Shown here: in pieces, positions 1-50,262 of the stretch | How positions within the stretch are numbered: position 1 is the first letter of the stretch | Layout of the letters: each line of letters opens with the position of its first letter | DNA from: a virus | DNA: 50,262 nucleotides | Strand: one strand, 5' to 3' | IMG/VR virus record: IMGVR_UViG_3300046697_000178 | Coordinates: 1 to 50,262 of that record | Notes under the pieces: generated by a model | What the model saw: the letters and a program-made list of their open reading frames with translations, nothing else | Told to the model about the DNA's origin: nothing | Databases searched by the model: none | Position numbers and translations under genes: made by a program

Positions 1-28
1 TGCTTCTGCTTGGCCTCGAACTGAGACT
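1..28. repeat. Terminal direct repeat, copy 1 (identical to 50235..50262). The contig closes into a 50,234-bp circle or terminally redundant unit.
   Basis: tgcttctgcttggcctcgaactgagact occurs at both window ends. A minus-strand ORF stays in frame across the join (1217 + 469 nt = 562 codons). Confidence 0.9.
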
Positions 29-1217
29 GCTTCTGCTCTCCTGTTTTATTGGCGATGTACAACTTAATGCTGTCAGGCGTTGCTCCGACGTTGCCGTTTT
101 TGTCGCGGCCAACTTGTAGTTCGGTAGGAAGGCCGGGGTTTGCATTTCGGAATTCAAGCTCCTCCTCCTTAGTGACCGGCCCACCGTTACCCGGCTTGTA
201 GCCTTCCATGAATCGTGGCTGACCGGCCTTGTTGAATACGATGTACGGCGCGTCCTTTGCAGGAATGTGATGTTCCTGGACGAATGCAGCCAACTGCTGT
301 TTTTGCAAAGCGGCTTTTTCTTCCGGCGTTCGTTCACGATACGCATCTCGTCTTGCATCGGCAATTTGGTCGTTTAGATAGTCCCTACCCCGAATGTAAT
401 CGTCTTGACTGATTTGCTTTGTGCGAAACACATTGCCAAGATCGCTAAGTTGCAGCCGCAATTTCGGTATGAGTCCCGTGGGATCGTCGATAAAACCGCT
501 CCCATCTTGGATACCATTGTCAATCATGCCATCCTTGATCGCTTTGGCTTTGGCCTTATTCTCATCGTTAAAAAGGTCATGCGAGAGCCCGTAGTCAACC
601 TGTGCGTTGAGCTTGTGTAGATTTGCCGCCTCCTGAGTTAGGAACGGTTCAAGTTGGGCGTGAACCATCGCCGCGTGCTCGCCAGCCTCTAGCGCGTTCT
701 GGTGGTCGATCCACTTGCTTTCCAGGCTGTTCTCGTGATTGATCGAACCCAGTTCTTTGGCCTCGCCAAACCGCTTCTCCTCTTGCCCGGCAGTGAACTC
801 TTCGCCATGTACGACATCCTTTTCGTGAAACTGTTGCAAGAGATAATCGCGCCGCGTCTGGTTCTCGTGATTGATCGCTGCCGTCCGCTCGGCGTGAATC
901 TGGTCGAGGCGTGATAGTGCATCGGTTGCCGCGGCGTGCCGCTCGAACAGTTCATCCTCGTGCATGAAGCGGGCGTCTTGCTGTTGGCCTTGAATCTGCC
1001 CTTGCTGCCCTTGCATCGCAGTGTCGTAGCCAAACTGGTCGGCCTTCAGTTGCCGCTGACCCTGGATGGCGGTCTGCTGCTGCCGGTCGGCGAAGCTGCG
1101 CTCAGCCGCCGCGCCATACACTTGATCCCGGCGGGCTTGAGCGGCGGCGTATTCCTGCTGCTGCTGCCGTCGCTGCTCTTGCCACACGTCGGAGGGCATT
1201 TCAATCGCCATAGTCAT
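1..1217 (-). CDS. N-terminal ~405 codons of a ~561-aa Gln/Glu/Lys-rich, coiled-coil-like virion-module protein. The ORF runs off position 1 and continues at 50234.
   Basis: ATG at 1217..1215 (ATGACTATGGCGATTGAA = MTMAIE), open to position 1 by my own translation (..INHENQTRRDYLLQQF.. ..KTGEQKQSQFEAKQKQ). It is absent from the ORF track because it has no stop on this side. Confidence 0.75.
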   Translation of the reverse strand, partial: MTMAIEMPSDVWQEQRRQQQQEYAAAQARRDQVYGAAAERSFADRQQQTAIQGQRQLKADQFGYDTAMQGQQGQIQGQQQDARFMHEDELFERHAAATDALSRLDQIHAERTAAINHENQTRRDYLLQQFHEKDVVHGEEFTAGQEEKRFGEAKELGSINHENSLESKWIDHQNALEAGEHAAMVHAQLEPFLTQEAANLHKLNAQVDYGLSHDLFNDENKAKAKAIKDGMIDNGIQDGSGFIDDPTGLIPKLRLQLSDLGNVFRTKQISQDDYIRGRDYLNDQIADARRDAYRERTPEEKAALQKQQLAAFVQEHHIPAKDAPYIVFNKAGQPRFMEGYKPGNGGPVTKEEELEFRNANPGLPTELQVGRDKNGNVGATPDSIKLYIANKTGEQKQSQFEAKQK

Positions 1218-1229
1218 TCATCCTTGGTT

Positions 1230-1841
1230 CTAGTAGCCACCGAAGCCCGCGAAACCCGCCGCCGCGCCGTAGCTGCCGCCCATGCTGCCCGCCGACCCGG
1301 CATAGCCGCCGCCACCGCCGCCGCCGCCCTGGTTCAGCGTGGCATACTGATACTGCAACTGCTGATTCTGCATGTTTTGTTGGGCGGACTGCTGCTGCTG
1401 CGCCAAACTCAGGTAGCCCTGATTCTGGTTCATCGCGCCCAACCCCAGCGTCATCTGGTTCTTCTGCCCCTGCTGCTGGAGGTTCAGACTTCTCTGCCCC
1501 AGGGCCAACTGGTTGGTAATCGACTGCTGTTGTAGGTTGAGGCCCTCCTGCCCCTGCTGCAAACCAATGCCGCCCAGGCCAAAGGTCTGCTGCGCGCCCA
1601 GCGTCGTCTGTTGTAACTGCTGACTAAGCGTGTTCAGCGCGTTCTGATACTGTTTCATGTAGCCCATCTTCATTGAGGGCGCGATGGACGTGCCCGCCAG
1701 CCCGGAGGAGGCTAGGGATTGCATCCCGCCGCCCAGCGCGTTCTGGTAGTTCTGATACAGGTCGTTCTTCTCCGCGTTGCCGTAGCCCTGAATGCCCTGC
1801 AGCGCTTGAGAGTACAGTTGATCGACAGTCGGTAGTGCCAT
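1230..1841 (-). CDS. Q/N/G-rich low-complexity protein (203 aa) with a poly-Gly, Gly/Ala/Tyr C-terminus; probable virion or ejection-associated protein.
   Basis: Track ORF; composition LQQQ/NQ/GGGGGGGGYAGSAGSMGGSYG; lies in the late operon between the fiber genes and the large virion proteins. Confidence 0.7.
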   Translation of the reverse strand: MALPTVDQLYSQALQGIQGYGNAEKNDLYQNYQNALGGGMQSLASSGLAGTSIAPSMKMGYMKQYQNALNTLSQQLQQTTLGAQQTFGLGGIGLQQGQEGLNLQQQSITNQLALGQRSLNLQQQGQKNQMTLGLGAMNQNQGYLSLAQQQQSAQQNMQNQQLQYQYATLNQGGGGGGGGYAGSAGSMGGSYGAAAGFAGFGGY

Positions 1842-1885
1842 GATTTTCTTCTATCAAAATAGGTCGTTTGGTTCCAAACATCGAA

Positions 1886-2299
1886 TTACCCAACCGAATC
1901 CGGTATGACTCCCCACCAAGTTCCTCCACCCGACGTACACATCAGCAATCCGGCGTAAAGGATTCCGCTGCCGGTTCCAAGTTTTACTCTGAGGTCATAT
2001 TCAACACTGACTACCCCGCCGTCCCACGACGAAATCGAATTGATGTTTGGTCCGTAGACGTAGTGGTCATTTCCTGTTATTCCAAGCTGGTACGCCCAAT
2101 CGGTTCCCGTTCTTCCAACCCAATCCGATTCTATCGAGTGCGCTTCTCCGATCACCGTTCCCGTCAAACGTGCCGATCCTGGGGTGTGGTTTACGTGAAC
2201 AGCATCGGTGAAGATGCAATTGCACTCCTGGTGTCCGTCGTGAAAATGCAGCACCGGATAGGTTCCGTTCCATGACCAAGTGATTTCTCCCGTGACCAT
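1886..2299 (-). CDS. Small (137 aa) beta-rich protein downstream of the tail fiber; possible fiber-associated or receptor-binding accessory.
   Basis: ATG at 2299 preceded by GGGGAG/AGGA, 2 nt after the fiber stop (2302..2304). The longer track start at 2341 overlaps the fiber gene. Confidence 0.65.
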   Translation of the reverse strand: MVTGEITWSWNGTYPVLHFHDGHQECNCIFTDAVHVNHTPGSARLTGTVIGEAHSIESDWVGRTGTDWAYQLGITGNDHYVYGPNINSISSWDGGVVSVEYDLRVKLGTGSGILYAGLLMCTSGGGTWWGVIPDSVG

Positions 2300-2301
2300 T
2301 C

Positions 2302-4146
2302 CTAGCTCCCCGTTGGAATCACCAACCGGTTCGGGTAGCAAATCTGATTCGTCGAGTCGAAACGCATGATCGTACCTCCACTGCGATTTACTACCACCAG
2401 CCCCGAAGTACCGTCAGTTTCCGGCCGCAGATGCGTGCAATCGCAGTTGTAAAAGTACCCGGTGCCGCAAGAGATGACCGAATTTGTCGTGTCGATCGTG
2501 ACCACGGAACTGCCGTCGCTCTTCTTCCTAAAGACGAACGCCGTTGTTCCATCGGCGTTCGGATAGACGCTGCTAATGTTCAACGCGGCTGCAAAAAGAC
2601 TACCAGTCGAAACGCTCGTCTTGATGTCGCCAGTCGCCGTGATCGCGCCAGCGGTACTCCCCAGTCCGAGCAGTGTCAGCGCTTGGCCAGCCGACAGCGA
2701 CATCCCCGACGACGATGAGCCGGTGTTGTTGCCGTAGAACGAATCGGCCGCCACAGTGACCGAGCCGGCGCTGACCGTCACCCAGCCGCCGTTATTGCGG
2801 CCGTAAGTGTTGCCGTCATTGCCGATGCTGCCCGTCGCATCGGTCAGGTAGACGGCCGTGTCAATGGACCAATTCGCCGAGCCGTCCCACTTTAAGTGCC
2901 CGACATTCGAGGCCGCCGCGAACGCCGTACCGTAAAAGCCGCCCGCGTCGTGCCCGCTGACCAACACTTGACCCAGGGCCGTGAATGTGTCGTTGGGGAT
3001 CGCATCCACCAAGTCTTGCAGCGTCGTGGCGTCGAGGGCGGCAACCTGCCCGGTGTACAACGAACTATTTCCCAGCACGGTTTGCGCGGGGATGGTGGCA
3101 ATCTTTGACAGAATGATAGGGGTGGCGGACCAAGTGCCCGTCGTCACGTTGCCCAGCGTGTTCAGCGTGGTCGAGCCCGTCCAGGCCGCCAAGGCGGTCG
3201 CATCGACATAACCCAGCGCCGCCACGTCCGTGTCTAAATCCTGCCACGTCGGCCCCGTAGCAAGGTACTGCCCCGTCGTGCCGGTCCCGAGCGAATCCTG
3301 CTTGCCCGTCCATGTTGTTGCCGAGGCAATGTAGGCGTCCGCAATCGCCGTCCCCTGCCACGTTCCGTGGGCAATGGTTCCCAAGGTTGTAAGGTCTGCT
3401 GCGCCCGGCCATTTTGTTGACGCCGCCAAGCCCGCGAAAAACGTCGTGAGGTTGATCCACTGGCCATTTGTCGCCAGAGGACCAGTGTCGTTAAAGCGAC
3501 AATAAAAGTACGAATCATCGGGAACCTCATCTACCGTGCCTGGTGCCCCGCTGCCCTCAATCGTTCCGCCCGTATACAGACCGTCTACAAATGTTGCACC
3601 GCCCGTGGTGGCCGACAAGCCACGAGAACCATCCGACCCATAGTAGGCCGCCGCTTGGAAGCCCGTGCTGGTGAAAATTACCTTGTCGGCCGGCGCAAGA
3701 ATTTCAAAGTCGCCGGACCCATCGACACCCAAACCGTAATGCCCATTGATGTCGAAATACATCCCGCCCCACAATACCGACAACGGCCCGGCCGCAGGTT
3801 CCAGGACGACGTAAGTGCCGCCGTCGCCATCTGTCTTAGTCTTCACGTCAATTAGCGGGCCAAGCGCGGTCGTGCCAATTTCCCAATGCGTGTTGGGCCA
3901 TGCCTTTTGTACGGCGTTGCTGACGTAACCCTGGTCGTGCAAGCCGTCGTAGGGGAAGAGGCCCTTCAGTGCCTTGATGATGGACTGCATCTGCGCGATC
4001 GTGTCGCCCTCGATCTGCGCCAACTGGTTGAACTGCTCGACAAGCTGATTGACCGCAGCAAAGTTCTGCTGCATCTCGCTATCGCTCTGGGCATTGACGT
4101 TGACCAGCGGCAGCGTCGCGTTTTCCGGCCAAGCGCGGGAGTTCAT
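2302..4146 (-). CDS. Tail fiber / receptor-binding protein (614 aa).
   Basis: N-terminal coiled-coil-like segment followed by long G/T/S/A-rich beta-type sequence. ATGA start/stop overlap with the upstream gene (4143..4146). Confidence 0.7.
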   Translation of the reverse strand: MNSRAWPENATLPLVNVNAQSDSEMQQNFAAVNQLVEQFNQLAQIEGDTIAQMQSIIKALKGLFPYDGLHDQGYVSNAVQKAWPNTHWEIGTTALGPLIDVKTKTDGDGGTYVVLEPAAGPLSVLWGGMYFDINGHYGLGVDGSGDFEILAPADKVIFTSTGFQAAAYYGSDGSRGLSATTGGATFVDGLYTGGTIEGSGAPGTVDEVPDDSYFYCRFNDTGPLATNGQWINLTTFFAGLAASTKWPGAADLTTLGTIAHGTWQGTAIADAYIASATTWTGKQDSLGTGTTGQYLATGPTWQDLDTDVAALGYVDATALAAWTGSTTLNTLGNVTTGTWSATPIILSKIATIPAQTVLGNSSLYTGQVAALDATTLQDLVDAIPNDTFTALGQVLVSGHDAGGFYGTAFAAASNVGHLKWDGSANWSIDTAVYLTDATGSIGNDGNTYGRNNGGWVTVSAGSVTVAADSFYGNNTGSSSSGMSLSAGQALTLLGLGSTAGAITATGDIKTSVSTGSLFAAALNISSVYPNADGTTAFVFRKKSDGSSVVTIDTTNSVISCGTGYFYNCDCTHLRPETDGTSGLVVVNRSGGTIMRFDSTNQICYPNRLVIPTGS

Positions 4147-6491
4147 CGGATGGGGCCTTTCTTGCGGCTTTCAATGCGCAGCCCCTCGATCGCCCAGCCC
4201 CAAGTGCCACTGACCATGATGACAAACGCCGCCCCCGAGGCCCGCGGAAACTGGCGATGATTCATGCCTGGCAGGAGCGTGCCGTTCCAAGGAGCCGTAG
4301 CCGCCGCGTTGGCCGTGACTGCCGCTTGCACCGCCCCCTCGGCCGTGTCGCCAGGGAAAATGCCCCACGCCGCGCCTTGGCCGTTGCTGTCAAGGTCGGC
4401 CATGATCTGTAGGATTTCTCCGTAGTAACCCGGCCCGCCGACGCGAAACGGCCCGTAGCACACCACCGAGTTCAAGGGCGTGCCGTCGTCCGTCGTCGTC
4501 CGCACCCAGGATGCCAAGCCCGCTCCGCTGCCGGTCGGCCCGGCCGTGGTCATGGTAACCGTGGTGGCCGTGTTCGCCGCGCAGGTCAGGTTGTAAACGC
4601 CAATGGGCGTCGTGACGGCAAAGACTTGCCCCTGCACAAGGTTCGTCGTCCAGCCCACTCCGCCGCCGGCCAGAGTCAGCACGCCGCCGCCGCTAGTGCC
4701 TTGCACCCAGGTCGCCCCCGTACCGCCCGATTGCTGGCTGTACCGCCGCACGTAGCCGTCGATGCCGCCGAACAGCACGCGGGAGGACGCCCCCGAGCCA
4801 GTGACGTAGCGCACCATCGCGGTCGGCTGAGTCGGACCCGGCAAGGTGACCGGCCAAAAGCTGTGCGTCGTCCAGTCAATGAAGTAGTGGATCCCGGCGC
4901 TGCCCGCACTGGTCGTGATCGAAAGGTGAATGCCGCGCAGCCAAGTGTCGTAGCACATCGACACCGCAGAGTTGACCCAATCGGTGTCCAGTAATTCGTT
5001 GGGCAACACCTGTCTGGAAATGGGTTGCGGATACGACGACGCCCCCGGCGGAATCTGGTACAGGCCATCGCGGGAGAGGACGATCAGCGAGCCGTCCGGC
5101 AGGTTGCACCATGCGCCCGGACCCAGTACGCCGATCTCCCGGCTCAAGGCCGTGATCGTACCGCCATAGGCCGGATCGCCCGTCAACAGCCACAAGGAGC
5201 GTTCGCAGCCGAAGATCAGGTATTGGTCGCTGTGCGGCATAAGGGCCGTGATCGGCTCGGGAATGCCGCCGGTCGTCGTATCGGTGCCGCCCACCGCTCG
5301 GGATGGATCGTTGGGGTCGTAGCCGTAATCCCAGTCGTTGGGATTCAGCACGCGGCTCATGTACCACACGGCGCCCGGGCCGGCAAAAACCAGTCGCCCG
5401 CGATACGTGCAACACAGCGGGCAACCCAGGGGCGGCACACCATAGTAGGAGCTTGACCAGGACAAGGTGTACTGCACCGGAACGGTCGTATTGGCGTCCA
5501 CGGTCGTATCCACCAGCGTCAAGCCGCCTTGCGTATAGGGCGAAGCGCCGCCATGCACCACCGAACCGAAGGCCACGGCGTAATCCTGCGTGCCGATGCC
5601 GTTGGCGTTGGGGATCGTCAGGATCATGTTGTTGGCGACCGACGCTTGCGGTACGTTCGCAGGCACGGCCCACGACGCCCCGGTGCCCGATAGGGCGACC
5701 TGGCCGTTTGCGCAAGTCACCTGGCCGACAACGTAATTCGTATTGGGAATGGGCAGGGTGTTGCCCATAATCTCCTGGATGGCGGCCGCAGGCTGCGCAG
5801 GATTGAATACCTTCGGCATCCGGCCGATCTGCCACGCCGCGCCGCCCGTCTGCCCCGTCATCGTGCCGCTGAAGACAATGTAAGTCTGATACACAGCGGA
5901 AATCGGAAACACATTCGCTTCCGTGGGCACGTTGCCGCTAATCCACACCACGTCGTTGTTGGTGTCGATATTCAGCGTGCGCCAGTCGGTAATGGTGCCG
6001 GAGTGGTCGAGGAGTTCGTTGCCGCTGATCGTGCCATCCTGGCCGGACACGTTGCACGTCCCCAGGTCGGCGATGTAGTACGACGCACCGACTTGCGTGC
6101 CCTGCAACTTCAAGGCGGCCGTGCCGAACTGCGGGCCGCCCGTTACTGCGGTCATGGCCCCGGAGGCATTCTGATACAAGGTGCCGCCAGCAATCGACAG
6201 GAGGATATTGCTGGCGACACCGTTGTTCAGGATCGAGGCGAAGTCCAACAGTTGCGTGGGACCGCTGCCGCAGGGCTGCGCGTAGGCCCGGACCAAACCG
6301 GGCCGGGCGCCGCCGCGCTGCCGCATCCCGTGCATTTGCGCGTTGGAAAGGTTCACCACATCGAACGGGAAGACGTTCTGGCAATAGGGCGTCGTGTACG
6401 GAGGCTGTTGATCGAACCCCGCTTGGCGGTTTAACCCGCCCACGGGGAAACGAAGTTCAGACAACGGTGCTTTGCTCTTTGCCATCGTCAA
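4143..6491 (-). CDS. Large tail structural protein (782 aa); possible tail tubular, nozzle or baseplate-like protein.
   Basis: Track ORF with protein-like beta-rich composition and a position in the tail module. The product name is inferred from position only. Confidence 0.6.
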   Translation of the reverse strand: MTMAKSKAPLSELRFPVGGLNRQAGFDQQPPYTTPYCQNVFPFDVVNLSNAQMHGMRQRGGARPGLVRAYAQPCGSGPTQLLDFASILNNGVASNILLSIAGGTLYQNASGAMTAVTGGPQFGTAALKLQGTQVGASYYIADLGTCNVSGQDGTISGNELLDHSGTITDWRTLNIDTNNDVVWISGNVPTEANVFPISAVYQTYIVFSGTMTGQTGGAAWQIGRMPKVFNPAQPAAAIQEIMGNTLPIPNTNYVVGQVTCANGQVALSGTGASWAVPANVPQASVANNMILTIPNANGIGTQDYAVAFGSVVHGGASPYTQGGLTLVDTTVDANTTVPVQYTLSWSSSYYGVPPLGCPLCCTYRGRLVFAGPGAVWYMSRVLNPNDWDYGYDPNDPSRAVGGTDTTTGGIPEPITALMPHSDQYLIFGCERSLWLLTGDPAYGGTITALSREIGVLGPGAWCNLPDGSLIVLSRDGLYQIPPGASSYPQPISRQVLPNELLDTDWVNSAVSMCYDTWLRGIHLSITTSAGSAGIHYFIDWTTHSFWPVTLPGPTQPTAMVRYVTGSGASSRVLFGGIDGYVRRYSQQSGGTGATWVQGTSGGGVLTLAGGGVGWTTNLVQGQVFAVTTPIGVYNLTCAANTATTVTMTTAGPTGSGAGLASWVRTTTDDGTPLNSVVCYGPFRVGGPGYYGEILQIMADLDSNGQGAAWGIFPGDTAEGAVQAAVTANAAATAPWNGTLLPGMNHRQFPRASGAAFVIMVSGTWGWAIEGLRIESRKKGPIR

Positions 6492-6499
6492 CTATCGGT

Positions 6500-8335
6500 C
6501 TAGCAGGGAACGAACAACAGGGACACGCTGACGCCAGCCGCCGCGCCGACCGTACCGCCCACCGTGAACGAAATGCGGTCGCCCGCTTGCAGGGTGACCG
6601 TTGCAATCGTTGACGAAACAGTACCGAGAACCGGGGTATTGCTCGCCGCGATCGTGATGTTCGCCGCCGCCAGGACGTTCGTGCCGCCACCCGCCGCGCC
6701 CGCCGAAGCGTCCTTGGTGAAGGAGAAGACTTCGGACGTGCCGTGCGTGGTGCAGCAAACGCGCACCGCCTTCAGGCGAACGGCTCGATTGGCGCAGTAC
6801 ATCGTCACGACCGACGCCGCCGCCGGGCAGGCAGTGGTGGTCAGCGGTTGCGACCACATAATCTCGAAAATACCGGCAGTGCCGTTGACTTGCACCTCGC
6901 CGGGGATGCCCGTCGAGACGGCGGTGCCCGGAACAAGGTTGACGTTGCCGCCCGCGTTCGTACCACCAGCGCCGTTGCCGCCGGTGATCGTGACGGCCGA
7001 ACCGTTGCCCGCCGTGGCCCCGCCGACTGCGATGGCAACTGCGCCCGCTACGCCCGTGGAACCGGCCGCACCCGACGTGATGGTGATAGCACCACCTGCG
7101 CCGCTGGTCGCACCCGCTCCACCGATCAGAGAGGCCGCACCGCCCGCGCCCGTACCCGTACCCGCACCGCCAGTGACGCCCGCAGCGCCGCCCGTGCCGG
7201 TCGTTGCACCCGCGGAGCCGCCTGTGATATTGGCAGCGCCGCCCGTGCCACTGGTCGAGCCGCCCGTGCCGCCCGTGTGCGACACCGCGCCACCATTGCC
7301 GGTTGTGCCGCCCGCACCGCACATTACCGTAATGGCCCCGCCGTTGCCGGACGTGTTGCCGTTGCCGGCCGTGACGGCGATAGCGCCGCCAGCCGTGGCG
7401 GCAGTCTGTGCTGCACCCGCGGTGATGGTCGTGGTGCCCGGCACGCCGCCGGTCGCATTGCCCGAGCCGACAGTGACGGTACCCGACGCGCCCGAGGTGG
7501 TCGTGCCGGTAACAATCGTCAGGTTGCCGGACACGCCGGAACTGCTGCCGCCTACGCCCGTGCCCACGGTGACCGCACCGCTGGCCCCGGTTGCGCCACC
7601 CGCACCGCTCGTGACGCTGACTGCCCCGCCGGCCGCCGAGCCTTGGCCCGCACCGCCGATGACCGAGGAAGCCCCGCCCACTGCATTGCCGTTGGTGCCC
7701 GCACCGCCGGTGACAGTGACCGCTCCGCCGTTGCCGGAGGTTGCGCCACCCGCGCCACCCGTAACGGCGATCGTACCGCCCGCACTGGTCGCGCCCGGCG
7801 AAGCACCGCTCTCGGCCACCGAGCAGGTCGTGCTGTTGACGTTGTAATACACATTGTTGGCCACGTCCTTGATGTCGAACGCATCGGCCAGCGTGTTGGG
7901 GATGCGAAGGATGTTCGTGCCGGTGGCCCCCGTATAGGCCAGGGTTCCCAGCGTGGAGATGCTGGCAATCGTGGTCGTGCAGCCGTACATATCCGTGACC
8001 TGCCAGGCATAGACGCCGGCCGAAGTCTCGAAGGACCACAGTTGCGCCCACTGCCCCGCGGCATTGAACACGATGTTTCCGGTGGAGGCGGTCGAGCTAT
8101 CGGTCACGGCGACGGTGATCGTGCCGTTGCCGTAGGTCTTGCAACCAAGGCTGCACGTCAGGCCCGGCCCCAGCGGAGCCGACAGCGAGCGCGTTTCCGC
8201 ACCCGAGGTGGCATTGGCGGGCGCAAGGGAACAATACTGGAAGTTGCGCGACACCTGAACCAGATTCCCGTTGCCGGGATCGAGGATCGCATACGGGGCC
8301 TTCATCATCTGCTGTAACACGTTCGAGGGTTGCAT
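6500..8335 (-). CDS. Tail spike/fiber protein (611 aa) with a long Gly-rich periodic repeat core.
   Basis: ATG at 8335 preceded by AAGGA. The core consists of iterated GGAGGATSGNGGAVTVTGG-type units. The N-terminal 110 codons of the track ORF are Arg-rich shadow. Confidence 0.7.
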   Translation of the reverse strand: MQPSNVLQQMMKAPYAILDPGNGNLVQVSRNFQYCSLAPANATSGAETRSLSAPLGPGLTCSLGCKTYGNGTITVAVTDSSTASTGNIVFNAAGQWAQLWSFETSAGVYAWQVTDMYGCTTTIASISTLGTLAYTGATGTNILRIPNTLADAFDIKDVANNVYYNVNSTTCSVAESGASPGATSAGGTIAVTGGAGGATSGNGGAVTVTGGAGTNGNAVGGASSVIGGAGQGSAAGGAVSVTSGAGGATGASGAVTVGTGVGGSSSGVSGNLTIVTGTTTSGASGTVTVGSGNATGGVPGTTTITAGAAQTAATAGGAIAVTAGNGNTSGNGGAITVMCGAGGTTGNGGAVSHTGGTGGSTSGTGGAANITGGSAGATTGTGGAAGVTGGAGTGTGAGGAASLIGGAGATSGAGGAITITSGAAGSTGVAGAVAIAVGGATAGNGSAVTITGGNGAGGTNAGGNVNLVPGTAVSTGIPGEVQVNGTAGIFEIMWSQPLTTTACPAAASVVTMYCANRAVRLKAVRVCCTTHGTSEVFSFTKDASAGAAGGGTNVLAAANITIAASNTPVLGTVSSTIATVTLQAGDRISFTVGGTVGAAAGVSVSLLFVPC

Positions 8336-8415
8336 GGTCTGTCCTTTCAGAACAGGAGTTCCGGCAGTATGCAGAAAAGCGGGCGTTGCCGGTGCCGCCC
8401 ACCCTGTGTGATTTG

Positions 8416-9495
8416 TTAGAGCCAACCGGTATAGCCGCCCGGGCTGTTGGCGGAGCCATTCCAGTAGATGCTCGTGTTGCGCGGATGTCCCCCGTACCCT
8501 TCGCCGTCGCCTTGCCCGTGATCCACGCCCAGCGAATCCGGGGCGGCATATTCCTTGTCGCGCTGGATGGCCAAAGCCAGCGCAGCGGGCAGGGCGGCGT
8601 TGTGTACCGCGTCCGGGCTGCGCGCGTCCTTCTGCTCGATCTCCCTCTCGGCCGCCGCCAAGCACGACTCTTGGATGCAGGGGGCCAGTGCGGCGCCGCC
8701 CAGCGGATACTGATTCGTGGCGTCGATGCCGACCGGAACCAGCACGCCCACGGCCGTCAACGTCACAGCAACATCCGGCGGGGGGAAGAAGGTGACAAAG
8801 CGCGTCGAGCCCGTCGTCGCGTCGAATGGCCCCGTCGTCTCGGCATACACGCGCGGCCGATGGGGTAGGGTGCTGTGCGCCAATAAGCGGCGCACCTCAA
8901 ACTCCGACACGCGGGTCAATGTCTCTCGGCAGTGGGAGTCGTTGCCCGGATAGGTCAGGGCACCCTCCAAGGTGTCGATGTAATTGCCCTTACCGTCCAC
9001 GGGCAGCGCGTAGTTGCTGGCGAAGACCAAGGAGTAGGAAGCGGAAGCCGGGGCCGTGACTGCATTGCCCGTGAAGTTGGCCAGCACGAGGGCCGTCGCA
9101 CTACTGCGACTCTGCACGGCGAAGGTTCCCACGCCGGTAATGTTCATCGAGCCGCCGGACGAAGCCGCATAGGACGGGAAGCCGCCATCCGTGGGCGGCA
9201 CACCGCCGTTAAGCAACACGTTGCCCGCCGAATCTACCGTAATCGCGCCCGTGCTGTAGGCCGGCAATGTTGTGATCGACACCACGGGCCGCAGGAACGA
9301 CCAACGGTAGGCCCCATAGACAAACTGCAACCCCTTGGCAATGCACCGCAGAATGTCCTGCCCTTGCGGCGAAGTCGTGAGGATGACGTTATCCGCGAAC
9401 AGGTCCACGCTCGTCGGCCGCAAGCCGAAGAGGTGGTAGCCCAGATCGTTGACCAGGCTGCTGTAGTTGCAGGTGAGTTGCATGGGGGCCGTCAT
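8416..9495 (-). CDS. Virion structural protein (359 aa), function unknown.
   Basis: ATG at 9495 with GAGG 9 nt upstream. The longer track N-terminus (W/R/P-rich) overlaps the upstream gene and looks non-coding. Confidence 0.65.
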   Translation of the reverse strand: MTAPMQLTCNYSSLVNDLGYHLFGLRPTSVDLFADNVILTTSPQGQDILRCIAKGLQFVYGAYRWSFLRPVVSITTLPAYSTGAITVDSAGNVLLNGGVPPTDGGFPSYAASSGGSMNITGVGTFAVQSRSSATALVLANFTGNAVTAPASASYSLVFASNYALPVDGKGNYIDTLEGALTYPGNDSHCRETLTRVSEFEVRRLLAHSTLPHRPRVYAETTGPFDATTGSTRFVTFFPPPDVAVTLTAVGVLVPVGIDATNQYPLGGAALAPCIQESCLAAAEREIEQKDARSPDAVHNAALPAALALAIQRDKEYAAPDSLGVDHGQGDGEGYGGHPRNTSIYWNGSANSPGGYTGWL

Positions 9496-9502
9496 GGGAA
9501 CC

Positions 9503-9820
9503 TCAAGTCTTGAGCGAAAGGACAATCGCGCCGCCGGTGTTGCCGACGATCTTGATGAAGCCCGTGCCGACCAGTTCGTAGGGCAGCTTCGAGGATTGAC
9601 CGGGCAGCAAGGCCAGCGTGCCGCCCGAGGCCACATCCACGGCCAGGCCAAACTCGCCGGCCAGTGTCTCAGACGTGTAGAACGTCAGGGTCGTCATGCC
9701 GGTCGAGGCCGCCGGAATGCGCACGCGGCCCACGACTTGATCGGTCAAGCCGATGGCCGGCGTCGTGGGCAACGAAGAGGTGATCGTGACCGGGTACGGA
9801 TTGAATTGATGCGACGACAT
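9503..9820 (-). CDS. Small beta-rich structural protein (105 aa).
   Basis: Track ORF, tightly packed in the operon, with protein-like composition. Confidence 0.6.
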   Translation of the reverse strand: MSSHQFNPYPVTITSSLPTTPAIGLTDQVVGRVRIPAASTGMTTLTFYTSETLAGEFGLAVDVASGGTLALLPGQSSKLPYELVGTGFIKIVGNTGGAIVLSLKT

Positions 9821-9842
9821 AGTGAACCCGATGGGTTGAAGG

Positions 9843-10709
9843 TCAGAGGGGAATGAGAACGGTTGTTCCGGGGATGCCGGCGTTGAGCGCCTGGTAGGCC
9901 GTCGCGTTCTGGCCGGCGTAGCTGCGCGTTATCAAGGTGGTCGGCGTTGCGTTTTCCGCCCCCGCCACTGCGGCAGCCATGCCCGCGGCGTTGGCTGTGG
10001 CCGCGTTCAGTGCGGTCTGGGTCAGCGCCCCGGAAATGATCCACACTCCCGCCGCGCCCTGCATCGTGCAGTTGACCAAGCCGTACTGCGCCTCGATCGA
10101 GTGGAAGAAGCGTACCTTCGGGTAGAAGCACGGCAGCCCGCCAGCGCCCGCATTCCACGCCGGCACAGTCGGCGTGCCCACAGTGGTCAGGTAGTTGTAG
10201 CTGCCGCTGCCCTGGCCGAGCGTGCCGCCGTTGCCGGACTGGATAACCCCCGTACCGCCGCCGGCCTTGACCCAGCCAAAGAAGTTCCACATGCCGAAAC
10301 GGTTTGCAAAGCCCGCGCCGGTCGTGTCGATCTGCGTCCAACTAATGTAGCTGCCGCTGCTGTTCTGCCCGGCATAGTTGTTGTAGTCGAAGTTCTGGTA
10401 GAGTTTCAGCGACGGGATGGGCGGCCCGGTGGTGCCGCAGTTCAAAATCGAGATGCCATTCTTCGGCTGATGGAGGTACGTCCCGGACGTATACAGTTCC
10501 GTGAAGTTGAAGATCGGCTGCCCGAGGGAGTTAGGCGTGTTGCTAGTGTTGCCGTAACCCTGATTTAAGGCCAGCAAGACCGTAAAGGCCCCCGAGCCGA
10601 TATTGGCCAGCGTGTTGTCGTAGTCGGAGACACCGATCGTGGGCGTATCGCCGTACTGCGCCAGAGATGCACCGTTAAACAAGTTCGTGGTAGCGACGAC
10701 TGCCAGCAT
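9843..10709 (-). CDS. Virion structural protein (288 aa), N/G/T-rich.
   Basis: Track ORF in the tail module. Confidence 0.6.
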   Translation of the reverse strand: MLAVVATTNLFNGASLAQYGDTPTIGVSDYDNTLANIGSGAFTVLLALNQGYGNTSNTPNSLGQPIFNFTELYTSGTYLHQPKNGISILNCGTTGPPIPSLKLYQNFDYNNYAGQNSSGSYISWTQIDTTGAGFANRFGMWNFFGWVKAGGGTGVIQSGNGGTLGQGSGSYNYLTTVGTPTVPAWNAGAGGLPCFYPKVRFFHSIEAQYGLVNCTMQGAAGVWIISGALTQTALNAATANAAGMAAAVAGAENATPTTLITRSYAGQNATAYQALNAGIPGTTVLIPL

Positions 10710-10719
10710 GATTCTCTCC

Positions 10720-12201
10720 TCAGCTTTGCACGACCTTCAGACGGTTGAACGCAAACACGGGATGCACGCCGGTGGCCCGCCTGTCACTGACAAGCTCGGC
10801 AACAACGCCGGAGGTGCCCGGCACGAACGTCGCGGAAAATATCTGTTGATGATCGCCAAAGCCCTGGTCGTGGGCCGGACAATCACTCCAATCCGCGTCC
10901 GTGTAATCGACCGCTGATCCCGTGCCATCGAGGCCCAACGTGTTAATCTGGATCGGCACACTGCTCGGCGCGTTGGTCAAGGCCGTCGTGGCGCTGGGGT
11001 CGATATGGTAGACACCGAACGTCGGCGCGCCGTGCGGATAATCGTTGATGTTGGGAGCGAGGTTCGTGCCGGTCTGCGGGATGGATCGCAACACGCGCAA
11101 CAACGTGCCGTCGAGTTGCAGGTCCATGCCGGAGTGCCAGCCGCTCGGTGCGGAGAACAGTGGGCCATAGGGACCGTTGACCACGGCGGCGCCCGTGGCA
11201 GCCAGGTTGAAATGCCAGAGGTAATGGCGGCTGTTGCCGGTCAGATTGTTGTATGGGTAGTTGGCTGATGACGTGAAATTGATGGCCGAGACCCACACGT
11301 TATTGGCGTCCGTGAAAATTGCCTGCCGCCCGCAGATCAGATCGGCCGCCGTGTTGGGCAGCCAATAGCTCGCCGCGTCGTAGGCGGCCTGCGTCATGCC
11401 GCCCGCCGGCACGGAAACTTTGCCGCTGGGCGTCAGATACCACCATGCGGAACCATCGTAGTAGGCCGCGCCGAGCCGCGTGCCGCCGTAGACCGTGCCG
11501 AACACCACAAAAATCTTTGTGCCGCTGACGGCAATCTGTTGAATCATCGTCGAGCCGCCGGTGATGAACGGCCGACTGGCCCAACCCGTCGTGGCCCACG
11601 ATGAATTAGTGAGCAGGCAGGCATCACACGTTGCGTCGGCCATGAGGAAAGCCGCCCCGATGATCCGCGTCGTACCATCGGCCATGAGCGCAGACTTCGG
11701 CATGTAGGCCGTGGAGTAGGCTGAGCCGCCGGCCGTCAACGACTGGTAGTTCAGAGCCCCGAGGTCCGTCAACACACCCGCGTCGGTCAGCGTCAGCAGA
11801 TGCAAAGCATCCGGCCCCTGCGGGGATATGCTTACCACGGCCTCGACCTGGTTCGCACCCGCGTTGGCGTGAATCGAGGTTCCCAGGTGGGTCGCGCCGA
11901 TCAAGGCATTTACAAGACCGGCGTTGTTGCCGATCGGGAAGCCAAAGAAGTTGAGGTACGCGAAGGATGTCGAGTCGAATTGCCACACTCCCGCCTCTTG
12001 CACCTGCCACGTCTTGCCGATCACGTAAATGTGCGACCCCAGCAACGCCGTGGTCTGCGGGCACTCCCACGGCATGATCTTGGAGGCCAGGCTTTTGTCA
12101 TCCGTGCAGTCCGTCAACGGCATCGCAAAGGACGACGACTTGCAGCCGGAAGACCAGTCGATCGTTTTGCCCGTGGTCGGGTCGGTCATGCGTAGTGCCA
12201 T
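10720..12201 (-). CDS. Tail-associated protein (493 aa), possibly beta-propeller-like.
   Basis: Track ORF with repeated G-T/W-containing beta-strand-like segments. The fold assignment is a guess. Confidence 0.6.
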   Translation of the reverse strand: MALRMTDPTTGKTIDWSSGCKSSSFAMPLTDCTDDKSLASKIMPWECPQTTALLGSHIYVIGKTWQVQEAGVWQFDSTSFAYLNFFGFPIGNNAGLVNALIGATHLGTSIHANAGANQVEAVVSISPQGPDALHLLTLTDAGVLTDLGALNYQSLTAGGSAYSTAYMPKSALMADGTTRIIGAAFLMADATCDACLLTNSSWATTGWASRPFITGGSTMIQQIAVSGTKIFVVFGTVYGGTRLGAAYYDGSAWWYLTPSGKVSVPAGGMTQAAYDAASYWLPNTAADLICGRQAIFTDANNVWVSAINFTSSANYPYNNLTGNSRHYLWHFNLAATGAAVVNGPYGPLFSAPSGWHSGMDLQLDGTLLRVLRSIPQTGTNLAPNINDYPHGAPTFGVYHIDPSATTALTNAPSSVPIQINTLGLDGTGSAVDYTDADWSDCPAHDQGFGDHQQIFSATFVPGTSGVVAELVSDRRATGVHPVFAFNRLKVVQS

Positions 12202-12244
12202 TGCTTTATCCTTTACAGGTCAATCCTGAATCGCGGGTCGTGTC

Positions 12245-12592
12245 TCACACGTTGTGTGTCGGCGGCTGTTTGGCTTCAGTGTCAATGCTGTGCGAATGAA
12301 TGTCGTTGCGTCGGTCCTTCAATAAAATGCGAATCTGATCCTTGATCTCCTCCGGCAACATGCACGGGCTTTCCATCAGCTTGTCCTTGATATCGAGGCT
12401 CAAGCCCTTCACGTCCTCGCTGGTCTGTGACAGCATGGCAATGGTTGCCGTGTTCGCCGATATGACAGTGCCGTTGTCCTTAAAGGCTTTCAGTACGTTC
12501 TTTATCAGCCAGTAGACGAGCCACAGCAGGGCAAAAGCGAAACCGGCAAAGCCCCACTGAATGAAAGGGTTCATCGTGGTTACATCAGACAT
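12245..12592 (-). CDS. Small membrane protein (115 aa), holin candidate.
   Basis: ATG at 12592; one strong TM segment (FIQWGFAGFAFALLWLVYWLI) followed by a charged tail. The region is visibly lower in GC. Confidence 0.55.
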   Translation of the reverse strand: MSDVTTMNPFIQWGFAGFAFALLWLVYWLIKNVLKAFKDNGTVISANTATIAMLSQTSEDVKGLSLDIKDKLMESPCMLPEEIKDQIRILLKDRRNDIHSHSIDTEAKQPPTHNV

Positions 12593-12969
12593 GGAGGATG
12601 CTTCCTTGTTGCATGGTGCCTTGAGAGCATGAACGCCGCATCCTTCACGACGTTGCGGTTGTAGTCCTTCCAGTTGCCTAAATGGCCGACGTGGAAGTGG
12701 TCCTTCTGCGTCGGGTACATGCACAGCGTGATCAGATTCGTTTCGTCCAACTCCCGCGACGGATCGACGGAGACCGGAATCTTGTGATGCACTTCCAAGT
12801 CCAACTCCGTACCGCACGCGGCACACGTGGGGTGCTTCGCCAGGAACCAGGCCCGCAGGGTAGGCCAGTGCGGCGACCGATTTTCCAGCCAGGCGCGTAG
12901 ATGGGCGGAGAGCGGAGTCGTGCCCCGCCCCCACCACCACGCGCGTAGATGCGGCCAGGGGTTCGTCAT
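12580..12969 (-). CDS. HNH endonuclease (129 aa).
   Basis: CAACG..LEVHHKIP..ETNLITLC..HFHVGH matches CxxC / HH / N / C-H spacing of the HNH motif. ATGA overlap with the upstream gene (12966..12969). Confidence 0.8.
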   Translation of the reverse strand: MTNPWPHLRAWWWGRGTTPLSAHLRAWLENRSPHWPTLRAWFLAKHPTCAACGTELDLEVHHKIPVSVDPSRELDETNLITLCMYPTQKDHFHVGHLGNWKDYNRNVVKDAAFMLSRHHATRKHPPCLM

Positions 12970-13754
12970 TCGCCGGTCACCTCTGCCAAGTCGGCTTGCA
13001 AGGTGGCCAGGTCGAAACCACAAGGGGCCATGCCAGAGGACACCCAATCCTTGGCGATGATCGCATACGCCTCCCGACCGAAGGCTTGCCACCACGCCCA
13101 CGTCGCCTTTTGCAGGCCGCCCCAGGTAACGACCGTGATCGTCGAAGCGTCGTAGGCCACGATGGGCACGCAATGCCCGCCGCCATTTTGCGGGTCGCCG
13201 GAGTTGCCGATGTCCCACACACGGCCCGCCGAATTGACCTCCATCATCTGGTCGGTGCAAACGATGCCCGTGTTGAGCGAGCCAAAAATCTGCACGCCCT
13301 GCTTTAGGTGGACGGTGTTCGCGGGTTCGACCGCCGCGTAGCCCAGAATCTTATCCGTGCCCCCGTACAGGCCCGTCTGACGCCAGTAGTTTTGCACGTC
13401 GATCAAGTTGCAGCCGTTGTCTGTGTTCGGATCGCCGTTGAAACCCGAGACGGCCGCGTAGTCGTTGCACACGTACTGGTCGTCGGCAATCAGCGGCGTA
13501 CCGTGAACATTCGCCGTCCAGCACTCGATCTGATGGTACGGCCCGGCAATAGCGCAGTCGCCAAGCTGGTCATTCAGGTACATGGGCCACTTCTTTACCT
13601 TGCCTGTCCAGTTCACCGCGGCGGGCGGCGGAGCCAAGTCCCTGGGCAGGTACTTGGCCAGCATCAGTCGCCGCTGCATCTTGCGGCTGTCGTGCGGCAG
13701 AAACTTCAGTCCCAGGCGGGGGTATCGCTGAACCAGGGGGATTTCGACAAACAT
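12966..13754 (-). CDS. Papain-like cysteine peptidase (262 aa); endolysin or virion protease candidate.
   Basis: NDQLGDCAIAG (Cys nucleophile context), GGGHCVPIVAYD (His) and TWGG.. follow the order of the papain-fold Cys..His..(Asn/Trp) catalytic residues. Confidence 0.55.
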   Translation of the reverse strand: MFVEIPLVQRYPRLGLKFLPHDSRKMQRRLMLAKYLPRDLAPPPAAVNWTGKVKKWPMYLNDQLGDCAIAGPYHQIECWTANVHGTPLIADDQYVCNDYAAVSGFNGDPNTDNGCNLIDVQNYWRQTGLYGGTDKILGYAAVEPANTVHLKQGVQIFGSLNTGIVCTDQMMEVNSAGRVWDIGNSGDPQNGGGHCVPIVAYDASTITVVTWGGLQKATWAWWQAFGREAYAIIAKDWVSSGMAPCGFDLATLQADLAEVTGE

Positions 13755-13763
13755 GGTGGCGTC

Positions 13764-13850
13764 CTATTTGGGGTTGGCTTGCACAACGTCGTATCCGAGT
13801 CGGTGCATGAGATACATCCTCAGTAGTTCTTCACGGCGTTCTAACGACAT
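13764..13850 (-). CDS. 28-aa small ORF (MSLERREELLRMYLMHRLGYDVVQANPK).
   Basis: GGAG lies 8 nt upstream of the ATG at 13850. It fills the gap between two genes and is below the track size cutoff. Confidence 0.35.
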   Translation of the reverse strand: MSLERREELLRMYLMHRLGYDVVQANPK

Positions 13851-13859
13851 GGAAATCTC

Positions 13860-14393
13860 CTAACGAACGGTGGGAACAACATCCCACTCGACCGGCGCGT
13901 CGGGCGGGGTAATGACGGGCGTGGGGGCCACCACGGGCGGAGCCACCACGGGCGGCGGGCTGACGGGATCCGGCGCCGGCAAGGGCTTCTGCCATACAAT
14001 GGCCAGCGTCAATAAGGCGAACAACACCGCCATCGTGCAGATGGTCGACAGTTGATTCTTGTTGTCGGAAGAGGGGTAATTGTGGTTCACGGTATTGGTG
14101 GTGCTGACCGGACTGTTGGTGAATACTTCCACGTCGTCACTCCCCGCGGCCGTGCCTCCCGAGACTGGTTCCTTGAGAGTGGCCGCACCGATGCCCGCCT
14201 GCTTGTCGCACACCGCGTTCATGCGGGCGCGATACAATTCCTGATCCTGGTCAAGGGCTAGCATCTTCTTGCCGAAGCGTGCCCCCTCAAAAGCCATCGC
14301 GGCCGTCGCCAGGTCGGCTTCGGTCCTAGACGGGCAAGGCGGCAATGTCGGAGGGGCTACCATTTTGCGCCTCAATTTCCTGTTCAGTTGCAC
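13860..14393 (-). CDS. Membrane protein with one TM segment and a Pro-rich C-terminal tail; spanin- or holin-like candidate. The start is uncertain (14363 or 14297 are also possible).
   Basis: TM segment LSTICTMAVLFALLTLAIVW followed by PLPAPDPVSPPPVVAPPVVAPTPVITPP. Confidence 0.5.
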   Translation of the reverse strand: MQLNRKLRRKMVAPPTLPPCPSRTEADLATAAMAFEGARFGKKMLALDQDQELYRARMNAVCDKQAGIGAATLKEPVSGGTAAGSDDVEVFTNSPVSTTNTVNHNYPSSDNKNQLSTICTMAVLFALLTLAIVWQKPLPAPDPVSPPPVVAPPVVAPTPVITPPDAPVEWDVVPTVR

Positions 14394-14522
14394 ACAACGC
14401 CGCCGCAGCTTCGGCTACGGCCTCGGAAACAAACGGCACGAGGGTCAGCTTATGGGAAGCCGCACCCTCGGCCGCAGAAAGTTCCATTCTTAGATCGAAG
14501 TCGTCCAAGACGGCACCTTGTT

Positions 14523-14825
14523 TTACTTGGTTGCGGGTGCGCCGGAGTTGACTCCGGCGTCGCCGGCGGGCGACTGCGGCTGACCGCCAGCCGCGCGCTG
14601 CGCCAGGATGTCGCTGGCCAGCTTGTTGGTCTGCAACTGGTTGGCGGCGTTCGCCTGGTACAGTTGCGTCATTTGCAGGAACACGTTGTCGGTCAGGTTC
14701 GACAACTGCGCCGACGACTTGTTCGACAACGCTTGAATCTGCTGAAACTGGGCTACGTTGCCCTGAAACAGCACGTCCATCGACTTTTCCAAAGCGGCGT
14801 CGATGTTGGTCTCGGGATACGCCAT
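14523..14825 (-). CDS. Small helical Q/N/A-rich protein (100 aa).
   Basis: Track ORF in the operon. Confidence 0.55.
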   Translation of the reverse strand: MAYPETNIDAALEKSMDVLFQGNVAQFQQIQALSNKSSAQLSNLTDNVFLQMTQLYQANAANQLQTNKLASDILAQRAAGGQPQSPAGDAGVNSGAPATK

Positions 14826-14837
14826 GTGAAAAACTCC

Positions 14838-15785
14838 TTATCGCACGGAGGTGTTGATTGTCCCCGTGCCGGCCGTGCCCGACTTGGGAATGAGTTGCAA
14901 GGTCACGGTCTGCCCCAGTTGCACCTTGACCGAATGTTTTACGACGCCGTTCTGATCGGCGACCTCGAAGGTGAAGAAATTAGGATTGGCCACGCCGTCT
15001 TTCCCCGGCGACCCCGCCGGCCCCGCGGGTCCAGTGTCGCCTTTCGGTCCAGGGATCGTCGAATCCTTTCCAGGAATCCCTTGCGGCCCGACAGGTCCAG
15101 CAGGTCCGGGCGGCCCGACAGTAGGTATCGGTGCAGGCTCCGGCGCAGGTGTGGGGGCTGGGGGCGGCAAGGGAGTCGGTATCGGCATTGGTCCGGGGAC
15201 CGGCATAGGCGACGGGCTCGGTCCTGGCATCGGGCCGGGCGTCGGTTGGGGCTGTGGAGGAACCGGGCAAGGGCACGGTTGCCAGCCGCCATCAAATAGC
15301 CACTGAATCACGTTGCGAATGGGATGGAAGCCAATCAGGCGTTTCTGTACCGACTGACCGCGGGCGTCCTTGGAGTAGTAGAGCAACTGCGGATAGCCGC
15401 GGACCCCATGCGCCTCAGAGAGGACAAGTTCGGGATAGGCCGCATAGTCCACGACGGCGACCGACAAGCCTTGTGCCTGCAACGTCGGCAAGACCTCGCT
15501 CTTGACCTGTTCGCAGTACGGACAGTTGGGCGTCGTCAACAGCACGGCGAAAGGCTGGGATCGCGTCTCCCATTGCTCGACGGCCACGCGATAGGACTGG
15601 GGGCCATCGACAACGCGCACCACCTGCGCCTCGACGGGGACGCGGATTTCCTGCAAGGATTCGACGGAACGTAGCGATTCAACGGGACGCACGCAACGGC
15701 CGCCGGCACAATTCGTGCATTGCCCGCTGCCCCACGACGAAGCGAGAACTACCACCAACACGGCGAACAGTAGTTTGAACTTCAT
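14838..15785 (-). CDS. Secreted or virion protein (315 aa): signal peptide, thioredoxin-fold domain (CPYC), Pro-rich linker, collagen-like G-X-Y repeats and a C-terminal beta domain.
   Basis: Start MKFKLLFAVLVVVLASSWGSGQC at ATG 15785; TTPNCPYCEQVK; GPPGPAGPVGPQGIPGKD..GPKGDTGPAGPAGSPGKDG. Confidence 0.7.
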   Translation of the reverse strand: MKFKLLFAVLVVVLASSWGSGQCTNCAGGRCVRPVESLRSVESLQEIRVPVEAQVVRVVDGPQSYRVAVEQWETRSQPFAVLLTTPNCPYCEQVKSEVLPTLQAQGLSVAVVDYAAYPELVLSEAHGVRGYPQLLYYSKDARGQSVQKRLIGFHPIRNVIQWLFDGGWQPCPCPVPPQPQPTPGPMPGPSPSPMPVPGPMPIPTPLPPPAPTPAPEPAPIPTVGPPGPAGPVGPQGIPGKDSTIPGPKGDTGPAGPAGSPGKDGVANPNFFTFEVADQNGVVKHSVKVQLGQTVTLQLIPKSGTAGTGTINTSVR

Positions 15786-15885
15786 GGCTTGACCCCAAAA
15801 AGGTTGTCTCTCAACGCCCCAGGCCGCCGTGTTCATCCAGTGAACTGCGGCGGCCGAGGTCTTGGGGCGCGTCGGGGGACGACGA

Positions 15886-16125
15886 CTACATGCCGCCCAT
15901 GAACGCACTCACGTCGCTCACGAGCGTACCTTCGGCGGCCGTCACGGCAGCGGCGGTCGAGCCCTGCGCGTCCTGGTCGCTGCTCAAGGTGGACTGCGCG
16001 GCCAGCAACGCGGCTTGGTCGGCGGTCACTGTGGACTGCGCCAAAGTGTCGGCGGAGACGGCGGCCTTCAAACCGTCAATGTCCGCTTGCAGTTGGGTCA
16101 GTTGTTCCGGGGTCGGATTTGCCAT
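15886..16125 (-). CDS. Small Ala/Gln-rich helical protein (79 aa).
   Basis: ATG at 16125 (MANPTPEQL) preceded by GGGAGA. The His-rich extension in the track ORF is probably untranslated. Confidence 0.55.
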   Translation of the reverse strand: MANPTPEQLTQLQADIDGLKAAVSADTLAQSTVTADQAALLAAQSTLSSDQDAQGSTAAAVTAAEGTLVSDVSAFMGGM

Positions 16126-16236
16126 TGGATTCTCCCAGTGATGATGATGGTGGTAATGGTGTCGCATTCAACGCCGCAAGCCGGCGGCCCTGATCCTGCC
16201 AGGAACCGCCGGCTAAAAGGCGTCCACGCCGAGAAC

Positions 16237-17316
16237 TCATCCCGCCAGTTGCGCACACCGCCACCAATCGACGGTAATCGACGGCACGGTGGCCCCGTGG
16301 TAGTAGGCTCCCATCGCAAACGTCATGGGATGCGACGGCCAGGCCGAGCCAGGGCTGGCGGCCGTGCCAATCGCGGTGGTGGTGATGACCTTATTGGGGC
16401 CGGACAAACCGTTCTGCGCGATGCCGTTGATGTACGGCGTCAGCGTCTTGGCATTCGGGTCGAACAGGAAGCCGAGCTTCAGGTACGCACCGATGTTCGT
16501 CGCGGCCACCGAGGTCGGGATGCCGCCCGGACCAGCCACGTTCAGAATCGGCGAGGGGCCGCCAGCCGCACCGATGGCCGCCACGCCAGTCGCCCCACCG
16601 AGAACCAGCAGGTTCAAAGCGGAATTGGTGCTTTGATCGGCGACCGTGCCCGTGGCCACGTTGTAGCACAGACCGATTTTGCCGGCGCCATCGCCTTGCC
16701 GACAACTGAAGCCCAGCAGGTCCGCCGTCGTGCTGGGGCCGCCATCGCCTTGCGGCACGCCGCTGGCCGTAGCCAACGCACTCGACAGACCGATGAAGAA
16801 GCTGATCGTGCCGGTCGGCAAGTCGCTGAACCGCAACCGCGTCTCGAAGAATACCGGACCCTGCACGCCCGAGGTGAGCATGTACGGCCGGAAGCAGCCC
16901 GCTCCGGTTCCCGTGCCGTTGAGGCTCAGGATCAACTGCGCCTGCGGATTCCCGGAAGAGGGCGTCAAGGTCACCTGGCCGGGCGTGGGAATCACGGAAC
17001 TGCCAGCATACAGGATCGCGTTGCCGTTGGCGCTGTAGACGTTGGTGGCCGCCGGCACGGTCCAATCAGCATTGGTCGGCACGACGGTCTGCGTCGAGGA
17101 GCCTTCGTAACTGCGGTAGGTGTTGCCTTCCGAGTTGTAGTAAGCCACGTTGCTCGACGGCGCGGCGCTGCTGGCGAAGTTGCGGAAATCGTCGCCCAGC
17201 ATCCAGCCGATGTCGCGGTCGCCGTGACCTTGCAACAGGTCCAACGGCACATTTTGCCACAGGGCCTGACTGAGACCAAAAACGTCTCCGCTCGGGCCGG
17301 TGATTCTGTTACCCAT
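16237..17316 (-). CDS. Capsid-associated structural protein (359 aa); possible jelly-roll or lectin-like decoration protein.
   Basis: Immediately downstream of the major capsid gene, with FETRLRFSDL..FFIGL..LGF beta-sandwich-like motifs. The product is inferred. Confidence 0.55.
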   Translation of the reverse strand: MGNRITGPSGDVFGLSQALWQNVPLDLLQGHGDRDIGWMLGDDFRNFASSAAPSSNVAYYNSEGNTYRSYEGSSTQTVVPTNADWTVPAATNVYSANGNAILYAGSSVIPTPGQVTLTPSSGNPQAQLILSLNGTGTGAGCFRPYMLTSGVQGPVFFETRLRFSDLPTGTISFFIGLSSALATASGVPQGDGGPSTTADLLGFSCRQGDGAGKIGLCYNVATGTVADQSTNSALNLLVLGGATGVAAIGAAGGPSPILNVAGPGGIPTSVAATNIGAYLKLGFLFDPNAKTLTPYINGIAQNGLSGPNKVITTTAIGTAASPGSAWPSHPMTFAMGAYYHGATVPSITVDWWRCAQLAG

Positions 17317-17376
17317 GATCTATCTCTCGCTTCTGAAAATTGTGGTTGAAGGAAAAACGCACGCCGGTCACACGGC

Positions 17377-18513
17377 TCAGTTCGACTCGGTGACGGTCGA
17401 ATTGCTGGTGACGATGAAGTTGCCGCGCCGATTCTGACAGAGGATTTGGCAGCAGTGATCCAGGTGGCGCCAGCGACCCAGGTGATTGTACATGTCGCGT
17501 TCCGGCGGCGACTTGAGCATGTTCAGGCTGCTCTTGGTCATAAACTTCCAGGTCTTCCAGTTGACGCCCAATACCGGGCCGTTGGTCTGCGCCACGCCGA
17601 ACGACTGGTTGTTCCACGCCGGTACCCAGTTCATGGGCACGCCGCGGATGATGACCGTATCCTTCCATTTGTCGATGTTGCCCTTCATGTTGTCATTCTG
17701 GCTGGCCGAAATCTTCCGCGCGATCTTCAAGCGGGAGTAGGTGGTCAGCAGTTCCCAGTCAGCTTTCGTCGTGGGCGACAACTCGGCATACGCCTGCGCG
17801 GGCGTGAACTCACACTTGTCCATGCACTCGATGATGGTGTCCACGGCGTCGTCTTCCGTGAAGACGTTGTACGCGCCGCAGCGGTTACGCCAGCCGGCGT
17901 ACTGTGTGGCGGAAATGCCGCCCGTGCCGACCGACGAGAATCCGGGCGGATCGAGGCCCAAGAAGTCGGAGGTAACGCTGCCCGTGATCGTGTTGGTGAT
18001 GCCCGCCGCGGTGAGGGCGGCCGAGTTGTACGGCTGAATCCACCACAGCAGCGAAGCCGGCGGCGGCTTGACTTGCGTGGGACTGGTCGGTCCCGTGCCG
18101 AACATCAGCTTTTCCATGCCGGAGAAGAAGGTGTTGTACAGGCCGTGTTCCTTCACGTCCAACCACTTGAGGATGCGGACGGGCGCGCCGTTGAATTGAT
18201 CCTCCCGCAGATCGTAGCTGTAGTTCGCCTTGACAAACGACCAGAACATGCTGCCCTGGGTCAAGGTGTCCTTGCGGGATGTGGTGTCTGGGTCATGCAG
18301 GCCGGTCACGGCGAACGTGTCGTCGTAATCGTATTGCACGTCCCACTTCACCAACGCACCTTCCATCTCCTCGGGCTTGGCCTTCGAGAAGAGACGCTGC
18401 GCGTAGTAATACTTTTGCAGCGGCGTGGAAATGTCTTCCCATTCGTTCTTCTCGTAGAACGGAAGATTGGCGACAATGAAGTCGTCGATATTTTGCAGTT
18501 GAATTGCGGGCAT
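17377..18513 (-). CDS. Major capsid protein (378 aa).
   Basis: Canonical portal-scaffold-capsid gene order, appropriate size, and good protein-like composition. Confidence 0.7.
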   Translation of the reverse strand: MPAIQLQNIDDFIVANLPFYEKNEWEDISTPLQKYYYAQRLFSKAKPEEMEGALVKWDVQYDYDDTFAVTGLHDPDTTSRKDTLTQGSMFWSFVKANYSYDLREDQFNGAPVRILKWLDVKEHGLYNTFFSGMEKLMFGTGPTSPTQVKPPPASLLWWIQPYNSAALTAAGITNTITGSVTSDFLGLDPPGFSSVGTGGISATQYAGWRNRCGAYNVFTEDDAVDTIIECMDKCEFTPAQAYAELSPTTKADWELLTTYSRLKIARKISASQNDNMKGNIDKWKDTVIIRGVPMNWVPAWNNQSFGVAQTNGPVLGVNWKTWKFMTKSSLNMLKSPPERDMYNHLGRWRHLDHCCQILCQNRRGNFIVTSNSTVTESN

Positions 18514-18543
18514 TGAAAAAACTCCTCAGAACAGCGGACGCCG

Positions 18544-19599
18544 CTACTGGTCCAATCCCAATTCGCGCAAGGTGGCCGGCAGGGCGTTCAACGCGCGATC
18601 CAGGGACGTTTTACCCTGGGGTGCTGCCGTTGAAGTCGTAGTGCCGCCGCCCGTGCGTCGTGCGGACTGGGCGCGTAGCTTGGTCAGATGCTCTTGTTTG
18701 GCTTGGGTGACAATTTGTTCGCCATGCACGGCGAATACGGAACGCTTCAAAAGCTCGGGGGAAGGCGAGGGCTTGCCGCCCCGGCGCTCCAGATCGGCCC
18801 CGCGCTGGAAGTGATCGTCCAGCACGGCGGCGATATTCGCAGTCTGCTCGGCAGTGAGCGTCTTGCCTGGTTCGCCATACAACGCGGGATAGCCCAACTT
18901 TTGCAAGTTGGCCGTGGCCGTCGAGCGCAACGTGCCGACGTGCTGCTGAACCAGCATTTGCTTGATGCCGCCAATCTCATTGCGCAACGCTTTGTTCTCG
19001 GCCGCGGCGGCGTCCACAAAATCGTTGATGGGCTTGGCGGCATCGGGGTCAATGCTGTCCGGCAACTTGAACTTCGTCAGGTCGTCGAAGACGCTACCCT
19101 TCGCTGTCTGCTGTCCTTCCTGCTGGACCGGCTGCTGCTGGGTTACCGACTGCTGGCCTGGAACGGTCTGCCGCTCCATGAAAGCCTTTTTGTCGATACC
19201 CTTCAGCACCACGTCCAACACTTCGCGGGATGGAATCGCGGCCAGCGTTTCGCTGTCCACGCCATACGCCGCGGCCAAGTCCTGCACGCTGGCATCGCGC
19301 CACTCGTGGGCAGACTCTTCGTGCGTGGCGGTTCCGCCTGTCACGGCATCGTCAACGACGGAAGTTTCGTCGCTGTTGACGGAAGTTTCCTCTTGAGTCT
19401 TGGCAAACCGGCCGCCTTCATCGCGGCTGCGCCCGGCGGGCTCGTCCGGCGTCTCGGCATCCTTCTCGGCGGCAAGCTGCTCATGCAGCCCGGCCAAGTA
19501 GGTGTCGCGCTGCGGCGCGTCCATCGCGGACCATTCGGTATGCTCGCCGACACTGGCCGGCGTTTCCAAAGTCGAAATTGATTCTTCACTCATCCCCAT
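18544..19599 (-). CDS. Scaffolding protein (about 351 aa).
   Basis: Acidic, Q/A/E-rich helical protein between portal and capsid. ATG at 19599 or 19593. The first 99 codons of the track ORF are shadow over the upstream gene. Confidence 0.6.
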   Translation of the reverse strand: MGMSEESISTLETPASVGEHTEWSAMDAPQRDTYLAGLHEQLAAEKDAETPDEPAGRSRDEGGRFAKTQEETSVNSDETSVVDDAVTGGTATHEESAHEWRDASVQDLAAAYGVDSETLAAIPSREVLDVVLKGIDKKAFMERQTVPGQQSVTQQQPVQQEGQQTAKGSVFDDLTKFKLPDSIDPDAAKPINDFVDAAAAENKALRNEIGGIKQMLVQQHVGTLRSTATANLQKLGYPALYGEPGKTLTAEQTANIAAVLDDHFQRGADLERRGGKPSPSPELLKRSVFAVHGEQIVTQAKQEHLTKLRAQSARRTGGGTTTSTAAPQGKTSLDRALNALPATLRELGLDQ

Positions 19600-19918
19600 A
19601 TCCCCCGTCGTGATCGTGTAACGGGCCGAGCCCGTGCATTTCACCGAAAATCTTGCCCCACTGCGCCCGCCCGCGGCGGGAAGTGATCTCGCAGACGCCG
19701 CCGTGCTTGCCTTGCACGTAACGCACGCCCGGCACGCCATGACGTTTGATCGTGGCGTTGAGCAAGGCGATCTGCTTCTGATGGCAACCCATCGACCGCG
19801 ACAACAGCGGCTTCTCTGCGCCGTAGGTCTTGCAACTCGACAGCCGGCGTTGGCCGCAGTCGTTGGCGATGACCTTGCCGTGCTTGTCAAAAGCAATGCC
19901 CACTACCATGCTGCTCAT
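19586..19918 (-). CDS. Cys-rich small protein (110 aa), translationally coupled to the portal gene.
   Basis: ATGA overlap with the portal stop (19915..19918). Sequence MSSMVVGIAFDKHGKVIANDCGQRRLSSCK..GCHQKQ..GGVCE. Confidence 0.55.
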   Translation of the reverse strand: MSSMVVGIAFDKHGKVIANDCGQRRLSSCKTYGAEKPLLSRSMGCHQKQIALLNATIKRHGVPGVRYVQGKHGGVCEITSRRGRAQWGKIFGEMHGLGPLHDHDGGYGDE

Positions 19919-21678
19919 CGTCCGGCCCCCATCATTGGCGCCGCGGTCTGCTCGCGGCCTTGCATCATCTGTCCCATGACCTGCGCCATGCCTTGGCCCT
20001 GCGGCGCACCGCTGCCACTGCTGCGCACCACTTCGCGGCTCGTGTTGGCCGGTTTGCTGGCCTGATGCGGGTCGCTGGCCCCCGCCTGCTGCTGCATCTG
20101 CTTGGCCAGACGCAGAATCTCGGGCGTATTCGTGTAGTCCGCATAGATGCGCGTGAACTCTTGCCCGTCGAAAATGCCCGCCTGGATGGCCGGCATGATT
20201 TGCAGGTAGTCGGCCGCGAACTGCTTCAAGGTTGCCAGCTTCGCTTCCGGCGGGCGGAAGGCCATGCTGTTCGGCTCGACGGAAAAATCGTAGTGATCGA
20301 ACTTTCCTTCCCGCTTGCCCGGCTTCCATGACACCGAATCCGGCGGCAGATAGTAGCCCGTGTTGCCGCCCTCGAGGCTGGCATTGACTTGCAGGCTCTC
20401 GTCCTTCCACATCAGGCCGCCGACCTCCCGCAAAATCTCGGCGGTGAACTGGTAGACGGCCCCCTTCATAAAACCGATGCGGCCCGTGGCGCTGCCGGCC
20501 AGCATCTTCTCTTGCGTGGCCGTGTCGGCTTCCGTGCCGAGGCCGCCCAGGATGCGCTCGTTACCGGCCTGCGTGTTGTAGATTTCCCCCGCCGCCAGAA
20601 AGAAGGCGTTCGTGTTGCCATCCACACCCGGCATATTCACGGGCACGGCGCTCTTCGGGTCGAGGACGGTGATGTACTCGCCATCCTGGGCGCTCTTGAT
20701 GGCCTCGCCATCCTTTTCGCCGCCCTTCGGCACCATCACGAAATTCTTCTGCCGGTCAGCCTGCGTACTCAGCTTCTTGTACAGGCGGTTCATGAGGCGG
20801 TCCAACAGCACCAACTGCTGGGCGGGCGTCGAAGGCATGACGTTATCGGGCACATTGCCCAAGGAGAGGAACTTGTACGGCCCGCGTTCGCTGCCATCCC
20901 AATCGCTGACCTTCAAGGGCGGCAGGGTGTCGTTGTCGGCCGAGAGCGTAAGGAACTGCCGTTCCCGCGGCAGATACACGTCCATCAGCCACAGCATGGG
21001 CTCCAACTCGTCGTCGTCTACGGAATTGCCGTGGGCGATCTGGTCGGCCCGGTCGCTGTCCGCGTTCTGATTCAGCTTGGAACTGGGCGAGAGCTTGGAC
21101 CGCACCTTCGCGTCGTAGTCGTCCCGGTCGCGGACGGCATCGAAGGGGGCACGGTAGCGGTCGCCGTAGAACCGCATGGCATTGATCGAGCGGCCGGGCA
21201 TGTCGAGGATCAGGTCGGAGAAGGGCACGCGCTGCACCCACGGCCGCCCGGGGTCCAGCCACACGTTGGGCTCGACTTCCTTCATGCCGGCGTCGGCCAT
21301 GCGGACCTTGGCGGCCCCCAGGAGGAAGAAGGCATCCAGGACGCATTCCTGCAACGTGCTGCGCAGGTCGATGTCGGCCGTCACGCGGTTGACGTTGGCT
21401 TCGTACTTGCGGGCGAAGGGCCACAACTGCTGATCGAAGGAAGTGATCTTGCAACGCGGGTTCTGAAAGCACAACGCCATCTGATAGATGCAGGCCGTGG
21501 TGTTGAGCTTGTTGATGTACCGCGTCCGCCGCCGCCGGGCATTGGGCGAGTACAGCGGCCCGGCAAAGTCGCGGATCATCTCCGTGCGGTCGTTGTCGAA
21601 CAGCGATAGGACATCGCGCGAGCGCTGAATGGCCTTGCGCAGGCGTCCTAAGTCAAGGCTGTCGGCAACGTCGATCAT
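19915..21678 (-). CDS. Portal protein (about 587 aa).
   Basis: First large gene after the terminase, of suitable size, with a Q/G/M-rich C-terminal tail. ATG at 21678 with GGAG 8 nt upstream (the track start at 21702 is TTG). Confidence 0.65.
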   Translation of the reverse strand: MIDVADSLDLGRLRKAIQRSRDVLSLFDNDRTEMIRDFAGPLYSPNARRRRTRYINKLNTTACIYQMALCFQNPRCKITSFDQQLWPFARKYEANVNRVTADIDLRSTLQECVLDAFFLLGAAKVRMADAGMKEVEPNVWLDPGRPWVQRVPFSDLILDMPGRSINAMRFYGDRYRAPFDAVRDRDDYDAKVRSKLSPSSKLNQNADSDRADQIAHGNSVDDDELEPMLWLMDVYLPRERQFLTLSADNDTLPPLKVSDWDGSERGPYKFLSLGNVPDNVMPSTPAQQLVLLDRLMNRLYKKLSTQADRQKNFVMVPKGGEKDGEAIKSAQDGEYITVLDPKSAVPVNMPGVDGNTNAFFLAAGEIYNTQAGNERILGGLGTEADTATQEKMLAGSATGRIGFMKGAVYQFTAEILREVGGLMWKDESLQVNASLEGGNTGYYLPPDSVSWKPGKREGKFDHYDFSVEPNSMAFRPPEAKLATLKQFAADYLQIMPAIQAGIFDGQEFTRIYADYTNTPEILRLAKQMQQQAGASDPHQASKPANTSREVVRSSGSGAPQGQGMAQVMGQMMQGREQTAAPMMGAGR

Positions 21679-21702
21679 AAAATACTCCACCGGCCGAACC
21701 AA

Positions 21703-21746
21703 GAAACGAAAAAGCCCAATGCGGGTAAGCGGCCCCGCTTGGGCTT
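21703..21746 (-). terminator. Rho-independent terminator following the tRNA.
   Basis: Minus strand: AAGCCCAAGCGGG-GCCGCTTA-CCCGC(A)TTGGGCTT followed by TTTCGTTTCTT. This is a 13-bp stem with one bulge. Confidence 0.7.
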
Positions 21747-21820
21747 GTCGTAGTTTGGTCCCTTCACCGTCGCCTGGCCGGGCTAGCGGTGAAGTTTGGC
21801 CGGTAAATTGTCAAAGAATG

Positions 21821-21891
21821 TCGCTGGGACGGGATTCGCACCCGCGTTTGCTGGTTTTGAGCCAGCCGAGTTACTGCTACTCTACCCAGCG
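21821..21891 (-). tRNA. Atypical tRNA, anticodon CAA (Leu by anticodon) with a short variable loop; no encoded CCA.
   Basis: Cloverleaf folded by hand: CGCTGGG TA GAGT-AGCAGTA-ACTC G GCTGG-CTCAAAA-CCAGC AAAC GCGGG-TGCGAAT-CCCGT CCCAGCG A. The acceptor stem has 7 perfect bp, and U8, A14, A21, U33, A37 and G53-C61 are present. G18G19 and U55 are absent. Confidence 0.6.
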
Positions 21892-21894
21892 TCA

Positions 21895-22395
21895 CTAAGC
21901 CGCCATCACAATGGCCTTGTCAACGAACGCTTCCAGAGCTTCGCTGTCGTCCCCGTCGAGAAGTTGGGAGAACTCCGCTTGCAGCGCAGCGGGCATTTCG
22001 ATGACCGCCGCCACGGAATTGTATTTCGAGTGGTCGCCCATCGCCAGCAAGTTGCCGATCAAACTGGCGAACGGCGAATCGTCGGCGCAGACCTTGAGCT
22101 TTTCACGGAGCTTGGCCAGCAGCGGACCCACGGCTCCGTACTCGCCGCCGCCCGTCAGGTTCCGCCGCCGCGTCTCGTCCATGAACGCCGTCACGTTGAC
22201 AGCCGCAATGGACGACGGGCCGGGCTTGACCGGATGGGCGGCCGCGGGATACGAAACATCCACCACCACCAACTCGCCCTCGACGACTTGCACGTCGTGG
22301 ATCAAAAGCAGACTCGACTTGGACACGACGATCACGCCGCGCCCCTTGATTTCCAACGCCTGCAAGCCACCACTGAGATCGTGAATCGTTGCCAT
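21895..22395 (-). CDS. Hypothetical protein (166 aa).
   Basis: ATG at 22395, 2 nt after the terminase stop; protein-like composition. Confidence 0.6.
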   Translation of the reverse strand: MATIHDLSGGLQALEIKGRGVIVVSKSSLLLIHDVQVVEGELVVVDVSYPAAAHPVKPGPSSIAAVNVTAFMDETRRRNLTGGGEYGAVGPLLAKLREKLKVCADDSPFASLIGNLLAMGDHSKYNSVAAVIEMPAALQAEFSQLLDGDDSEALEAFVDKAIVMAA

Positions 22396-22397
22396 AC

Positions 22398-25300
22398 TCA
22401 CCACGCTCCTGCTGTTGTGCGGCCGAATCCGACAAAATCGTTTTCTTCTGCGCCGCTTGCCTTTTGCTGCCTTTGCTGCAAGCGGTAAGCCATCGTCCCA
22501 TATTTCGTACTTTGTTCTTCCGGCTCCCGTTTGTCAACACCAACCTGCTGAAAATCCTTCAGCGCCGTCCAGCACACGCCGCCCGCAATTGCCCGGTCGC
22601 CGTGCCCGGTGCCGTGGTACAGCATCCCGTCCTGGACCTTTTCGTCCCACTGCCAACCCGCACATTCTTTGATAAAATCTTCCGACCGGGGTAGGAACGT
22701 ACCTTCGGCAAAGGCAAACGACAGGTCGCCAAACAGGTCGGCCTTGGCCCCGCGGCTGTTGTTGTTCCAGCCCGCATCCCTTTGCCGGTCCTGGGAAAAC
22801 GAGCCTTCCTTGAGCGGCTTAATCCAGACGTGCGGGTAGAATTGCCCCTTCCGCACCTCGGCGCCAAAGGAACCGCCCGGACCCTGCCGTTCCCAGTTCA
22901 GCACGGCATCGTGCAGCCAACGACCGAAGGCCACACACAACTGCGCGAACGGCCGTGGCGCTATCTGCGGATCGGTGTACTCCAAAACCTGCTCGCCGTT
23001 CTTGTTCCGACAGCCAATCAGCACGGAATTGGAACGACTGGCCTCGCCCTCGCCCGTGCCAATGTCGGCCCCGAGGGTGAACTTGCCGCCGGGCGCCGCG
23101 TTGTTCAAGCCGGGTTTGAACCACAGCTTGAGTGGCCCGCCCGCTTGTGGCGTCAGCTTAAGTTCCCCATCTTCCAACCTCGCCCGCCCTTCCCAGACTG
23201 GCGGCTTGACCTTCTCCCGCAGCATCACTTCCAACACGTCCTTGTCGAACGGCTTGCCGGTCACCCCGTGCGCGTTCATGTCCAATTCACGGGCGATCCA
23301 CCGCGGCGTAGCACCCGGCAGCAGGCAGTAGGCGTCGTACCAGGGCGAACGGAACTTGCCGTCCAGCTTATGGCCGCGGCGCTCCAGCTTCCGCAGATCG
23401 CTGGCATGACGCCGAGCATACCGATCGACGGCCGCTTGCTCCTCCGGCCGGACGGCAACCAGCTTGCCGTCCCGCCACACGTAGGCGTTGCGGGTCTGCG
23501 CCGGGTTGTCTTTCCAGTCCAGCACCACCTTCAGCGGATTCTCTTCGTCAGTCGCCGCCTCATAGAAGGCCCCCGCATCGCCACCATAGGTTGAGACCAG
23601 GAACATGCAATTGTGGGAAAGAAGCGGACGTCCTCCGTCGTCAAGAACGGTGAACGCCCGCCGAGGACCGCAGTTCAAAAGGTCGTACACGGCCGCCGAT
23701 TTTTGGGTGGAAGCAATAGAGCATCCATCGAACAGCCCCTCTTGATGCGACCCAAAATCGCTCCATGTGTCACCCCAACCATCCTGGCAATCTGAGCCAG
23801 CGTGAGACTCACTGCTGAAATCTCGATGATATGGTTGCCGCGTCTGTTGTTCGACTGCTGCCGCATCGTCGCCCATTGGCAATTTTCCTTGCAATATCCC
23901 AAGTCGTTGTTTATCCGATCCAGCGTCAAGCCAGCGGGCTTCTCTCCCATATCGAACAAGAAGTTGTCGAACTTCAGCCATCTCTCGCATACCGCTATTC
24001 CTCGACCACCGTAATATCGGTACCGAGAATTCCGTGGGTTTGTGCATCTCTGCAACATACCCGCCCACGTGTGGTAACTCACTGTTTTGCTCATGCCGTG
24101 TGTGAAATGTGCAAGTCTGGCCGCAACCATCCGCTGACAACCGCAACTTTTCGTTAGCCCTCTGGTGAGACTCGTCCCGATCACCGATCGCTTCTCCCCA
24201 CAATCGCATCGGCAAATCCACTTTGCATGGCCTGGCGCTGCAGAGCCATCTCTCTGAATAACCTGGAGGCAACCGAATCTCTGCCCTGTCAATTCCTTTA
24301 GTGGCCTTGGCATACTTCCACCCTTCTTTCGTTAAGACCTGATGGTCTGGGGTAAGCCTGATCCGGTACGAACGGATCGTCTCGCGCCAACCCTGAAAAA
24401 TACAGCCATCATGCGACACCCACATTCTACCGTCCCAAACGCGATGATGTAACTGAACATCCTCTATGGGAATGGGACCGTGATCCGTCACCACCAGTGT
24501 CCCTCCGGCAAGGCAATTTGTGACGTGCGAAATCGAGGACAAGACCTTGTAGTCCTTGCCGGACGCAATGAACTCCTCCGAACCAAACTCGTCCAGGGCA
24601 AACACCGTCTGCCGCCCGCCGCGGCCCACATCGCTCGTGGCCGCAAACCCCGTAAAGATAGAGTTTTGCGCCGGGTTCCAGATGGTATGGTCGGACAGGC
24701 TCCGCTCGTACCCCAGCGGCAGGAACCACCACGGCAGCATCTTCAAACCCCAATCCACCTTCCACAGAATCGTGTTCTGATCGGTGGCCGAGTCTACCAG
24801 CTTCTCGTTGCGCGTCACCAGGCCGGCTGAGAACATCGGATCACGCAGAAACCGCCGCATCAGCACGTTGATGTAGGCGAAGGTCGCCCCCTGGGCGCGG
24901 CTCTTAGGCAGGGTCAGGGCGATCGGAGTGTCGCTGGCCTCGGCGTCGTGGATGGCCTGGTCCATCGCCAGGATTACCGGGTCTTGATGCGGCCAGGTGC
25001 AATTATGAACTAGTAGTTGGCGACCGTCATTTCCTAAGACCGCGAATGCCCGACGACCACCGCAATTGATGAGATCATAGACGACCGATTGTTTCTCTGT
25101 TCTTTCCATGTCGCCCATCGGCAATTGCGAGGCTTGTAATCGCCGTCTGGATCGATCCGATCTAGCGTCAATCCCGATGGCTTCTCCCCCATGTCCTTCA
25201 GGAAGTTCACGAATTGCTGCCACCGCTTGCACACTTTGATTCCGCGACCACCGTAGCGATGCCACATTCGATTGTTCGGATTGGTGCATCGTTGCCACAT

Positions 25301-25970
25301 CGCGCACCAAGTGTAATAGATCGGAGTTGGTTTTCTGCCTCTCATGTGTCCGTGAACAACTCCCCCCTTCAGACATCCGCAACTCGTTGTTTTGCCTCTC
25401 CGCATCTGGCCGCCATCCACTACGACCTTCTTTCCGCATCGACATCGACAAATCCACTTCGCGTGATGCCCCGTTTTCTGGGGATAATCCCCATCTCGCT
25501 CGATAACCGTCAGGTAGTCGAACACTTGCCCGGTCATATCCTTCGCTCGCCATTTTCCAGCCATGATCTGTATACACCCTATGATCTTTGGTGAGGTAAA
25601 CTCCATAGGCAAGCATGACAGACATGTGACCCTTGTACAAGGCCCCACCTTGAGAAATCCAAGAATCTCCATCCCACACAAGATCATCCTTTGTCACTTT
25701 TTCGATAGGGACAGAACCTCGGTCAGTGACAACAAGAGTGCCTGCCGCAATACAGAACGGCAGCACCTTCTCCTTGGCCCGCGGATTCATCAGCCACCCA
25801 AAGGCATTGAAGAAGAACAGCACATCCTGCATGGCCGCATTGTAGAGGCAGTATTGCAGCTGCGGATCATGCTCGGCCGCCTCCCGCATCCGCACCCGCC
25901 AAGCCAGATTGGCCGCGACCCCATCCTTCCACGTCGGCATGTACTCGATCCAGGGCGTGGCAGGATTCAT
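22398..25970 (-). CDS. terL: Terminase large subunit precursor containing two inteins (about 637-aa mature extein).
   Basis: Walker A LPKSRAQGATF, Walker B VFALDEFG, motif III FLVSTYGG, and a nuclease region LGADIGTGEGEASRSNSV. ATGA coupling at 25967..25970 (the track start at 25985 is TTG). Confidence 0.85.
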   Translation of the reverse strand: MNPATPWIEYMPTWKDGVAANLAWRVRMREAAEHDPQLQYCLYNAAMQDVLFFFNAFGWLMNPRAKEKVLPFCIAAGTLVVTDRGSVPIEKVTKDDLVWDGDSWISQGGALYKGHMSVMLAYGVYLTKDHRVYTDHGWKMASEGYDRASVRLPDGYRARWGLSPENGASREVDLSMSMRKEGRSGWRPDAERQNNELRMSEGGSCSRTHERQKTNSDLLHLVRDVATMHQSEQSNVASLRWSRNQSVQAVAAIRELPEGHGGEAIGIDARSDRSRRRLQASQLPMGDMERTEKQSVVYDLINCGGRRAFAVLGNDGRQLLVHNCTWPHQDPVILAMDQAIHDAEASDTPIALTLPKSRAQGATFAYINVLMRRFLRDPMFSAGLVTRNEKLVDSATDQNTILWKVDWGLKMLPWWFLPLGYERSLSDHTIWNPAQNSIFTGFAATSDVGRGGRQTVFALDEFGSEEFIASGKDYKVLSSISHVTNCLAGGTLVVTDHGPIPIEDVQLHHRVWDGRMWVSHDGCIFQGWRETIRSYRIRLTPDHQVLTKEGWKYAKATKGIDRAEIRLPPGYSERWLCSARPCKVDLPMRLWGEAIGDRDESHQRANEKLRLSADGCGQTCTFHTRHEQNSELPHVGGYVAEMHKPTEFSVPILRWSRNSGMREMAEVRQLLVRYGREARWLDAGSDKQRLGILQGKLPMGDDAAAVEQQTRQPYHRDFSSESHAGSDCQDGWGDTWSDFGSHQEGLFDGCSIASTQKSAAVYDLLNCGPRRAFTVLDDGGRPLLSHNCMFLVSTYGGDAGAFYEAATDEENPLKVVLDWKDNPAQTRNAYVWRDGKLVAVRPEEQAAVDRYARRHASDLRKLERRGHKLDGKFRSPWYDAYCLLPGATPRWIARELDMNAHGVTGKPFDKDVLEVMLREKVKPPVWEGRARLEDGELKLTPQAGGPLKLWFKPGLNNAAPGGKFTLGADIGTGEGEASRSNSVLIGCRNKNGEQVLEYTDPQIAPRPFAQLCVAFGRWLHDAVLNWERQGPGGSFGAEVRKGQFYPHVWIKPLKEGSFSQDRQRDAGWNNNSRGAKADLFGDLSFAFAEGTFLPRSEDFIKECAGWQWDEKVQDGMLYHGTGHGDRAIAGGVCWTALKDFQQVGVDKREPEEQSTKYGTMAYRLQQRQQKASGAEENDFVGFGRTTAGAW
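23610..24515 (-). mobile_element. Intein 2 (302 aa), inserted between Walker B and motif III of TerL.
   Basis: SISHVTN|CLAGGTLVVTDHG.. block-B-like LTPDHQVLT ..AAVYDLLNCGPRRAFTVLDDGGRPLLSHN|CMFLVSTYGG. Confidence 0.85.
23675..24313 (-). CDS. Endonuclease-like ORF (212 aa) nested in intein 2 in the +1 frame: zinc ribbon, LDRI..NCxWAT module and a C-terminal HTH.
   Basis: LTGQRFGCLQV..WICRCDCG..SCGC..YYGGRGIAVCERWLKFDNFLFDMGEKPAGLTLDRINNDLGYCKENCQWATMRQQSNNRR..SLTLAQIARMVGVTHGAILGRIKRG. It has its own ATG (24313) and stop, with GAAGGGTGGA upstream. Confidence 0.75.
   Translation of the reverse strand: MPRPLKELTGQRFGCLQVIQRDGSAAPGHAKWICRCDCGEKRSVIGTSLTRGLTKSCGCQRMVAARLAHFTHGMSKTVSYHTWAGMLQRCTNPRNSRYRYYGGRGIAVCERWLKFDNFLFDMGEKPAGLTLDRINNDLGYCKENCQWATMRQQSNNRRGNHIIEISAVSLTLAQIARMVGVTHGAILGRIKRGCSMDALLLPPKNRRPCTTF
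25002..25754 (-). mobile_element. Intein 1 (251 aa), inserted near the TerL N-terminus, upstream of Walker A.
   Basis: KEKVLPF|CIAAGTLVVTDRG.. block-B-like LTKDHRVYT ..VVYDLINCGGRRAFAVLGNDGRQLLVHN|CTWPHQ. Confidence 0.85.
25034..25564 (-). CDS. Endonuclease-like ORF (176 aa) nested in intein 1 in the +1 frame. It is a paralog of 23675..24313 and lacks the C-terminal HTH.
   Basis: MTGQVFDYLTVI..WICRCRCG..SCGC..YGGRGIKVCKRWQQFVNFLKDMGEKPSGLTLDRIDPDGDYKPRNCRWATWKEQRNN. Its tail overprints intein block F. Confidence 0.65.
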   Translation of the reverse strand: MAGKWRAKDMTGQVFDYLTVIERDGDYPQKTGHHAKWICRCRCGKKVVVDGGQMRRGKTTSCGCLKGGVVHGHMRGRKPTPIYYTWCAMWQRCTNPNNRMWHRYGGRGIKVCKRWQQFVNFLKDMGEKPSGLTLDRIDPDGDYKPRNCRWATWKEQRNNRSSMISSIAVVVGHSRS

Positions 25971-26236
25971 GTCCATGTCTCCCAACCGCCACCAGCATCC
26001 TTGTACTCTCTCGCAGCCTTCTCTAAAAGATCAATAATGCCAGCGGGCGTTCCATCCAACTGCCAACGCACCTTGCAGTCTGACCAATGCACGCGGAGTA
26101 GCATTGAAAGAAAAAAACGCTTCGCAATCGGTCCCAGTCGATCCTCTTCCTCTACACGAACATCAAACGGCATAGCGTTTGAGGAAATGATAGACGCGGG
26201 TATCTTGGTGCTGTTTTTCATGTTGAAAACTTTCAT
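25967..26236 (-). CDS. Hypothetical protein (89 aa) in a low-GC island.
   Basis: Track ORF. ATGA overlaps occur at both ends (26233..26236 with the upstream gene, 25967..25970 with terL). Confidence 0.55.
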   Translation of the reverse strand: MKVFNMKNSTKIPASIISSNAMPFDVRVEEEDRLGPIAKRFFLSMLLRVHWSDCKVRWQLDGTPAGIIDLLEKAAREYKDAGGGWETWT

Positions 26237-26889
26237 TCCTTGGCGTCCCGCAGCCGTTCCAGCAGGGCTTTAATGTCCTCGATCTTGCTGCGCTCGTCCC
26301 GCTCCCGGTCGGTCACGTTGTCGCCCACGCTGCCCAGCACCCGCGGCTCCACCTTCTCGTAGAACTCCCGCGGGTACTTGTTGAAATGCACCGCCTTGCC
26401 AATGGTCGCCTTGCAGGGGGCCGGACGAAAGGCACGTACCAGGCGGATCGTGTGCGCCCGGCCGTCCTTGATGGCCTCAAGATTCTCCGACAGCCACTTC
26501 ACCTCTTCGCGGTACGGCGCCGAGTCTGGCAGGTCCGGCCAGTCGTTGGGGATCGGAATGCTGCCCACGTAGCGGGTGGTCGCCTCGAAAAGCGGCTCCG
26601 GCCGCTCGGCCAGCGACTCGGCCGGAGGCAACTGTCCGGGATTCACGGACAGTTCAGGCACGGCCGCCACGGGGTAGACCCGCTCGGCCTCCCGCCAGGC
26701 ATGATCCTTCGCCGCCTCCCTGCCCACCTTCCGCCGCCCATCCGCCGTCACCGTCTTAATGAACGGTTGCACCACACCTTCCCAAATATCCTGCTGCTTC
26801 CAGCCTTTTATCAGCCGGGCGCGATGGCCCCGCAATGAGGCAGGTGGTGGAGTGGTTGCGGGCATCGTTACTTCCATGCGGGGATCCAT
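26233..26889 (-). CDS. Hypothetical protein (about 210-218 aa); positional candidate for the small terminase subunit.
   Basis: Sits two genes upstream of terL with a charged helical C-terminus. There is no motif-level support for the TerS call. Confidence 0.5.
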   Translation of the reverse strand: MDPRMEVTMPATTPPPASLRGHRARLIKGWKQQDIWEGVVQPFIKTVTADGRRKVGREAAKDHAWREAERVYPVAAVPELSVNPGQLPPAESLAERPEPLFEATTRYVGSIPIPNDWPDLPDSAPYREEVKWLSENLEAIKDGRAHTIRLVRAFRPAPCKATIGKAVHFNKYPREFYEKVEPRVLGSVGDNVTDRERDERSKIEDIKALLERLRDAKE

Positions 26890-27194
26890 TCGACGGGCAC
26901 ACCCCTGATCGTTACCACTTCCTCGTATCTTTCCCGGAACGGCCGGTCAGACATCAGCGTAATCTCGCCCCCCTCCCACAACAACCAGTCGTGGACGCCC
27001 GCCCATATCTGCCACAACGGCCAGTTCAACACCGCAAACCCGTTGAGAAAATGCACGTCAATCTGCTGGTTCGCCCCAATCACGAAACGCTCGACCGCGC
27101 CCTCGTTCAGGCCAGTCCACTGCACAGCGGCGATCGTGCCCTTCAGACGGTACTTTCTCACGGCCACCACTTGGTATGCTTCAATTCCTGTCAT
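26868..27194 (-). CDS. Hypothetical protein (108 aa).
   Basis: Track ORF with protein-like composition. Confidence 0.55.
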   Translation of the reverse strand: MTGIEAYQVVAVRKYRLKGTIAAVQWTGLNEGAVERFVIGANQQIDVHFLNGFAVLNWPLWQIWAGVHDWLLWEGGEITLMSDRPFRERYEEVVTIRGVPVEWIPAWK

Positions 27195-27351
27195 TCAACA
27201 TCTGCCGCTGCTCACGGTGACGTGCCCATACTTCGGCCTGCAACTCCCGGTACTCGGCACACTCGGCAGGACGACGACCCGCTACATGAAGCTCATGCAG
27301 CCGCGCCTGTATCAAGTACGTCTCGGTTTCCTTACCCAGTCGTTCCCGCAT
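27181..27351 (-). CDS. Small helical protein (56 aa, MRERLGKETETYLIQARLHEL..); first gene of the leftward operon.
   Basis: Only the C-terminal third of track ORF 27181..27585 looks protein-like. The ATG at 27351 lies 6 nt downstream of a -10-like hexamer. Confidence 0.4.
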   Translation of the reverse strand: MRERLGKETETYLIQARLHELHVAGRRPAECAEYRELQAEVWARHREQRQMLNDRN

Positions 27352-27357
27352 ACCACC

Positions 27358-27387
27358 ACAATAGCTGTCAGCATTCCCCTGAGTCAA
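27358..27387 (-). promoter_or_regulatory. Candidate sigma70-like promoter for the leftward (late) operon, possibly producing a leaderless mRNA.
   Basis: Minus strand: TTGACT, 18-nt spacer, TATTGT, then 6 nt to the ATG at 27351. Confidence 0.35.
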
Positions 27388-27834
27388 GACCAGTATGTTC
27401 ACGAAATGCGTTAAACGTAGCTTACCTAATGTGAACCCCAAAAAAGGCCTTTGTGCGAAGGGGTGTGGACGTGGGGCTCGCGTGCGTGCGCGACCGGGGG
27501 GGCTGGTTCGATCTCCGGTGGCGAGTGGGGCACGCGCGGCCGTCGCTCTAAACCGTTGCGGCGCAGCGAGTTGCGGTGCACCCAAGGGGCCGCCTTAGGC
27601 CCACGCCTACCGGCTGCGCGCCGCGATCTATGCCACTTGCGAGCGGTTGACGCGCCATGCGCCACTGTGTGCTGAGTGCGCACGATACCGACTGTTCCCT
27701 GCCCGTCTGAGTGCGTTGGCAGTCGGCCGGACTCCTCTCGACATCTGGCCTTCTGCCCGTGTTCGTCTGGTGGTCGTGCCCGAGCGGCCCGACACTGAGC
27801 GACTGGGCATGACGCCGACTAGGCGCAGGGCGCG

Positions 27835-27853
27835 CCCCCCCCCTTTCCCCCCC
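27835..27853. repeat. Homopolymer pair C9-TTT-C7 (G-rich on the minus strand).
   Basis: Read directly as ccccccccc ttt ccccccc, inside the noncoding divergent region. Confidence 0.9.
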
Positions 27854-28202
27854 ATGCCTTGATCGGGCTTACTGGGGCGGATGAACAGTGGTTGCTAAGA
27901 GGGGCGATTCATCCTCGCGGGTTCGCATCCCTCTGGCTCTGCCATGCCTGGCAGGCGATCTCTCCGCGCCACTGGCCGGCATTCTGGTTCGCATCGGGGC
28001 GTATAGGGCAGGACGTGCCGGCGCACTGCCTACCTCGAAGCATAGCGGGCGACCGGCAGAATTGCAACAGGGACCGAAAGGTAGCCTCATTTTTGCGACA
28101 CTTGCGACGAAAACTAAGGCGCGTAAAATAATTCTTTCCGTCGTAACTCGTTTCCTACCAATGGCTTGCAACTCGTCTTTTACTTTTCGGGCGATTTCAT
28201 GC

Positions 28203-28230
28203 TTGACTTAGTTCTGACAACCGATATATT
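28203..28230 (+). promoter_or_regulatory. Candidate sigma70-like promoter for the rightward (early) operon.
   Basis: TTGACT (28203..28208), 16-nt spacer, TATATT (28225..28230), about 75 nt upstream of the ATG at 28305. A TTGCGAC direct repeat lies at 28093..28099 and 28102..28108. Confidence 0.5.
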
Positions 28231-28304
28231 TACGGTAGATCGAGCGAACGACTCGGTCGGGCCGGCGGGCCGAAACGCAGCAGCCGGCTGACCCCGGCAG
28301 GAGA

Positions 28305-28640
28305 ATGAAGATGACCGAGCAAATTAGAGCGATGGAAATGAATGCAGATGAGGCTCTCTTGATGGCCGGCTTCATCGCCGACCAACTCGGCGGGACCGCC
28401 CAAGAGTACATCGACGATGAGACGATCGACGCAGTGGAATTGACGCGCGATGAGTTTGAGTTGTACGACGGCAAGTCTCACAACGGCCATCAATGGGCTT
28501 CGTGGAACGGCCAAGAGTTTAGCACCGTTGGCGGCCGCAAAGCCGTCTACTATGAGGCTGTCCAGGCGACAAAAGGCCAAAGGCGGTTTCACTTGTGGGT
28601 GGTAGACTTTGGCGATTTCCGCGCGACATACCAGCAATAA
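28305..28640 (+). CDS. Hypothetical early protein (111 aa).
   Basis: Track ORF with GGAG upstream. Confidence 0.6.
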   Translation: MKMTEQIRAMEMNADEALLMAGFIADQLGGTAQEYIDDETIDAVELTRDEFELYDGKSHNGHQWASWNGQEFSTVGGRKAVYYEAVQATKGQRRFHLWVVDFGDFRATYQQ

Positions 28641-28691
28641 CGTGACTCCTCGCCCGCGCGGCGGCCGGTTAGTCACCGGCCACAGATACAC

Positions 28692-28712
28692 AGCCGCGCG
28701 GGCGGCTTTTTT
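28692..28712 (+). terminator. Short intrinsic terminator or attenuator after the first early gene.
   Basis: AGCCGC-GCGG-GCGGCT followed by a T6 run. It is preceded by a second hairpin, GGCCGGT-TAGTC-ACCGGCC (28663..28681). Confidence 0.45.
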
Positions 28713-28725
28713 GGGGAGAAAAACG

Positions 28726-28977
28726 ATGACTGACGTAATTTTCAAGCACTCGCTAGGATCAAAGAAAACGCACAACAGGGATGGCAAGTTTACGCGCTGC
28801 TGGCGGTTGCTGGCTGATGGCACCATCGAGCGCACGAACTCGCGCTCGAAATACCAGCCGTATTTTGCCTGTGAAACGCCGCCGAAAGAAATTCTCGCCG
28901 CCGCGCAGGCGGCCGGGATCACGCCCAAGCCGGGCCGTTCAATACGCCAGCAAGGCGGAGGCCGAGCAGGCAATTGA
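28726..28977 (+). CDS. Hypothetical protein (83 aa); possibly continues by frameshift into 28781..29062.
   Basis: ATG at 28726 after GGGGAG. The tail IRQQGGGRAGN looks unnatural, whereas the +1 frame reads YASKAEAEQAIDFMRLDRGIF. Confidence 0.5.
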   Translation: MTDVIFKHSLGSKKTHNRDGKFTRCWRLLADGTIERTNSRSKYQPYFACETPPKEILAAAQAAGITPKPGRSIRQQGGGRAGN

Positions 28978-29155
28978 CTTCATGCGACTGGATCGCGGCA
29001 TCTTCTCCGCCACCGACGTTGACACCGACGGAGGGTACGCACTGAACCACAAGTGGTTGTGACGGTATCCGCGAAGCCGCGCCCTTGCGAGGACGCGGCG
29101 GCTGACACCGTTACGAACTCGCCGACTGAGTGATGTCGGAGGCAAGGGAGAATTG

Positions 29156-29512
29156 ATGATGGCTATAACGACGGAAAACGACACCTGGCTATTTCACGCG
29201 CGGAAGTGGGTCGCAAGGAAAATCTGCGACACTATTTCGCCCAAGGGTATTGGCGAAGGTCTTCGGGTCATGGCCGAGCGCAAGGCTGTAAAAGATGCTT
29301 TAGAGAGAAACTCTAGCCCACTCGCTCTAGCTCGCGCGATGCTTGCATACGACTTCCACACCTCGACCGGACACATTCAAGACGAGAACGGATTTCGACA
29401 TCTGACTGAAGCAGAAGCGTTGCAGATTGCCGAAGCCGCGACACTGTTCGCAGGCTCCTATTCTGGTCATCTCGGAGCGAAGGAACGCCGCGCGATTTTG
29501 GCGAGACAATAA
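29156..29512 (+). CDS. Hypothetical protein (about 118 aa).
   Basis: Track ORF; AGGGAG lies 5 nt upstream of the ATG at 29156. Confidence 0.6.
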   Translation: MMAITTENDTWLFHARKWVARKICDTISPKGIGEGLRVMAERKAVKDALERNSSPLALARAMLAYDFHTSTGHIQDENGFRHLTEAEALQIAEAATLFAGSYSGHLGAKERRAILARQ

Positions 29513-29514
29513 TC

Positions 29515-29586
29515 TTTCTCCCGCCTTCCGGGCTCCGGCTTGCCGTCCCGGTTGGCAGCCAAACCTAACACAAAGGAACCTAAGCC
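29515..29586 (+). repeat. Conserved intergenic element, copy A (about 70 nt, includes a hairpin and the RBS).
   Basis: tttctcccgcc..tccggcttgccgtcccggttggcagcc..cctaacacaaagga. The 27-nt core 29534..29560 differs at 1 position from 29906..29932. Confidence 0.8.
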
Positions 29587-29883
29587 ATGACAACAACAGC
29601 GATCAAGACACGGGTGCAGTTTGGGGTGCGGCCAATCAGTGAGGACGACGGCACACCTACCGGGCGGTTCTACTGCGAAATTATTGCCGTGACTCCGAGC
29701 GAAAAATGCTACCGACTGGGCCACGCTGCGAGCGATGACATTCAGGCCGTTTCCGACATTACCCTGGAATACGCCTATCAGTGCTGGAAAGAGGATCGAC
29801 ATTTGTGGCTTCCCGACTTCCGGGGAGCGGCTGGCGTTAAGGTGTGGCTCAACGAAGTCAACCGCCAACGCCTGGGATTGTAA
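29587..29883 (+). CDS. Hypothetical protein (98 aa).
   Basis: Track ORF. Confidence 0.6.
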   Translation: MTTTAIKTRVQFGVRPISEDDGTPTGRFYCEIIAVTPSEKCYRLGHAASDDIQAVSDITLEYAYQCWKEDRHLWLPDFRGAAGVKVWLNEVNRQRLGL

Positions 29884-29886
29884 GCA

Positions 29887-29960
29887 TTTCTCCTGCCGGC
29901 CGGGATCCGGCTTGCCGCCCCGGTTGGCAGCCTATTTACCCCTAACACAAGGATAGAAGC
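29887..29960 (+). repeat. Conserved intergenic element, copy B.
   Basis: tttctcctgcc..tccggcttgccgccccggttggcagcc..cctaacacaagga, immediately upstream of the ATG at 29961. Confidence 0.8.
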
Positions 29961-30275
29961 ATGAACAAATCGAAATACACACCAGGACCGTGGACACTAG
30001 AGAAGCAACGCGACGACGCCGAGTACACGGCAATTGGAGAACCCATAGCCATTATCGGCGGGGAGGACTGCTGTGAGGTTATCAAATTTATCGTAGGGCG
30101 TTGCTGCGACTATGGCCCGCACGGCGACGAACAAACAACCGCCAACGCCCAGCTAATCGCCGCAGCGCCGGACCTGCTGGCCGCGTGCAAGGCGCTCCAA
30201 GCTGAGGCCGCCGCCCGTGGTTGCGGCCTGCGAATTGCCGACGAGGCCATCGCCAAGGCGGAGGGAAAGCCATGA
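29961..30275 (+). CDS. Conserved phage hypothetical protein (104 aa).
   Basis: TPGPW..ANAQLIAAAPDLLAAC, a motif pair I recognise from many uncharacterised phage and prophage proteins. Confidence 0.6.
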   Translation: MNKSKYTPGPWTLEKQRDDAEYTAIGEPIAIIGGEDCCEVIKFIVGRCCDYGPHGDEQTTANAQLIAAAPDLLAACKALQAEAAARGCGLRIADEAIAKAEGKP

Positions 30276-30463
30276 AAAGCGAAACACTACAGCAAAAGAT
30301 CGACCGCCAACGTCGAATCAGAAAATGGGAAGACGTGCGCCGCCGATTGCGCTTGAAATTCTACGAGTATGAGGATGCAGGCAAGGGCCAAAAGGCGGCC
30401 GAGCTTGTGCAAGCCATCACCGATAGAATTCTTCGGCCGTGCCGAAAATGCGGACGACACTAA
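30272..30463 (+). CDS. Small basic protein (63 aa).
   Basis: ATGA overlap at 30272..30275. Confidence 0.5.
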   Translation: MKSETLQQKIDRQRRIRKWEDVRRRLRLKFYEYEDAGKGQKAAELVQAITDRILRPCRKCGRH

Positions 30464-30487
30464 TCAGCAACCCTAGAAGGGGACGCC

Positions 30488-30658
30488 ATGAAGACAGAGC
30501 ACGAAATCCGACAGCAGATTAAGGGCATCTACTACAGCGACCTGGCAGAGGCCCATATGATAAACCACGCACTCGAACGGATCGAGCGCGCGATGGAGCC
30601 GGACGACGACGAGGACGACGGCCGCGATTACCCCGACGATTACCCGGAGGATGACTGA
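30488..30658 (+). CDS. Small protein (56 aa) with a very acidic tail (EPDDDEDDGRDYPDDYPEDD).
   Basis: My own translation from the ATG at 30488. The stop TGA at 30656..30658 overlaps the next ATG (TGATG). It is below the track cutoff. Confidence 0.45.
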   Translation: MKTEHEIRQQIKGIYYSDLAEAHMINHALERIERAMEPDDDEDDGRDYPDDYPEDD

Positions 30659-30828
30659 TGACCCTAGCAGAACTCGCATGGATCAAAGAACGTGGCCGGC
30701 TGTTCGGTCGGCCGCTATTCGACCCCGAGCCGGAGCGGACGCCCGAGCCCGAGCAGGTTCCCGAGCAAGCCCCGACATTCGACCTCTACGGCGACATTAT
30801 CATCGCCAGGATGGAGCAACCGACATGA
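30658..30828 (+). CDS. Small protein (56 aa, MTLAELAWIKERGRLFGRPLF..).
   Basis: My own translation. It is bracketed by TGATG (30656..30660) and ATGA (30825..30828) overlaps. Confidence 0.45.
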   Translation: MTLAELAWIKERGRLFGRPLFDPEPERTPEPEQVPEQAPTFDLYGDIIIARMEQPT

Positions 30829-31520
30829 AAGCCGTTCTTTACGCTCGTTTTTCACCTCGGCCGGATGCCGACACCAGTGACAGTATCGAAAAGCAGTCGG
30901 AGCGGCTGCGCGCTTTTTGCCTTGCCCGTGACTGGGAAATCGCGGGCGAGTACCAGGACGCCGACAAGAGCGGCGCGACAACTAAGGGCCGGATCGGGCT
31001 GGAAGACGCCATTGCCCACGCCTGCCGGCTGCGCTGCGTGCTTTTGGCCTACGATCCGTCCCGGCTGTCCCGCGATGTCGGCGACTCGGAAGCCATCGTA
31101 AAACGGCTGGAACGTCGCCACGCCACCCTAGCCACAGTTGTCGGCAACCTCGACCTGACCACGGCCCACGGCAGGCTGACCTTCCGTATCGAATGCTCGA
31201 TCAATGCCTTCAATCGAGAGATCGGCAACGAGCGTACCAGCAAGGCCATGAAACACCACCAGGACGTGAGTCGGCGCCGCATGGGCCGGGCGGATCGCGT
31301 GCCCTACGGGATGCGCGCCATCGAGGGCAACGGGCTCGAGCCGGACCACACCGAGCAGGTGATTATCCAGCGGATCATTGCACTGGACGCCGCGGGCATG
31401 AACTCTAGAACGATATGCCGGCAACTCGAAGCCGAAGGGTTCACGCGCCGGAGCGGGAAGCCTTGGCCGGGCGGACATCGACTTGTGCAGGCCGTATTGG
31501 ATCGCGCGGCCAAAGCCTGA
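30825..31520 (+). CDS. Short serine recombinase (231 aa): resolvase-type catalytic domain plus only the first part of a large-serine-recombinase 'recombinase' domain.
   Basis: MKAVLYARFSPRPD..SIEKQ (Y-x-R-x-S nucleophile context), ..DKSG.., ..RVPYGMR..EQVIIQRIIALDAAGMNSRTICRQLEAEGF. GGAG lies 8 nt upstream of the ATG at 30825. Confidence 0.8.
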   Translation: MKAVLYARFSPRPDADTSDSIEKQSERLRAFCLARDWEIAGEYQDADKSGATTKGRIGLEDAIAHACRLRCVLLAYDPSRLSRDVGDSEAIVKRLERRHATLATVVGNLDLTTAHGRLTFRIECSINAFNREIGNERTSKAMKHHQDVSRRRMGRADRVPYGMRAIEGNGLEPDHTEQVIIQRIIALDAAGMNSRTICRQLEAEGFTRRSGKPWPGGHRLVQAVLDRAAKA

Positions 31521-31529
31521 CTCAAATCC

Positions 31530-31955
31530 CTAATTTTCCGCCCGAGGCCCTGTTTGGTCGATTCCCTGCCCATTTGGGCGTCGTTCGGCGTGAATCCTGG
31601 CCAGTCGCTCGATTGCCGCTGCCTTCCGTTCCGGCGACAAGTACCATCGTTTCCTTGCTCGCATGATTTTGGCAACTTCGGTAAAATAGGAAACATCGAA
31701 CAAAACGGTTCCCTCTCCGAAGTCGCCATCCTGATGCACCTCGACAAACGGTAGGGCGTTCATCCGGCGCTGGATTCCTCGGTGGCCGTCGATCGACGCC
31801 GCGAGTCTTTCGCCACCATGCGGGTAAATGTGGCCGTAATGGCAGGGAATCAGCAGCCCCCAGGGATCACCGCTCTTTGCGCCCTCTTCCCGGCGAATCC
31901 GGTAATCGTGGCCGAATCTCTCTTTTAGGTCGATGCACGGCGGCGGTTCTCTCAT
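31530..31955 (-). CDS. Hypothetical protein (141 aa); the only leftward gene inside the early block.
   Basis: Track ORF with AAGGTG upstream of the ATG at 31955; protein-like composition. Confidence 0.6.
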   Translation of the reverse strand: MREPPPCIDLKERFGHDYRIRREEGAKSGDPWGLLIPCHYGHIYPHGGERLAASIDGHRGIQRRMNALPFVEVHQDGDFGEGTVLFDVSYFTEVAKIMRARKRWYLSPERKAAAIERLARIHAERRPNGQGIDQTGPRAEN

Positions 31956-32852
31956 AATTCACCTTTGCTAATAGTACCTCTCAAGCGCAGACCTCCCGCC
32001 TGGGTCCGCTCTCTCCCTCCCTCGCTCTAGGTTGCAGGGTTCCTGCTTCCGTGGCTCTTATTCCGCCTGACGTGTGCTTGTTCCCGTTTCCGAGTTCATG
32101 CGCGCACTAGTAGGATAAAAACACGAAAAAACAAGCGAAATCCTGTCTGCACCCTCTTCGCTTCGGTCGGTCGATCGCTTGGAGAGTCCATTCTCCCCCG
32201 TGCTGCTGGCGTTCCTGGTTTCCGCCGACCCCGTAGGGTACTTGCCCAACCTCGTGGATCTGCCCCACGTAGGTACAGGGCCAGCCTCGCAGACGCCCGA
32301 GCAGAATGGCCATCCCTGCGAGAGAATGGGCCGCCCGTCAACTGGCGCTACAGACCAATCAGGGAGCCGGCGCGGGTGCGATTCGCGTGTACGCATGATG
32401 TCCCGACTCCTGTTTATTGAGAAAAAACCCAGAAGCGGGCTTGAAAGAATCGGCGAAACCTGTAAGAATCCAGGAGTCGCGCGGTTCCGTTTCAACCGCT
32501 CATGTCAGCCGTTCGGGCTCAACATCCCCGAGCGGCTGATTCTTTTTGTAGGTATTCTCCCGATTCCCGTCAAGAGCAGTCCCAGACTTTCCTACCGAGC
32601 GCTGCGCCCGCTTTCGTTACACCGAAAAAATCATCTCCTTTCGCCGTATGGGGTTGCGAAACGTCTTTTTCAGATTTTGCTTGCTTCGGAAATATTCTCG
32701 ATTACATTTACAGCACCTTGACCCAAAGCAGCATGAAGCTCAAAACCCCCTACGACCGACCGCGTGCCATCCGGGCTTGGCGATCTATGCTGCTACTCGC
32801 AGCAAGGGTAAAGGAACCGCGGGAGCCACAAGAGCCCGCCGGTCGGTCTTTT

Positions 32853-32934
32853 TGCTTGGAACCTGGCGCTTCAGTGTGGGTTGGCCGGCGCTTGAATGGT
32901 CGCGCCGTCTCTGGGTTCGATTCCCAGCCAAGCT
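32853..32934 (+). other. tRNA-like element with a canonical T-arm and 3' acceptor strand plus a complementary 5' strand, but no foldable D or anticodon arms.
   Basis: CTGGG-TTCGATT-CCCAG (32911..32927) followed by CCAAGCT. GCTTGG at 32854..32859 pairs with it over 6 bp. The intervening 51 nt contain a GGCGCTT direct repeat and a CGGCGC/GCGCCG stem with a 10-nt loop. Confidence 0.45.
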
Positions 32935-32950
32935 CTGTCTTTCTTGTAGT

Positions 32951-32991
32951 CCCGCCGTTCTCCCGGTCATGCGGCCGGGCGGCGGGTTTTT
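32951..32991 (+). terminator. Strong rho-independent terminator just upstream of csrA.
   Basis: CCCGCCG-ttct-CCCGG-tcatgcgg-CCGGG-CGGCGGG followed by TTTTT. Confidence 0.7.
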
Positions 32992-33020
32992 AGGAATCTT
33001 TGCCTAGGAAGGTTATTCGC

Positions 33021-33275
33021 ATGCTCTGTCTGACACGAACTGTGGGGGAGTCAATCCAGATTGGTCCCGACATCGAGGTCGTGGTCTTGAAGTTCCGCGG
33101 CAAGCAGGTTCGCTTGGGCATCAGCGCCCCGCAGGCCGTGGCCGTTCACCGGACGGAGGTACTCAACACGCTGCGGCTGGAACGGGTGCGCTCCATGCTG
33201 CACGACAAGATGAGTCTGGCCGAGATTGAGGGTGTTTTGGACCGCGAAGACGAGGAGGAGCGGAGAGATGCGTAG
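33021..33275 (+). CDS. csrA: CsrA/RsmA-family RNA-binding translational regulator (84 aa) with an acidic C-terminal extension.
   Basis: MLCLTRTVGESIQIGPDIEVVVLKFRGKQVRLGISAPQAVAVHRTEV aligns almost position for position with E. coli CsrA [47 protein letters not shown]. Confidence 0.9.
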   Translation: MLCLTRTVGESIQIGPDIEVVVLKFRGKQVRLGISAPQAVAVHRTEVLNTLRLERVRSMLHDKMSLAEIEGVLDREDEEERRDA

Positions 33276-33576
33276 CGGACCTTCAGGCCTACACGACTGG
33301 GAACTGCTGATCGGAGATTCACAGGAATTGGCGATCCGTGGGACGGTCCACTGGAAAGTGACTCCGGGCGAGCCGATGGTCATGTACTACCCCGATGGTA
33401 GCGGCTATCCCGGCAGCCCGCCTGAGTGTGAGTTTTGGGGCGTGATAATTAACGAGATCGTCTTGGAGGGCGAACTGTCCGCCGGCGACTGGCCGAGCGA
33501 TTTGGAACTGAAGGTCGAGGAGTCTTTACGGGATCACATTTTCGAGAATCACTGTAGCGACGAGAGGAATGAGTAA
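33268..33576 (+). CDS. Hypothetical protein (102 aa).
   Basis: ATG at 33268 after GGAGGAG/GGAGAG; overlaps the csrA stop by 8 nt. Confidence 0.55.
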   Translation: MRSGPSGLHDWELLIGDSQELAIRGTVHWKVTPGEPMVMYYPDGSGYPGSPPECEFWGVIINEIVLEGELSAGDWPSDLELKVEESLRDHIFENHCSDERNE

Positions 33577-33761
33577 TGATCGAGAAACAGCAGGTGTGGG
33601 CGTTGAAGAATACAGAGAAGCCATACAATCTAATTCCGCCGATGGACGACGACGGAACTGACTGCTTTATGGCGTACCACACCTATGCCGATGCGTGCAT
33701 CGGTGCCGTGTATCAGCGTGAAACCTTCGACGTGGAAAGCGAGCCGATTCAACTTGCATAA
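33576..33761 (+). CDS. Hypothetical protein (61 aa).
   Basis: TAATG overlap at 33574..33578. Confidence 0.5.
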   Translation: MIEKQQVWALKNTEKPYNLIPPMDDDGTDCFMAYHTYADACIGAVYQRETFDVESEPIQLA

Positions 33762-34047
33762 CATTGAAAACGAAAAACGTCTGTTGGTCGCGCAACGTAC
33801 CCTATTCGCTGCCGTGGCGGACCTGGCCGACGCGATCCGACATGGCAATCACGATGACATCGAGGAAGCAACCTTGAGTCTGATGGTCGACACGATCCAC
33901 GCCGAGGTGGCCGACGACGTTGACAGCGCGATCGGCTACATATGCAAAGCGATCCGGTCGGGCACGTTCAGCCCGACGCGGCGCGATCGAGTGATTTGGC
34001 AATGCGCCGTGCGGTGCATTGAAGCGATGCTAAAGATTGACCCGTAA
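33754..34047 (+). CDS. Hypothetical helical protein (about 97 aa); the start is uncertain (TTG at 33754).
   Basis: Only the part after the upstream stop looks protein-like (NIENEKRLLVAQRTLFAAVADLADAIRHG..). Confidence 0.45.
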   Translation: MHNIENEKRLLVAQRTLFAAVADLADAIRHGNHDDIEEATLSLMVDTIHAEVADDVDSAIGYICKAIRSGTFSPTRRDRVIWQCAVRCIEAMLKIDP

Positions 34048-34065
34048 CCTAAAACTAAGGAGAGC

Positions 34066-34269
34066 GTGATTATGGCGAAAGAGAAAAAGACGGCGGTTGA
34101 GATTGCGTTGGACATGGCCCAAGAGCTTCGTCTGCGGATCGTGAAGTGCCGATTCGACCGCTACGAGGAAACGGCCATGCTGGACAAGTGCCGCGACATC
34201 ATCGCCAGCATCGAGCGCGCGGCGAAACCCAAGGATAAGGAGGAAGGCGGTGCAGACGATGGGAAGTGA
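34066..34269 (+). CDS. Small helical protein (65-67 aa).
   Basis: Track ORF; AAGGAG lies upstream, with GTG at 34066 or ATG at 34072 as start. Confidence 0.5.
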   Translation: MIMAKEKKTAVEIALDMAQELRLRIVKCRFDRYEETAMLDKCRDIIASIERAAKPKDKEEGGADDGK

Positions 34270-35029
34270 TTTATTTCCTTCAAGAGTTTGTGACGATGGG
34301 CCGCCAATGGTTCCATCCGGCGCTTTGGCGGTTCAGTCTTCGGCCGATCCGACGCCGCTGACGCTGATCGCAAAGATGATGGAGTCGGGGAAATTGACGG
34401 CCGAATCGGTGGCCGTAGCTGAGAAGCTGATGGCGATGCAAGAACACATTGAGGACCGGCAGGCGGAACGGGACTTTGCCCAGGCGTTTGCGGGGCTGCA
34501 AAGCGAGTTGACCAGCTTTCAGGCAACCAAGGCGGTGCCCGACAAGAATGGCAACACGCGGTACACCTACCTGCCATATGACGAGATCATGTTCAAGGTG
34601 CGGCCCCTCCTGGAACGATTTGGTTTTTCGGTCAGCTTCTCGACCGAGTTCATCGACGCCCGGATTCTTCAGACCTGCACGCTGCAACATCAGTGCGGCT
34701 ATCACCGCGACTACAAGGCATACGTCAGGGCTGGCAGTGGCCCGTATGGTGCCAACGAGGCTCAGGCCGATGGCGCCGCCATGAGCTACGCGAAGCGGTA
34801 TGCCCTCTGCAACGCTCTGAATATCGTGGTCGAGCACGACACGGACGCCCGGCTGGAAGGCGTCCCGATCACGCAAGAGCAGGCCGACACGCTCTGCCAG
34901 ATGGTCCACGACTCCCACTCCAACGAGCAGGCGTTCCTGAAGTACGCCGGGGCGTGCGACTACATTGAAATCGGCTCGAACCGCTATAACGATCTTTTCG
35001 CCGCGCTCAAAAAGAAGATGCCAAAATGA
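34250..35029 (+). CDS. erf: ERF-family single-strand annealing protein (about 256-259 aa).
   Basis: ..NTRYTYLPYDEIMFKVRPLLERFGF..AMSYAKRYALCNALNI.. is typical of the Erf superfamily. It is paired with an exonuclease gene through an ATGA overlap. Confidence 0.75.
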   Translation: MQTMGSDLFPSRVCDDGPPMVPSGALAVQSSADPTPLTLIAKMMESGKLTAESVAVAEKLMAMQEHIEDRQAERDFAQAFAGLQSELTSFQATKAVPDKNGNTRYTYLPYDEIMFKVRPLLERFGFSVSFSTEFIDARILQTCTLQHQCGYHRDYKAYVRAGSGPYGANEAQADGAAMSYAKRYALCNALNIVVEHDTDARLEGVPITQEQADTLCQMVHDSHSNEQAFLKYAGACDYIEIGSNRYNDLFAALKKKMPK

Positions 35030-35706
35030 AAACCTTCAAGTGCCCCCAGGGCAGTCCCGATTGGTTCCGAATCCGTCAGGGTGTTGTGACGGCTTCCGAG
35101 GTCGATAACCTGATAACCCCAGAATGGAAGCCAAGAACGGGTGAGGGCGTCAAAACGTATATGTGCCAGAAGATTGCCGAGCGTCTGCTGCCAATCGAGG
35201 AGGGCGAACGCCGCAGCGCGCCGTCGTGGGCTGCCGACCAGGGGCAGATTCTAGAAACGCTCGCCATTCCGTGGTTCGAGTTCGAGACTGGAAAAACAGT
35301 CGAGCGGGTCGGCTTCTGCCTTTCCGACGACGGCAAGATCGGCTGCTCGCCGGATGGGCTGATCGGCGACGACGCCGGGATCGAAACGAAATGTCCGCAG
35401 CCAAAGGCTCAGATTCGCTACTTGCTGGCCGGCGGCGTGCCGAAGGAGTATCTGGCGCAGGTGCATATGTCGCTGTTGGTGACGGGCCGGCAAACGTGGT
35501 GGTTTGTCTCGTACTCGCAAGACCTGCCGCGACTCATTGTGAAAGTCGAGCGCGACGAGACGATTTTGACAAAGCTACACCATACGATTTACGAGTTTTT
35601 GGACAAGATGGACGCGACCTTAGATAAGGTCGCGTCCCTCAATGTTCTGACACGATCATGTGTCGAGTCCGCCCCGGCCCCGGCCGACGATGACATCCCA
35701 TTTTAG
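35026..35706 (+). CDS. YqaJ / lambda-Exo-like PD-(D/E)XK recombination exonuclease (226 aa).
   Basis: QGSPDWFRIRQGVVTASE.., ..CSPDGLIGDDAGIETKCP.. (D..E-x-K). Confidence 0.8.
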   Translation: MKTFKCPQGSPDWFRIRQGVVTASEVDNLITPEWKPRTGEGVKTYMCQKIAERLLPIEEGERRSAPSWAADQGQILETLAIPWFEFETGKTVERVGFCLSDDGKIGCSPDGLIGDDAGIETKCPQPKAQIRYLLAGGVPKEYLAQVHMSLLVTGRQTWWFVSYSQDLPRLIVKVERDETILTKLHHTIYEFLDKMDATLDKVASLNVLTRSCVESAPAPADDDIPF

Positions 35707-35718
35707 GAGCGCGCCCCT

Positions 35719-36021
35719 ATGCGTGAAATGAGCGAGATGGAATTTGAGGTCTGCAAGCCTTGGGGTAAAGCGGTGTACAACGGCCGTGACGAACTGGCTG
35801 CCGCGTCCAAGTTGCGGCCGGGCGATGTGTGCGGCCAGGGTACGGACCTGATGGGCGCGCATCTGGACGCGACCCGACAACTCAACGCCATTCAGATCGC
35901 CGACCCGGATGGCAAGGCACGCGACCGCCTACGTTGCGCCGTCGTCGCTGTGGAGGTGGCTCGACAGATTCGATTCGCCCAACAACGACAAGGAGTCGAT
36001 CATGCAGGCGAAGTTGTTTGA
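35719..36021 (+). CDS. Hypothetical protein (100 aa).
   Basis: Track ORF; its C-terminus overlaps the next gene by 20 nt. Confidence 0.45.
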   Translation: MREMSEMEFEVCKPWGKAVYNGRDELAAASKLRPGDVCGQGTDLMGAHLDATRQLNAIQIADPDGKARDRLRCAVVAVEVARQIRFAQQRQGVDHAGEVV

Positions 36022-36562
36022 AGGTGTCGAAGATGAGAAGCCCAAGCGGCGCGTCGATGGGCATGCCGCGAAATCAGGCAGCGGCCCGCTCGGCAAGACC
36101 TGTCGGGACTGCGAGCATTGTGAGCGCGTTCGCTACCACGATAAGAAATACATCAAGTGCGGCTTGATGCGCGCCGTCTGGACGCATGGCGGCGGCACGG
36201 ACATTCGCGCCAAAGACGCCGCCTGCCGCCTATTTGTCCGCGTGCGCTTGGTGGGCTTCAATCCGCCGACGATTGGCGAGGTGGCGGCCTATGTGGCGAC
36301 ACGGAAAAAGAAGATCGACCCGGAGGCGTTTGTCGATCACTACACGTCGAACGGCTGGTCGGTCGGCAAGGCGAAGATGCGGGACTGGAAGGCGGCGGTA
36401 CGCAATTGGGAGCGGCGCGACCTCAACGGACAGCAGCACAAAGTCTACGTCCCCAATCCGGCACGGATGCCCGAGGTTGTGCCGCCTGAGAAACGACTAC
36501 AGGCTGGCGAGGGCCGCAAGATCATGCAGGAAGCGATGGCCAAGGTCCGGGAGGGCCGTTGA
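36002..36562 (+). CDS. Cys-cluster protein (186 aa) with a W-rich C-terminal domain; possible replication-organizer or DnaD-like protein.
   Basis: AAGGAG upstream of the ATG at 36002; CRDCEHCERVRYHDKKYIKCG; ..DHYTSNGWSVGKAKMRDWKAAVRNWERR. The function is a guess. Confidence 0.55.
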   Translation: MQAKLFEGVEDEKPKRRVDGHAAKSGSGPLGKTCRDCEHCERVRYHDKKYIKCGLMRAVWTHGGGTDIRAKDAACRLFVRVRLVGFNPPTIGEVAAYVATRKKKIDPEAFVDHYTSNGWSVGKAKMRDWKAAVRNWERRDLNGQQHKVYVPNPARMPEVVPPEKRLQAGEGRKIMQEAMAKVREGR

Positions 36563-36759
36563 TGTTTCCGGCAGCGATCCAGTTTGACCGGCGCTACAGC
36601 GGCAAGGACGGCACGATCCGCCACATCGTCGGCCGGGGCGACCGGAGCGTGGACTATCAGCCGGGGCCGGAGCGCGACAGGCTACAGCTTGCCGTGAGGA
36701 TGTCCCTCATGGAGTTTGCGGCCTGGGCACAAGAAGAACACGAAAGGATAGAGCCATGA
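36562..36759 (+). CDS. Hypothetical protein (65 aa).
   Basis: TGATG overlap at 36560..36564 and ATGA overlap at 36756..36759. Confidence 0.5.
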   Translation: MFPAAIQFDRRYSGKDGTIRHIVGRGDRSVDYQPGPERDRLQLAVRMSLMEFAAWAQEEHERIEP

Positions 36760-37418
36760 ATGCCACAACGATGACATTTGATTTCGGAGATGGCCGAGGC
36801 GCGGTGCCGGCATTTAGACATGCAAACCCAGACGGCACCGAGGGCGGAGTATGTGCTGCAAGCGCAATAGTTCCTGAATCGGCCAGCGTGCATCGCAGCG
36901 CGCAAATCGGGGACGGCTGCACGCTCGGGAACGGCTGCACGCTCGGGTACCGCTGCACGCTCGGGAACGACTGCAAGCTCGGGTACGGCTGCACGCTCGG
37001 GGACGGCTGCACGCTCGGGTACGGCTGCACGCTCGGGTACGGCTGCAAGCTCGGGAACGACTGCAAGCTCGGGTACGGCTGCAAGCTCGGGAACGGCTGC
37101 ACGCTCGGGAACGGCTGCACGCTCGGGAACGACTGCAAGCTCGGGTACCTCTGCACGCTCATGGACGGCTGCACGCACATAAAGCAACCGCTCGTCATTT
37201 TCGGAACACGGCACATCGTCTGTATGGTTTCAGACACAGAACTGCAAATTGGCTGCATTGTGAAATCACTGGAGTTTTGGTTGACCGACATTCATGGCAA
37301 TCACGAAGTCGGTCATTCACAAGGCTACAGCGATGCAGAGATTTCCGAGTACGACCGCTACGTTCTCTTGGCGGCGGAAATGTACCCTCAAGCAGTCGGC
37401 ACGAAGACTACCGACTAA
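36756..37418 (+). CDS. Hexapeptide-repeat (left-handed beta-helix type) protein (220 aa) with a Cys in nearly every repeat.
   Basis: About 15 consecutive L-G-x-x-C-(T/K) hexads (LGNGCTLGYRCTLGNDCKLGYGCTLGDGCT..). Confidence 0.75.
   Translation: MNATTMTFDFGDGRGAVPAFRHANPDGTEGGVCAASAIVPESASVHRSAQIGDGCTLGNGCTLGYRCTLGNDCKLGYGCTLGDGCTLGYGCTLGYGCKLGNDCKLGYGCKLGNGCTLGNGCTLGNDCKLGYLCTLMDGCTHIKQPLVIFGTRHIVCMVSDTELQIGCIVKSLEFWLTDIHGNHEVGHSQGYSDAEISEYDRYVLLAAEMYPQAVGTKTTD
36906..37175 (+). repeat. Tandem 18-bp repeat (about 15 units, consensus ctcgggaacggctgcacg) encoding the hexapeptide pairs.
   Basis: Read directly. The units differ mainly at aac/tac/gac and acg/aag positions. Confidence 0.9.
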
Positions 37419-37436
37419 ACACGAAAGGAACAAGCG

Positions 37437-38246
37437 ATGAGTGAACCTGAAAACGACACCGACACCGACACTGGACCCCGCTGGACACCAGCGCAAGAGG
37501 GCTTTGTATTCCTGGGACGACACGGAGATTTCGACCTGGGTTATCGTGTCTGCGACGGGGAGTTGCGAACCGTCGTTACATTCCAATCCAGAGATAGATC
37601 CGCGGAACATAAGGAGGCAGAGCGGCTGTTGCACGCGTTGTCTGTGAAGCTGCTGGCGGAGTACGCGGCGAAGCAGAGCGAACCGGCGACAGAGGCGAAA
37701 CAGTCGAAATACAACATGACACCGCGATTCACGGTTCCGGAAAACGCGACGTTCCTCGGGCGGTTTGGCAAGCGCGACTTGTGGTATCGCATTCACGACA
37801 ACGTGCCGATGGTCGATTTTTACTCTAAAGAAATCCTGGTTATTTTTTGGATGGCGTTCAATGCGGATGAAGATCATCCCGGCAGGGCCGAAGCGTGGCG
37901 ACGTGCCCGCGAACGCGGCTTGGCGATTACGATGGCGGATATGCAAGATGCGGAGCCGCAGCCGAAAGCGGCGCAGCCGAACGAGCCGAAGTGGCCGTGG
38001 TACGGCTGGTGGGACAATAAGCATACCATCAGAAATCTGCGGATGTTTCCCGATTCCAAGTCATGGGTGGTGTGTTTTGATTCACGCGGTAATCCGGGGC
38101 CGGCTGGCAAATTCCTATCCCTAAGTGACGGCAAATGGACGGTTAGAAACGAAATTGAATGGAGTGATCGTAAGCGTTATTACACCCCCGCCGACCCCGC
38201 TGAGGCCCGTGCGGTTATTGCGGCGGCACGAAACCAACAAACATAG
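37437..38246 (+). CDS. Hypothetical protein (269 aa) with an internal duplication.
   Basis: FVFLGRHGDFDLGYRV and ATFLGRFGKRDLWYRI segments. Confidence 0.6.
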   Translation: MSEPENDTDTDTGPRWTPAQEGFVFLGRHGDFDLGYRVCDGELRTVVTFQSRDRSAEHKEAERLLHALSVKLLAEYAAKQSEPATEAKQSKYNMTPRFTVPENATFLGRFGKRDLWYRIHDNVPMVDFYSKEILVIFWMAFNADEDHPGRAEAWRRARERGLAITMADMQDAEPQPKAAQPNEPKWPWYGWWDNKHTIRNLRMFPDSKSWVVCFDSRGNPGPAGKFLSLSDGKWTVRNEIEWSDRKRYYTPADPAEARAVIAAARNQQT

Positions 38247-38255
38247 GAGACGATC

Positions 38256-39755
38256 ATGCGCGTGATACCAGAAGACAGACTAAGAAACCTGGCTGACAAG
38301 TTGTGGGGATATGACCTGTCTTACGCGACCATGTGCGATGTGCTTAGTTCGTTTCTCGTTGACCTGCCCGAGCTCGGCGAGGCGTTGACGGACGACCAGA
38401 AGCGCGTAGTACACGATGCTGCTTACCGGGATTACCAAACACCGGTGAGTGAAAGACACCACCTTGCGGCGGCACTTTCCGCCATCCGCCTTGCCCCGGC
38501 GAAAACAGAGCAGACTGCCACGACAATGCCCCCAATCCTTCCCCTGCCTCACCTTCGGCCAGATGGATTCTGGCGTCATGCCGACTTGCTTTTAATGACT
38601 GCTGAAGAGAGGGCGATTTTCGAGTTGGTTCAGCGTGTGGAGGCTCTTGGGGCGCATCCGCTTCTGACGGAAGTTGTGACCCTGCTTGGTAATGCAAGAT
38701 ACAAGCTGGCTGATTGGCTGGAACAACCGGGCTATCAGCCGGCCACGGCAAGAGCCGAGCCTAAGCCGACCAGCGCGGAACTACTGTCGAAGGTGCGCGG
38801 CATCTTCGCGGATGAGGCTGCAAGAGACAGGTTTGGCACGGGATACGTGAACGCTATACGAACTGGAAATCGGTCTATGTTTGATGTGACTAGAGTAATA
38901 CTGGCGGCCATCGACAAGATTATGCCGCTGCTTGCCGCCACGCACACAGACGAGGAGTACCAAAGTCTTTTGGAACAAGCGAGCATCTGGGAGGCAAAGG
39001 CACTCAAACAAGAGGAGCTTGTCGGCGAAAAGCAAGCGACGATTGACCAACTCAGGCATGACGTAGAGAGTCAAGGCGCTTGCTGCAAAGAGCGGTACGA
39101 ACAAATCGAGAGCCTCAAAGCCCAGCTTGCAAAATTGGACCAATACCGAGAGTACCGCCGTGCCATACATGTCATCCAAGACGAATGCCTTAAGGTCGAT
39201 CCAGACATTTGGCTTGGAGGAACGACGTGCGTTGGAGCCGTGAAAAAGATTGTTGCCACGGTGCTGACCCTAAGAGAGCAGCTGGCGGCACGGCCTACGG
39301 GGAAGCTGACAGAAGACCATATCTGCGAAGTCAACCGCATCCTCGATCAGAGACATATCCTTCGTTCCGTCCGACAAGAGCAAGCGTTGGCTTATCTCCG
39401 CTACATCACCGTCGTGGCCGCCCAGCCCGAGCAGCAAGCCGCACCGCGCGACCTCGACGCGGAGTTAACCAGCATTCTCAGAACAACGCAATTCTCCGTG
39501 TCGATAGAGCCCGGGGAATGCTGGGAAGTATACGCTGCCAGCAGCGATGAACCATGCTCGTCCGGGCACGGCATAGAGTCGCTGCTTGTCAAACTCCGCA
39601 AACTTGCCAAGCCCAAGAGTGAGGCGGACATCGACCGCGAAGTGCTGGCAGCATTTGATGAGTGGAATCGCATAGAACCAGGAGTCGTGTCGAAAGAGGA
39701 GCAGGCTCTCCGCGACCGCTTCGCCGCGAAGATTGAAAAGGATGGTGCGAAATGA
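38256..39755 (+). CDS. Hypothetical protein (499 aa) with a central coiled-coil-like region.
   Basis: Track ORF. Confidence 0.6.
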   Translation: MRVIPEDRLRNLADKLWGYDLSYATMCDVLSSFLVDLPELGEALTDDQKRVVHDAAYRDYQTPVSERHHLAAALSAIRLAPAKTEQTATTMPPILPLPHLRPDGFWRHADLLLMTAEERAIFELVQRVEALGAHPLLTEVVTLLGNARYKLADWLEQPGYQPATARAEPKPTSAELLSKVRGIFADEAARDRFGTGYVNAIRTGNRSMFDVTRVILAAIDKIMPLLAATHTDEEYQSLLEQASIWEAKALKQEELVGEKQATIDQLRHDVESQGACCKERYEQIESLKAQLAKLDQYREYRRAIHVIQDECLKVDPDIWLGGTTCVGAVKKIVATVLTLREQLAARPTGKLTEDHICEVNRILDQRHILRSVRQEQALAYLRYITVVAAQPEQQAAPRDLDAELTSILRTTQFSVSIEPGECWEVYAASSDEPCSSGHGIESLLVKLRKLAKPKSEADIDREVLAAFDEWNRIEPGVVSKEEQALRDRFAAKIEKDGAK

Positions 39756-40228
39756 AAACCATGAGCCACAGCGAGAAGTTCATTCTTTTAACTGGTCGCA
39801 TGAACTATATCGAGGAGTTCATTCTCCGCATGGAGCGGCACTCCGCAACACAGATCGTCGCAAGCTGCAACAGTCCATCGTGGATCGGATATCACAACGC
39901 AATGGAGGATTGCGCAAATGAGTTGGATCGTTATGATGAAGCCCGAAAGGATAAAGACATGAGCAAAGAACGAAGCAAGGGTGACGACCCGGCGTTTCCG
40001 GGAGGCGTTGCGGGGACAGAGTACGGAGATCACGCCGGAGAGCCAATGTACGACGGTATAACAAAGCGCGAGTGGTTCGCCGGGATGGCGATACAGGGGA
40101 TCATCGCCTTTGAGGCTAGTATCAGGGGTGGCCAGGAGCGCCCTGCAATGATGCTGGCGCAAGACTGTAGGCGTGCCTATATGTACGCTGATGCTATGCT
40201 TGCCGAGAGCGAGAAAGGGAAACCATGA
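39752..40228 (+). CDS. Conserved phage hypothetical protein (158 aa).
   Basis: ATGA overlaps at both ends. The C-terminal GITKREWFAGMAIQG..YADAML motif is common in uncharacterised phage proteins. Confidence 0.6.
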   Translation: MKTMSHSEKFILLTGRMNYIEEFILRMERHSATQIVASCNSPSWIGYHNAMEDCANELDRYDEARKDKDMSKERSKGDDPAFPGGVAGTEYGDHAGEPMYDGITKREWFAGMAIQGIIAFEASIRGGQERPAMMLAQDCRRAYMYADAMLAESEKGKP

Positions 40229-40587
40229 TTCGCGTAACAGTGGAAGGCGGTTTGCAGGCGATGTTTTACGAAACCGAAAAGGTGATGCTCTGCCGGGACA
40301 TTCTTGGCGGAGAATATATCCTTGACGAAGCGGAGTGCCGCGCCAAAGAGATCGAGAAGAGATTCGCCCAGGGGTATCAGTACATTTTTCTCGATCGCAA
40401 TTTATTCAGCGATATTCCGTCGTGTGGAATAGTACGCGATTGCGACTCAGATGGTTACCTCGACAGAAAGTGCGATAGTCTCGGCGCGTACCGCATTACC
40501 AGGGTGCGTGCCACGCCCAACGACTGGCCCGCGTTTATCGCCAATAGGCGATGGCCGCACGGATTGATCGTTGTAGAGTTGCAGTAA
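40225..40587 (+). CDS. Hypothetical protein (120 aa).
   Basis: Track ORF. Confidence 0.55.
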   Translation: MIRVTVEGGLQAMFYETEKVMLCRDILGGEYILDEAECRAKEIEKRFAQGYQYIFLDRNLFSDIPSCGIVRDCDSDGYLDRKCDSLGAYRITRVRATPNDWPAFIANRRWPHGLIVVELQ

Positions 40588-40639
40588 TGAACAGCGGCCG
40601 CTAGAGTAGGATTCCCAATTTAACCAGGGAGGGTCGTCG

Positions 40640-41224
40640 ATGACACTACCGCACGGAATCAAGACGGGACACGCAAGCAAGCTGCCGGGCGACTATCGAC
40701 CGCAAGGGGTTGAGCCGCCCGTGGCGCAGAAAAAGCGCCGCACGAGTGCGGAGTGGCTGACGTGCTACCTGGCCACCCCGCCCGCTCCTGAGCAGAGTGC
40801 GGTCGAACGCCAGCAGCAGCGCGACCTATTCGCGCGACACGATGCCGTGGTGTTGTCCATCCGTTTGCCGCTGGCCCCCAGTGCCAACAACCTCAAGTCG
40901 ATTCAGACGCTTCCGGGCCATAGGCCCTTCCTCGTTCCCTCCACGCAGTACAAAGCCTACAAGAAGGCTGTGGCCACATTTTGGCAGAGACACTTCCAGG
41001 GCTGGACGCCGGGGCCGCTGACGGGCCGCTTGCGATTGACGATCCTTGTGCATCAGGCCCGCAACGGTGGCGACATCGCCAATCGGGAAAAGGCGCTGTG
41101 CGACTCATTGAGCGAGTGTGGGGCCTGGCTGGACGACGTGCAGATTGACGATCTACATTTGATTCGCGGGGACGTGTTGCCCCCGTACGGTGCGATCGAC
41201 CTGACGATCGAAACTATTTCCTAG
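40640..41224 (+). CDS. rusA: RusA-family Holliday junction resolvase (194 aa, long N-terminal extension).
   Basis: LPLAPSANNL..VPSTQYKAYKKAV..GDIANREKALCDSLSECGAWLDDVQIDDL (the D-x-x-N..K..D..DD pattern). Confidence 0.75.
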   Translation: MTLPHGIKTGHASKLPGDYRPQGVEPPVAQKKRRTSAEWLTCYLATPPAPEQSAVERQQQRDLFARHDAVVLSIRLPLAPSANNLKSIQTLPGHRPFLVPSTQYKAYKKAVATFWQRHFQGWTPGPLTGRLRLTILVHQARNGGDIANREKALCDSLSECGAWLDDVQIDDLHLIRGDVLPPYGAIDLTIETIS

Positions 41225-41236
41225 AAAGGGAAAACG

Positions 41237-41518
41237 ATGGGACGACAGATGAAAATGGTCGAGACGGACGTGGAGGTGCCGGCGGCGGTGCAAGATGCCG
41301 CCGACGCCTACGTGAAGTCGAAGAGATTGGTGGCTAAACATCGGGAGGCGATGAACGGCAACCTGGATCGCTTGGTCGAGGAGATGAAGGAGGCCGAGAT
41401 CACCGAGGTCTACGTGGACGATCGGGAGAAGAGGATCATCTTGTCCGAGAAGGATGCGGTTAAGATTGTGAAGACGAAGAAGGCCAACGACGGGGCTGAG
41501 GACGAGGACGAGGAGTAA
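41237..41518 (+). CDS. Acidic small protein (93 aa).
   Basis: Track ORF. Confidence 0.55.
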   Translation: MGRQMKMVETDVEVPAAVQDAADAYVKSKRLVAKHREAMNGNLDRLVEEMKEAEITEVYVDDREKRIILSEKDAVKIVKTKKANDGAEDEDEE

Positions 41519-41621
41519 GCCGGGGAGGATGCCCCGTGGTCCGTAACCATTGGCCGCTGAAGGGACGCGGCGGCCAGTGTCTTTTTGAAGCCGAGCGAGC
41601 AAAGGGGGTGCCAGGGATAAC

Positions 41622-41837
41622 ATGAGCAACTTTTGTCAACTGATCGTCGTTTTATTTATTGTGCTCTACTTGATCGGCAGCAGTCTACATCTTGCTGCTG
41701 CTATGTTTCGTGAACCGCCCCATTCAGACATCCCGCCGCCGATAATTTTACTTGTGATGGGACTTGGTATCTTTTTGTTCTGGCCAGCGTTGGCTGCACG
41801 CGACATTTTGGTGTGGTTCAGAAAGGTACACAAATGA
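41622..41837 (+). CDS. Two-TM small membrane protein (71 aa) in an AT-richer island.
   Basis: QLIVVLFIVLYLIGSSLHLAAA and IILLVMGLGIFLFWPALAA. Confidence 0.55.
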   Translation: MSNFCQLIVVLFIVLYLIGSSLHLAAAMFREPPHSDIPPPIILLVMGLGIFLFWPALAARDILVWFRKVHK

Positions 41838-41891
41838 GTAGCACTAAACCCGCTCGACGGAGAGTAAGGAATAAAAACAAGGAGAATTAAC

Positions 41892-42302
41892 GTGGGATGC
41901 TTAGACGGTAGTGCAGCTTCATGGAACGACGAGGGGCCGGGTGAATATTGGGAACCATCCAAATCCTGGATCAAAAAACACCGTGGCGTCATAGAAGAGG
42001 TTACGAATACACCCCAATCAAAGTCCGCACTTCAGCCATGCGGTCCATCTTACGAAGATGTGCGAAAAGCCAAACGACGCCTCGATAAGGCAACACGAGC
42101 CGCCTGCGACATGCGAACGATCCTTCGTCGATCAGGATTAGAACACGAACTGACCAAGGAAACGCGAAAATGGATAAAAAAACACGACGGCGAAGATGCT
42201 GCCCGCATTCAGAACGAAGATAAAAGCGGCGAGCGTGAAGGCACACGACGCAAGGCTTTGGACAAGCTGACTTTAGACGAGCGTCGTGTATTGGGGCTAT
42301 AG
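41892..42302 (+). CDS. Basic hypothetical protein (136 aa, GTG start).
   Basis: Track ORF. Its stop overlaps the convergent stop of the minus-strand gene. Confidence 0.5.
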   Translation: MGCLDGSAASWNDEGPGEYWEPSKSWIKKHRGVIEEVTNTPQSKSALQPCGPSYEDVRKAKRRLDKATRAACDMRTILRRSGLEHELTKETRKWIKKHDGEDAARIQNEDKSGEREGTRRKALDKLTLDERRVLGL

Positions 42303-43019
42303 CCGCTCGACGGAGAGCAGCGCGTCAGTTCCCGCCTCGACGTGATCGGTTCGCTTCTGTAGCGTCTTGAACTTGAACCGCGGATCGAGCGGCAAGATCA
42401 GATTGCACTGACTGCCCCAGCGCACGACGTGCGACCGCTGGTTCTGAGACAGCGGGGCATGGTGGCGATGATCGAACGGCAAAATGGCATTCACGTCCGA
42501 GTCGGCCAGAAGCACCATGTAGTATTCGTACTGCATGGGCGTGTTGTTGATGCGGCACAAGACCCTGGCGTTCGTGGCCATGTAGCGCAGGTCGATCTTG
42601 CTGACCACGCCCTTCTTCACGATGCTCTGTTCTTCGTACAACATCGGCAGGTTGGCCGTCCTGATGGGATCGACGTGCTGATTCGTCAGGATGCCGCTGG
42701 TCGGCATGCGCACGATATGCACGTCGTAGAAGCTGAGGAACACCCCGATTACCAAACATGGCTGGTCGATCTTCCACGGCTTTAGGAGGTCGGAGAGCGT
42801 CACGTCCACGCCCTTGGCTTCAATCACGTCGCCCGCGGGTGCCACCCGGCTCTGGCTGATGATCGTACCATCAACCGGCGAGAAAAACTTCGAGGAGTCG
42901 ATCTGCTGGGCGCGGCAGGGATCGCGGAAGAATTTTTCGTGCGACATGACCTTCAAGGACACGTCGCCGTACTTCTCCATCGCTTCCTTCCGCCAAACCG
43001 ACATTGGGGTAGACATCAT
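42297..43019 (-). CDS. Phosphatidylserine-decarboxylase-family (pyruvoyl-dependent) decarboxylase homolog (240 aa).
   Basis: FFSPVDGTI (SPxDG), VFLSFYDVHIVRMPTSG (compare LSPxDYHRxHxPxxG) and VRWGSQCNLIL (compare F-x-LGST self-cleavage site). GAGGG lies upstream of the ATG. Confidence 0.7.
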   Translation of the reverse strand: MMSTPMSVWRKEAMEKYGDVSLKVMSHEKFFRDPCRAQQIDSSKFFSPVDGTIISQSRVAPAGDVIEAKGVDVTLSDLLKPWKIDQPCLVIGVFLSFYDVHIVRMPTSGILTNQHVDPIRTANLPMLYEEQSIVKKGVVSKIDLRYMATNARVLCRINNTPMQYEYYMVLLADSDVNAILPFDHRHHAPLSQNQRSHVVRWGSQCNLILPLDPRFKFKTLQKRTDHVEAGTDALLSVERL

Positions 43020-43026
43020 GCCCTCG

Positions 43027-43890
43027 CTAGAATCCGTATGAAGCGGTGACGCAGTGAAGCAGGCCGCCTTCTTGTGCCAGGTCGATACACTCGATGCCTT
43101 TGATCGTCACGTCCGGGTACCATTTCCGCAAAGCAAGATCAGTGTCGTGGTCCTTCGCAACTCCGAACTTTGGATAGAGAATCAATCCTTCCGTTTGCAG
43201 AAAATTGCAGTAGTAGCCGACAGCCGGCCCGTAGGCGTCACCGTCAGGATACTTGGCCCGAAACTCGACTTCCGAAATGATGTGCGACTGGTAGCCGAAA
43301 GGGAACGGCTCGACCCACAGGCAGGCCGCCAACAGAGCTTCCCTGAGTCGTCGCCCGTACTCTTGCTGCTCGTACACCCACGTCAAGTTGTAATCGTTGA
43401 CAAGCACCGTATTCTGGTTGACCCACTTGCATAGGCCGTCGCTATGCCCCAGGTCGTCTTCCGGCTCTACCGGCAGCAGGATGATCTCGGCCTCCAGCAA
43501 CTCTTCGAGGTCGTCGATTAGTCCGACCTTCGAGCAATCCGGGTTGTGCTGAAATACGATCTCGGTCATCAGCACGCGATCGCGGTAGCGAACCACGTTG
43601 CCGCCGTCCAGGCGAATGTGGGACTCGCGCACGTCGCCGATGTGCCGCCAGCACTCTTCCGGGACGTGCAACTGCGGCCAGCGTTTCTCGTCATGCTGGT
43701 AGCGGAACTTAACGAAATGGTCGCCAACTTGCAGGGGCATGAAGTCCCGCGCCCAGATGTTCGCCGTGCCGGAAATCAGCTTGACCTCGACGCCAGCCCC
43801 CGACAGTTCGTTGACCATCGTGTCGAAGACAACGGGATGCCGCGCGAGAGCGGCGGTCAGATAGACGCAGTTGGTGTGCGAGTCGGTCAT
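43027..43890 (-). CDS. Agmatine deiminase / PAD_porph-like guanidino-group-modifying enzyme (287 aa).
   Basis: NIWARDFMP (W-x-RD), RLDGGNVV, DLGHSDGLCKWV (GHxD) and AQEGGLLHCVTASY (catalytic Cys context GGxxHC). ATGA overlap at 43887..43890. Confidence 0.7.
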   Translation of the reverse strand: MTDSHTNCVYLTAALARHPVVFDTMVNELSGAGVEVKLISGTANIWARDFMPLQVGDHFVKFRYQHDEKRWPQLHVPEECWRHIGDVRESHIRLDGGNVVRYRDRVLMTEIVFQHNPDCSKVGLIDDLEELLEAEIILLPVEPEDDLGHSDGLCKWVNQNTVLVNDYNLTWVYEQQEYGRRLREALLAACLWVEPFPFGYQSHIISEVEFRAKYPDGDAYGPAVGYYCNFLQTEGLILYPKFGVAKDHDTDLALRKWYPDVTIKGIECIDLAQEGGLLHCVTASYGF

Positions 43891-44879
43891 ATTAGTGGCG
43901 TGGTGTAAGAGGCACGGTTGAGATGGAGACAACAGCACGAGCAAGCGGCGCCCGACTTCTCGAATTCGCTGAGGTTCACGGGGATGGGGTCCATGCCGTA
44001 CTTCGGCAACGTCTTCTCGAAGAAGGCTTTCTTGTCGCACTCGTCGTCGTAGTCGTCGTCGTCCTTGGTCAGTCCGGTCAGGGTGGCCCCGTAGAAAATT
44101 GCCGATCCGACGCGCACGGCATTAGTCGTGGCAGCGTGGGCCAGCCGCTTGCTGATGGGCACGATCTCGACGATCTTCTCGATGGCCTTCTTCTCCTCGG
44201 GCGTCATTAAGGCCGGGCAGGCAATGACGGTTTCCGTGGTGAGCGGGAAGAGGTTGCAGTCAAAGTGGTAGCACCATTCATCCGTCATCTTGACGCGGAT
44301 GATCTGCATGTCGAACTTCTTCTCCATCCAGTCGTAGGTCTTCTCGTCGGTGCGGATGCCGTAGCCGCCGATGTAGAGGTCGTCGCGGATGTGCTTCAAG
44401 TCGGCCTCGCCCTCGAACGTGGTCGCTGGGCGGTCGATCTTGTATTCCATGATCTCAAAGAGGTCGATGCCGATCTTCTCTTCGCCCTTCCGCGGCGGGC
44501 TCTTGAAGTTGGCGGCCACGAAGACGGGCTTGGGCAGGTGACAGAGGACGATGCCGATGTTGGCCACGTAGATCAAGTCCTGAAAGTCTTCGGAGGGTTT
44601 GGACGGCAGCGTTTCGATATAGGCCCCGCAGCCGACCATCGTCTGGTAGAGGTCGTACCATTGCCGGTGGGCGAGTTGAAAGTCGGGCTGCAACTCTTCG
44701 GCCGACATCTTCTGCATCCAAATGTTGTTGGGCGCATCGCAATCCCACGAGAAGGGCCGATTCATCAGGAAGGCCGGCACGTCCGACTGGCTGGGGTTGT
44801 CCAGTTGCACGTTGGGATCCGGCTTCTTGTCCGGGTTGCTTTCTCCTTGCTTCGGCTTGACCAGTGGCTTTGTGCCCAT
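43887..44879 (-). CDS. Amidinotransferase-fold enzyme (330 aa), DDAH/CtlX-like.
   Basis: AFLMNRPFSW..APNNIWMQ (an N-terminal motif of the arginine-deiminase-related/CtlX group), FEGEADL..LYIGGYGIRTD, HFDCNLFPL and a C-terminal SEFEKSGAACSCCCLHL (catalytic Cys region). Confidence 0.65.
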   Translation of the reverse strand: MGTKPLVKPKQGESNPDKKPDPNVQLDNPSQSDVPAFLMNRPFSWDCDAPNNIWMQKMSAEELQPDFQLAHRQWYDLYQTMVGCGAYIETLPSKPSEDFQDLIYVANIGIVLCHLPKPVFVAANFKSPPRKGEEKIGIDLFEIMEYKIDRPATTFEGEADLKHIRDDLYIGGYGIRTDEKTYDWMEKKFDMQIIRVKMTDEWCYHFDCNLFPLTTETVIACPALMTPEEKKAIEKIVEIVPISKRLAHAATTNAVRVGSAIFYGATLTGLTKDDDDYDDECDKKAFFEKTLPKYGMDPIPVNLSEFEKSGAACSCCCLHLNRASYTTPLI

Positions 44880-44888
44880 CGTTATTCC

Positions 44889-47800
44889 TTATTTGAACGG
44901 CTTGAATGAATCATGGCCAGACGAAGAATCCGAGGAGCCTTTTGGCTTCGGCTCGTTCGGCACGGGTGTTATGCCGATGAGGGAGGCGGCTTTTTCGCCG
45001 ATGGTCCTTGCTCTGGTGGTTTTGTTCCTGCCTTTCCCTTCCGTCAACTCTTGCATGTTGCGGATTGAGAACGGCAAAAACTGCTCGGCGATATAGGTTC
45101 CCAACTGCTTGACCTGCTCGACCTGGGGATCGTTTTCGTTGCGGATCGGGTGGTAGTAGAAATCTCGGTTGTTGGCCATTTGAGAAACTGCTGCCAACAG
45201 CGGGTGGGTCTTGCTTATCGCGGTGCGAGGAATGTCTTGAGACAACCAACCGACCGGATCGCCTTTGAGAAGGTGCTTGAACCAAGAGCCAAGATCGCGC
45301 ATGTACGTCGCCAACTCAACCTTCTTCTCATTCCCGTCTGCATCCAGTTGGCCGGTGGGAATGTGGAAGAAGTCAGGCAAGGATCGCGGGCCGTGGCCGG
45401 TGTACATGAAATTCATCGCCGCCCCCATGATGCCCGTGACAAAGGGCAGAGCGAGTGTATAACTCGCGGCATGGGTCAACTTCGGATTCCGACCGTTAAG
45501 CAAATCGACAGGCACTTTTCCGAGGTCGCGGATTCCGCCGCCAAGTTCCCGGAAGGTTCCCAGGTTCCAACCCATCGAACGGGTCAGGATCGTGCCCATA
45601 TCCTTGAGCGACTTGTTCCAAAATAGGTTGTCGTAGATGAGCTGTCCCATGCGGTTGTCCACGCTGTCAACGACCTTGCCCATCACGTCCCGCATTTGTG
45701 CCCGATCGGCGCCAGCCGGCAGCTTCGACAATTCGTAGCGGGCCATGTCAGCCATCACGCCCAACTTCATGCGGGGAATGTAGACTTCCATCATCGGACG
45801 AGAGGCTTGTTCGATCAGGGCGAGCGGTCCCTGGATCGCAGCGGACGGTCGCCCTTCCCGCAACGCCTTGCGGAACCCGTCCCAAAAGGTTGTTGCCTCC
45901 TTGCCGATCCGGTACATTTGGCTCTGCCGCGTGCGGAAGCCGCCGGCCTGAAGACCGTCAACGATGGCAGCAAAGTCCCCGCCGACAGAACCGGGATGCA
46001 AGGCTTCCTCCAGAACTTTGCTGCCACCGAGGAGCGTGCTGACCGGCGCCGTCCAAGCCTTCAGTCCCATCTTCACCGATTCGAGCGGGTGCCCTTCGAC
46101 GAGCATCTTCGCCGCCAGCGCAGACCTGGAAACGATGGCGTTGATCGTTGTGCCCGTGACGTGGAAGCCTGACAGGCCAAGCTGCGCCATGTTCATGGCG
46201 TTGCCCGCGAATCGAATGGCATCGTAGACCGGGTTTCCGACTAGGCCGGGCGACAGGTAATTGTTCAGCACGCGGGCGGCGTCGGGATGGGCGTAGTAGT
46301 CGCCGCGTTTAAGCAGTTCTGGCGGCCCTTTCGATCCATCGGGGTTTGTTGTTGGCCGCCGCTGAAAGACTTCGCCGATCTTGTCGTTGATCTTTACCCA
46401 ACCAGCCGGCTTGTCCTTCGGACCGTGCACCAGCTTGATGTAACCGCTGTCCTTGCCTTCCTGAAGAACCTGTTGCCCCATGACGTAGCGATTCATTTCG
46501 TGGAGCTTTAGCAGCGTCAGATCGACCGGGTTGCTGGTGATCGGTTCCAGCCCAAGGGCGAGACCTTCTTTTGTGGTGGGGATCGTTCGCTTCTTCAAGA
46601 ACGACTTTGACCCTTCCAGCGGTCGCTTGCCGAAAATCTCCTCCGCCTTGGCCTTGTCCTTCCAGATGTGCGGGAAGTAATCCTTGATGAACTTGTCGAG
46701 GTTTCCTTTGCCGAGGGCCTGGACGCGACCACGGGCCTCGTCCAGCAGCGTCCGCATCGCTAGGGCAGCAGCGTCATGCTTGGTATTCCACCATGCCGGC
46801 TTAGCGGCCTTTGGGACTTCGATCGCGTGGATGAAGTCGTACTGCTGCTGTTGTGGCAGCTTGGCGGCGACTTGGCCGAATTGGTCCAGCAGGGCCTTGG
46901 CTTGCTCGTGCTGTAAGGCCAGCTTTGCGGCCCGTTCGCGGACGTTGCCGGCCATAGCCTTTGACTCGCCGCCGGCCTGCGTGGGGTTAAAGGCTTCGGC
47001 TAGCCCCTTGCCGACCTTGCCGACCGCCTCCGCGGCAATTTCGAGGTCTTTGGCAGCGCCGGGCGGCAAGAGCATGGCGTGAAAAACATTGGGCTCTGGT
47101 TCGCTGCCCTCGGTATTGAAGAGGTCTTGCTGTCCGGGCGCTCCCTCCTTGGAAAGCATGGTCTTTTGGACTTCCTTGCCGTGATCGGCCCCCTTCCATG
47201 CTTCCGGCTTGCCTTGGGGAGTCGGTTGCAGAGCGAAGTCGTCCTGTCCTTCCGGCTTGGCTTCGGCGTGCCCCTTATCCCGCAATGTGTTGATGTGGGA
47301 GATCGTATCCTCGGGATCATCAAACGGTGTGCCCAGCAGTTCAGATAAACGCTGCGCCAGTTCATCGGGCTGGCCGGATCGCACCGAGGCAATCGACTGG
47401 TCGAGCATTTTGTCGCGTGTCTCGGGGTCGGCCATCAGTGGCTTGGCAACCGGGTCTCTGTTGTCCTCCATCTCCTGGTAGCCCTGCCCTTGCTTCTCAA
47501 TACTCTTGTCTCTGAAGATGGGCCTCTGATAGCTGACCGCTTGCTTGGCCAGCTTCTCTTTCATGTTCTCGACACCCGGCCCCACATCGCGGCCGGCATC
47601 GTCAATGATCTTCTGAAGCGGCCCGACCTTGGCCTTGTCGGGCTTAGCCTTGGCGTTCTCGGCGTCCAGGGCACCTTGTGCCCATTGCTGCATGGCCTTC
47701 TTTGCCGCCACGGGGAGTTCGTGGAGCGGGGCGTACTTCACAGCCTCTGGTATAATCTTTCCGTTGGCCACGTCCTGGGCGGCCTGGGCGCGATCCTCTT

Positions 47801-49766
47801 CCTTGTTCGCCTTAGTCAGAGCGGCGCGGTCAGCGGGAGTCTCGGGCTTCTGCGAGGGGACAAGGGGTTTCTTTTCGAGTGCGGCACGCTCGGGGCTTCC
47901 AAAAGACGTTGACTGTGCGATTTTCTCGTCGGCATCCTTGTCGCTGTAGCCGATTGACTTCAGATAATCGCGGTAGGAATTGATGTCTTTCCAGTTGGCC
48001 GCCTCGCCCTTGACCGCATCGCCCTTAGACTTCAGCGGCCTTCTGCCCGCTTTCTTTTTGTTGTCGTCTTGCTCATCCCCTACTCCCGCGTTCGCATCAG
48101 GCCGATCCTGACCATTTCCGACTGCCGCTTCTTCGCCGGGCGCTTGGACACCTTCTTTGGCAACTTGGGCAGTTTCTCCTTGAGGAGGACTGGCTTCTTG
48201 ATCTTGGACATTGGGGTCTCCTGGTCTTAAAGGTGATTCAGACGCAGCGGAAGGCCCGCTATCGGCCTTATTTTGCGTCGGAGCGTCGGATGTGGCTCCT
48301 GGAGCCTGTTTGGATTCGGACGCATCATTGGCGGCCACAGTGGCCTTGTGGGCGTCCCTGACGGAATTGCGGTATTCTTGGTTCTGTCCCTGCTTGCTTT
48401 TGCCATACCCCGCATCTTCCCAATGCTGCCTACTCACGTCGTCGGTATCGGGGAGTTTGGCGGGGTCGCCATTACCAGCCTTGCCAGTTCCATGCTGATC
48501 TATGACACCTGGGGCCGCCAGGAACGGCATTGACTCCAAACCCTGCTTTGTTCCCTCCCACCCGGCTCTGAGTATCTTTCCTGCTTCGGGAACTCCCTGC
48601 CCGGAAGCCCATTGGCCGGTCTCTTGGATTGCTTCCTTGATCGCAGATGCACCGCCCATCATTCCGCTGCCGGAGGCAACTGAACTCCCATATTTGGCAC
48701 CGCTCTTAATGAGCGCATTGTTGAAAACTTTGGCAACAGCTTCCTTGCCTCCCAACTTTTCGATCGCCGCCGCACTCAAGCCTTTGCCAAGGGCCTCGCT
48801 ACCCACTCCGACAAAGAGCAACGATTGCGCCGTTGCACTGGTTAGAGCCACCCAGGAAGCCGCCCGTGGCGTCATGTTCGCATCGAGAGCCAAATCGTAG
48901 GCGTCATCGTACATACCAGGAAAAAAGGAAGCGGCTCCTCCAAGAACACTTGCTGCCTTGACCGCCTTAGTACCGCCTCCCAGAAGGGCAACACCAGAAC
49001 CAGCGACCTCAGAAGCCTTGCCAGCACCGTAGAGACTTGGAGCCATTCCTGCCGCCCCAACGATCCCACGTTCGTACCACGGCGCGTCTGGTTTGTTGTA
49101 AGGACTCGCAGACGACCATACTTTGTAAAGCCGATCGGCAAATCTCTCTTTGTCTGGGGCTTCCGAACTGCCCGTCCATCGGCGAGCAGTATCAAACATG
49201 TTTAGAGCACCGCCTACAATGGCGCCTCCCGCCCTGGGCAATAATGGAGCCTTTTCCTCTCTTGATGCGATGTCATGTACCGCTTCAAGAACAAGTTCTC
49301 GATCCTCGGCGGGAACCTTCACGGCCGCGCTGATTGCCGAAGCATGGTTTGCAGCACCTTCGCTAACCATCTTGTCCGCCGCGTTGTAGGCGTTGACCTG
49401 TCTTTTGTAGAACTCCGAATGCTGTGGCGTCCATTTCTGGTCGGGGTGCGAAAAGTTCCAATCCTTTTCGGCGCCGGCAACGTCGTTCTCGCCTTCGTAC
49501 TTTGCGTTGGGAACAAAGGCGCGATCATATCCTCGCGCGCGGTTTTTTATCCAAAAAACCGATTCGTCAACGCCACCCTGTTCATCTTTCGGTAATCCGC
49601 TCATCTTCGCTTGCACGGGCGGCAGTTCGCCCTGAGTCGGCACGGAGCGGTTGGGCTCGAAGCTCGTCGAGGGCTGGTGGGAGGGCGGCGCATCGGGAAA
49701 CGCATCCCACTCATCTTTCGGCGGGGAATCAGGAAACGCATCCCAGGGGTCAGCGGTGTCCGGCAT
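44889..49766 (-). CDS. Giant virion-associated protein (about 1,625 aa); internal, ejection or pilot-type protein candidate.
   Basis: The largest ORF. It has N-terminal Gly/Ala-rich hydrophobic stretches, a central charged disordered region and a large C-terminal globular part. Its ATG at 49766 overlaps the upstream TGA (TGATG). Confidence 0.7.
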   Translation of the reverse strand: MPDTADPWDAFPDSPPKDEWDAFPDAPPSHQPSTSFEPNRSVPTQGELPPVQAKMSGLPKDEQGGVDESVFWIKNRARGYDRAFVPNAKYEGENDVAGAEKDWNFSHPDQKWTPQHSEFYKRQVNAYNAADKMVSEGAANHASAISAAVKVPAEDRELVLEAVHDIASREEKAPLLPRAGGAIVGGALNMFDTARRWTGSSEAPDKERFADRLYKVWSSASPYNKPDAPWYERGIVGAAGMAPSLYGAGKASEVAGSGVALLGGGTKAVKAASVLGGAASFFPGMYDDAYDLALDANMTPRAASWVALTSATAQSLLFVGVGSEALGKGLSAAAIEKLGGKEAVAKVFNNALIKSGAKYGSSVASGSGMMGGASAIKEAIQETGQWASGQGVPEAGKILRAGWEGTKQGLESMPFLAAPGVIDQHGTGKAGNGDPAKLPDTDDVSRQHWEDAGYGKSKQGQNQEYRNSVRDAHKATVAANDASESKQAPGATSDAPTQNKADSGPSAASESPLRPGDPNVQDQEASPPQGETAQVAKEGVQAPGEEAAVGNGQDRPDANAGVGDEQDDNKKKAGRRPLKSKGDAVKGEAANWKDINSYRDYLKSIGYSDKDADEKIAQSTSFGSPERAALEKKPLVPSQKPETPADRAALTKANKEEDRAQAAQDVANGKIIPEAVKYAPLHELPVAAKKAMQQWAQGALDAENAKAKPDKAKVGPLQKIIDDAGRDVGPGVENMKEKLAKQAVSYQRPIFRDKSIEKQGQGYQEMEDNRDPVAKPLMADPETRDKMLDQSIASVRSGQPDELAQRLSELLGTPFDDPEDTISHINTLRDKGHAEAKPEGQDDFALQPTPQGKPEAWKGADHGKEVQKTMLSKEGAPGQQDLFNTEGSEPEPNVFHAMLLPPGAAKDLEIAAEAVGKVGKGLAEAFNPTQAGGESKAMAGNVRERAAKLALQHEQAKALLDQFGQVAAKLPQQQQYDFIHAIEVPKAAKPAWWNTKHDAAALAMRTLLDEARGRVQALGKGNLDKFIKDYFPHIWKDKAKAEEIFGKRPLEGSKSFLKKRTIPTTKEGLALGLEPITSNPVDLTLLKLHEMNRYVMGQQVLQEGKDSGYIKLVHGPKDKPAGWVKINDKIGEVFQRRPTTNPDGSKGPPELLKRGDYYAHPDAARVLNNYLSPGLVGNPVYDAIRFAGNAMNMAQLGLSGFHVTGTTINAIVSRSALAAKMLVEGHPLESVKMGLKAWTAPVSTLLGGSKVLEEALHPGSVGGDFAAIVDGLQAGGFRTRQSQMYRIGKEATTFWDGFRKALREGRPSAAIQGPLALIEQASRPMMEVYIPRMKLGVMADMARYELSKLPAGADRAQMRDVMGKVVDSVDNRMGQLIYDNLFWNKSLKDMGTILTRSMGWNLGTFRELGGGIRDLGKVPVDLLNGRNPKLTHAASYTLALPFVTGIMGAAMNFMYTGHGPRSLPDFFHIPTGQLDADGNEKKVELATYMRDLGSWFKHLLKGDPVGWLSQDIPRTAISKTHPLLAAVSQMANNRDFYYHPIRNENDPQVEQVKQLGTYIAEQFLPFSIRNMQELTEGKGRNKTTRARTIGEKAASLIGITPVPNEPKPKGSSDSSSGHDSFKPFK

Positions 49767-50234
49767 CAGGGAGCCCACTTCTTTCTGCCAGTCGGCGTCA
49801 CAAACCATGTGCCGTGGAGTTGCCCTGCCTCTTCAATCGTCTTCGGATGCGGGAGCGAAGAATCGTTCTGGCCGCCCGGCTGCTGTTGGCCAGATGGCAT
49901 CGCCGCTTGACCTTGCGGGGGTGCCCAGTCGCCGAATCGGTCCATCGCGTCTTGTCTTGCGTCCTTCAGGCCTTCCGTCCAGGCGATCGCGTCACGCTCG
50001 TAATGCCCAGGGATCATGTAGTCGGCCTCGATGGGCTTCTGGTGTTTTGTCAGATACCCCTGCACGATGTTTTGCCGATTGGCATTCTGCTTGCGGTTGA
50101 ACTCCATCTGGCCGTGCTGATCTTGCGCGCTGATTTTCGAGCGTTCCACGTCCATTCGTTGTGCTTGAATCTTCAGTATGTTCTCTTGTGCCGTAGTGAA
50201 GTTCTTTTGCTTGTCCGCTTCCTTTGTCTCTGCC
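49766..50234 (-). CDS. C-terminal 156 codons of the junction-spanning gene that starts at 1217.
   Basis: Track ORF 49766..50155 is only its internal-Met tail. The frame is continuous through 50234 into position 1 via the 28-nt overlap (..FEAKQKQAETKEADKQKNF..MDVERSK..). Confidence 0.75.
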
Positions 50235-50262
50235 TGCTTCTGCTTGGCCTCGAACTGAGACT
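50235..50262. repeat. Terminal direct repeat, copy 2.
   Basis: Identical to 1..28. Confidence 0.9.

Follow-up and report, generated by a model that had tools for sequence, protein, structure and literature searches.

Two class-1-type inteins were identified in a probable large terminase gene of the window studied here (the whole stretch of 50,262 nucleotides of the IMG/VR virus record IMGVR_UViG_3300046697_000178), and each of them carries a complete endonuclease-type gene in frame +1, while the intein frame remains open. Each is best read as a composite mobile unit, in which a mini-intein and an out-of-frame, separately started endonuclease-like gene are copied together; we put the probability of this reading at roughly 0.78. 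The nested layout itself is real and widespread in this intein family. The positions of the features are given in Table 1.

Table 1. Features of the terminase-like gene, its two inteins and the nested genes.
Feature	Position	Strand	Remarks
Host gene, probable large terminase (TerL-like) precursor	22398..25985	(-)	ORF of 1195 codons
Intein 1	25002..25754	(-)	251 codons, host aa 78-328
Intein 1, N-terminal Hint part	25497..25754	(-)	residues 1 to about 86, host frame; conserved block in an alignment of 57 inteins; boundary set by analogy with the intein 2 model
Putative Shine-Dalgarno-like site, AGGGTG	25575..25580	(-)	weak; 10 nt 5' of the ORF 1 ATG
Nested ORF 1	25034..25564	(-)	frame +1, 176 aa; own ATG (at 25564) and stop; phrog_374, E 1.8e-57
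Intein 1, spacer	25086..25496	(-)	host frame, S/R/E/G-rich; stop-free "shadow" of nested ORF 1
Intein 1, C-terminal Hint part	25002..25085	(-)	VVYDLINCGGRRAFAVLGNDGRQLLVHN
Intein 2	23610..24515	(-)	302 codons, host aa 491-792
Intein 2, N-terminal Hint part	24252..24515	(-)	residues 1-88; AlphaFold2 pLDDT 90-96
TAA in frame +1	24332..24334	(-)	seven codons 5' of the ORF 2 ATG; closes the nested frame
Shine-Dalgarno-like stretch, GAAGGGTGG	24318..24326	(-)	4 nt 5' of the ORF 2 ATG
Nested ORF 2	23675..24313	(-)	frame +1, 212 aa; own ATG and stop; phrog_374, E 1.8e-68
Intein 2, spacer	23712..24242	(-)	host frame, residues 92-268; pLDDT 31-45, predicted disordered
Intein 2, C-terminal Hint part	23610..23708	(-)	residues 270-302; pLDDT about 90

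The public call for the host gene (P0001, 1192 aa) fits an ATG start at 25976, and the spliced product would have about 642 aa. Intein-less homologs (657-683 aa) can be aligned with it across the entire extein and share KSR(A/G)QG(A/G)T, the conserved DE of ALDEF/ALDEL, and LVSTY, which we take to be TerL motifs. Pfam TerL_ATPase matched 6 of 14 homologs of the host gene, all of them below the threshold (best E 0.0046). Since the assignment to the large terminases is based on these motifs and on sub-threshold matches, it is given here as probable and is counted as a weak point.

An earlier note on this DNA, made from the sequence alone, had described two related inteins in the TerL ORF, with a lower G+C content than their flanks and a complete endonuclease-type gene in frame +1 of each. 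All this was confirmed, the coordinates being exact. Intein 1 starts with the Cys1 of CIAAGTLVV, has the block B motif TKDH and ends with LLVHN, and the corresponding sequences in intein 2 are CLAGGTLVV, TPDH and LLSHN; a +1 Cys follows in both cases. The insertion points are KVLPF/CTWPHQ and SHVTN/CMFLVSTYGG, respectively, and the N and +1 C flanking the latter are invariant among the intein-less homologs. Intein 2 matched TIGR01445 (intein_Nterm) with an E of 9e-5, slightly below the cutoff (23.4 vs 24.5 bits), and the profile of the intein family matched block B of the Mtu RecA intein (E 7.6e-4). In the frame-0 model of intein 2, a confident Hint fold is predicted on both sides of a predicted disordered spacer. 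The top 36 PDB matches of this model in Foldseek (E <= 0.15, probability 0.97-1.00) were all inteins, Hint-like or intein-like domains, mini-inteins coming first, and the spacer used as a query retrieved only 33 representative proteins (E <= 1e-3) among 1.84 billion. The base composition of both inteins is foreign, with 51-54% G+C vs 60-62% in the exteins and a third-position G+C of 0.41-0.60 vs 0.75-0.83. The two inteins show 36.6% identity with each other, and each is closer to same-site inteins in other phages (64.5% between intein 1 and that of P0011, and 50% in the case of intein 2), so that a recent duplication was rejected.

The nested ORF 1 product consists of a zinc ribbon and a YGGRGI...LDRID...NCRWAT module. 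That of ORF 2 contains a zinc ribbon (WICRCDCG...SCGC), a helical region, the YGGRGI module, a strand-strand-helix element with D132-R133...N144...N156, and a C-terminal helix-turn-helix; ORF 1 does not have this last module and may be decaying. The two ORFs show 50.6% identity over 160 aligned codons. ORF 1 stops 10 codons ahead of the end of intein 1, and its last 18 or so codons overlap the Hint C part; ORF 2 stops 21 codons ahead of the end of intein 2, and its final 7 or so sense codons overlap the conserved VYDLLN block. The nested protein is predicted to be folded (mean pLDDT of the AlphaFold2 model of ORF 2, 91.4). This model matched 151 viral structure models at E <= 1e-3, several of which are named HNH, homing endonuclease or AP2, and the ORF 2 sequence has at least 4987 homologs.

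Relatives of the window intein family are encoded in at least 436 IMG/VR stretches, and the frame was examined in the best 80 of these. The frames were compared in 74 related inteins, no two of them identical, of TerL-like genes (four sites) and of PolA and SNF2-helicase genes (several sites in each). As regards the frame of the endonuclease in homologous inteins and the presence of intein-frame stops across the overlap, both of which the note had proposed to check, the HNH-like ORF was in frame +1 in 73 inteins and in frame +2 in one, no in-frame HNH was found among the homologs of the window inteins, and a frame-0 stop occurred in none of the 74. The HNH-like ORF was intact in 73 of them. 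The same layout is present in isolated phages (APSE-1 to -7, Caulobacter GB2A/RW/RLK/KcrB and Shewanella SFCi1). The distribution in the TerL homologs is patchy, as these have no intein, one at differing sites, or two. Truly free-standing relatives of the nested gene are located between phage genes, in keeping with the suggestion that the element combines a mini-intein with a gene of free-standing type.

In the mechanism proposed, the mini-intein (a Hint splicing domain with class-1 residues) houses a complete gene from a family of free-standing phage "HNH-like" endonucleases, which, shifted by +1, occupies the loop where canonical inteins keep an in-frame endonuclease domain. Reading of the host mRNA in frame 0 would give a precursor whose two Hint halves flank some 130-180 disordered residues; after folding, these halves would splice and free functional terminase. 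Internal initiation at the nested ATG, directly 3' of block B and behind a purine-rich Shine-Dalgarno-like stretch, would yield a separate product of some 20-24 kDa, which would presumably cleave intein-free alleles of co-infecting phages, and repair off the occupied allele would copy the intein and the endonuclease gene together. We infer that the window inteins splice, that the nested ORFs are separately translated and that their products act as nucleases in homing.

The label "HNH" comes from PHROG families and from the names of viral structure models. Pfam and NCBIfam did not assign the nested products to HNH_3 or AP2, the description used in the earlier note, no relative of the family was found in Pfam, NCBIfam or the PDB, and the PDB fold search with the ORF 2 model (pLDDT 91) gave no significant match. 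In HNH enzymes, a general-base His is expected at the position of the strand-strand-helix element where the nested family has an invariant Arg. Nuclease activity is uncertain because of this Arg and the lack of relatives in the three databases. The missing His (D-R...N...N) and the absence of a fold match despite the high pLDDT are also consistent with the nested protein being a DNA-binding targeting or maturase-like factor, or a regulator, the mobility break being made by another enzyme. Some relatives are named AP2/ERF or DNA-binding domain, longer homologs contain duplicates of the zinc ribbon and of the YGGRGI module, a habit frequent among DNA-binding modules, and the HNH label of the Pacc40 homolog is "less certain" according to Arsenault et al. 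(PMC11855218). We nevertheless consider this possibility unlikely, given the strong matches with PHROG families labeled HNH endonuclease, the conserved Asn residues in the strand-strand-helix element, and the association of the gene with mobile inteins at many sites as well as its free-standing occurrence, which are usual for homing endonuclease genes.

The nested start in the relatives is ATG (n=50) or GTG (n=19), located at intein codon 62-84 (mostly 63-73) and 3' of GARGGNTGG, and a +1-frame stop is usually present 0-13 codons 5' of it. The stretch preceding ORF 2 doubles as codons for the conserved E-G-W of the Hint domain, and its Gly codon ends in a purine in 71% of the relatives vs 39% at other Hint Gly codons. 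These Shine-Dalgarno-like stretches are weak, especially that of ORF 1, and are explained in part by conserved Hint residues; the same GW is present in the Mtu RecA intein. If the nested protein had no start of its own, a programmed +1 ribosomal frameshift might produce an N-extein-Hint(N)-HNH fusion: both ORFs lie on one strand and mRNA, and the +1 frame is open far upstream of the conserved start in intein 1 of the window (up to an ATG at 25687) and in some relatives, the upstream stop lying at codon 9-30 in these cases. The stops just ahead of the conserved ATG/GTG in most relatives, the TAA preceding ORF 2, the absence of a conserved slippery sequence from the alignment of the start regions and the fact that the free-standing homologs begin at the residue equivalent to the nested start make such a frameshift highly improbable.

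In synonymous-codon shuffles of the two window ORFs, 9.3 and 5.8 intein-frame stops were expected and none was observed; the intein frame was stop-free in 0 of 500 shuffles for each ORF, and the third frame contained 12 and 10 stops vs 10.9 and 8.3 expected. Likewise, 72 of the nested ORFs in the surveyed inteins had no frame-0 stops vs 521 expected, their control frame having 842 vs 779. In free-standing homologs, the equivalent frame contains 24 (L091), 23 (L092) and 4 (BcepMigl gp71) stops. The claim that the intein frame is open by selection and not by chance was thus upheld. Paired indels masking an ordinary in-frame HNH intein, or a frame kept open by G+C-rich sequence, have nothing in their favor beyond their a priori plausibility for a single metagenomic contig, and both are refuted, sequencing errors included, by these shuffles, by the lack of any homolog with HNH in frame and by the frame relation common to the 73 inteins, from independent assemblies, and the isolated phages.

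The note had also postulated selection on both frames, which holds only in part: frame 0 is kept stop-free, but its amino-acid identity across the overlap (24.7%) does not exceed that of the non-coding third frame (26.5%), the nested frame reaching 45%. Across the overlap, the nucleotide diversities at the three codon positions (0.449, 0.407 and 0.611) track the nested frame, and those of the Hint-only parts track frame 0. As judged from these patterns, selection is asymmetric: the nested frame is under purifying selection, frame 0 across the overlap is selected mainly for the absence of stops, and signs of constraint on both frames are confined to the two ends of the overlap.

Contrary to what the note had supposed, such an architecture was already known, having been described in 2025-26 for other endonuclease families. 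Gosselin et al. (2025; bioRxiv 10.1101/2025.01.02.630785) reported inteins whose endonuclease genes are out of frame or antisense, and Phillips et al. (2026; bioRxiv 10.64898/2026.09.14.751524) reported an overlapping-frame intein endonuclease; the latter cite Gorbalenya (1998) for an earlier out-of-frame case. P45/P46 of the aphid-symbiont phage APSE-1, annotated since 1999, belong to the window family itself. This family is large, and the papers found on such inteins do not survey it.

The actinobacteriophage inteins of Gosselin, Arsenault and Gogarten resemble those of the window in having an intact host-frame Hint domain, a disordered, unassignable in-frame middle and, in another frame of the same region, an endonuclease akin to free-standing phage genes; their hosts include the large terminase, and also DNA polymerase, and the origin proposed is that a free-standing endonuclease gene invaded an intein. 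The gene that they describe on the same strand is endonuclease VII-like, lies in "frame 3" and matches PDB 1E7D, whereas the window has a zinc-ribbon HNH-like family in frame +1 without a PDB match. They call the arrangement rare, in contrast with the extent of the window family given above. The window intein had no match among actinophage inteins, and its sole Mycobacterium match was the non-intein Pacc40 insert. In Hamiltonella phage APSE-1 (GenBank AF157835, NC_000935), the intein of P45 is a member of the window family, with 31% identity along the full 302 residues, and P46 corresponds to the nested HNH-like gene, likewise in frame +1 and with 38% identity; P46 was already annotated within the polymerase gene and is named HNH endonuclease in RefSeq. 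The host gene there is a family A DNA polymerase with one intein, and not a terminase with two; the annotated P46 (141 aa) starts at an internal ATG, but the homology begins at a GTG further upstream.

The cyanobacterial dnaX intein (Phillips et al.) also has an overlapping-frame endonuclease, with purifying selection on the endonuclease frame and relaxed constraint on the intein frame; mini-intein relatives exist, and secondary invasion was proposed as the origin. It differs in its LAGLIDADG enzyme, its cellular host gene and its frame. The Pacc40 gp60 insert (ShiLan domain, phage methylases; Arsenault et al., 2025, PMC11855218) belongs to the window HNH-like family (profile E 8.8e-61) and is out of frame in a host frame that stays open, but no intein is involved, the host protein retains the insert as a loop and the frame is +2 instead of +1. 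In the fractured genes of Dassa et al. (2009, PMC2677866), a free-standing-type endonuclease gene is similarly located at the endonuclease insertion point of the intein, but the intein frame is broken and the host gene consists of two separate ORFs linked by trans-splicing, whereas the intein frame is continuous in 74 of the 74 inteins of the window family.

The host open reading frame (ORF) of 1195 codons on the minus strand (22398..25985) and the two shorter ORFs which an earlier note had placed inside it are all present in the window, where the source gene calls give the long ORF alone. The coordinates of the two inteins and of their nested ORFs are listed in the table, along with those of the related inteins of a sister lineage. 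The G+C content amounts to 60-62% in the exteins (the parts of the host gene lying outside the inteins) and 51-54% in the inteins, and the third-position G+C content to 0.75-0.83 and 0.41-0.60, respectively. No match was obtained when GenBank phages were searched at the DNA level with the whole gene, or in the Rfam scan addressing the possibility of a group I or II intron, and the promoter/terminator scan for an internal promoter gave counts which did not exceed the shuffled-sequence level. Since none of ten large ORFs near the host gene (window 4143-49808), one of which encodes 1639 residues (44889-49808), matched any PHROG family, the phage is far removed from characterised phages.

Location of the inteins and nested ORFs in the window and of inteins carrying a nested gene in frame +2 in other genomes
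Feature	Location	Strand	Host gene or frame relation	Remark
Intein 1	25754..25002	minus	residues 78-328 of host ORF	
Intein 2	24515..23610	minus	residues 491-792 of host ORF	
Nested ORF 1	25034..25564	minus	frame +1 to long ORF	frame open back to 25687
Nested ORF 2	23675..24313	minus	frame +1 to long ORF	
Sister-lineage intein	L043:1169-2026		DNA polymerase gene, frame +2	intein frame stop-free
Sister-lineage intein	L059:1262-2122		DNA polymerase gene, frame +2	intein frame stop-free
Sister-lineage intein	L067:1277-2137		DNA polymerase gene, frame +2	intein frame stop-free
Sister-lineage intein	L078:1256-2122		DNA polymerase gene, frame +2	intein frame stop-free
Sister-lineage intein	L087:2501-3460		DNA polymerase gene, frame +2	intein frame stop-free
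Sister-lineage intein	L096:2001-2900 (Salmonella phage SE2)		DNA polymerase gene, frame +2	intein frame stop-free

The spliced extein gave nothing significant with Pfam and PHROG and no match in a sequence search of the PDB; six of 14 extein homologs match PF03354 (TerL_ATPase), below the threshold. The extein homologs share conserved KSRxQGxT, DE (ALDEF/ALDEL), LVSTY, GADI, and HGDR sequences, which we take to be motifs of the large terminase subunit (TerL). The next gene after the host gene, in the window as in the related DNA stretches L001 and L004, encodes a portal-sized protein of about 595 aa without any PHROG match. These conserved motifs, the sub-threshold TerL_ATPase matches, and the gene order make TerL the probable identity of the host gene.

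Both inteins are of the class-1 type with a predicted Hint fold. The nucleophile Cys1 is present in both and is invariant in a 22-sequence alignment, as are T55 and H58 of the block B motif T-x-x-H (TKDH and TPDH in the window) and H301 and N302 at the C-terminus, where the window inteins end in VHN|C and SHN|C. Among the 74 non-identical related inteins collected from TerL-like, PolA, and SNF2-helicase genes, all have Cys at position +1 apart from two with Ser. The matches of Pfam Hint_2 and TIGR01445 to the window inteins stayed under the cutoffs of these models; the family profile aligned with the Mtu RecA intein at block B (E 7.6e-4). In the AlphaFold2 model of the intein frame, pLDDT is about 90-96 at residues 1-88 and 270-302 and 31-45 at residues 92-268, and the top 36 Foldseek matches of this model in the PDB (E from 1.1e-3, all <= 0.15; probability 0.97-1.00) are all inteins, Hint-like or intein-like domains, including Spl DnaX, Ssp DnaB, Mtu RecA, gp41-1, and Npu DnaE. 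Since the catalytic residues are intact and the host gene is presumably needed, the precursor would be expected to undergo protein splicing. Mini-inteins thus configured would accept a predicted disordered insert of about 180 residues.

The openness of the intein frame across the nested genes was compared with a null model in which synonymous codons were shuffled within each nested ORF, the protein and the codon usage being kept. For the two window ORFs, 9.3 and 5.8 intein-frame stops were expected and 0/500 shuffles were stop-free in either case, while the number of stops in the third frame was about as expected. Searching proteins with the precursor yielded 77 relatives, and some 57 inteins could be aligned over their full length in the intein frame (27-65% identity). 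These interrupt TerL-like proteins (at several sites) as well as family A DNA polymerases and SNF2-type helicases. A pattern scan of IMG/VR detected relatives encoded in at least 436 stretches, the best 80 of which were kept, and a scan of reference genomes added five more, one of them in a Parapusillimonas chromosome. In the DNA of four relatives (five inteins), the HNH homolog was found in frame +1 every time, as the earlier note had read it in the window. The intein frame is stop-free in each of the 74 non-identical inteins, and the host ORF is unbroken in the window and in 74/74 relatives; the HNH-like ORF is in frame +1 in all but one, where it is in frame +2, and 73 of the 74 have it intact. 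Over 72 nested ORFs, 521 intein-frame stops were expected from the shuffles and none was observed, as against 842 observed and 779 expected in the control frame. The equivalent frame contains 24 and 23 stops in the truly free-standing homologs L091 and L092, and four in BcepMigl gp71. The shuffle results and the recurrence of the same frame relation in the relatives therefore exclude chance and sequencing error as sources of the open frame. Hint-HNH fusions in frame were absent among the 77 TerL/intein matches and the 120 HNH matches listed. Among the 74, the sole intein with a premature stop in its nested +1 ORF (L043:2501-3418, 52 codons left) looks like one carrying a decaying endonuclease gene; its intein frame is still open.

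A split form was suggested by the gene calls of one relative, the Logan contig L090 (1610-4866), which consist of the nested ORF plus a host ORF cut down to its C-terminal part, despite a continuous TerL ORF of 899 codons; this form was rejected. Likewise, the window gene differs from the fractured genes of Dassa (2009, PMC2677866) and is not one of them, because its host ORF is continuous.

According to the earlier note, both frames were under selection. This holds for the nested frame, which is constrained, and for the openness of the intein frame, and fails for the amino acids of the latter: across the overlap, pairwise identity averages 45% for the nested frame, compared with 24.7% for the intein frame and 26.5% for the third frame, which is non-coding, and the nested frame is the more similar one in 2556/2556 pairs. 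Within the overlap, nucleotide diversity by codon position is patterned on the nested frame (0.449, 0.407, 0.611), and in the parts encoding Hint only it is patterned on the host frame (0.397, 0.330, 0.676 in the N part and 0.346, 0.240, 0.647 in the C part). The dual coding is therefore asymmetric, with purifying selection acting on the nested gene as on any ordinary gene and the intein frame being under selection essentially just for remaining free of stops, since its product would be spliced out. The family thus offers a clear example of asymmetric overprinting in nature, with ordinary purifying selection on one frame and essentially stop avoidance on the other. Constraint on two frames appears to be confined to the two extremities of the overlap. 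The first 20 or so nested codons, at the 5' end, cover the conserved Hint segment GW..AS.G.DR...RLPDGY, and it is here that the third-position diversity reaches its minimum (0.539); the 3' tail of the nested gene runs into the conserved VYDL block. As regards the frame-0 spacer between the Hint halves, hydrophilicity showed a weak trend (mean z -0.82 vs -0.21 in the control frame), and an exhaustive search with the spacer as the lone query returned 33 weak matches; it is too poorly conserved to be suitable for estimating abundance.

In 69 relatives, a start codon for the nested gene (ATG in 50, GTG in 19) falls at codon 62-84 of the intein, for the most part at 63-73, immediately after block B. 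GARGGNTGG precedes this codon and doubles as the code for the conserved (E/K)GW, and a +1-frame stop usually occurs 0-13 codons upstream. In the window, ORF 2 has GAAGGGTGG 4 bases before its ATG and TAA 7 codons upstream, and ORF 1 has just AGGGTG, 10 bases upstream of its start. A purine occupies the last position of the GW Gly codon in 71% of cases, as compared with 39% for the remaining Hint Gly codons; when GGG is considered by itself at this Gly, Fisher's test gives p 5e-4, a value inflated by relatedness. The start codons, the GARGGNTGG element, the upstream stop, and the Gly-codon bias favour independent initiation of the nested ORF over frameshifting, and the start signal appears to lie inside Hint codons. 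We infer from these features that the nested ORFs are translated separately.

The nested proteins match phrog_374, a family labelled HNH endonuclease (E 1.8e-68 for ORF 2 and 1.8e-57 for ORF 1). Their assignment to HNH_3/AP2-like endonucleases was not recovered by curated models: the Pfam and NCBIfam models, HNH and HNH_3 included, gave nothing at E<=0.1 or E<=1, and solely PHROG families labelled HNH match. AlphaFold2, run with a 61-sequence alignment, predicted nested ORF 2 with a mean pLDDT of 91.4, including a strand-strand-helix element at residues 130-156 (strands 130-133 and 145-148, helix 150-156) in which R133, N144, and N156 are invariant. In an HNH enzyme, the general-base His would be expected where R133 sits in the nested protein. 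Since the invariant residue is Arg, not His, nuclease activity is only plausible. Sequence searches of the PDB with the nested protein or the 61-sequence profile gave no match, and Foldseek searches of the PDB with the high-confidence model gave nothing significant, the HNH enzyme PacI ranking 41st (E 3); no solved structure belonging to this family was therefore found there by sequence or fold. The model is matched by 151 predicted viral structures, the names of which include HNH endonuclease, HTH homing endonuclease, AP2/ERF domain, and PVL ORF-50-like.

A C-terminal helix-turn-helix module of about 50 residues is present in ORF 2 and missing from ORF 1, from the homologs P0011 and P0005, and from L032. 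The intein at L017:2501-3400, which occupies the same TerL site as intein 1, is about 50 codons longer (300 codons); its nested ORF is 67% identical to ORF 1 over residues 1-161 and probably keeps the module. Because ORF 1 is without this module of ORF 2 (and probably of L017), it may be partly degenerate. Modules are duplicated in longer HNH homologs, which have no Hint domains, and the make-up of these sequences indicates that the family is modular. Three homologs of 353-369 aa (P0078, P0081, and P0095) contain either two or three copies of the zinc ribbon or two copies of YGGRGI...LDRID.

Intein 1 is 64.5% identical to the same-site intein of P0011 and intein 2 is 50% identical to that of P0006, whereas the two share 36.6% with each other; each is thus nearer to same-site inteins elsewhere than to its partner, and the pair did not arise by a recent duplication. 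TerL homologs carry no intein, one at varying sites, or two, and the insertion points correspond to conserved motifs of TerL-like, PolA, and helicase genes. The residue found after the insertion point when a homolog has no intein is Cys or Val at site 1 and an invariant Cys at site 2. Insert-free mini-inteins of the same Hint family were identified in P0015, P0033, P0052, and L031:1766; the last of these (L031:1766-2134, 123 residues) shares its polymerase gene with a full HNH-bearing intein (2501-3421). The nested gene has at least 4987 homologs, and when the contexts of three of these were checked, L091 and L092 were truly free-standing and L090 was nested in its own TerL ORF of 899 codons. 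The same-site kinship, the patchy occurrence, the insert-free mini-inteins, the free-standing homologs, and the foreign composition fit a scheme in which a free-standing endonuclease gene would have been captured by a mini-intein and both would then have spread through homing, presumably with cleavage by the nested protein. The family accordingly lends support to the "splicing domain first, endonuclease invades later" model of intein evolution, and the out-of-frame state survives deep divergence, down to an intein identity of about 26%.

The related gene of the sister lineage is HNH-like. The N-terminal Hint part was matched by 115 Salmonella phage records, and the nested +2 ORF was seen in SE2, the one checked. 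In SE2 (NC_016763; L096:660-3759), the annotation divides the DNA polymerase between two CDS (660-3044 and 3157-3759); the upstream one stops about 48 codons past the intein, which may reflect a frameshift, another element, or a true split. In the complete chromosome of Parapusillimonas sp. JC17 (NZ_CP197474), the DNA polymerase gene carries a +1 HNH-like member (L085:2501-3406), presumably in a prophage.

Several related systems have been described. In actinophages, inteins (those of terminases included) contain antisense LAGLIDADG and antisense Vsr-like genes, and one has an endonuclease VII-like gene on the same strand in another frame (Gosselin, Arsenault & Gogarten, bioRxiv 10.1101/2025.01.02.630785); these resemble the window inteins in their disordered in-frame middles, and the same origin model was proposed there. 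Selection on two frames has been shown in a cyanobacterial dnaX intein by Phillips et al. (bioRxiv 10.64898/2026.09.14.751524), who credit Gorbalenya 1998 (PMC147447) with the first proposal. Phage methylases contain hidden out-of-frame HNH genes (Arsenault et al., 2025, PMC11855218). One of these, the insert of Pacc40 gp60 (L099:1501-1941, Mycobacterium phage), encodes a member of the HNH-like family of the two window ORFs (profile E 8.8e-61); unlike them, it is in frame +2 with no intein around it. The DNA polymerase P45 of phage APSE-1 has an intein of the window family with the same +1 gene, annotated as the nested ORF P46 (GenBank AF157835) and named HNH endonuclease in RefSeq. P46 is annotated from an internal ATG (L093/L094:2931-3353, 141 aa); this start is probably too far downstream, because the family homology begins upstream at a GTG (VHHRAKDITG...). 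Further members occur in the isolated phages Caulobacter GB2A, RW, RLK, and KcrB and Shewanella SFCi1.

The structural reading in the earlier note is therefore largely borne out by the frames, the splicing residues, and the relatives, and its claim of an undescribed architecture is superseded by the two preprints on inteins and by APSE-1 P45/P46. The window inteins are a known kind of non-canonical intein, in two copies within one gene, and belong to a large family, unsurveyed in the literature searched. That literature yielded no description of this endonuclease-like family as an intein partner, of its abundance, of the strict frame conservation, or of two copies within one terminase gene.

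Taken as a whole, we give slightly better than even odds (about 0.55) to the reading in which an HNH-like gene of the free-standing type, permanently overprinted on a mini-intein, forms an ancient, abundant, and stable partnership with it and not a rare transitional state, with +1 and +2 as frame solutions, at least three essential phage gene families as hosts, occurrences in cellular genome assemblies, a start signal in Hint codons, and a presumed nuclease lacking the canonical catalytic His. If this is true, "mini-intein plus overprinted endonuclease gene" would be a major mobile-element architecture missed by standard annotation and intein surveys. Gene callers give either the long ORF or the nested ORF and seldom both, so that such endonuclease genes go unseen, as a whole class, when phages are annotated. 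The mini-inteins and the uncharacterised endonuclease-like family may also serve protein engineering.

One TerL homolog of 1601 aa (P0004) contains two inteins of the window family along with a LAGLIDADG domain (PF14528), the presence of which beside them suggests that there are three inteins within a single terminase gene.

Follow-up and report, generated by a model that had tools for sequence, protein, structure and literature searches.

Does the small open reading frame at the head of this early operon encode a working CsrA, and on which transcripts would such a protein act? The window, by which we mean the whole stretch of 50,262 nucleotides that was analysed, had been proposed from its letters to carry a phage-encoded CsrA with a leader suited to autoregulation. 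We consider it probable (roughly 72%) that the gene encodes a genuine CsrA-family RNA-binding translational regulator and that it is carried as an accessory early gene by a phage of peat bacteria that is novel and probably temperate. How far the regulation of csrA itself and that of the neighbouring genes can be read from the surrounding DNA is treated below.

An intact csrA homologue

The gene under study is the following.

33021..33275, plus strand: csrA homologue, 84 amino acids plus stop; the CsrA fold covers residues 1 to about 54 and is followed by a long acidic C-terminal helix

The frame runs from the ATG at 33021 to the TAG stop at 33273-33275 and has the strongest third-position G+C periodicity of its neighbourhood. 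In public gene calls the start is placed at the GTG at 33042, giving a product of 77 amino acids (P0001). This start loses the conserved MLxLTR strand, whereas M1, L2, L4, T5 and R6 are aligned to the ATG 33021 start in alignments with 22 and 43 relatives, and homology in the alignments therefore favours the ATG.

The HMMER comparison with Pfam family PF02599, which had been suggested as a check together with the original prediction, gave 76.1 bits against a cut-off of 27 (E 2e-21, residues 1-50 of the 53-position model). In addition, the product passed the thresholds of two NCBIfam equivalogs, NF002469 (75.8 against a cut-off of 73) and TIGR00202 (74.1 against 70.1). It also belongs to a viral family, as it matched PHROG 9500, annotated as 'CsrA-like regulator', with E 2e-21, and it matched solved CsrA, RsmA and RsmE structures in the PDB with E values from 4.5e-13 to 1e-11. 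The proposed similarity to CsrA/RsmA across the RNA-binding fold is thus borne out by Pfam, NCBIfam, PHROG and PDB matches alike, and judged by these matches the assignment to the CsrA family is secure.

The carrier is a circular phage-like genome from peat

The whole window represents a complete circular phage-like genome of about 50.2 kb. Its first 28 nt recur at its end, and a JGI contig of 50,472 bp contains the same sequence in another circular permutation that spans the end-to-start junction of the window. The element was found in at least seven peat metagenomes. The CsrA protein is identical in both JGI peat contigs that contain the gene, and the low-depth contigs of other peat runs are identical to the window wherever csrA is covered.

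Within this genome, csrA is the first ORF of an early operon that starts after a control region of about 1 kb and continues into the genes for ERF, YqaJ and RusA. The neighbourhood is composed as follows.

30825..31520, plus strand: small serine recombinase (Pfam Resolvase, E 1e-24; weak similarity to CcrB and XisF), convergent with the 141-amino-acid gene and upstream of the control region
31530..31955, minus strand: gene for a product of 141 amino acids, taken from the ORF list, function not assigned, divergent from csrA
31956..33020, no strand: divergent control region of about 1 kb, largely non-coding, between the leftward 141-amino-acid gene and csrA
33268..33576, plus strand: ORF of 102 amino acids; it starts with the ATG at 33268 and shares 8 nt with the end of csrA (ATGCGTAG), and its ribosome-binding site GAGGAGGAGCGGAGAG lies within the codons for the acidic tail of CsrA
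34307..35706, plus strand: ERF single-strand annealing protein and YqaJ exonuclease (Pfam ERF, E 9e-18; YqaJ, E 1e-19), in the csrA operon
40640-41224: RusA, identified in the PHROG search, further along the operon

In the control region, codon periodicity was absent in 31940-32180 and 32300-33020, the ORFs that were publicly called there had no Pfam match, and no Rfam family was recognised in it. Neither the 141-amino-acid gene nor the 102-amino-acid ORF could be assigned to a family in Pfam, PHROGs or NCBIfam. The overlap of 8 nt between the csrA stop and the next gene had been pointed out before and was confirmed with the ATG at 33268; the 102-amino-acid ORF is probably translationally coupled to csrA. 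We also considered the 102-amino-acid gene as a dedicated partner of csrA, but rejected this, as no CsrA was found near any of its relatives, which are about 40% identical and come from 13 IMG/VR contigs.

A tRNA or tmRNA fragment or an attachment site upstream of csrA was suggested by the T-arm-like stretch GGGTTCGATTCCC (32911-32927). This candidate was rejected as well: ARAGORN reported nothing at default settings or with '-ps' and only junk at lower thresholds. Rfam gave only a sub-threshold mascRNA-like match (E 0.21) over this region, and exact searches with 22-23-mers of the stretch found nothing in GTDB genomes or in IMG/VR.

Elsewhere in the genome, we found a tRNA-Leu, three strong PHROG matches to families without known function and weak matches to collagen-like tail fibres. 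An ORF of 1195 amino acids harbours two intein-like insertions, and its spliced form shows terminase-like ATPase motifs when inspected by eye. Searches with Pfam, PHROGs and tblastn revealed no terminase, portal or capsid gene, even when the intein-free form of the 1195-amino-acid ORF was used. With no structural gene matched, the term phage rests on the early genes, the PHROG families without known function and the form of the genome; it is well supported but not proven, and the phage is probably novel and temperate. CsrA can accordingly be called phage-encoded in the sense that its gene lies on a phage-like circular genome.

Relatives of the phage CsrA

A HMMER search over 1.84 billion representatives returned no non-self relative above about 63% identity. 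The closest single-domain matches were 61-63% identical, over the CsrA domain only, and there was no other match at or below E 1e-30. A word-index search yielded only CsrA itself and one match of 53% identity. In IMG/VR we found a protein (L004) that is 51% identical. Its tail is likewise long and acidic at the end, its residue 55 is R, and the next gene overlaps its own; its contig has no other gene in common with this phage and an unrelated context. The GTDB match was a protein from a Pseudothermotoga MAG (L005; 47% identical). Another relative (L003; 53% identical) appears to belong to a cellular fliW-csrA locus, with a fliW-like ORF, judged by eye, just upstream. Contigs carrying relatives of YqaJ (50-76% identity) were either too short or had no csrA within 6 kb. 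Like the absence of csrA beside relatives of the 102-amino-acid gene, this is, as a weak indication, consistent with csrA being an accessory gene that was gained sporadically.

The RNA-binding core is conserved but three positions reported to predict activity are unusual

In the alignments, the invariant residues L2, R6, G15, G33, A36, P37, R44 and E46 are all retained in the phage CsrA. For a comparison by position we used the 52 single-domain relatives from the HMMER search, among which L2, R6, R44 and E46 are invariant and L4, T5, V40, V42 and H43 nearly invariant; each of these residues is present in the phage protein. The same holds for the RNA-binding residues on strands beta1 and beta5 (L2, L4, R6, V40, V42, H43, R44 and E46).

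Substitution of key RNA-binding residues had been named in advance as the finding that would speak against a functional CsrA. The invariant core is intact, but positions 7, 25 and 45 carry unusual residues. T7 stands at a position that is R or K in 48 of the 52 relatives, F25 replaces the V or I of 42 relatives, and T45 is found where 43 have E, K or Q. Positions 7, 11, 25, 45 and 47 have been reported as predictors of CsrA activity on a heterologous target (PMC13443453). With T7, F25 and T45 at such activity-determining positions, canonical GGA specificity of the phage CsrA is an assumption, and the three residues may shift its target preference.

The csrA leader and autoregulation

Directly upstream of csrA, three features are relevant for the expression of the gene.

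32951..32991, plus strand: terminator-like hairpin; its stem of 14 bp is interrupted by an internal loop, and U5 follows
32991..32996, plus strand: candidate CsrA site 1, UAGGAA, with the first GGA at 32993-32995; it follows immediately on the U-tract of the hairpin
33005..33012, plus strand: ribosome-binding site UAGGAAGG, which is also candidate CsrA site 2 and contains the second GGA (33007-33009)

Both GGA triplets had been placed correctly in the original prediction, at 32993-32995 and 33007-33009 and thus 14 nt apart from start to start, and the second one does overlap the Shine-Dalgarno sequence (AGGA, 33006-33009). It lies within AGGAAGG (33006-33012), the end of which is 8 nt before the csrA ATG. 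The leader was further proposed to begin at the upstream terminator. The hairpin is real, as 32951-32986 together with U5 has an MFE of -27.4 kcal/mol and is kept in centroid structures; it was not flagged in a simple terminator consensus scan, and the reverse strand has no T-run at 32951..32991. A leader start at this position, on the other hand, was not borne out. Only 30 nt lie between the U-tract and the csrA ATG, too short a distance for a sigma-70-type promoter, and csrA is therefore most likely read through from upstream. The control region (31956..33020) contains a single sigma-70-like promoter match, at 32441-32469 on the plus strand. Among the public RNA runs searched for the csrA locus, there was no RNA-seq run with this region.

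The two sites could allow a CsrA dimer to bridge UAGGAA at 32991-32996 and 33005-33010 and thereby to repress its own translation, together with that of the next gene via the 8-nt overlap. Repression via translational coupling is known for iraD. In E. coli, CsrA binds to the leader of its own mRNA, Shine-Dalgarno sequence included, and represses its own translation, and two-site bridging is known from the glgC leader (PMC7652899), so that autoregulation of the phage gene would have precedents for both elements. The spacing of 14 nt falls in the range of 10-63 nt that one CsrA dimer can bridge (PMC4066749). Moreover, both sites consist of the identical hexamer TAGGAA, the sole such pair in the window and one that was obtained in 0 of 100 shuffles, in a test that is post hoc since the pattern was picked after seeing the data; we estimate that the three extra matching flanking bases would occur by chance in about 1 of 64 cases.

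Fold predictions gave a divided picture. In read-through RNA, the AGGA of site 2 can be displayed in the loop of a short 4-bp hairpin (GCCU/AGGU) with a probability of being unpaired of 0.4-0.77, which would suit CsrA binding. Site 1, in contrast, abuts the U-tract of the terminator and is paired with UUCUUG at 32941-32946 in the same RNA, where the probability of being unpaired is 0.01-0.02 for its GG. When a short leader was modelled instead, sites 1 and 2 paired with each other, and such a leader would have no room for a promoter between the hairpin and site 1.

A further reservation comes from the other genes of the same genome. A GGA is present in the ribosome-binding zone (-16 to -6) of 18 of the 28 called genes, and nine of these 28 have, in addition, a second GGA upstream, within 45 nt. 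As about a third of the genes show two GGAs in this way, the csrA leader is not discriminating and its GGA pair is no more than expected by chance. Furthermore, we re-implemented the CSRA_TARGET rule, which asks for at least three sites (PMC4066749); six other genes pass it, but the csrA leader has only two primary sites and fails. The leader sites also lack an ACA or A-N-GGA context. In other phages, the csrA leaders are inconsistent, with one GGA in F116 and three at other spacings in the Providencia phage, and no diverged relative of the present leader was found by word-index search, by HMMER, in IMG/VR, in GTDB or in the other peat runs. Of the proposed dimer geometry that would occlude the ribosome, the spacing therefore stands, while the pattern does not single out this gene. 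We regard bridging by a dimer as a tentative and rather doubtful model, and autoregulation of csrA in general as possible at similarly modest odds; the leader points to it no more strongly than any GGA-type ribosome-binding site would.

GGA clusters on both sides of csrA

GGA triplets were counted in 100-nt segments on both strands, which contain 1.55 of them on average (sd 1.35). With nine GGA each, two clusters are the densest of the 50-kb genome and among the top 0.05% of segments; they are located within 1.1 kb of csrA and flank it. One of them covers the csrA 3′ end and extends over about 33225 to 33354, and the other one lies in the control region.

31996..32106, minus strand: purine-rich stretch, dense in GGA (9 in 100 nt), that precedes the divergent 141-amino-acid gene; candidate CsrA target or decoy

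This arrangement raises the idea of a switch inside the phage, in which the main targets of CsrA would be the GGA-dense leader of the 141-amino-acid gene, either as a repressed target or as a titrating decoy, and the GGA-rich ribosome-binding site of the 102-amino-acid gene. CsrA would then be a post-transcriptional counterpart of an early regulator of the Cro type. Besides the closeness of both clusters to csrA, such a role would fit the position of csrA, which opens the early operon and faces the control region. In addition, the minus-strand cluster has four primary A(N)GGA sites in our reading against the table of PMC4066749 and is without codon periodicity. However, the cluster on the plus strand is accounted for by codons for acidic residues, and the one on the minus strand is a generic purine-rich tract. 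No A(N)GGA is present at the 141-amino-acid gene's own ribosome-binding site, and the minus-strand GGAs are not systematically located in hairpin loops of the MFE fold. By our estimate, the densest minus-strand cluster would lie this close to csrA by chance in about 4% of cases, and this test was again made post hoc. An Rfam search of the window revealed no sRNA of the CsrB, RsmY or RsmZ type. Taken together, we consider a phage-internal switch unlikely. A fuller version is slightly less likely still. In it, CsrA would be produced first from the early operon and would govern the phage's divergent control region as a master switch at the post-transcriptional level, binding the leader at 31996-32106 as well as the GGA-rich ribosome-binding sites of its own gene and the next one. 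It would thus take the part of Cro or antisense RNAs in other temperate phages, and would be immune to a host FliW via R55.

The C-terminal tail and residue 55

The acidic tail of 30 amino acids seen before corresponds to residues 55-84, whose net charge is -4 and whose last residues are DREDEEERRDA. An AlphaFold2 monomer model, based on a 44-sequence alignment, predicted strands at 11-14, 18-26 and 29-35 and one continuous helix at 44-83 (mean pLDDT 74, pTM 0.39). Members of the family are domain-swapped homodimers, built of five beta-strands and a C-terminal helix, and the best sequence match to such solved dimers had E 4.5e-13.

Position 55 is R in the phage CsrA; of the 52 relatives, 21 have N, 13 have R and 11 have K. 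In CsrA, N55 contacts Q124 of FliW and is needed for FliW binding, and it is reported to be invariant where FliW is present (bioRxiv 10.1101/2020.07.02.184341). With R55 instead of N55, we infer that the phage CsrA does not respond to FliW. As R or K is common at this position (24 of 52), this would be a property of the class and no phage-specific escape. The FliW-antagonised subclass is recognised by N55 and a partner fliW; here, residue 55 differs, and no fliW was noticed within the window.

The tail also suggests a decoy, in which the phage protein would mainly soak up host antagonists (sponge sRNAs or FliW) via its long C-terminal helix and so free the host CsrA, instead of acting on mRNAs itself. 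Its length resembles that of FliW-regulated CsrAs, in some species of which the C-terminal helices are the docking site of FliW (PMC13443453), and the longest structure alignment was obtained with the FliW-bound Geobacillus CsrA (5DMB, residues 2-69). We nevertheless find this very improbable, given R rather than N at position 55, a tail that on its own has no significant match among solved chains in the PDB, and an intact RNA-binding face, which favours direct RNA binding. Equally hard to sustain is the view that csrA is a decaying or non-functional passenger without a role for the phage: although the gene is an orphan at the level of identity reached among the 1.84 billion representatives, is absent from related loci and has unusual residues at 7, 25 and 45, its ORF is intact with a very strong codon-position bias, all invariant residues are kept, the ribosome-binding site is good, and the protein is the same in two JGI peat contigs and unchanged in other peat runs where the gene is covered.

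Comparison with known CsrA systems

Phage homologues of CsrA/RsmA have been surveyed in GenBank and IMG/VR, and anti-defence (anti-CRISPR) and host-manipulation roles have been proposed for them (Campa et al. 2021, PMC8450108). A survey of how often CsrA occurs in related phages had also been suggested for the present locus. By tblastn we found CsrA in 88 GenBank phage records, and PHROGs contains three CsrA-type families, including 9500 and 5527, so a phage CsrA as such is not new. Phage-borne CsrA has been known since F116 and DC1, and by its sequence the present gene is a new divergent member of this group.

The known phage proteins, gp24 of Pseudomonas phage F116 and those of Burkholderia phage DC1 and Providencia phage PSTCR8lys, likewise consist of a CsrA domain encoded on a temperate-type phage. 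In F116 and PSTCR8lys the csrA homologue is located between the cI repressor/immunity region and the recombination/exonuclease region, like the present csrA. C-terminal extensions are found among the known phage proteins too, F116 gp24 having 123 amino acids; the tail sequence of the present CsrA is unrelated to theirs. Compared with the GenBank phage CsrAs, the present protein is at most 58% identical, and this only over residues 1-48 to 1-58. Moreover, its carrier shares no other recognisable gene with the known csrA phages, and its host lives in peat and is no gammaproteobacterial model.

E. coli CsrA and Pseudomonas RsmA and RsmE (PDB 1Y00, 1VPZ, 2JPP) share with the phage protein both the fold signature and the numbering of the RNA-binding residues. 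The E. coli csrA leader has AGGA in its own Shine-Dalgarno sequence, as has the present one, but it contains four candidate sites instead of two (PMC7652899). The phage protein differs from these cellular regulators by 23 extra C-terminal residues and by T7 for R/K, T45 for E and F25 for V/I. Unlike the E. coli and Pseudomonas systems, the element has no sRNA of the CsrB/RsmZ type that was detectable with Rfam. The FliW-regulated CsrAs of Bacillus, Geobacillus and Campylobacter (PDB 5DMB) have a C-terminal helix of similar length, and the closest cellular matches with a named context (L003 and L005) are fliW-csrA-type loci. The present protein is set apart from them by R55 for N55, by the lack of a fliW noticed next to the gene and by the lack of a flagellar operon.

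Other mobile elements carry CsrA homologues as well. For plasmid and ICE copies, a takeover of host regulation has been reported (PMC9928087); examples are the plasmid-borne RsmQ of pQBR103 and the CsrA paralogues of Legionella ICE (cited in PMC8450108). As in the present case, a mobile element brings its own global translational regulator, with control of the host as the presumed effect; the carriers of RsmQ and of the Legionella paralogues are conjugative, while the present one is phage-like.

Proposed role of the phage CsrA

By analogy with these systems, the phage CsrA would have a host-takeover function. In the preferred reading, as a genuine translational regulator, csrA would be an early gene, reached by transcripts that read through the strong hairpin 30 nt before it, and its product would form the usual dimer. 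This dimer would bind GGA sites at ribosome-binding sites of host mRNAs, phage mRNAs or both and block their translation, and host physiology or the expression of defences would consequently be shifted during infection or lysogeny. Because of R55 in place of N55, an antagonist protein of the FliW type would probably have no influence on it. Feedback on its own ribosome-binding site, reaching the next gene by coupling, would be possible in this scheme but is not specifically indicated.

If the protein is active, it would be a distant example from peat of phages that carry global regulators of translation with which the host is reprogrammed or defences of the CRISPR-Cas type are damped (PMC8450108). 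This concept and many phage examples of it have already been published, and the locus makes no open question newly testable. The unusual residues at positions 7, 25 and 45, together with R55, make the protein a natural variant for studies of CsrA target choice and of insensitivity to antagonists.

Genome form and coding features outside the control region

The first 28 nt of the window (1-28) recur at its end (50235-50262), and the end-to-start junction is crossed by one JGI contig. At about 50.23 kb, the window represents a complete genome that is circular (or circularly permuted), and a 559-aa gene straddles the junction. The following features were found in this genome outside the csrA control region.

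21820-21891 (-), tRNA-Leu (CAA) gene, located between the intein-bearing 1195-aa ORF and a 595-aa portal-like ORF
22398-25985 (-), the 1195-aa ORF with two intein-like insertions (25002-25754 and 23610-24515)
36907-37176 (+), tandem array of 15 copies of an 18-nt unit (88% matches) within ORF 36756-37418
42297-44879 (-), three consecutive enzyme-like genes adjoining the 1639-aa ORF 44889-49808

The two insertions in the 1195-aa ORF (251 and 302 aa) are paralogous, with a mutual identity of 37%. Each starts with C(I/L)A(A/G)GTLVVTD and ends with HN, which is followed by C, and their matches to Hint and homing-endonuclease domains are weak. The spliced product of 642 aa contains the motifs SRAQGAT and ALDEFG, which by eye resemble terminase ATPase Walker motifs. 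When this spliced product was searched against PHROG, no match was found.

The 18-nt repeat encodes a 6-aa repeat, and it is at this repeat that public contigs of the phage break or diverge. In the matches precomputed for the public contig, the three enzyme-like genes hit PS_Dcarbxylase, PAD_porph (the agmatine/peptidyl-arginine deiminase type) and, weakly, a DDAH-type family. Two of the three have strong PHROG matches, in both cases to families of unknown function. Located next to a giant ORF of 1639 aa, these genes are unusual cargo.

The control region upstream of csrA

Two elements were found in the largely non-coding region between csrA and the divergent 141-aa gene.

31996-32106 (-), GGA-dense, purine-rich stretch upstream of the 141-aa gene, with 9 GGA in 100 nt
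32873-32934 (+), tRNA-like element directly before the terminator-like hairpin

The GGA-dense stretch contains four primary A(N)GGA motifs and shares with the 3′ end of csrA the highest GGA density in the genome. CsrA may bind it, either as a target or as a decoy. The tRNA-like element has a perfect T-arm (CUGGGUUCGAUUCCCAG) and an acceptor-like stem (6/7), and is without a normal anticodon arm. At usable thresholds ARAGORN made no call here, the Rfam search gave only a sub-threshold mascRNA-like match (E 0.21), and no exact match was found in GTDB genomes or IMG/VR.

In X7, another peat metagenome run, a non-coding variant of 32212-32358 carries 19 differences and 3 indels over 148 nt, and the contig covering part of csrA (33162-33361) is identical to the window. 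Around 32212-32358, the control region is locally hypervariable or mosaic.

The csrA start codon and multi-domain relatives

In public gene calls, csrA starts at GTG 33042 (77 aa) instead of at 33021. This start removes the conserved MLCLTRT strand of CsrA, so that the true N-terminus would escape exact-protein searches. Among the best-scoring library proteins matched by the phage CsrA, many (P0003, P0006, P0049 and others) harbour two to four tandem CsrA domains, an architecture unlike the single-domain dimer. P0003, for instance, has four matched CsrA stretches within 303 aa.

Follow-up and report, generated by a model that had tools for sequence, protein, structure and literature searches.

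The question raised by this locus is what three adjacent genes, encoding a guanidino-group-modifying hydrolase (P1), an agmatine-deiminase-fold enzyme (P2), and a decarboxylase of the phosphatidylserine decarboxylase (PSD) fold (P3), would do for a phage. The genes lie in IMG/VR virus record IMGVR_UViG_3300046697_000178, and the window analyzed here is the whole stretch of 50,262 nucleotides.

A coupled gene trio on the minus strand

The three coupled ORFs that had been predicted are all present on the minus strand, with the boundaries given for them:

42297..43019, minus strand: P3 gene, 240 aa, ATG at 43019
43021..43025, minus strand: GAGGG Shine-Dalgarno-like site between the P2 stop and the P3 starts, read directly from the sequence
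43027..43890, minus strand: P2 gene, 287 aa, ATG at 43890, stop TAG at 43029-43027
43887..43890, minus strand: ATGA overlap of P1 stop and P2 start (translational coupling), read directly from the sequence
43887..44879, minus strand: P1 gene, 330 aa, ATG at 44879
44885..44890, minus strand: AAGGAA Shine-Dalgarno-like site of P1, read directly from the sequence
44889..49808, minus strand: 1639-aa ORF, function not assigned, upstream of P1, co-oriented, 9 nt apart

The AAGGAA had been expected 4 nt from the P1 start; the site is there, but the spacer is 5 nt, and the motif overlaps the TAA stop of the 1639-aa ORF. The predicted ATGA overlap and GAGGG were both read in the sequence; the GAGGG has a spacer of 1 nt to the P3 ATG at 43019 and of 4 nt to a further ATG at 43016. 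The GC3 of the trio (0.72-0.85) supports all three ORFs as coding, and hydrophobic segments are absent from the proteins. P1, P2, and P3 are soluble enzymes whose genes are tightly and translationally coupled. Their family assignments are far beyond chance, with Pfam scores above the gathering cut-offs for P1 (PF19420, 33.6 bits against 23), P2 (PF04371, 75.5 against 25), and P3 (PF02666, 69.1 against 22). The families originally proposed hold to this extent, but the label ‘CtlX-like’ for P1 is not confirmed: NCBIfam gives no CtlX match.

The trio had also been placed at the tail of a ‘virion operon’, behind a ‘giant virion protein’. Neither term finds support in Pfam, PHROG, PDB, or GenBank phages, where the 1639-aa ORF has no match and the minus-strand block is without matches almost throughout. 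In related contigs a different, fast-evolving giant ORF takes its place upstream of the trio, and the one in locus L004 carries a PBECR3 nuclease domain.

Predicted active sites of the three enzymes

P1 is predicted to be a guanidino-group-modifying hydrolase of the clade containing ArgZ/AgrE (arginine dihydrolase) and Mtb-type DDAH. It matches PF19420 (E = 3.2e-8), phrog_12759 (2e-44), and, in NCBIfam, Mtb-type DDAH (DDAH-Mtb, 7e-31) somewhat better than arginine dihydrolase (Arg_dihydro, 5.7e-21). Both NCBIfam scores are far under their cut-offs (107 bits against 300 and 75 against 450), so deiminase, DDAH-like, or amidinotransferase chemistry may apply. Against the PDB, the family profile finds ArgZ/AgrE as the closest solved relative (5e-34) and DDAH at 1.5e-6.

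Residue roles were assigned by alignment to ArgZ and from general statements on ADI/DDAH enzymes. The catalytic-Cys region reads KSGAACSCCCLH, and C315, H205, and E156 are predicted to be catalytic. Guanidinium binding is predicted for D207 and D160 and contact with the alpha-amino-acid end of the substrate for D101, R130, and R176, and N107 corresponds to ArgZ N71. All of these except D160 are kept in 158-159 of 159 distinct homologues; at the D160 position, 110 have Asp and 49 have Glu. Across the family, the aligned equivalents of ArgZ N71, E118, H168, and C264 are invariant, a numbering confirmed by the PDB titles of 6JUZ (‘N71S ... reaction intermediate’) and 6JV1 (‘C264S’). In ADI/DDAH enzymes, an Asp and two Arg hold the alpha-amine and alpha-carboxylate of the substrate, and the His+2 residue is Asp in ADI and Lys in DDAH (PMC11659421). 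P1 has Asp at this position, following the ADI pattern and not that of DDAH. Retention of the alpha-amino-acid binders and of the Asn71 equivalent indicates an amino-acid substrate rather than an amine, and the substrate is most likely arginine itself, not N-carbamoylputrescine.

The ArgZ/AgrE enzymes (Synechocystis Sll1336, Anabaena Alr4995; PDB 6JUY-6JV1, 6LRF) belong to the same GME fold family as P1 and have in common with it the catalytic Cys/His/Glu, the Asn71 equivalent, the guanidinium Asp, and the alpha-amino-acid Asp/Arg. Identity is only about 25-30%, however, and P1 comes nowhere near the NCBIfam equivalog cut-off. P1 is a stand-alone protein of 300-330 aa without the ornithine cyclodeaminase fusion, and has an additional ~30-aa N-terminal tail and a ~30-aa insertion ahead of the C-terminal Cys motif. 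Its partner is a decarboxylase, whereas the setting of ArgZ/AgrE is the ornithine-ammonia cycle.

P2 appears from its modeled structure to be a ‘short’ agmatine-deiminase-fold enzyme. Its match to PF04371 (E = 5.6e-21) covers profile positions 71-318 of 321, and the N-terminus lacks about 70-80 residues of canonical AguA; NCBIfam scores reach 35-39 bits against equivalog cut-offs of 380-480. An AF2 model (pLDDT 94.4) retrieves agmatine deiminases as top Foldseek matches (E about 1e-17), and the family profile matches PDB AgDIs at 3e-23. AguA/AIH enzymes (E. faecalis 2JER, C. jejuni 6B10, plant 1VKP) have the same fold (TM 0.74-0.79), the catalytic Cys/His/Asp, and the W-x-R-D, (L/E)GG(N), G-H-x-D, and G-G-x-x-x-C motifs. 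P2 carries the motif EGGLLHCVT, with C280, H149, D49, and D151 predicted to be catalytic, and belongs to a separate, mostly phage-borne short subfamily. The P2 family contains no invariant Arg or Lys, and its invariant acidic D145 aligns to E214 of E. faecalis AgDI, features that fit an amine substrate.

P3 is a putative small, soluble proenzyme of a PSD-fold pyruvoyl-type decarboxylase (PF02666, E = 5.5e-19; phrog_12670, 1.5e-26) with the motifs SPVDG, DVHIVRMPTSG, and RWGSQ. Predicted self-cleavage at G202|S203 (WGSQ) would split it into a 202-aa beta chain and a 38-aa alpha chain. The predicted triad of D50 (SPVDG), H101 (DVH), and S203 and the conserved acidic residues D173 and D175 are kept in 116-131 of 133 homologues, the rest being mostly alignment gaps. 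The family profile matches the E. coli PSD beta chain (4e-9; D50 = D90, H101 = H144), and the AF2 model (pLDDT 83.6) matches giant-virus PSD models (prob 1.0, TM about 0.5). In some phages, P3 is split by inteins. The motifs originally quoted for the three proteins were all found, and in the alignments the catalytic residues of each are intact.

It is very improbable that P3 is a true PSD within a module for remodeling the head groups of membrane lipids. Bacterial PSD (E. coli Psd, PDB 6L06/7CNW) and the short PSD/archaetidylserine decarboxylases do share with P3 the PF02666 family, the Asp of SP(A/V)DG, the His of D-x-H, and the G-S site at which the pyruvoyl group forms; the best NCBIfam matches are the short PSD and archaetidylserine decarboxylase models, and GenBank annotates P3 in Campylobacter phages as ‘phosphatidylserine decarboxylase’. 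Yet P3 falls well under every PSD/ASD cut-off (no more than 49 bits, with cut-offs of at least 183). It has ~38 N-terminal residues fewer than E. coli Psd, with no hydrophobic or extended membrane-binding region there, and Arg at the position of E. coli H147. Unlike bacterial PSDs, it has arginine-type enzymes rather than lipid genes as genomic partners, its association with an arginine-type hydrolase is obligatory, and soluble PLP amino-acid decarboxylases can replace it.

Ao-ADC1 of Aspergillus oryzae (PDB 9JER), a PSD-family pyruvoyl-dependent arginine decarboxylase, demonstrates that an enzyme with the PF02666 fold and Gly-Ser self-cleavage can have a free basic amino acid, in place of phosphatidylserine, as its decarboxylation substrate (PMC12904898). 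P3 has no detectable sequence kinship with Ao-ADC1 beyond the Pfam family (9JER is absent from the P3 profile-vs-PDB matches). Ao-ADC1 has 483 aa, an N-terminal helical region, and GGST, compared to 240 aa and WGSQ in P3; it is fungal, acid-activated, and without a partner hydrolase, whereas P3 is paired with P1. Whether P3 would prefer ornithine, arginine, or another substrate is a guess.

The P1+P3 pair in viruses and bacteria

P3 adjoins P1 in 79 of the best 80 IMG/VR loci, the sole exception being at a contig end, and in 57 of 80 bacterial loci, where the two ORFs usually overlap or almost abut. Many bacterial phyla carry the pair on the chromosome. The conserved core is this adjacent pair, widespread in phages and bacteria, with P2 as an optional third member. 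P2 is missing from most P1+P3 loci (74/80 viral and most bacterial ones), so it is no obligatory middle step. Of 18 viral loci with a close relative of P2, however, 14 also have P1 and P3, in an order that differs between loci, which supports the three genes as one functional module, as was anticipated. No description of the pair or the trio was found in the literature searched, in agreement with the original remark on the trio as a phage module; P1+P3 is a so far undescribed gene pair there.

These distributions bear on the order of reactions first proposed, in which P3 converts arginine to agmatine, P2 forms N-carbamoylputrescine, and a CtlX-like P1 hydrolyzes its ureido group to putrescine. 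Such a linear route would use each enzyme once and suits a P2 that is structurally an agmatine deiminase and almost always has its close relatives beside P1 and P3; Ao-ADC1 is a precedent for the decarboxylation. It is nonetheless unlikely. P1, which is closest to ArgZ/AgrE and lacks a CtlX match, keeps the alpha-amine Asp and both carboxylate Arg almost without exception, contrary to the claim that it is a ureido hydrolase, and P2 is too often missing. ArgZ-type dihydrolases are not known to accept a free ureido compound as substrate. The proposed diamine product is in keeping with the genomic context, but the P3, P2, P1 order is not supported.

In bacteria, a MATE or ABC exporter follows the pair in 47 of 80 loci (0/80 beside viral pairs), and neighbours also include PotD-like binding proteins and a glutamine-synthetase-like gene, which together fit a small cationic product. 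Where P3 is missing, P1 adjoins a PLP-dependent Orn/Arg/Lys-type decarboxylase of one of two other folds, Orn_Arg_deC_N (L066, L067, L075, L077, L040) or OKR_DC_1 (L069, L073, L088), a case of non-orthologous displacement. With these exporters, neighbours, and displacements, an arginine-derived diamine route is the reading that suits the genomic context best.

Exporters, with the NRPS/condensation genes found near the P1 locus in cyanobacteria, may also suggest a secreted or further-elaborated metabolite. P3 could make an amine onto which P1 moves the amidino group of arginine, with P2 trimming or recycling, and bacteria would export the resulting guanidino-amine. GenBank does name P1 homologues ‘amidinotransferase’, and the Cys-His-Asp/Glu machinery is common to hydrolases and transferases. 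This pathway is quite unlikely, as the closest characterized relatives of P1 (ArgZ, DDAH) are hydrolases, the Asn71 equivalent, linked to finishing hydrolysis, is invariant, and no acceptor-specific features were identified.

Equally far-fetched as lipid remodeling is the idea that the module modifies phage DNA after replication, or a virion component, for example by converting a base-appended arginine to a putrescinyl-type group. Phages with amino-acid-derived thymidine hypermodifications exist, and large virulent phages commonly carry the module, among them Campylobacter Fletchervirus, noted for unusual DNA. However, the window genes scanned include no match to base-modification functions (hydroxymethylase, kinase, transferase), the bacterial pair is chromosomal and found with exporters, and P1 retains the residues for a free alpha-amino acid.

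Fusions of P3 hint at a counter-defence setting and suggest that the purpose of the module may differ from polyamine supply. Two independent contigs encode a fusion of P3 with the anti-CBASS phosphodiesterase Acb1, each time with P1 immediately upstream; elsewhere P3 forms the N-terminal domain of proteins of 653 aa and 1114 aa with a polyvalent layout, the latter ending in an ADP-ribosyltransferase domain. In counter-defence or host takeover, the pair or trio might destroy or alter a host small molecule with an amino-acid moiety, for instance an immune signal or a metabolite on which a defence system depends, or be co-delivered with polyvalent effectors, and polyamine supply would then not be the selected function. 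The position directly after a fast-evolving giant ORF, with its PBECR3 domain in L004, and the intein interruptions point the same way. Such a role is improbable: a chromosomal, exporter-adjacent pair that is swappable with PLP decarboxylases argues for plain small-molecule metabolism, the P1 pocket suits free arginine, and phage fusions can link unrelated accessory genes. No immune signal is known to contain arginine.

A proposed route from arginine to putrescine

The favoured, though tentative, reading is that the trio is a cytoplasmic arginine-dismantling module that would release putrescine, NH3, and CO2 in the infected cell. P1, as an ArgZ-like Cys-His-Glu hydrolase, would grip free L-arginine by its alpha-amino-acid end and take off the guanidino carbon with two nitrogens, leaving L-ornithine by dihydrolase chemistry. 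The P3 proenzyme would cut itself between G202 and S203 to expose an N-terminal pyruvoyl group and decarboxylate a basic amino acid: ornithine, giving putrescine, and perhaps arginine as well, giving agmatine. P2 may be an accessory of this phage lineage that turns agmatine into N-carbamoylputrescine, a branch that a host N-carbamoylputrescine amidohydrolase would complete. If P1 and P3 are self-sufficient, the role of P2 is uncompelling.

Viral polyamine synthesis has precedents. PBCV-1 encodes a full Arg-to-putrescine route (ADC/AIH/NCPAH/HSS), and phages encode SpeD-derived pyruvoyl ADC/ODC (PMC9992855, PMC10407285). As proposed for the trio, these enzymes lead from arginine or ornithine to putrescine-type amines and include pyruvoyl decarboxylases and an agmatine deiminase. 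The folds differ, with PSD in place of AdoMetDC-fold/PLP decarboxylases and an ArgZ-like hydrolase in place of arginase/NCPAH, and the viral polyamine survey makes no mention of PSD-like or dihydrolase-like genes (PMC9992855). For the phage, the arginine-dismantling module may supply polyamine for DNA packaging or translation, or steer host arginine and polyamine pools during takeover.

Layout of the trio and its setting

The trio consists of three co-oriented minus-strand genes, here called P1, P2 and P3, which are listed with the coupling signals read directly from the sequence.

43887-44879, minus strand: P1, a guanidino hydrolase of ArgZ/DDAH type, 330 aa
43027-43890, minus strand: P2, a short enzyme of agmatine deiminase fold, 287 aa when begun at the ATG at 43890
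42297-43019, minus strand: P3, a pyruvoyl decarboxylase of phosphatidylserine decarboxylase (PSD) fold, 240 aa
44890-44885, minus strand: AAGGAA, 5 nt from the P1 ATG and overlapping the TAA stop of the 1639-aa ORF upstream
43890-43887, minus strand: ATGA, in which the stop codon of P1 and the start codon of P2 overlap
43025-43021, minus strand: GAGGG, directly before two neighbouring ATGs at 43019 and 43016

This reading, together with the Pfam families, bears out the original prediction of three coupled genes, including the ATGA overlap and the GAGGG ahead of the ATG at 43019. The AAGGAA Shine-Dalgarno motif before P1 is also present, with a spacer of 5 nt instead of the 4 nt first given. 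GC3 lies at 0.72-0.85 across P1, P2 and P3, so all three ORFs are coding. Pfam places each protein, above its gathering score, in the family originally proposed: P1 in PF19420 (DDAH_eukar; 33.6 vs 23), P2 in PF04371 (PAD_porph, agmatine deiminase family; 75.5 vs 25, the match beginning at profile position 71) and P3 in PF02666 (PS_Dcarbxylase; 69.1 vs 22). None of them reaches an NCBIfam equivalog cut-off, which makes all three divergent within their superfamilies. PHROGs assigns P1 to family 12759 and P3 to family 12670, both labelled 'unknown function', and holds no family for P2. The 2.6-kb trio region has no match in a DNA-level search of GenBank phages.

The plus strand of the window encodes a serine recombinase, Erf, an exonuclease and RusA, and the window looks like a temperate phage. 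The trio had been placed in a 'virion operon' behind a 'giant virion protein'. Both terms are assumptions, because Pfam, PHROGs, the PDB and GenBank phages (tblastn) gave no match for the 1639-aa ORF (44889-49808, minus strand), and for the long block of minus-strand genes little beyond a collagen-like tail-fibre repeat in 14838-15908 and phrog_19005 (unknown function) for 12966-13754. Nearly all large ORFs across 1230-27194 and 44889-49808 (both minus strand) lack matches in these sources, and the phage lineage is very poorly covered by reference data. A 1195-aa ORF (22398-25985, minus strand) carries a Hint/intein-like signal at aa 78-104 and an endonuclease match (phrog_93) at aa 97-147, with nothing identifiable beyond these; possibly this is an essential phage gene that harbours an intein. 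Downstream of the trio, a 136-aa ORF (41892-42302, plus strand) runs towards P3, with a 6-nt overlap at the P3 stop codon, and no convincing intrinsic terminator lies between these transcription units.

In related metagenomic contigs of about 50 kb, the trio likewise follows a giant ORF, which is barely conserved among them and in one contig encodes a PBECR3 nuclease domain. In the closest long relative (locus L003, 9000-10582; 72% P1 identity), the P3 and P2 genes are broken into fragments. These are probably indel errors and not pseudogenes, because the contig name points to a nanopore assembly.

Predicted activities of P1, P2 and P3

The best PDB relatives of P1 are the arginine dihydrolase domains of ArgZ (Sll1336) and AgrE (Alr4995), found at 1e-14 with the single sequence and at 5e-34 with the family profile, while DDAH trails far behind in the profile search (1.5e-6). 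P1 scores 75 bits against a cut-off of 450 for the NCBIfam model Arg_dihydro (NF052232), 107 against 300 for the Mtb-type DDAH model and at most 26 bits for other DDAH models. By sequence it is placed in a clade separate from the Arg_dihydro equivalogs. The residues expected to matter for catalysis and binding are nearly invariant.

P1 residues, their Alr4995 counterparts in the profile alignment, and their conservation among 159 distinct P1-family sequences from phages and bacteria
D101, counterpart D65: 158-159 of 159
N107, counterpart N71 (also the ArgZ N71 equivalent): 159 of 159
R130, counterpart R90: 158-159 of 159
E156, counterpart E118, predicted catalytic: 159 of 159
D160, counterpart D122, the exception: Asp in 110, Glu in 49
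R176, counterpart R139: 158-159 of 159
H205, counterpart H168, predicted catalytic: 159 of 159
D207, counterpart D170, two after the catalytic His: 158 of 159
C315, counterpart C264, predicted catalytic: 158 of 159

Two PDB titles bear out the roles and numbering of N71 and C264: 6JUZ ('N71S covalently bond to a reaction intermediate') for the former, 6JV1 ('C264S ... bound to substrate') for the latter. In both arginine deiminase (ADI) and DDAH, according to a structural comparison of guanidino-group-modifying enzymes, the substrate carboxylate is held by two Arg and the alpha-amine by an Asp (PMC11659421). The positional spacing in that comparison fits R130, R176 and D101 of P1, to which these general roles are transferred by alignment. 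At the second position past the catalytic His, ADI has Asp and DDAH has Lys, the Lys being stated for the P. aeruginosa and human enzymes, where it accommodates the methylated nitrogen (PMC11659421). P1 has no Lys of the DDAH type there and carries Asp207, as arginine deiminases do. From the conserved R130, R176 and D101 together with Asp207, P1 is predicted to bind a complete alpha-amino acid whose guanidino group is unsubstituted, i.e. L-arginine, and its N107 aligns with the Asn on which ArgZ depends for finishing the dihydrolase reaction. Distant P1 homologues encoded by Ralstonia phage RsoM2USA and Xanthomonas phage phiXF1, at 23-25% identity, were set aside as another subfamily.

P2 belongs to a branch of 'short' agmatine deiminases of about 266-296 aa; at 287 aa it is smaller than canonical AguA/AIH, which has about 340-370 aa. 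Its AlphaFold (AF2) model (pLDDT 94.4) retrieves bacterial and plant agmatine deiminases at the top of a Foldseek search (TM 0.74-0.79, E about 1e-17), with PPAD and DDAH lower, and the P2 family profile finds agmatine deiminase structures in the PDB at 3e-23. The residues W46, D49, D95-G-G-N98, D145, G148-H149, D151 and G275-G276...C280 are invariant in the family and by alignment correspond to the full catalytic set of agmatine deiminase (AgDI). The predicted catalytic Cys and His and the two putative guanidinium-binding Asp fall in the AgDI motifs W-x-R-D, G-H-x-D and G-G-x-x-x-C, and C280, H149, D49 and D151 are kept in 33-34 of 34 sequences. Equivalog scores are low (TIGR03380, 35 vs 382; PRK13551, 39 vs 483). 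Unlike P1, the P2 family has no invariant basic residue, and the acidic D145 stands opposite E214 in the alignment to the enzyme from E. faecalis; this combination would fit a substrate without a carboxylate, such as agmatine.

P3 is a minimal member of the PSD fold. Its family profile aligns residues 26-112 with residues 64-156 of E. coli Psd (4e-9), placing D50 on D90 and H101 on H144, whereas the position of Psd H147 is occupied by Arg104. G202-S203 (WGSQ) is the predicted site of self-cleavage and pyruvoyl formation, and D50, H101 and S203 would make up the Asp/His/Ser triad of PSD enzymes. D50, H101, G202 and S203 occur in every family sequence that is ungapped at the column in question (125-131 of 133). 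The AF2 model (pLDDT 83.6) matches models of giant-virus PSDs in BFVD (Foldseek probability 1.0, TM about 0.5) and has no meaningful match in the PDB, a miss with a probable technical cause, since the alpha and beta chains of Psd are separate in its PDB entries. An exhaustive profile search of 1.84 billion representatives recovered just 131 clusters (50% identity) at E <= 1e-30, so P3 is a small, distinct clade in a big family.

Membership of PF02666 raises the reading that P3 is a lipid PSD, to which a low probability is given here. E. coli Psd has about 38 N-terminal residues more than P3, and P3 contains no hydrophobic segment (maximum 19-residue hydropathy 1.48). Neither a membrane-association region nor a lipid gene context was found for it, its neighbours being soluble arginine-type enzymes. 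The NCBIfam models for PSD and archaetidylserine decarboxylase score at best 49 bits against 183, and P3 falls under the cut-off in all 13 of 13. The fold is able to act on free arginine elsewhere: Ao-ADC1 of Aspergillus oryzae is a PF02666-fold pyruvoyl arginine decarboxylase with available structures (PMC12904898). Ao-ADC1 (PDB 9JER) is absent among the PDB matches of the P3 family profile at E <= 1, and its resemblance to P3 is one of functional analogy only.

The P1-P3 pair in phages and bacteria

P1 and P3 form a recurrent pair. In IMG/VR, a P1 relative is present at 225 loci, and P3 stands beside P1 in 79 of the best 80, the exception ending at a contig edge. Among these best 80, 74 loci have P1 and P3 only and five have all three genes. 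The phage carriers of the pair include marine T4-like phages, with contigs in which it lies between gp23 and PhoH, and the lineage of the window. Among GenBank phages, both genes are found in Bacteroides phages DAC16-23 and SJC03, where they are adjacent, and in Campylobacter Fletchervirus, there in non-adjacent positions. A bacterial scan using one genome per species yielded 80 loci, distributed over Actinomycetota, Verrucomicrobiota, Gammaproteobacteria, Bacteroidota, Gemmatimonadota, cyanobacteria and others, and P3 abuts P1 in 57 of them. The gene order is P3 then P1 in 48 bacterial loci, and P1 then P3 in 78 of the 79 viral loci of the best-80 set.

P2 is a facultative member of the module. 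Of 18 viral loci that carry a close relative of P2 (>=38% identity), 14 also have P1 and P3, and both gene orders are seen. Distant relatives are found alone in unrelated contexts; P2 was accordingly rejected as an obligatory pathway step. Two loci with distant P2-family members (about 30% identity) and neither P1 nor P3 (L091, 6001-7489; L092, 737-2225) have the gene overlapped by one encoding a Cys_rich_CPCC domain, with a reverse transcriptase and a Fic/antitoxin pair nearby, so that the short deiminase family also has a second kind of setting.

The bacterial loci frequently add an exporter. Of the 80 bacterial loci, 47 have a MATE (PF01554, TIGR00797) or ABC exporter no more than 2.5 kb from P1, and none of the best 80 viral loci does. 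Typically the exporter comes after the bacterial P3-P1 pair (set L011-L090, for instance L052, 4133-5467, and L005, 8980-10737), a pattern suggestive of an operon of three genes that serves, in many phyla, to 'make and export an amine'. No description of a P3-P1-exporter operon was found. Nocardia terpenica has, after P3 and P1, an ABC exporter and then an AguA of canonical full length. A PotD-like binding protein in Verrucomicrobia loci and a glutamine-synthetase-like gene accompanying MATE in Sulfitobacter fit a polyamine-type product.

Where P1 occurs without P3, a PLP-dependent decarboxylase of another fold stands next to it. In Nostocales and other cyanobacteria, the PLP-dependent Orn_Arg_deC_N/Orn_DAP_Arg_deC adjoins P1, often with a P2-like deiminase and an exporter. 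In Spirulina-type loci, the neighbour is OKR_DC_1 (Orn/Lys/Arg decarboxylase), together with MATE. Three non-homologous decarboxylase folds in one slot are a classic case of non-orthologous displacement, which argues that P3 is a basic-amino-acid decarboxylase. Three Nostocales loci (L066, 1810-11271; L077, 6711-10694; L067, 6548-11917) combine P1, a PLP-dependent Orn/DAP/Arg-type decarboxylase, a P2-like deiminase and an exporter, and have a large PKS/NRPS-type gene or condensation-domain protein adjacent. The amine made there may feed a natural product.

In phages, P3 has also been built into larger proteins. One of these, P0303, joins P3 in frame to the anti-CBASS phosphodiesterase Acb1 (PF23474, 3e-34) and is encoded in two independent phage contigs (L199 and L200, both at 6001-7173). 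A P1 homologue lies about 600 nt upstream (L199, 4503-5414), and the early genes around the fusion encode DNA polymerase A, an N6/N4 methyltransferase and an SNF2 helicase. P3 also forms the N-terminal domain of proteins with a polyvalent layout (P0310, 1114 aa; P0320, 653 aa). In P0310, it is followed by a VapB/ParB-like region and a C-terminal ADP-ribosyltransferase domain. Some P3 genes are split by LAGLIDADG inteins, and P0298 and P0430 are further proteins grouped with P0310 and P0320 among these polyvalent-layout and intein cases. The fusions to Acb1 and to ADP-ribosyltransferase-bearing polyvalent proteins, the inteins, and the position of the trio directly after a fast-evolving giant ORF in the lineage of the window raise the possibility that the module helps phages in host takeover or counter-defence, beyond a simple polyamine top-up. 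The bacterial operon contexts, however, argue for ordinary small-molecule metabolism as the chemistry, and the takeover reading is considered unlikely.

A candidate route from arginine to putrescine

The favoured account takes P1 and P3 as a core. P1 would act as a dihydrolase converting L-arginine to L-ornithine, CO2 and two NH3; P3 would cleave itself and then decarboxylate ornithine to putrescine and possibly arginine to agmatine. Such a core would be self-sufficient, which would explain the distribution of the pair. P2 would add or rescue an agmatine branch beside it, converting agmatine to N-carbamoylputrescine, and a host N-carbamoylputrescine amidohydrolase (NCPAH) would complete that branch. 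As a whole explanation this remains tentative, its chance being judged a little short of even.

The original prediction also offered an arginine-to-putrescine module as one reading, and the genomic context supports this class of pathway. The order of reactions and the role given to P1 fared less well. In that scheme, P3 would make agmatine, P2 would supply the middle step and a CtlX-like P1 would act on N-carbamoylputrescine. N-carbamoylputrescine is an amine without a carboxylate, yet P1 conserves the whole alpha-amino-acid-binding set, and P2 is missing from most loci with P1 and P3. No CtlX similarity of P1 was found among its NCBIfam matches at E <= 1, in a library whose possession of a CtlX model is unconfirmed. 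The original order is thus regarded as improbable. A part for the trio in DNA hypermodification is likewise given a low probability.

The superfamilies of P1, P2 and P3 are already known, as is virus-encoded polyamine metabolism. The latter includes phage SpeD-derived pyruvoyl arginine and ornithine decarboxylases and the ADC/AIH/NCPAH route of PBCV-1 (PMC9992855, PMC10407285). A survey of polyamine metabolism in the virosphere mentions neither a PSD-like nor a dihydrolase-like enzyme (PMC9992855). Full-text literature searches found no description of this gene combination. The conserved pair of a PSD-fold and an ArgZ-like enzyme appears to be undescribed and widespread, and its exporter-linked bacterial form and its phage fusions appear to be undescribed as well.

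A broader proposal joins these observations. P1 and P3 would constitute an unrecognised, self-sufficient two-enzyme route from arginine to putrescine, composed of an ArgZ-like dihydrolase and the first PSD-fold ornithine decarboxylase. It would serve as a production-and-export operon in bacteria of many phyla and would have been captured repeatedly by phages, without the exporter, for early takeover or counter-defence. Taken in full, this proposal is possible, though doubtful.

Polyamines are needed for phage DNA condensation and translation, and virus-encoded polyamine enzymes are a recent and active topic. Should the core pair have the proposed activities, it would be a new convergent route to putrescine, and P3 would be the second PSD-fold enzyme retooled for a free amino acid and the first from bacteria or viruses. 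PHROG families 12759 and 12670, present in at least 225 IMG/VR contigs and carried by therapeutic-candidate Campylobacter phages and gut Bacteroides phages, would gain a function, and widespread annotations as 'phosphatidylserine decarboxylase', 'amidinotransferase' and 'DDAH' would be corrected. The bacterial exporter operons suggest an unrecognised arginine-consuming, amine-exporting system with possible roles in acid resistance, signalling or the supply of a natural-product precursor. The fusions with Acb1 and ADP-ribosyltransferase, in turn, offer a testable link between arginine and polyamine metabolism and anti-defence.
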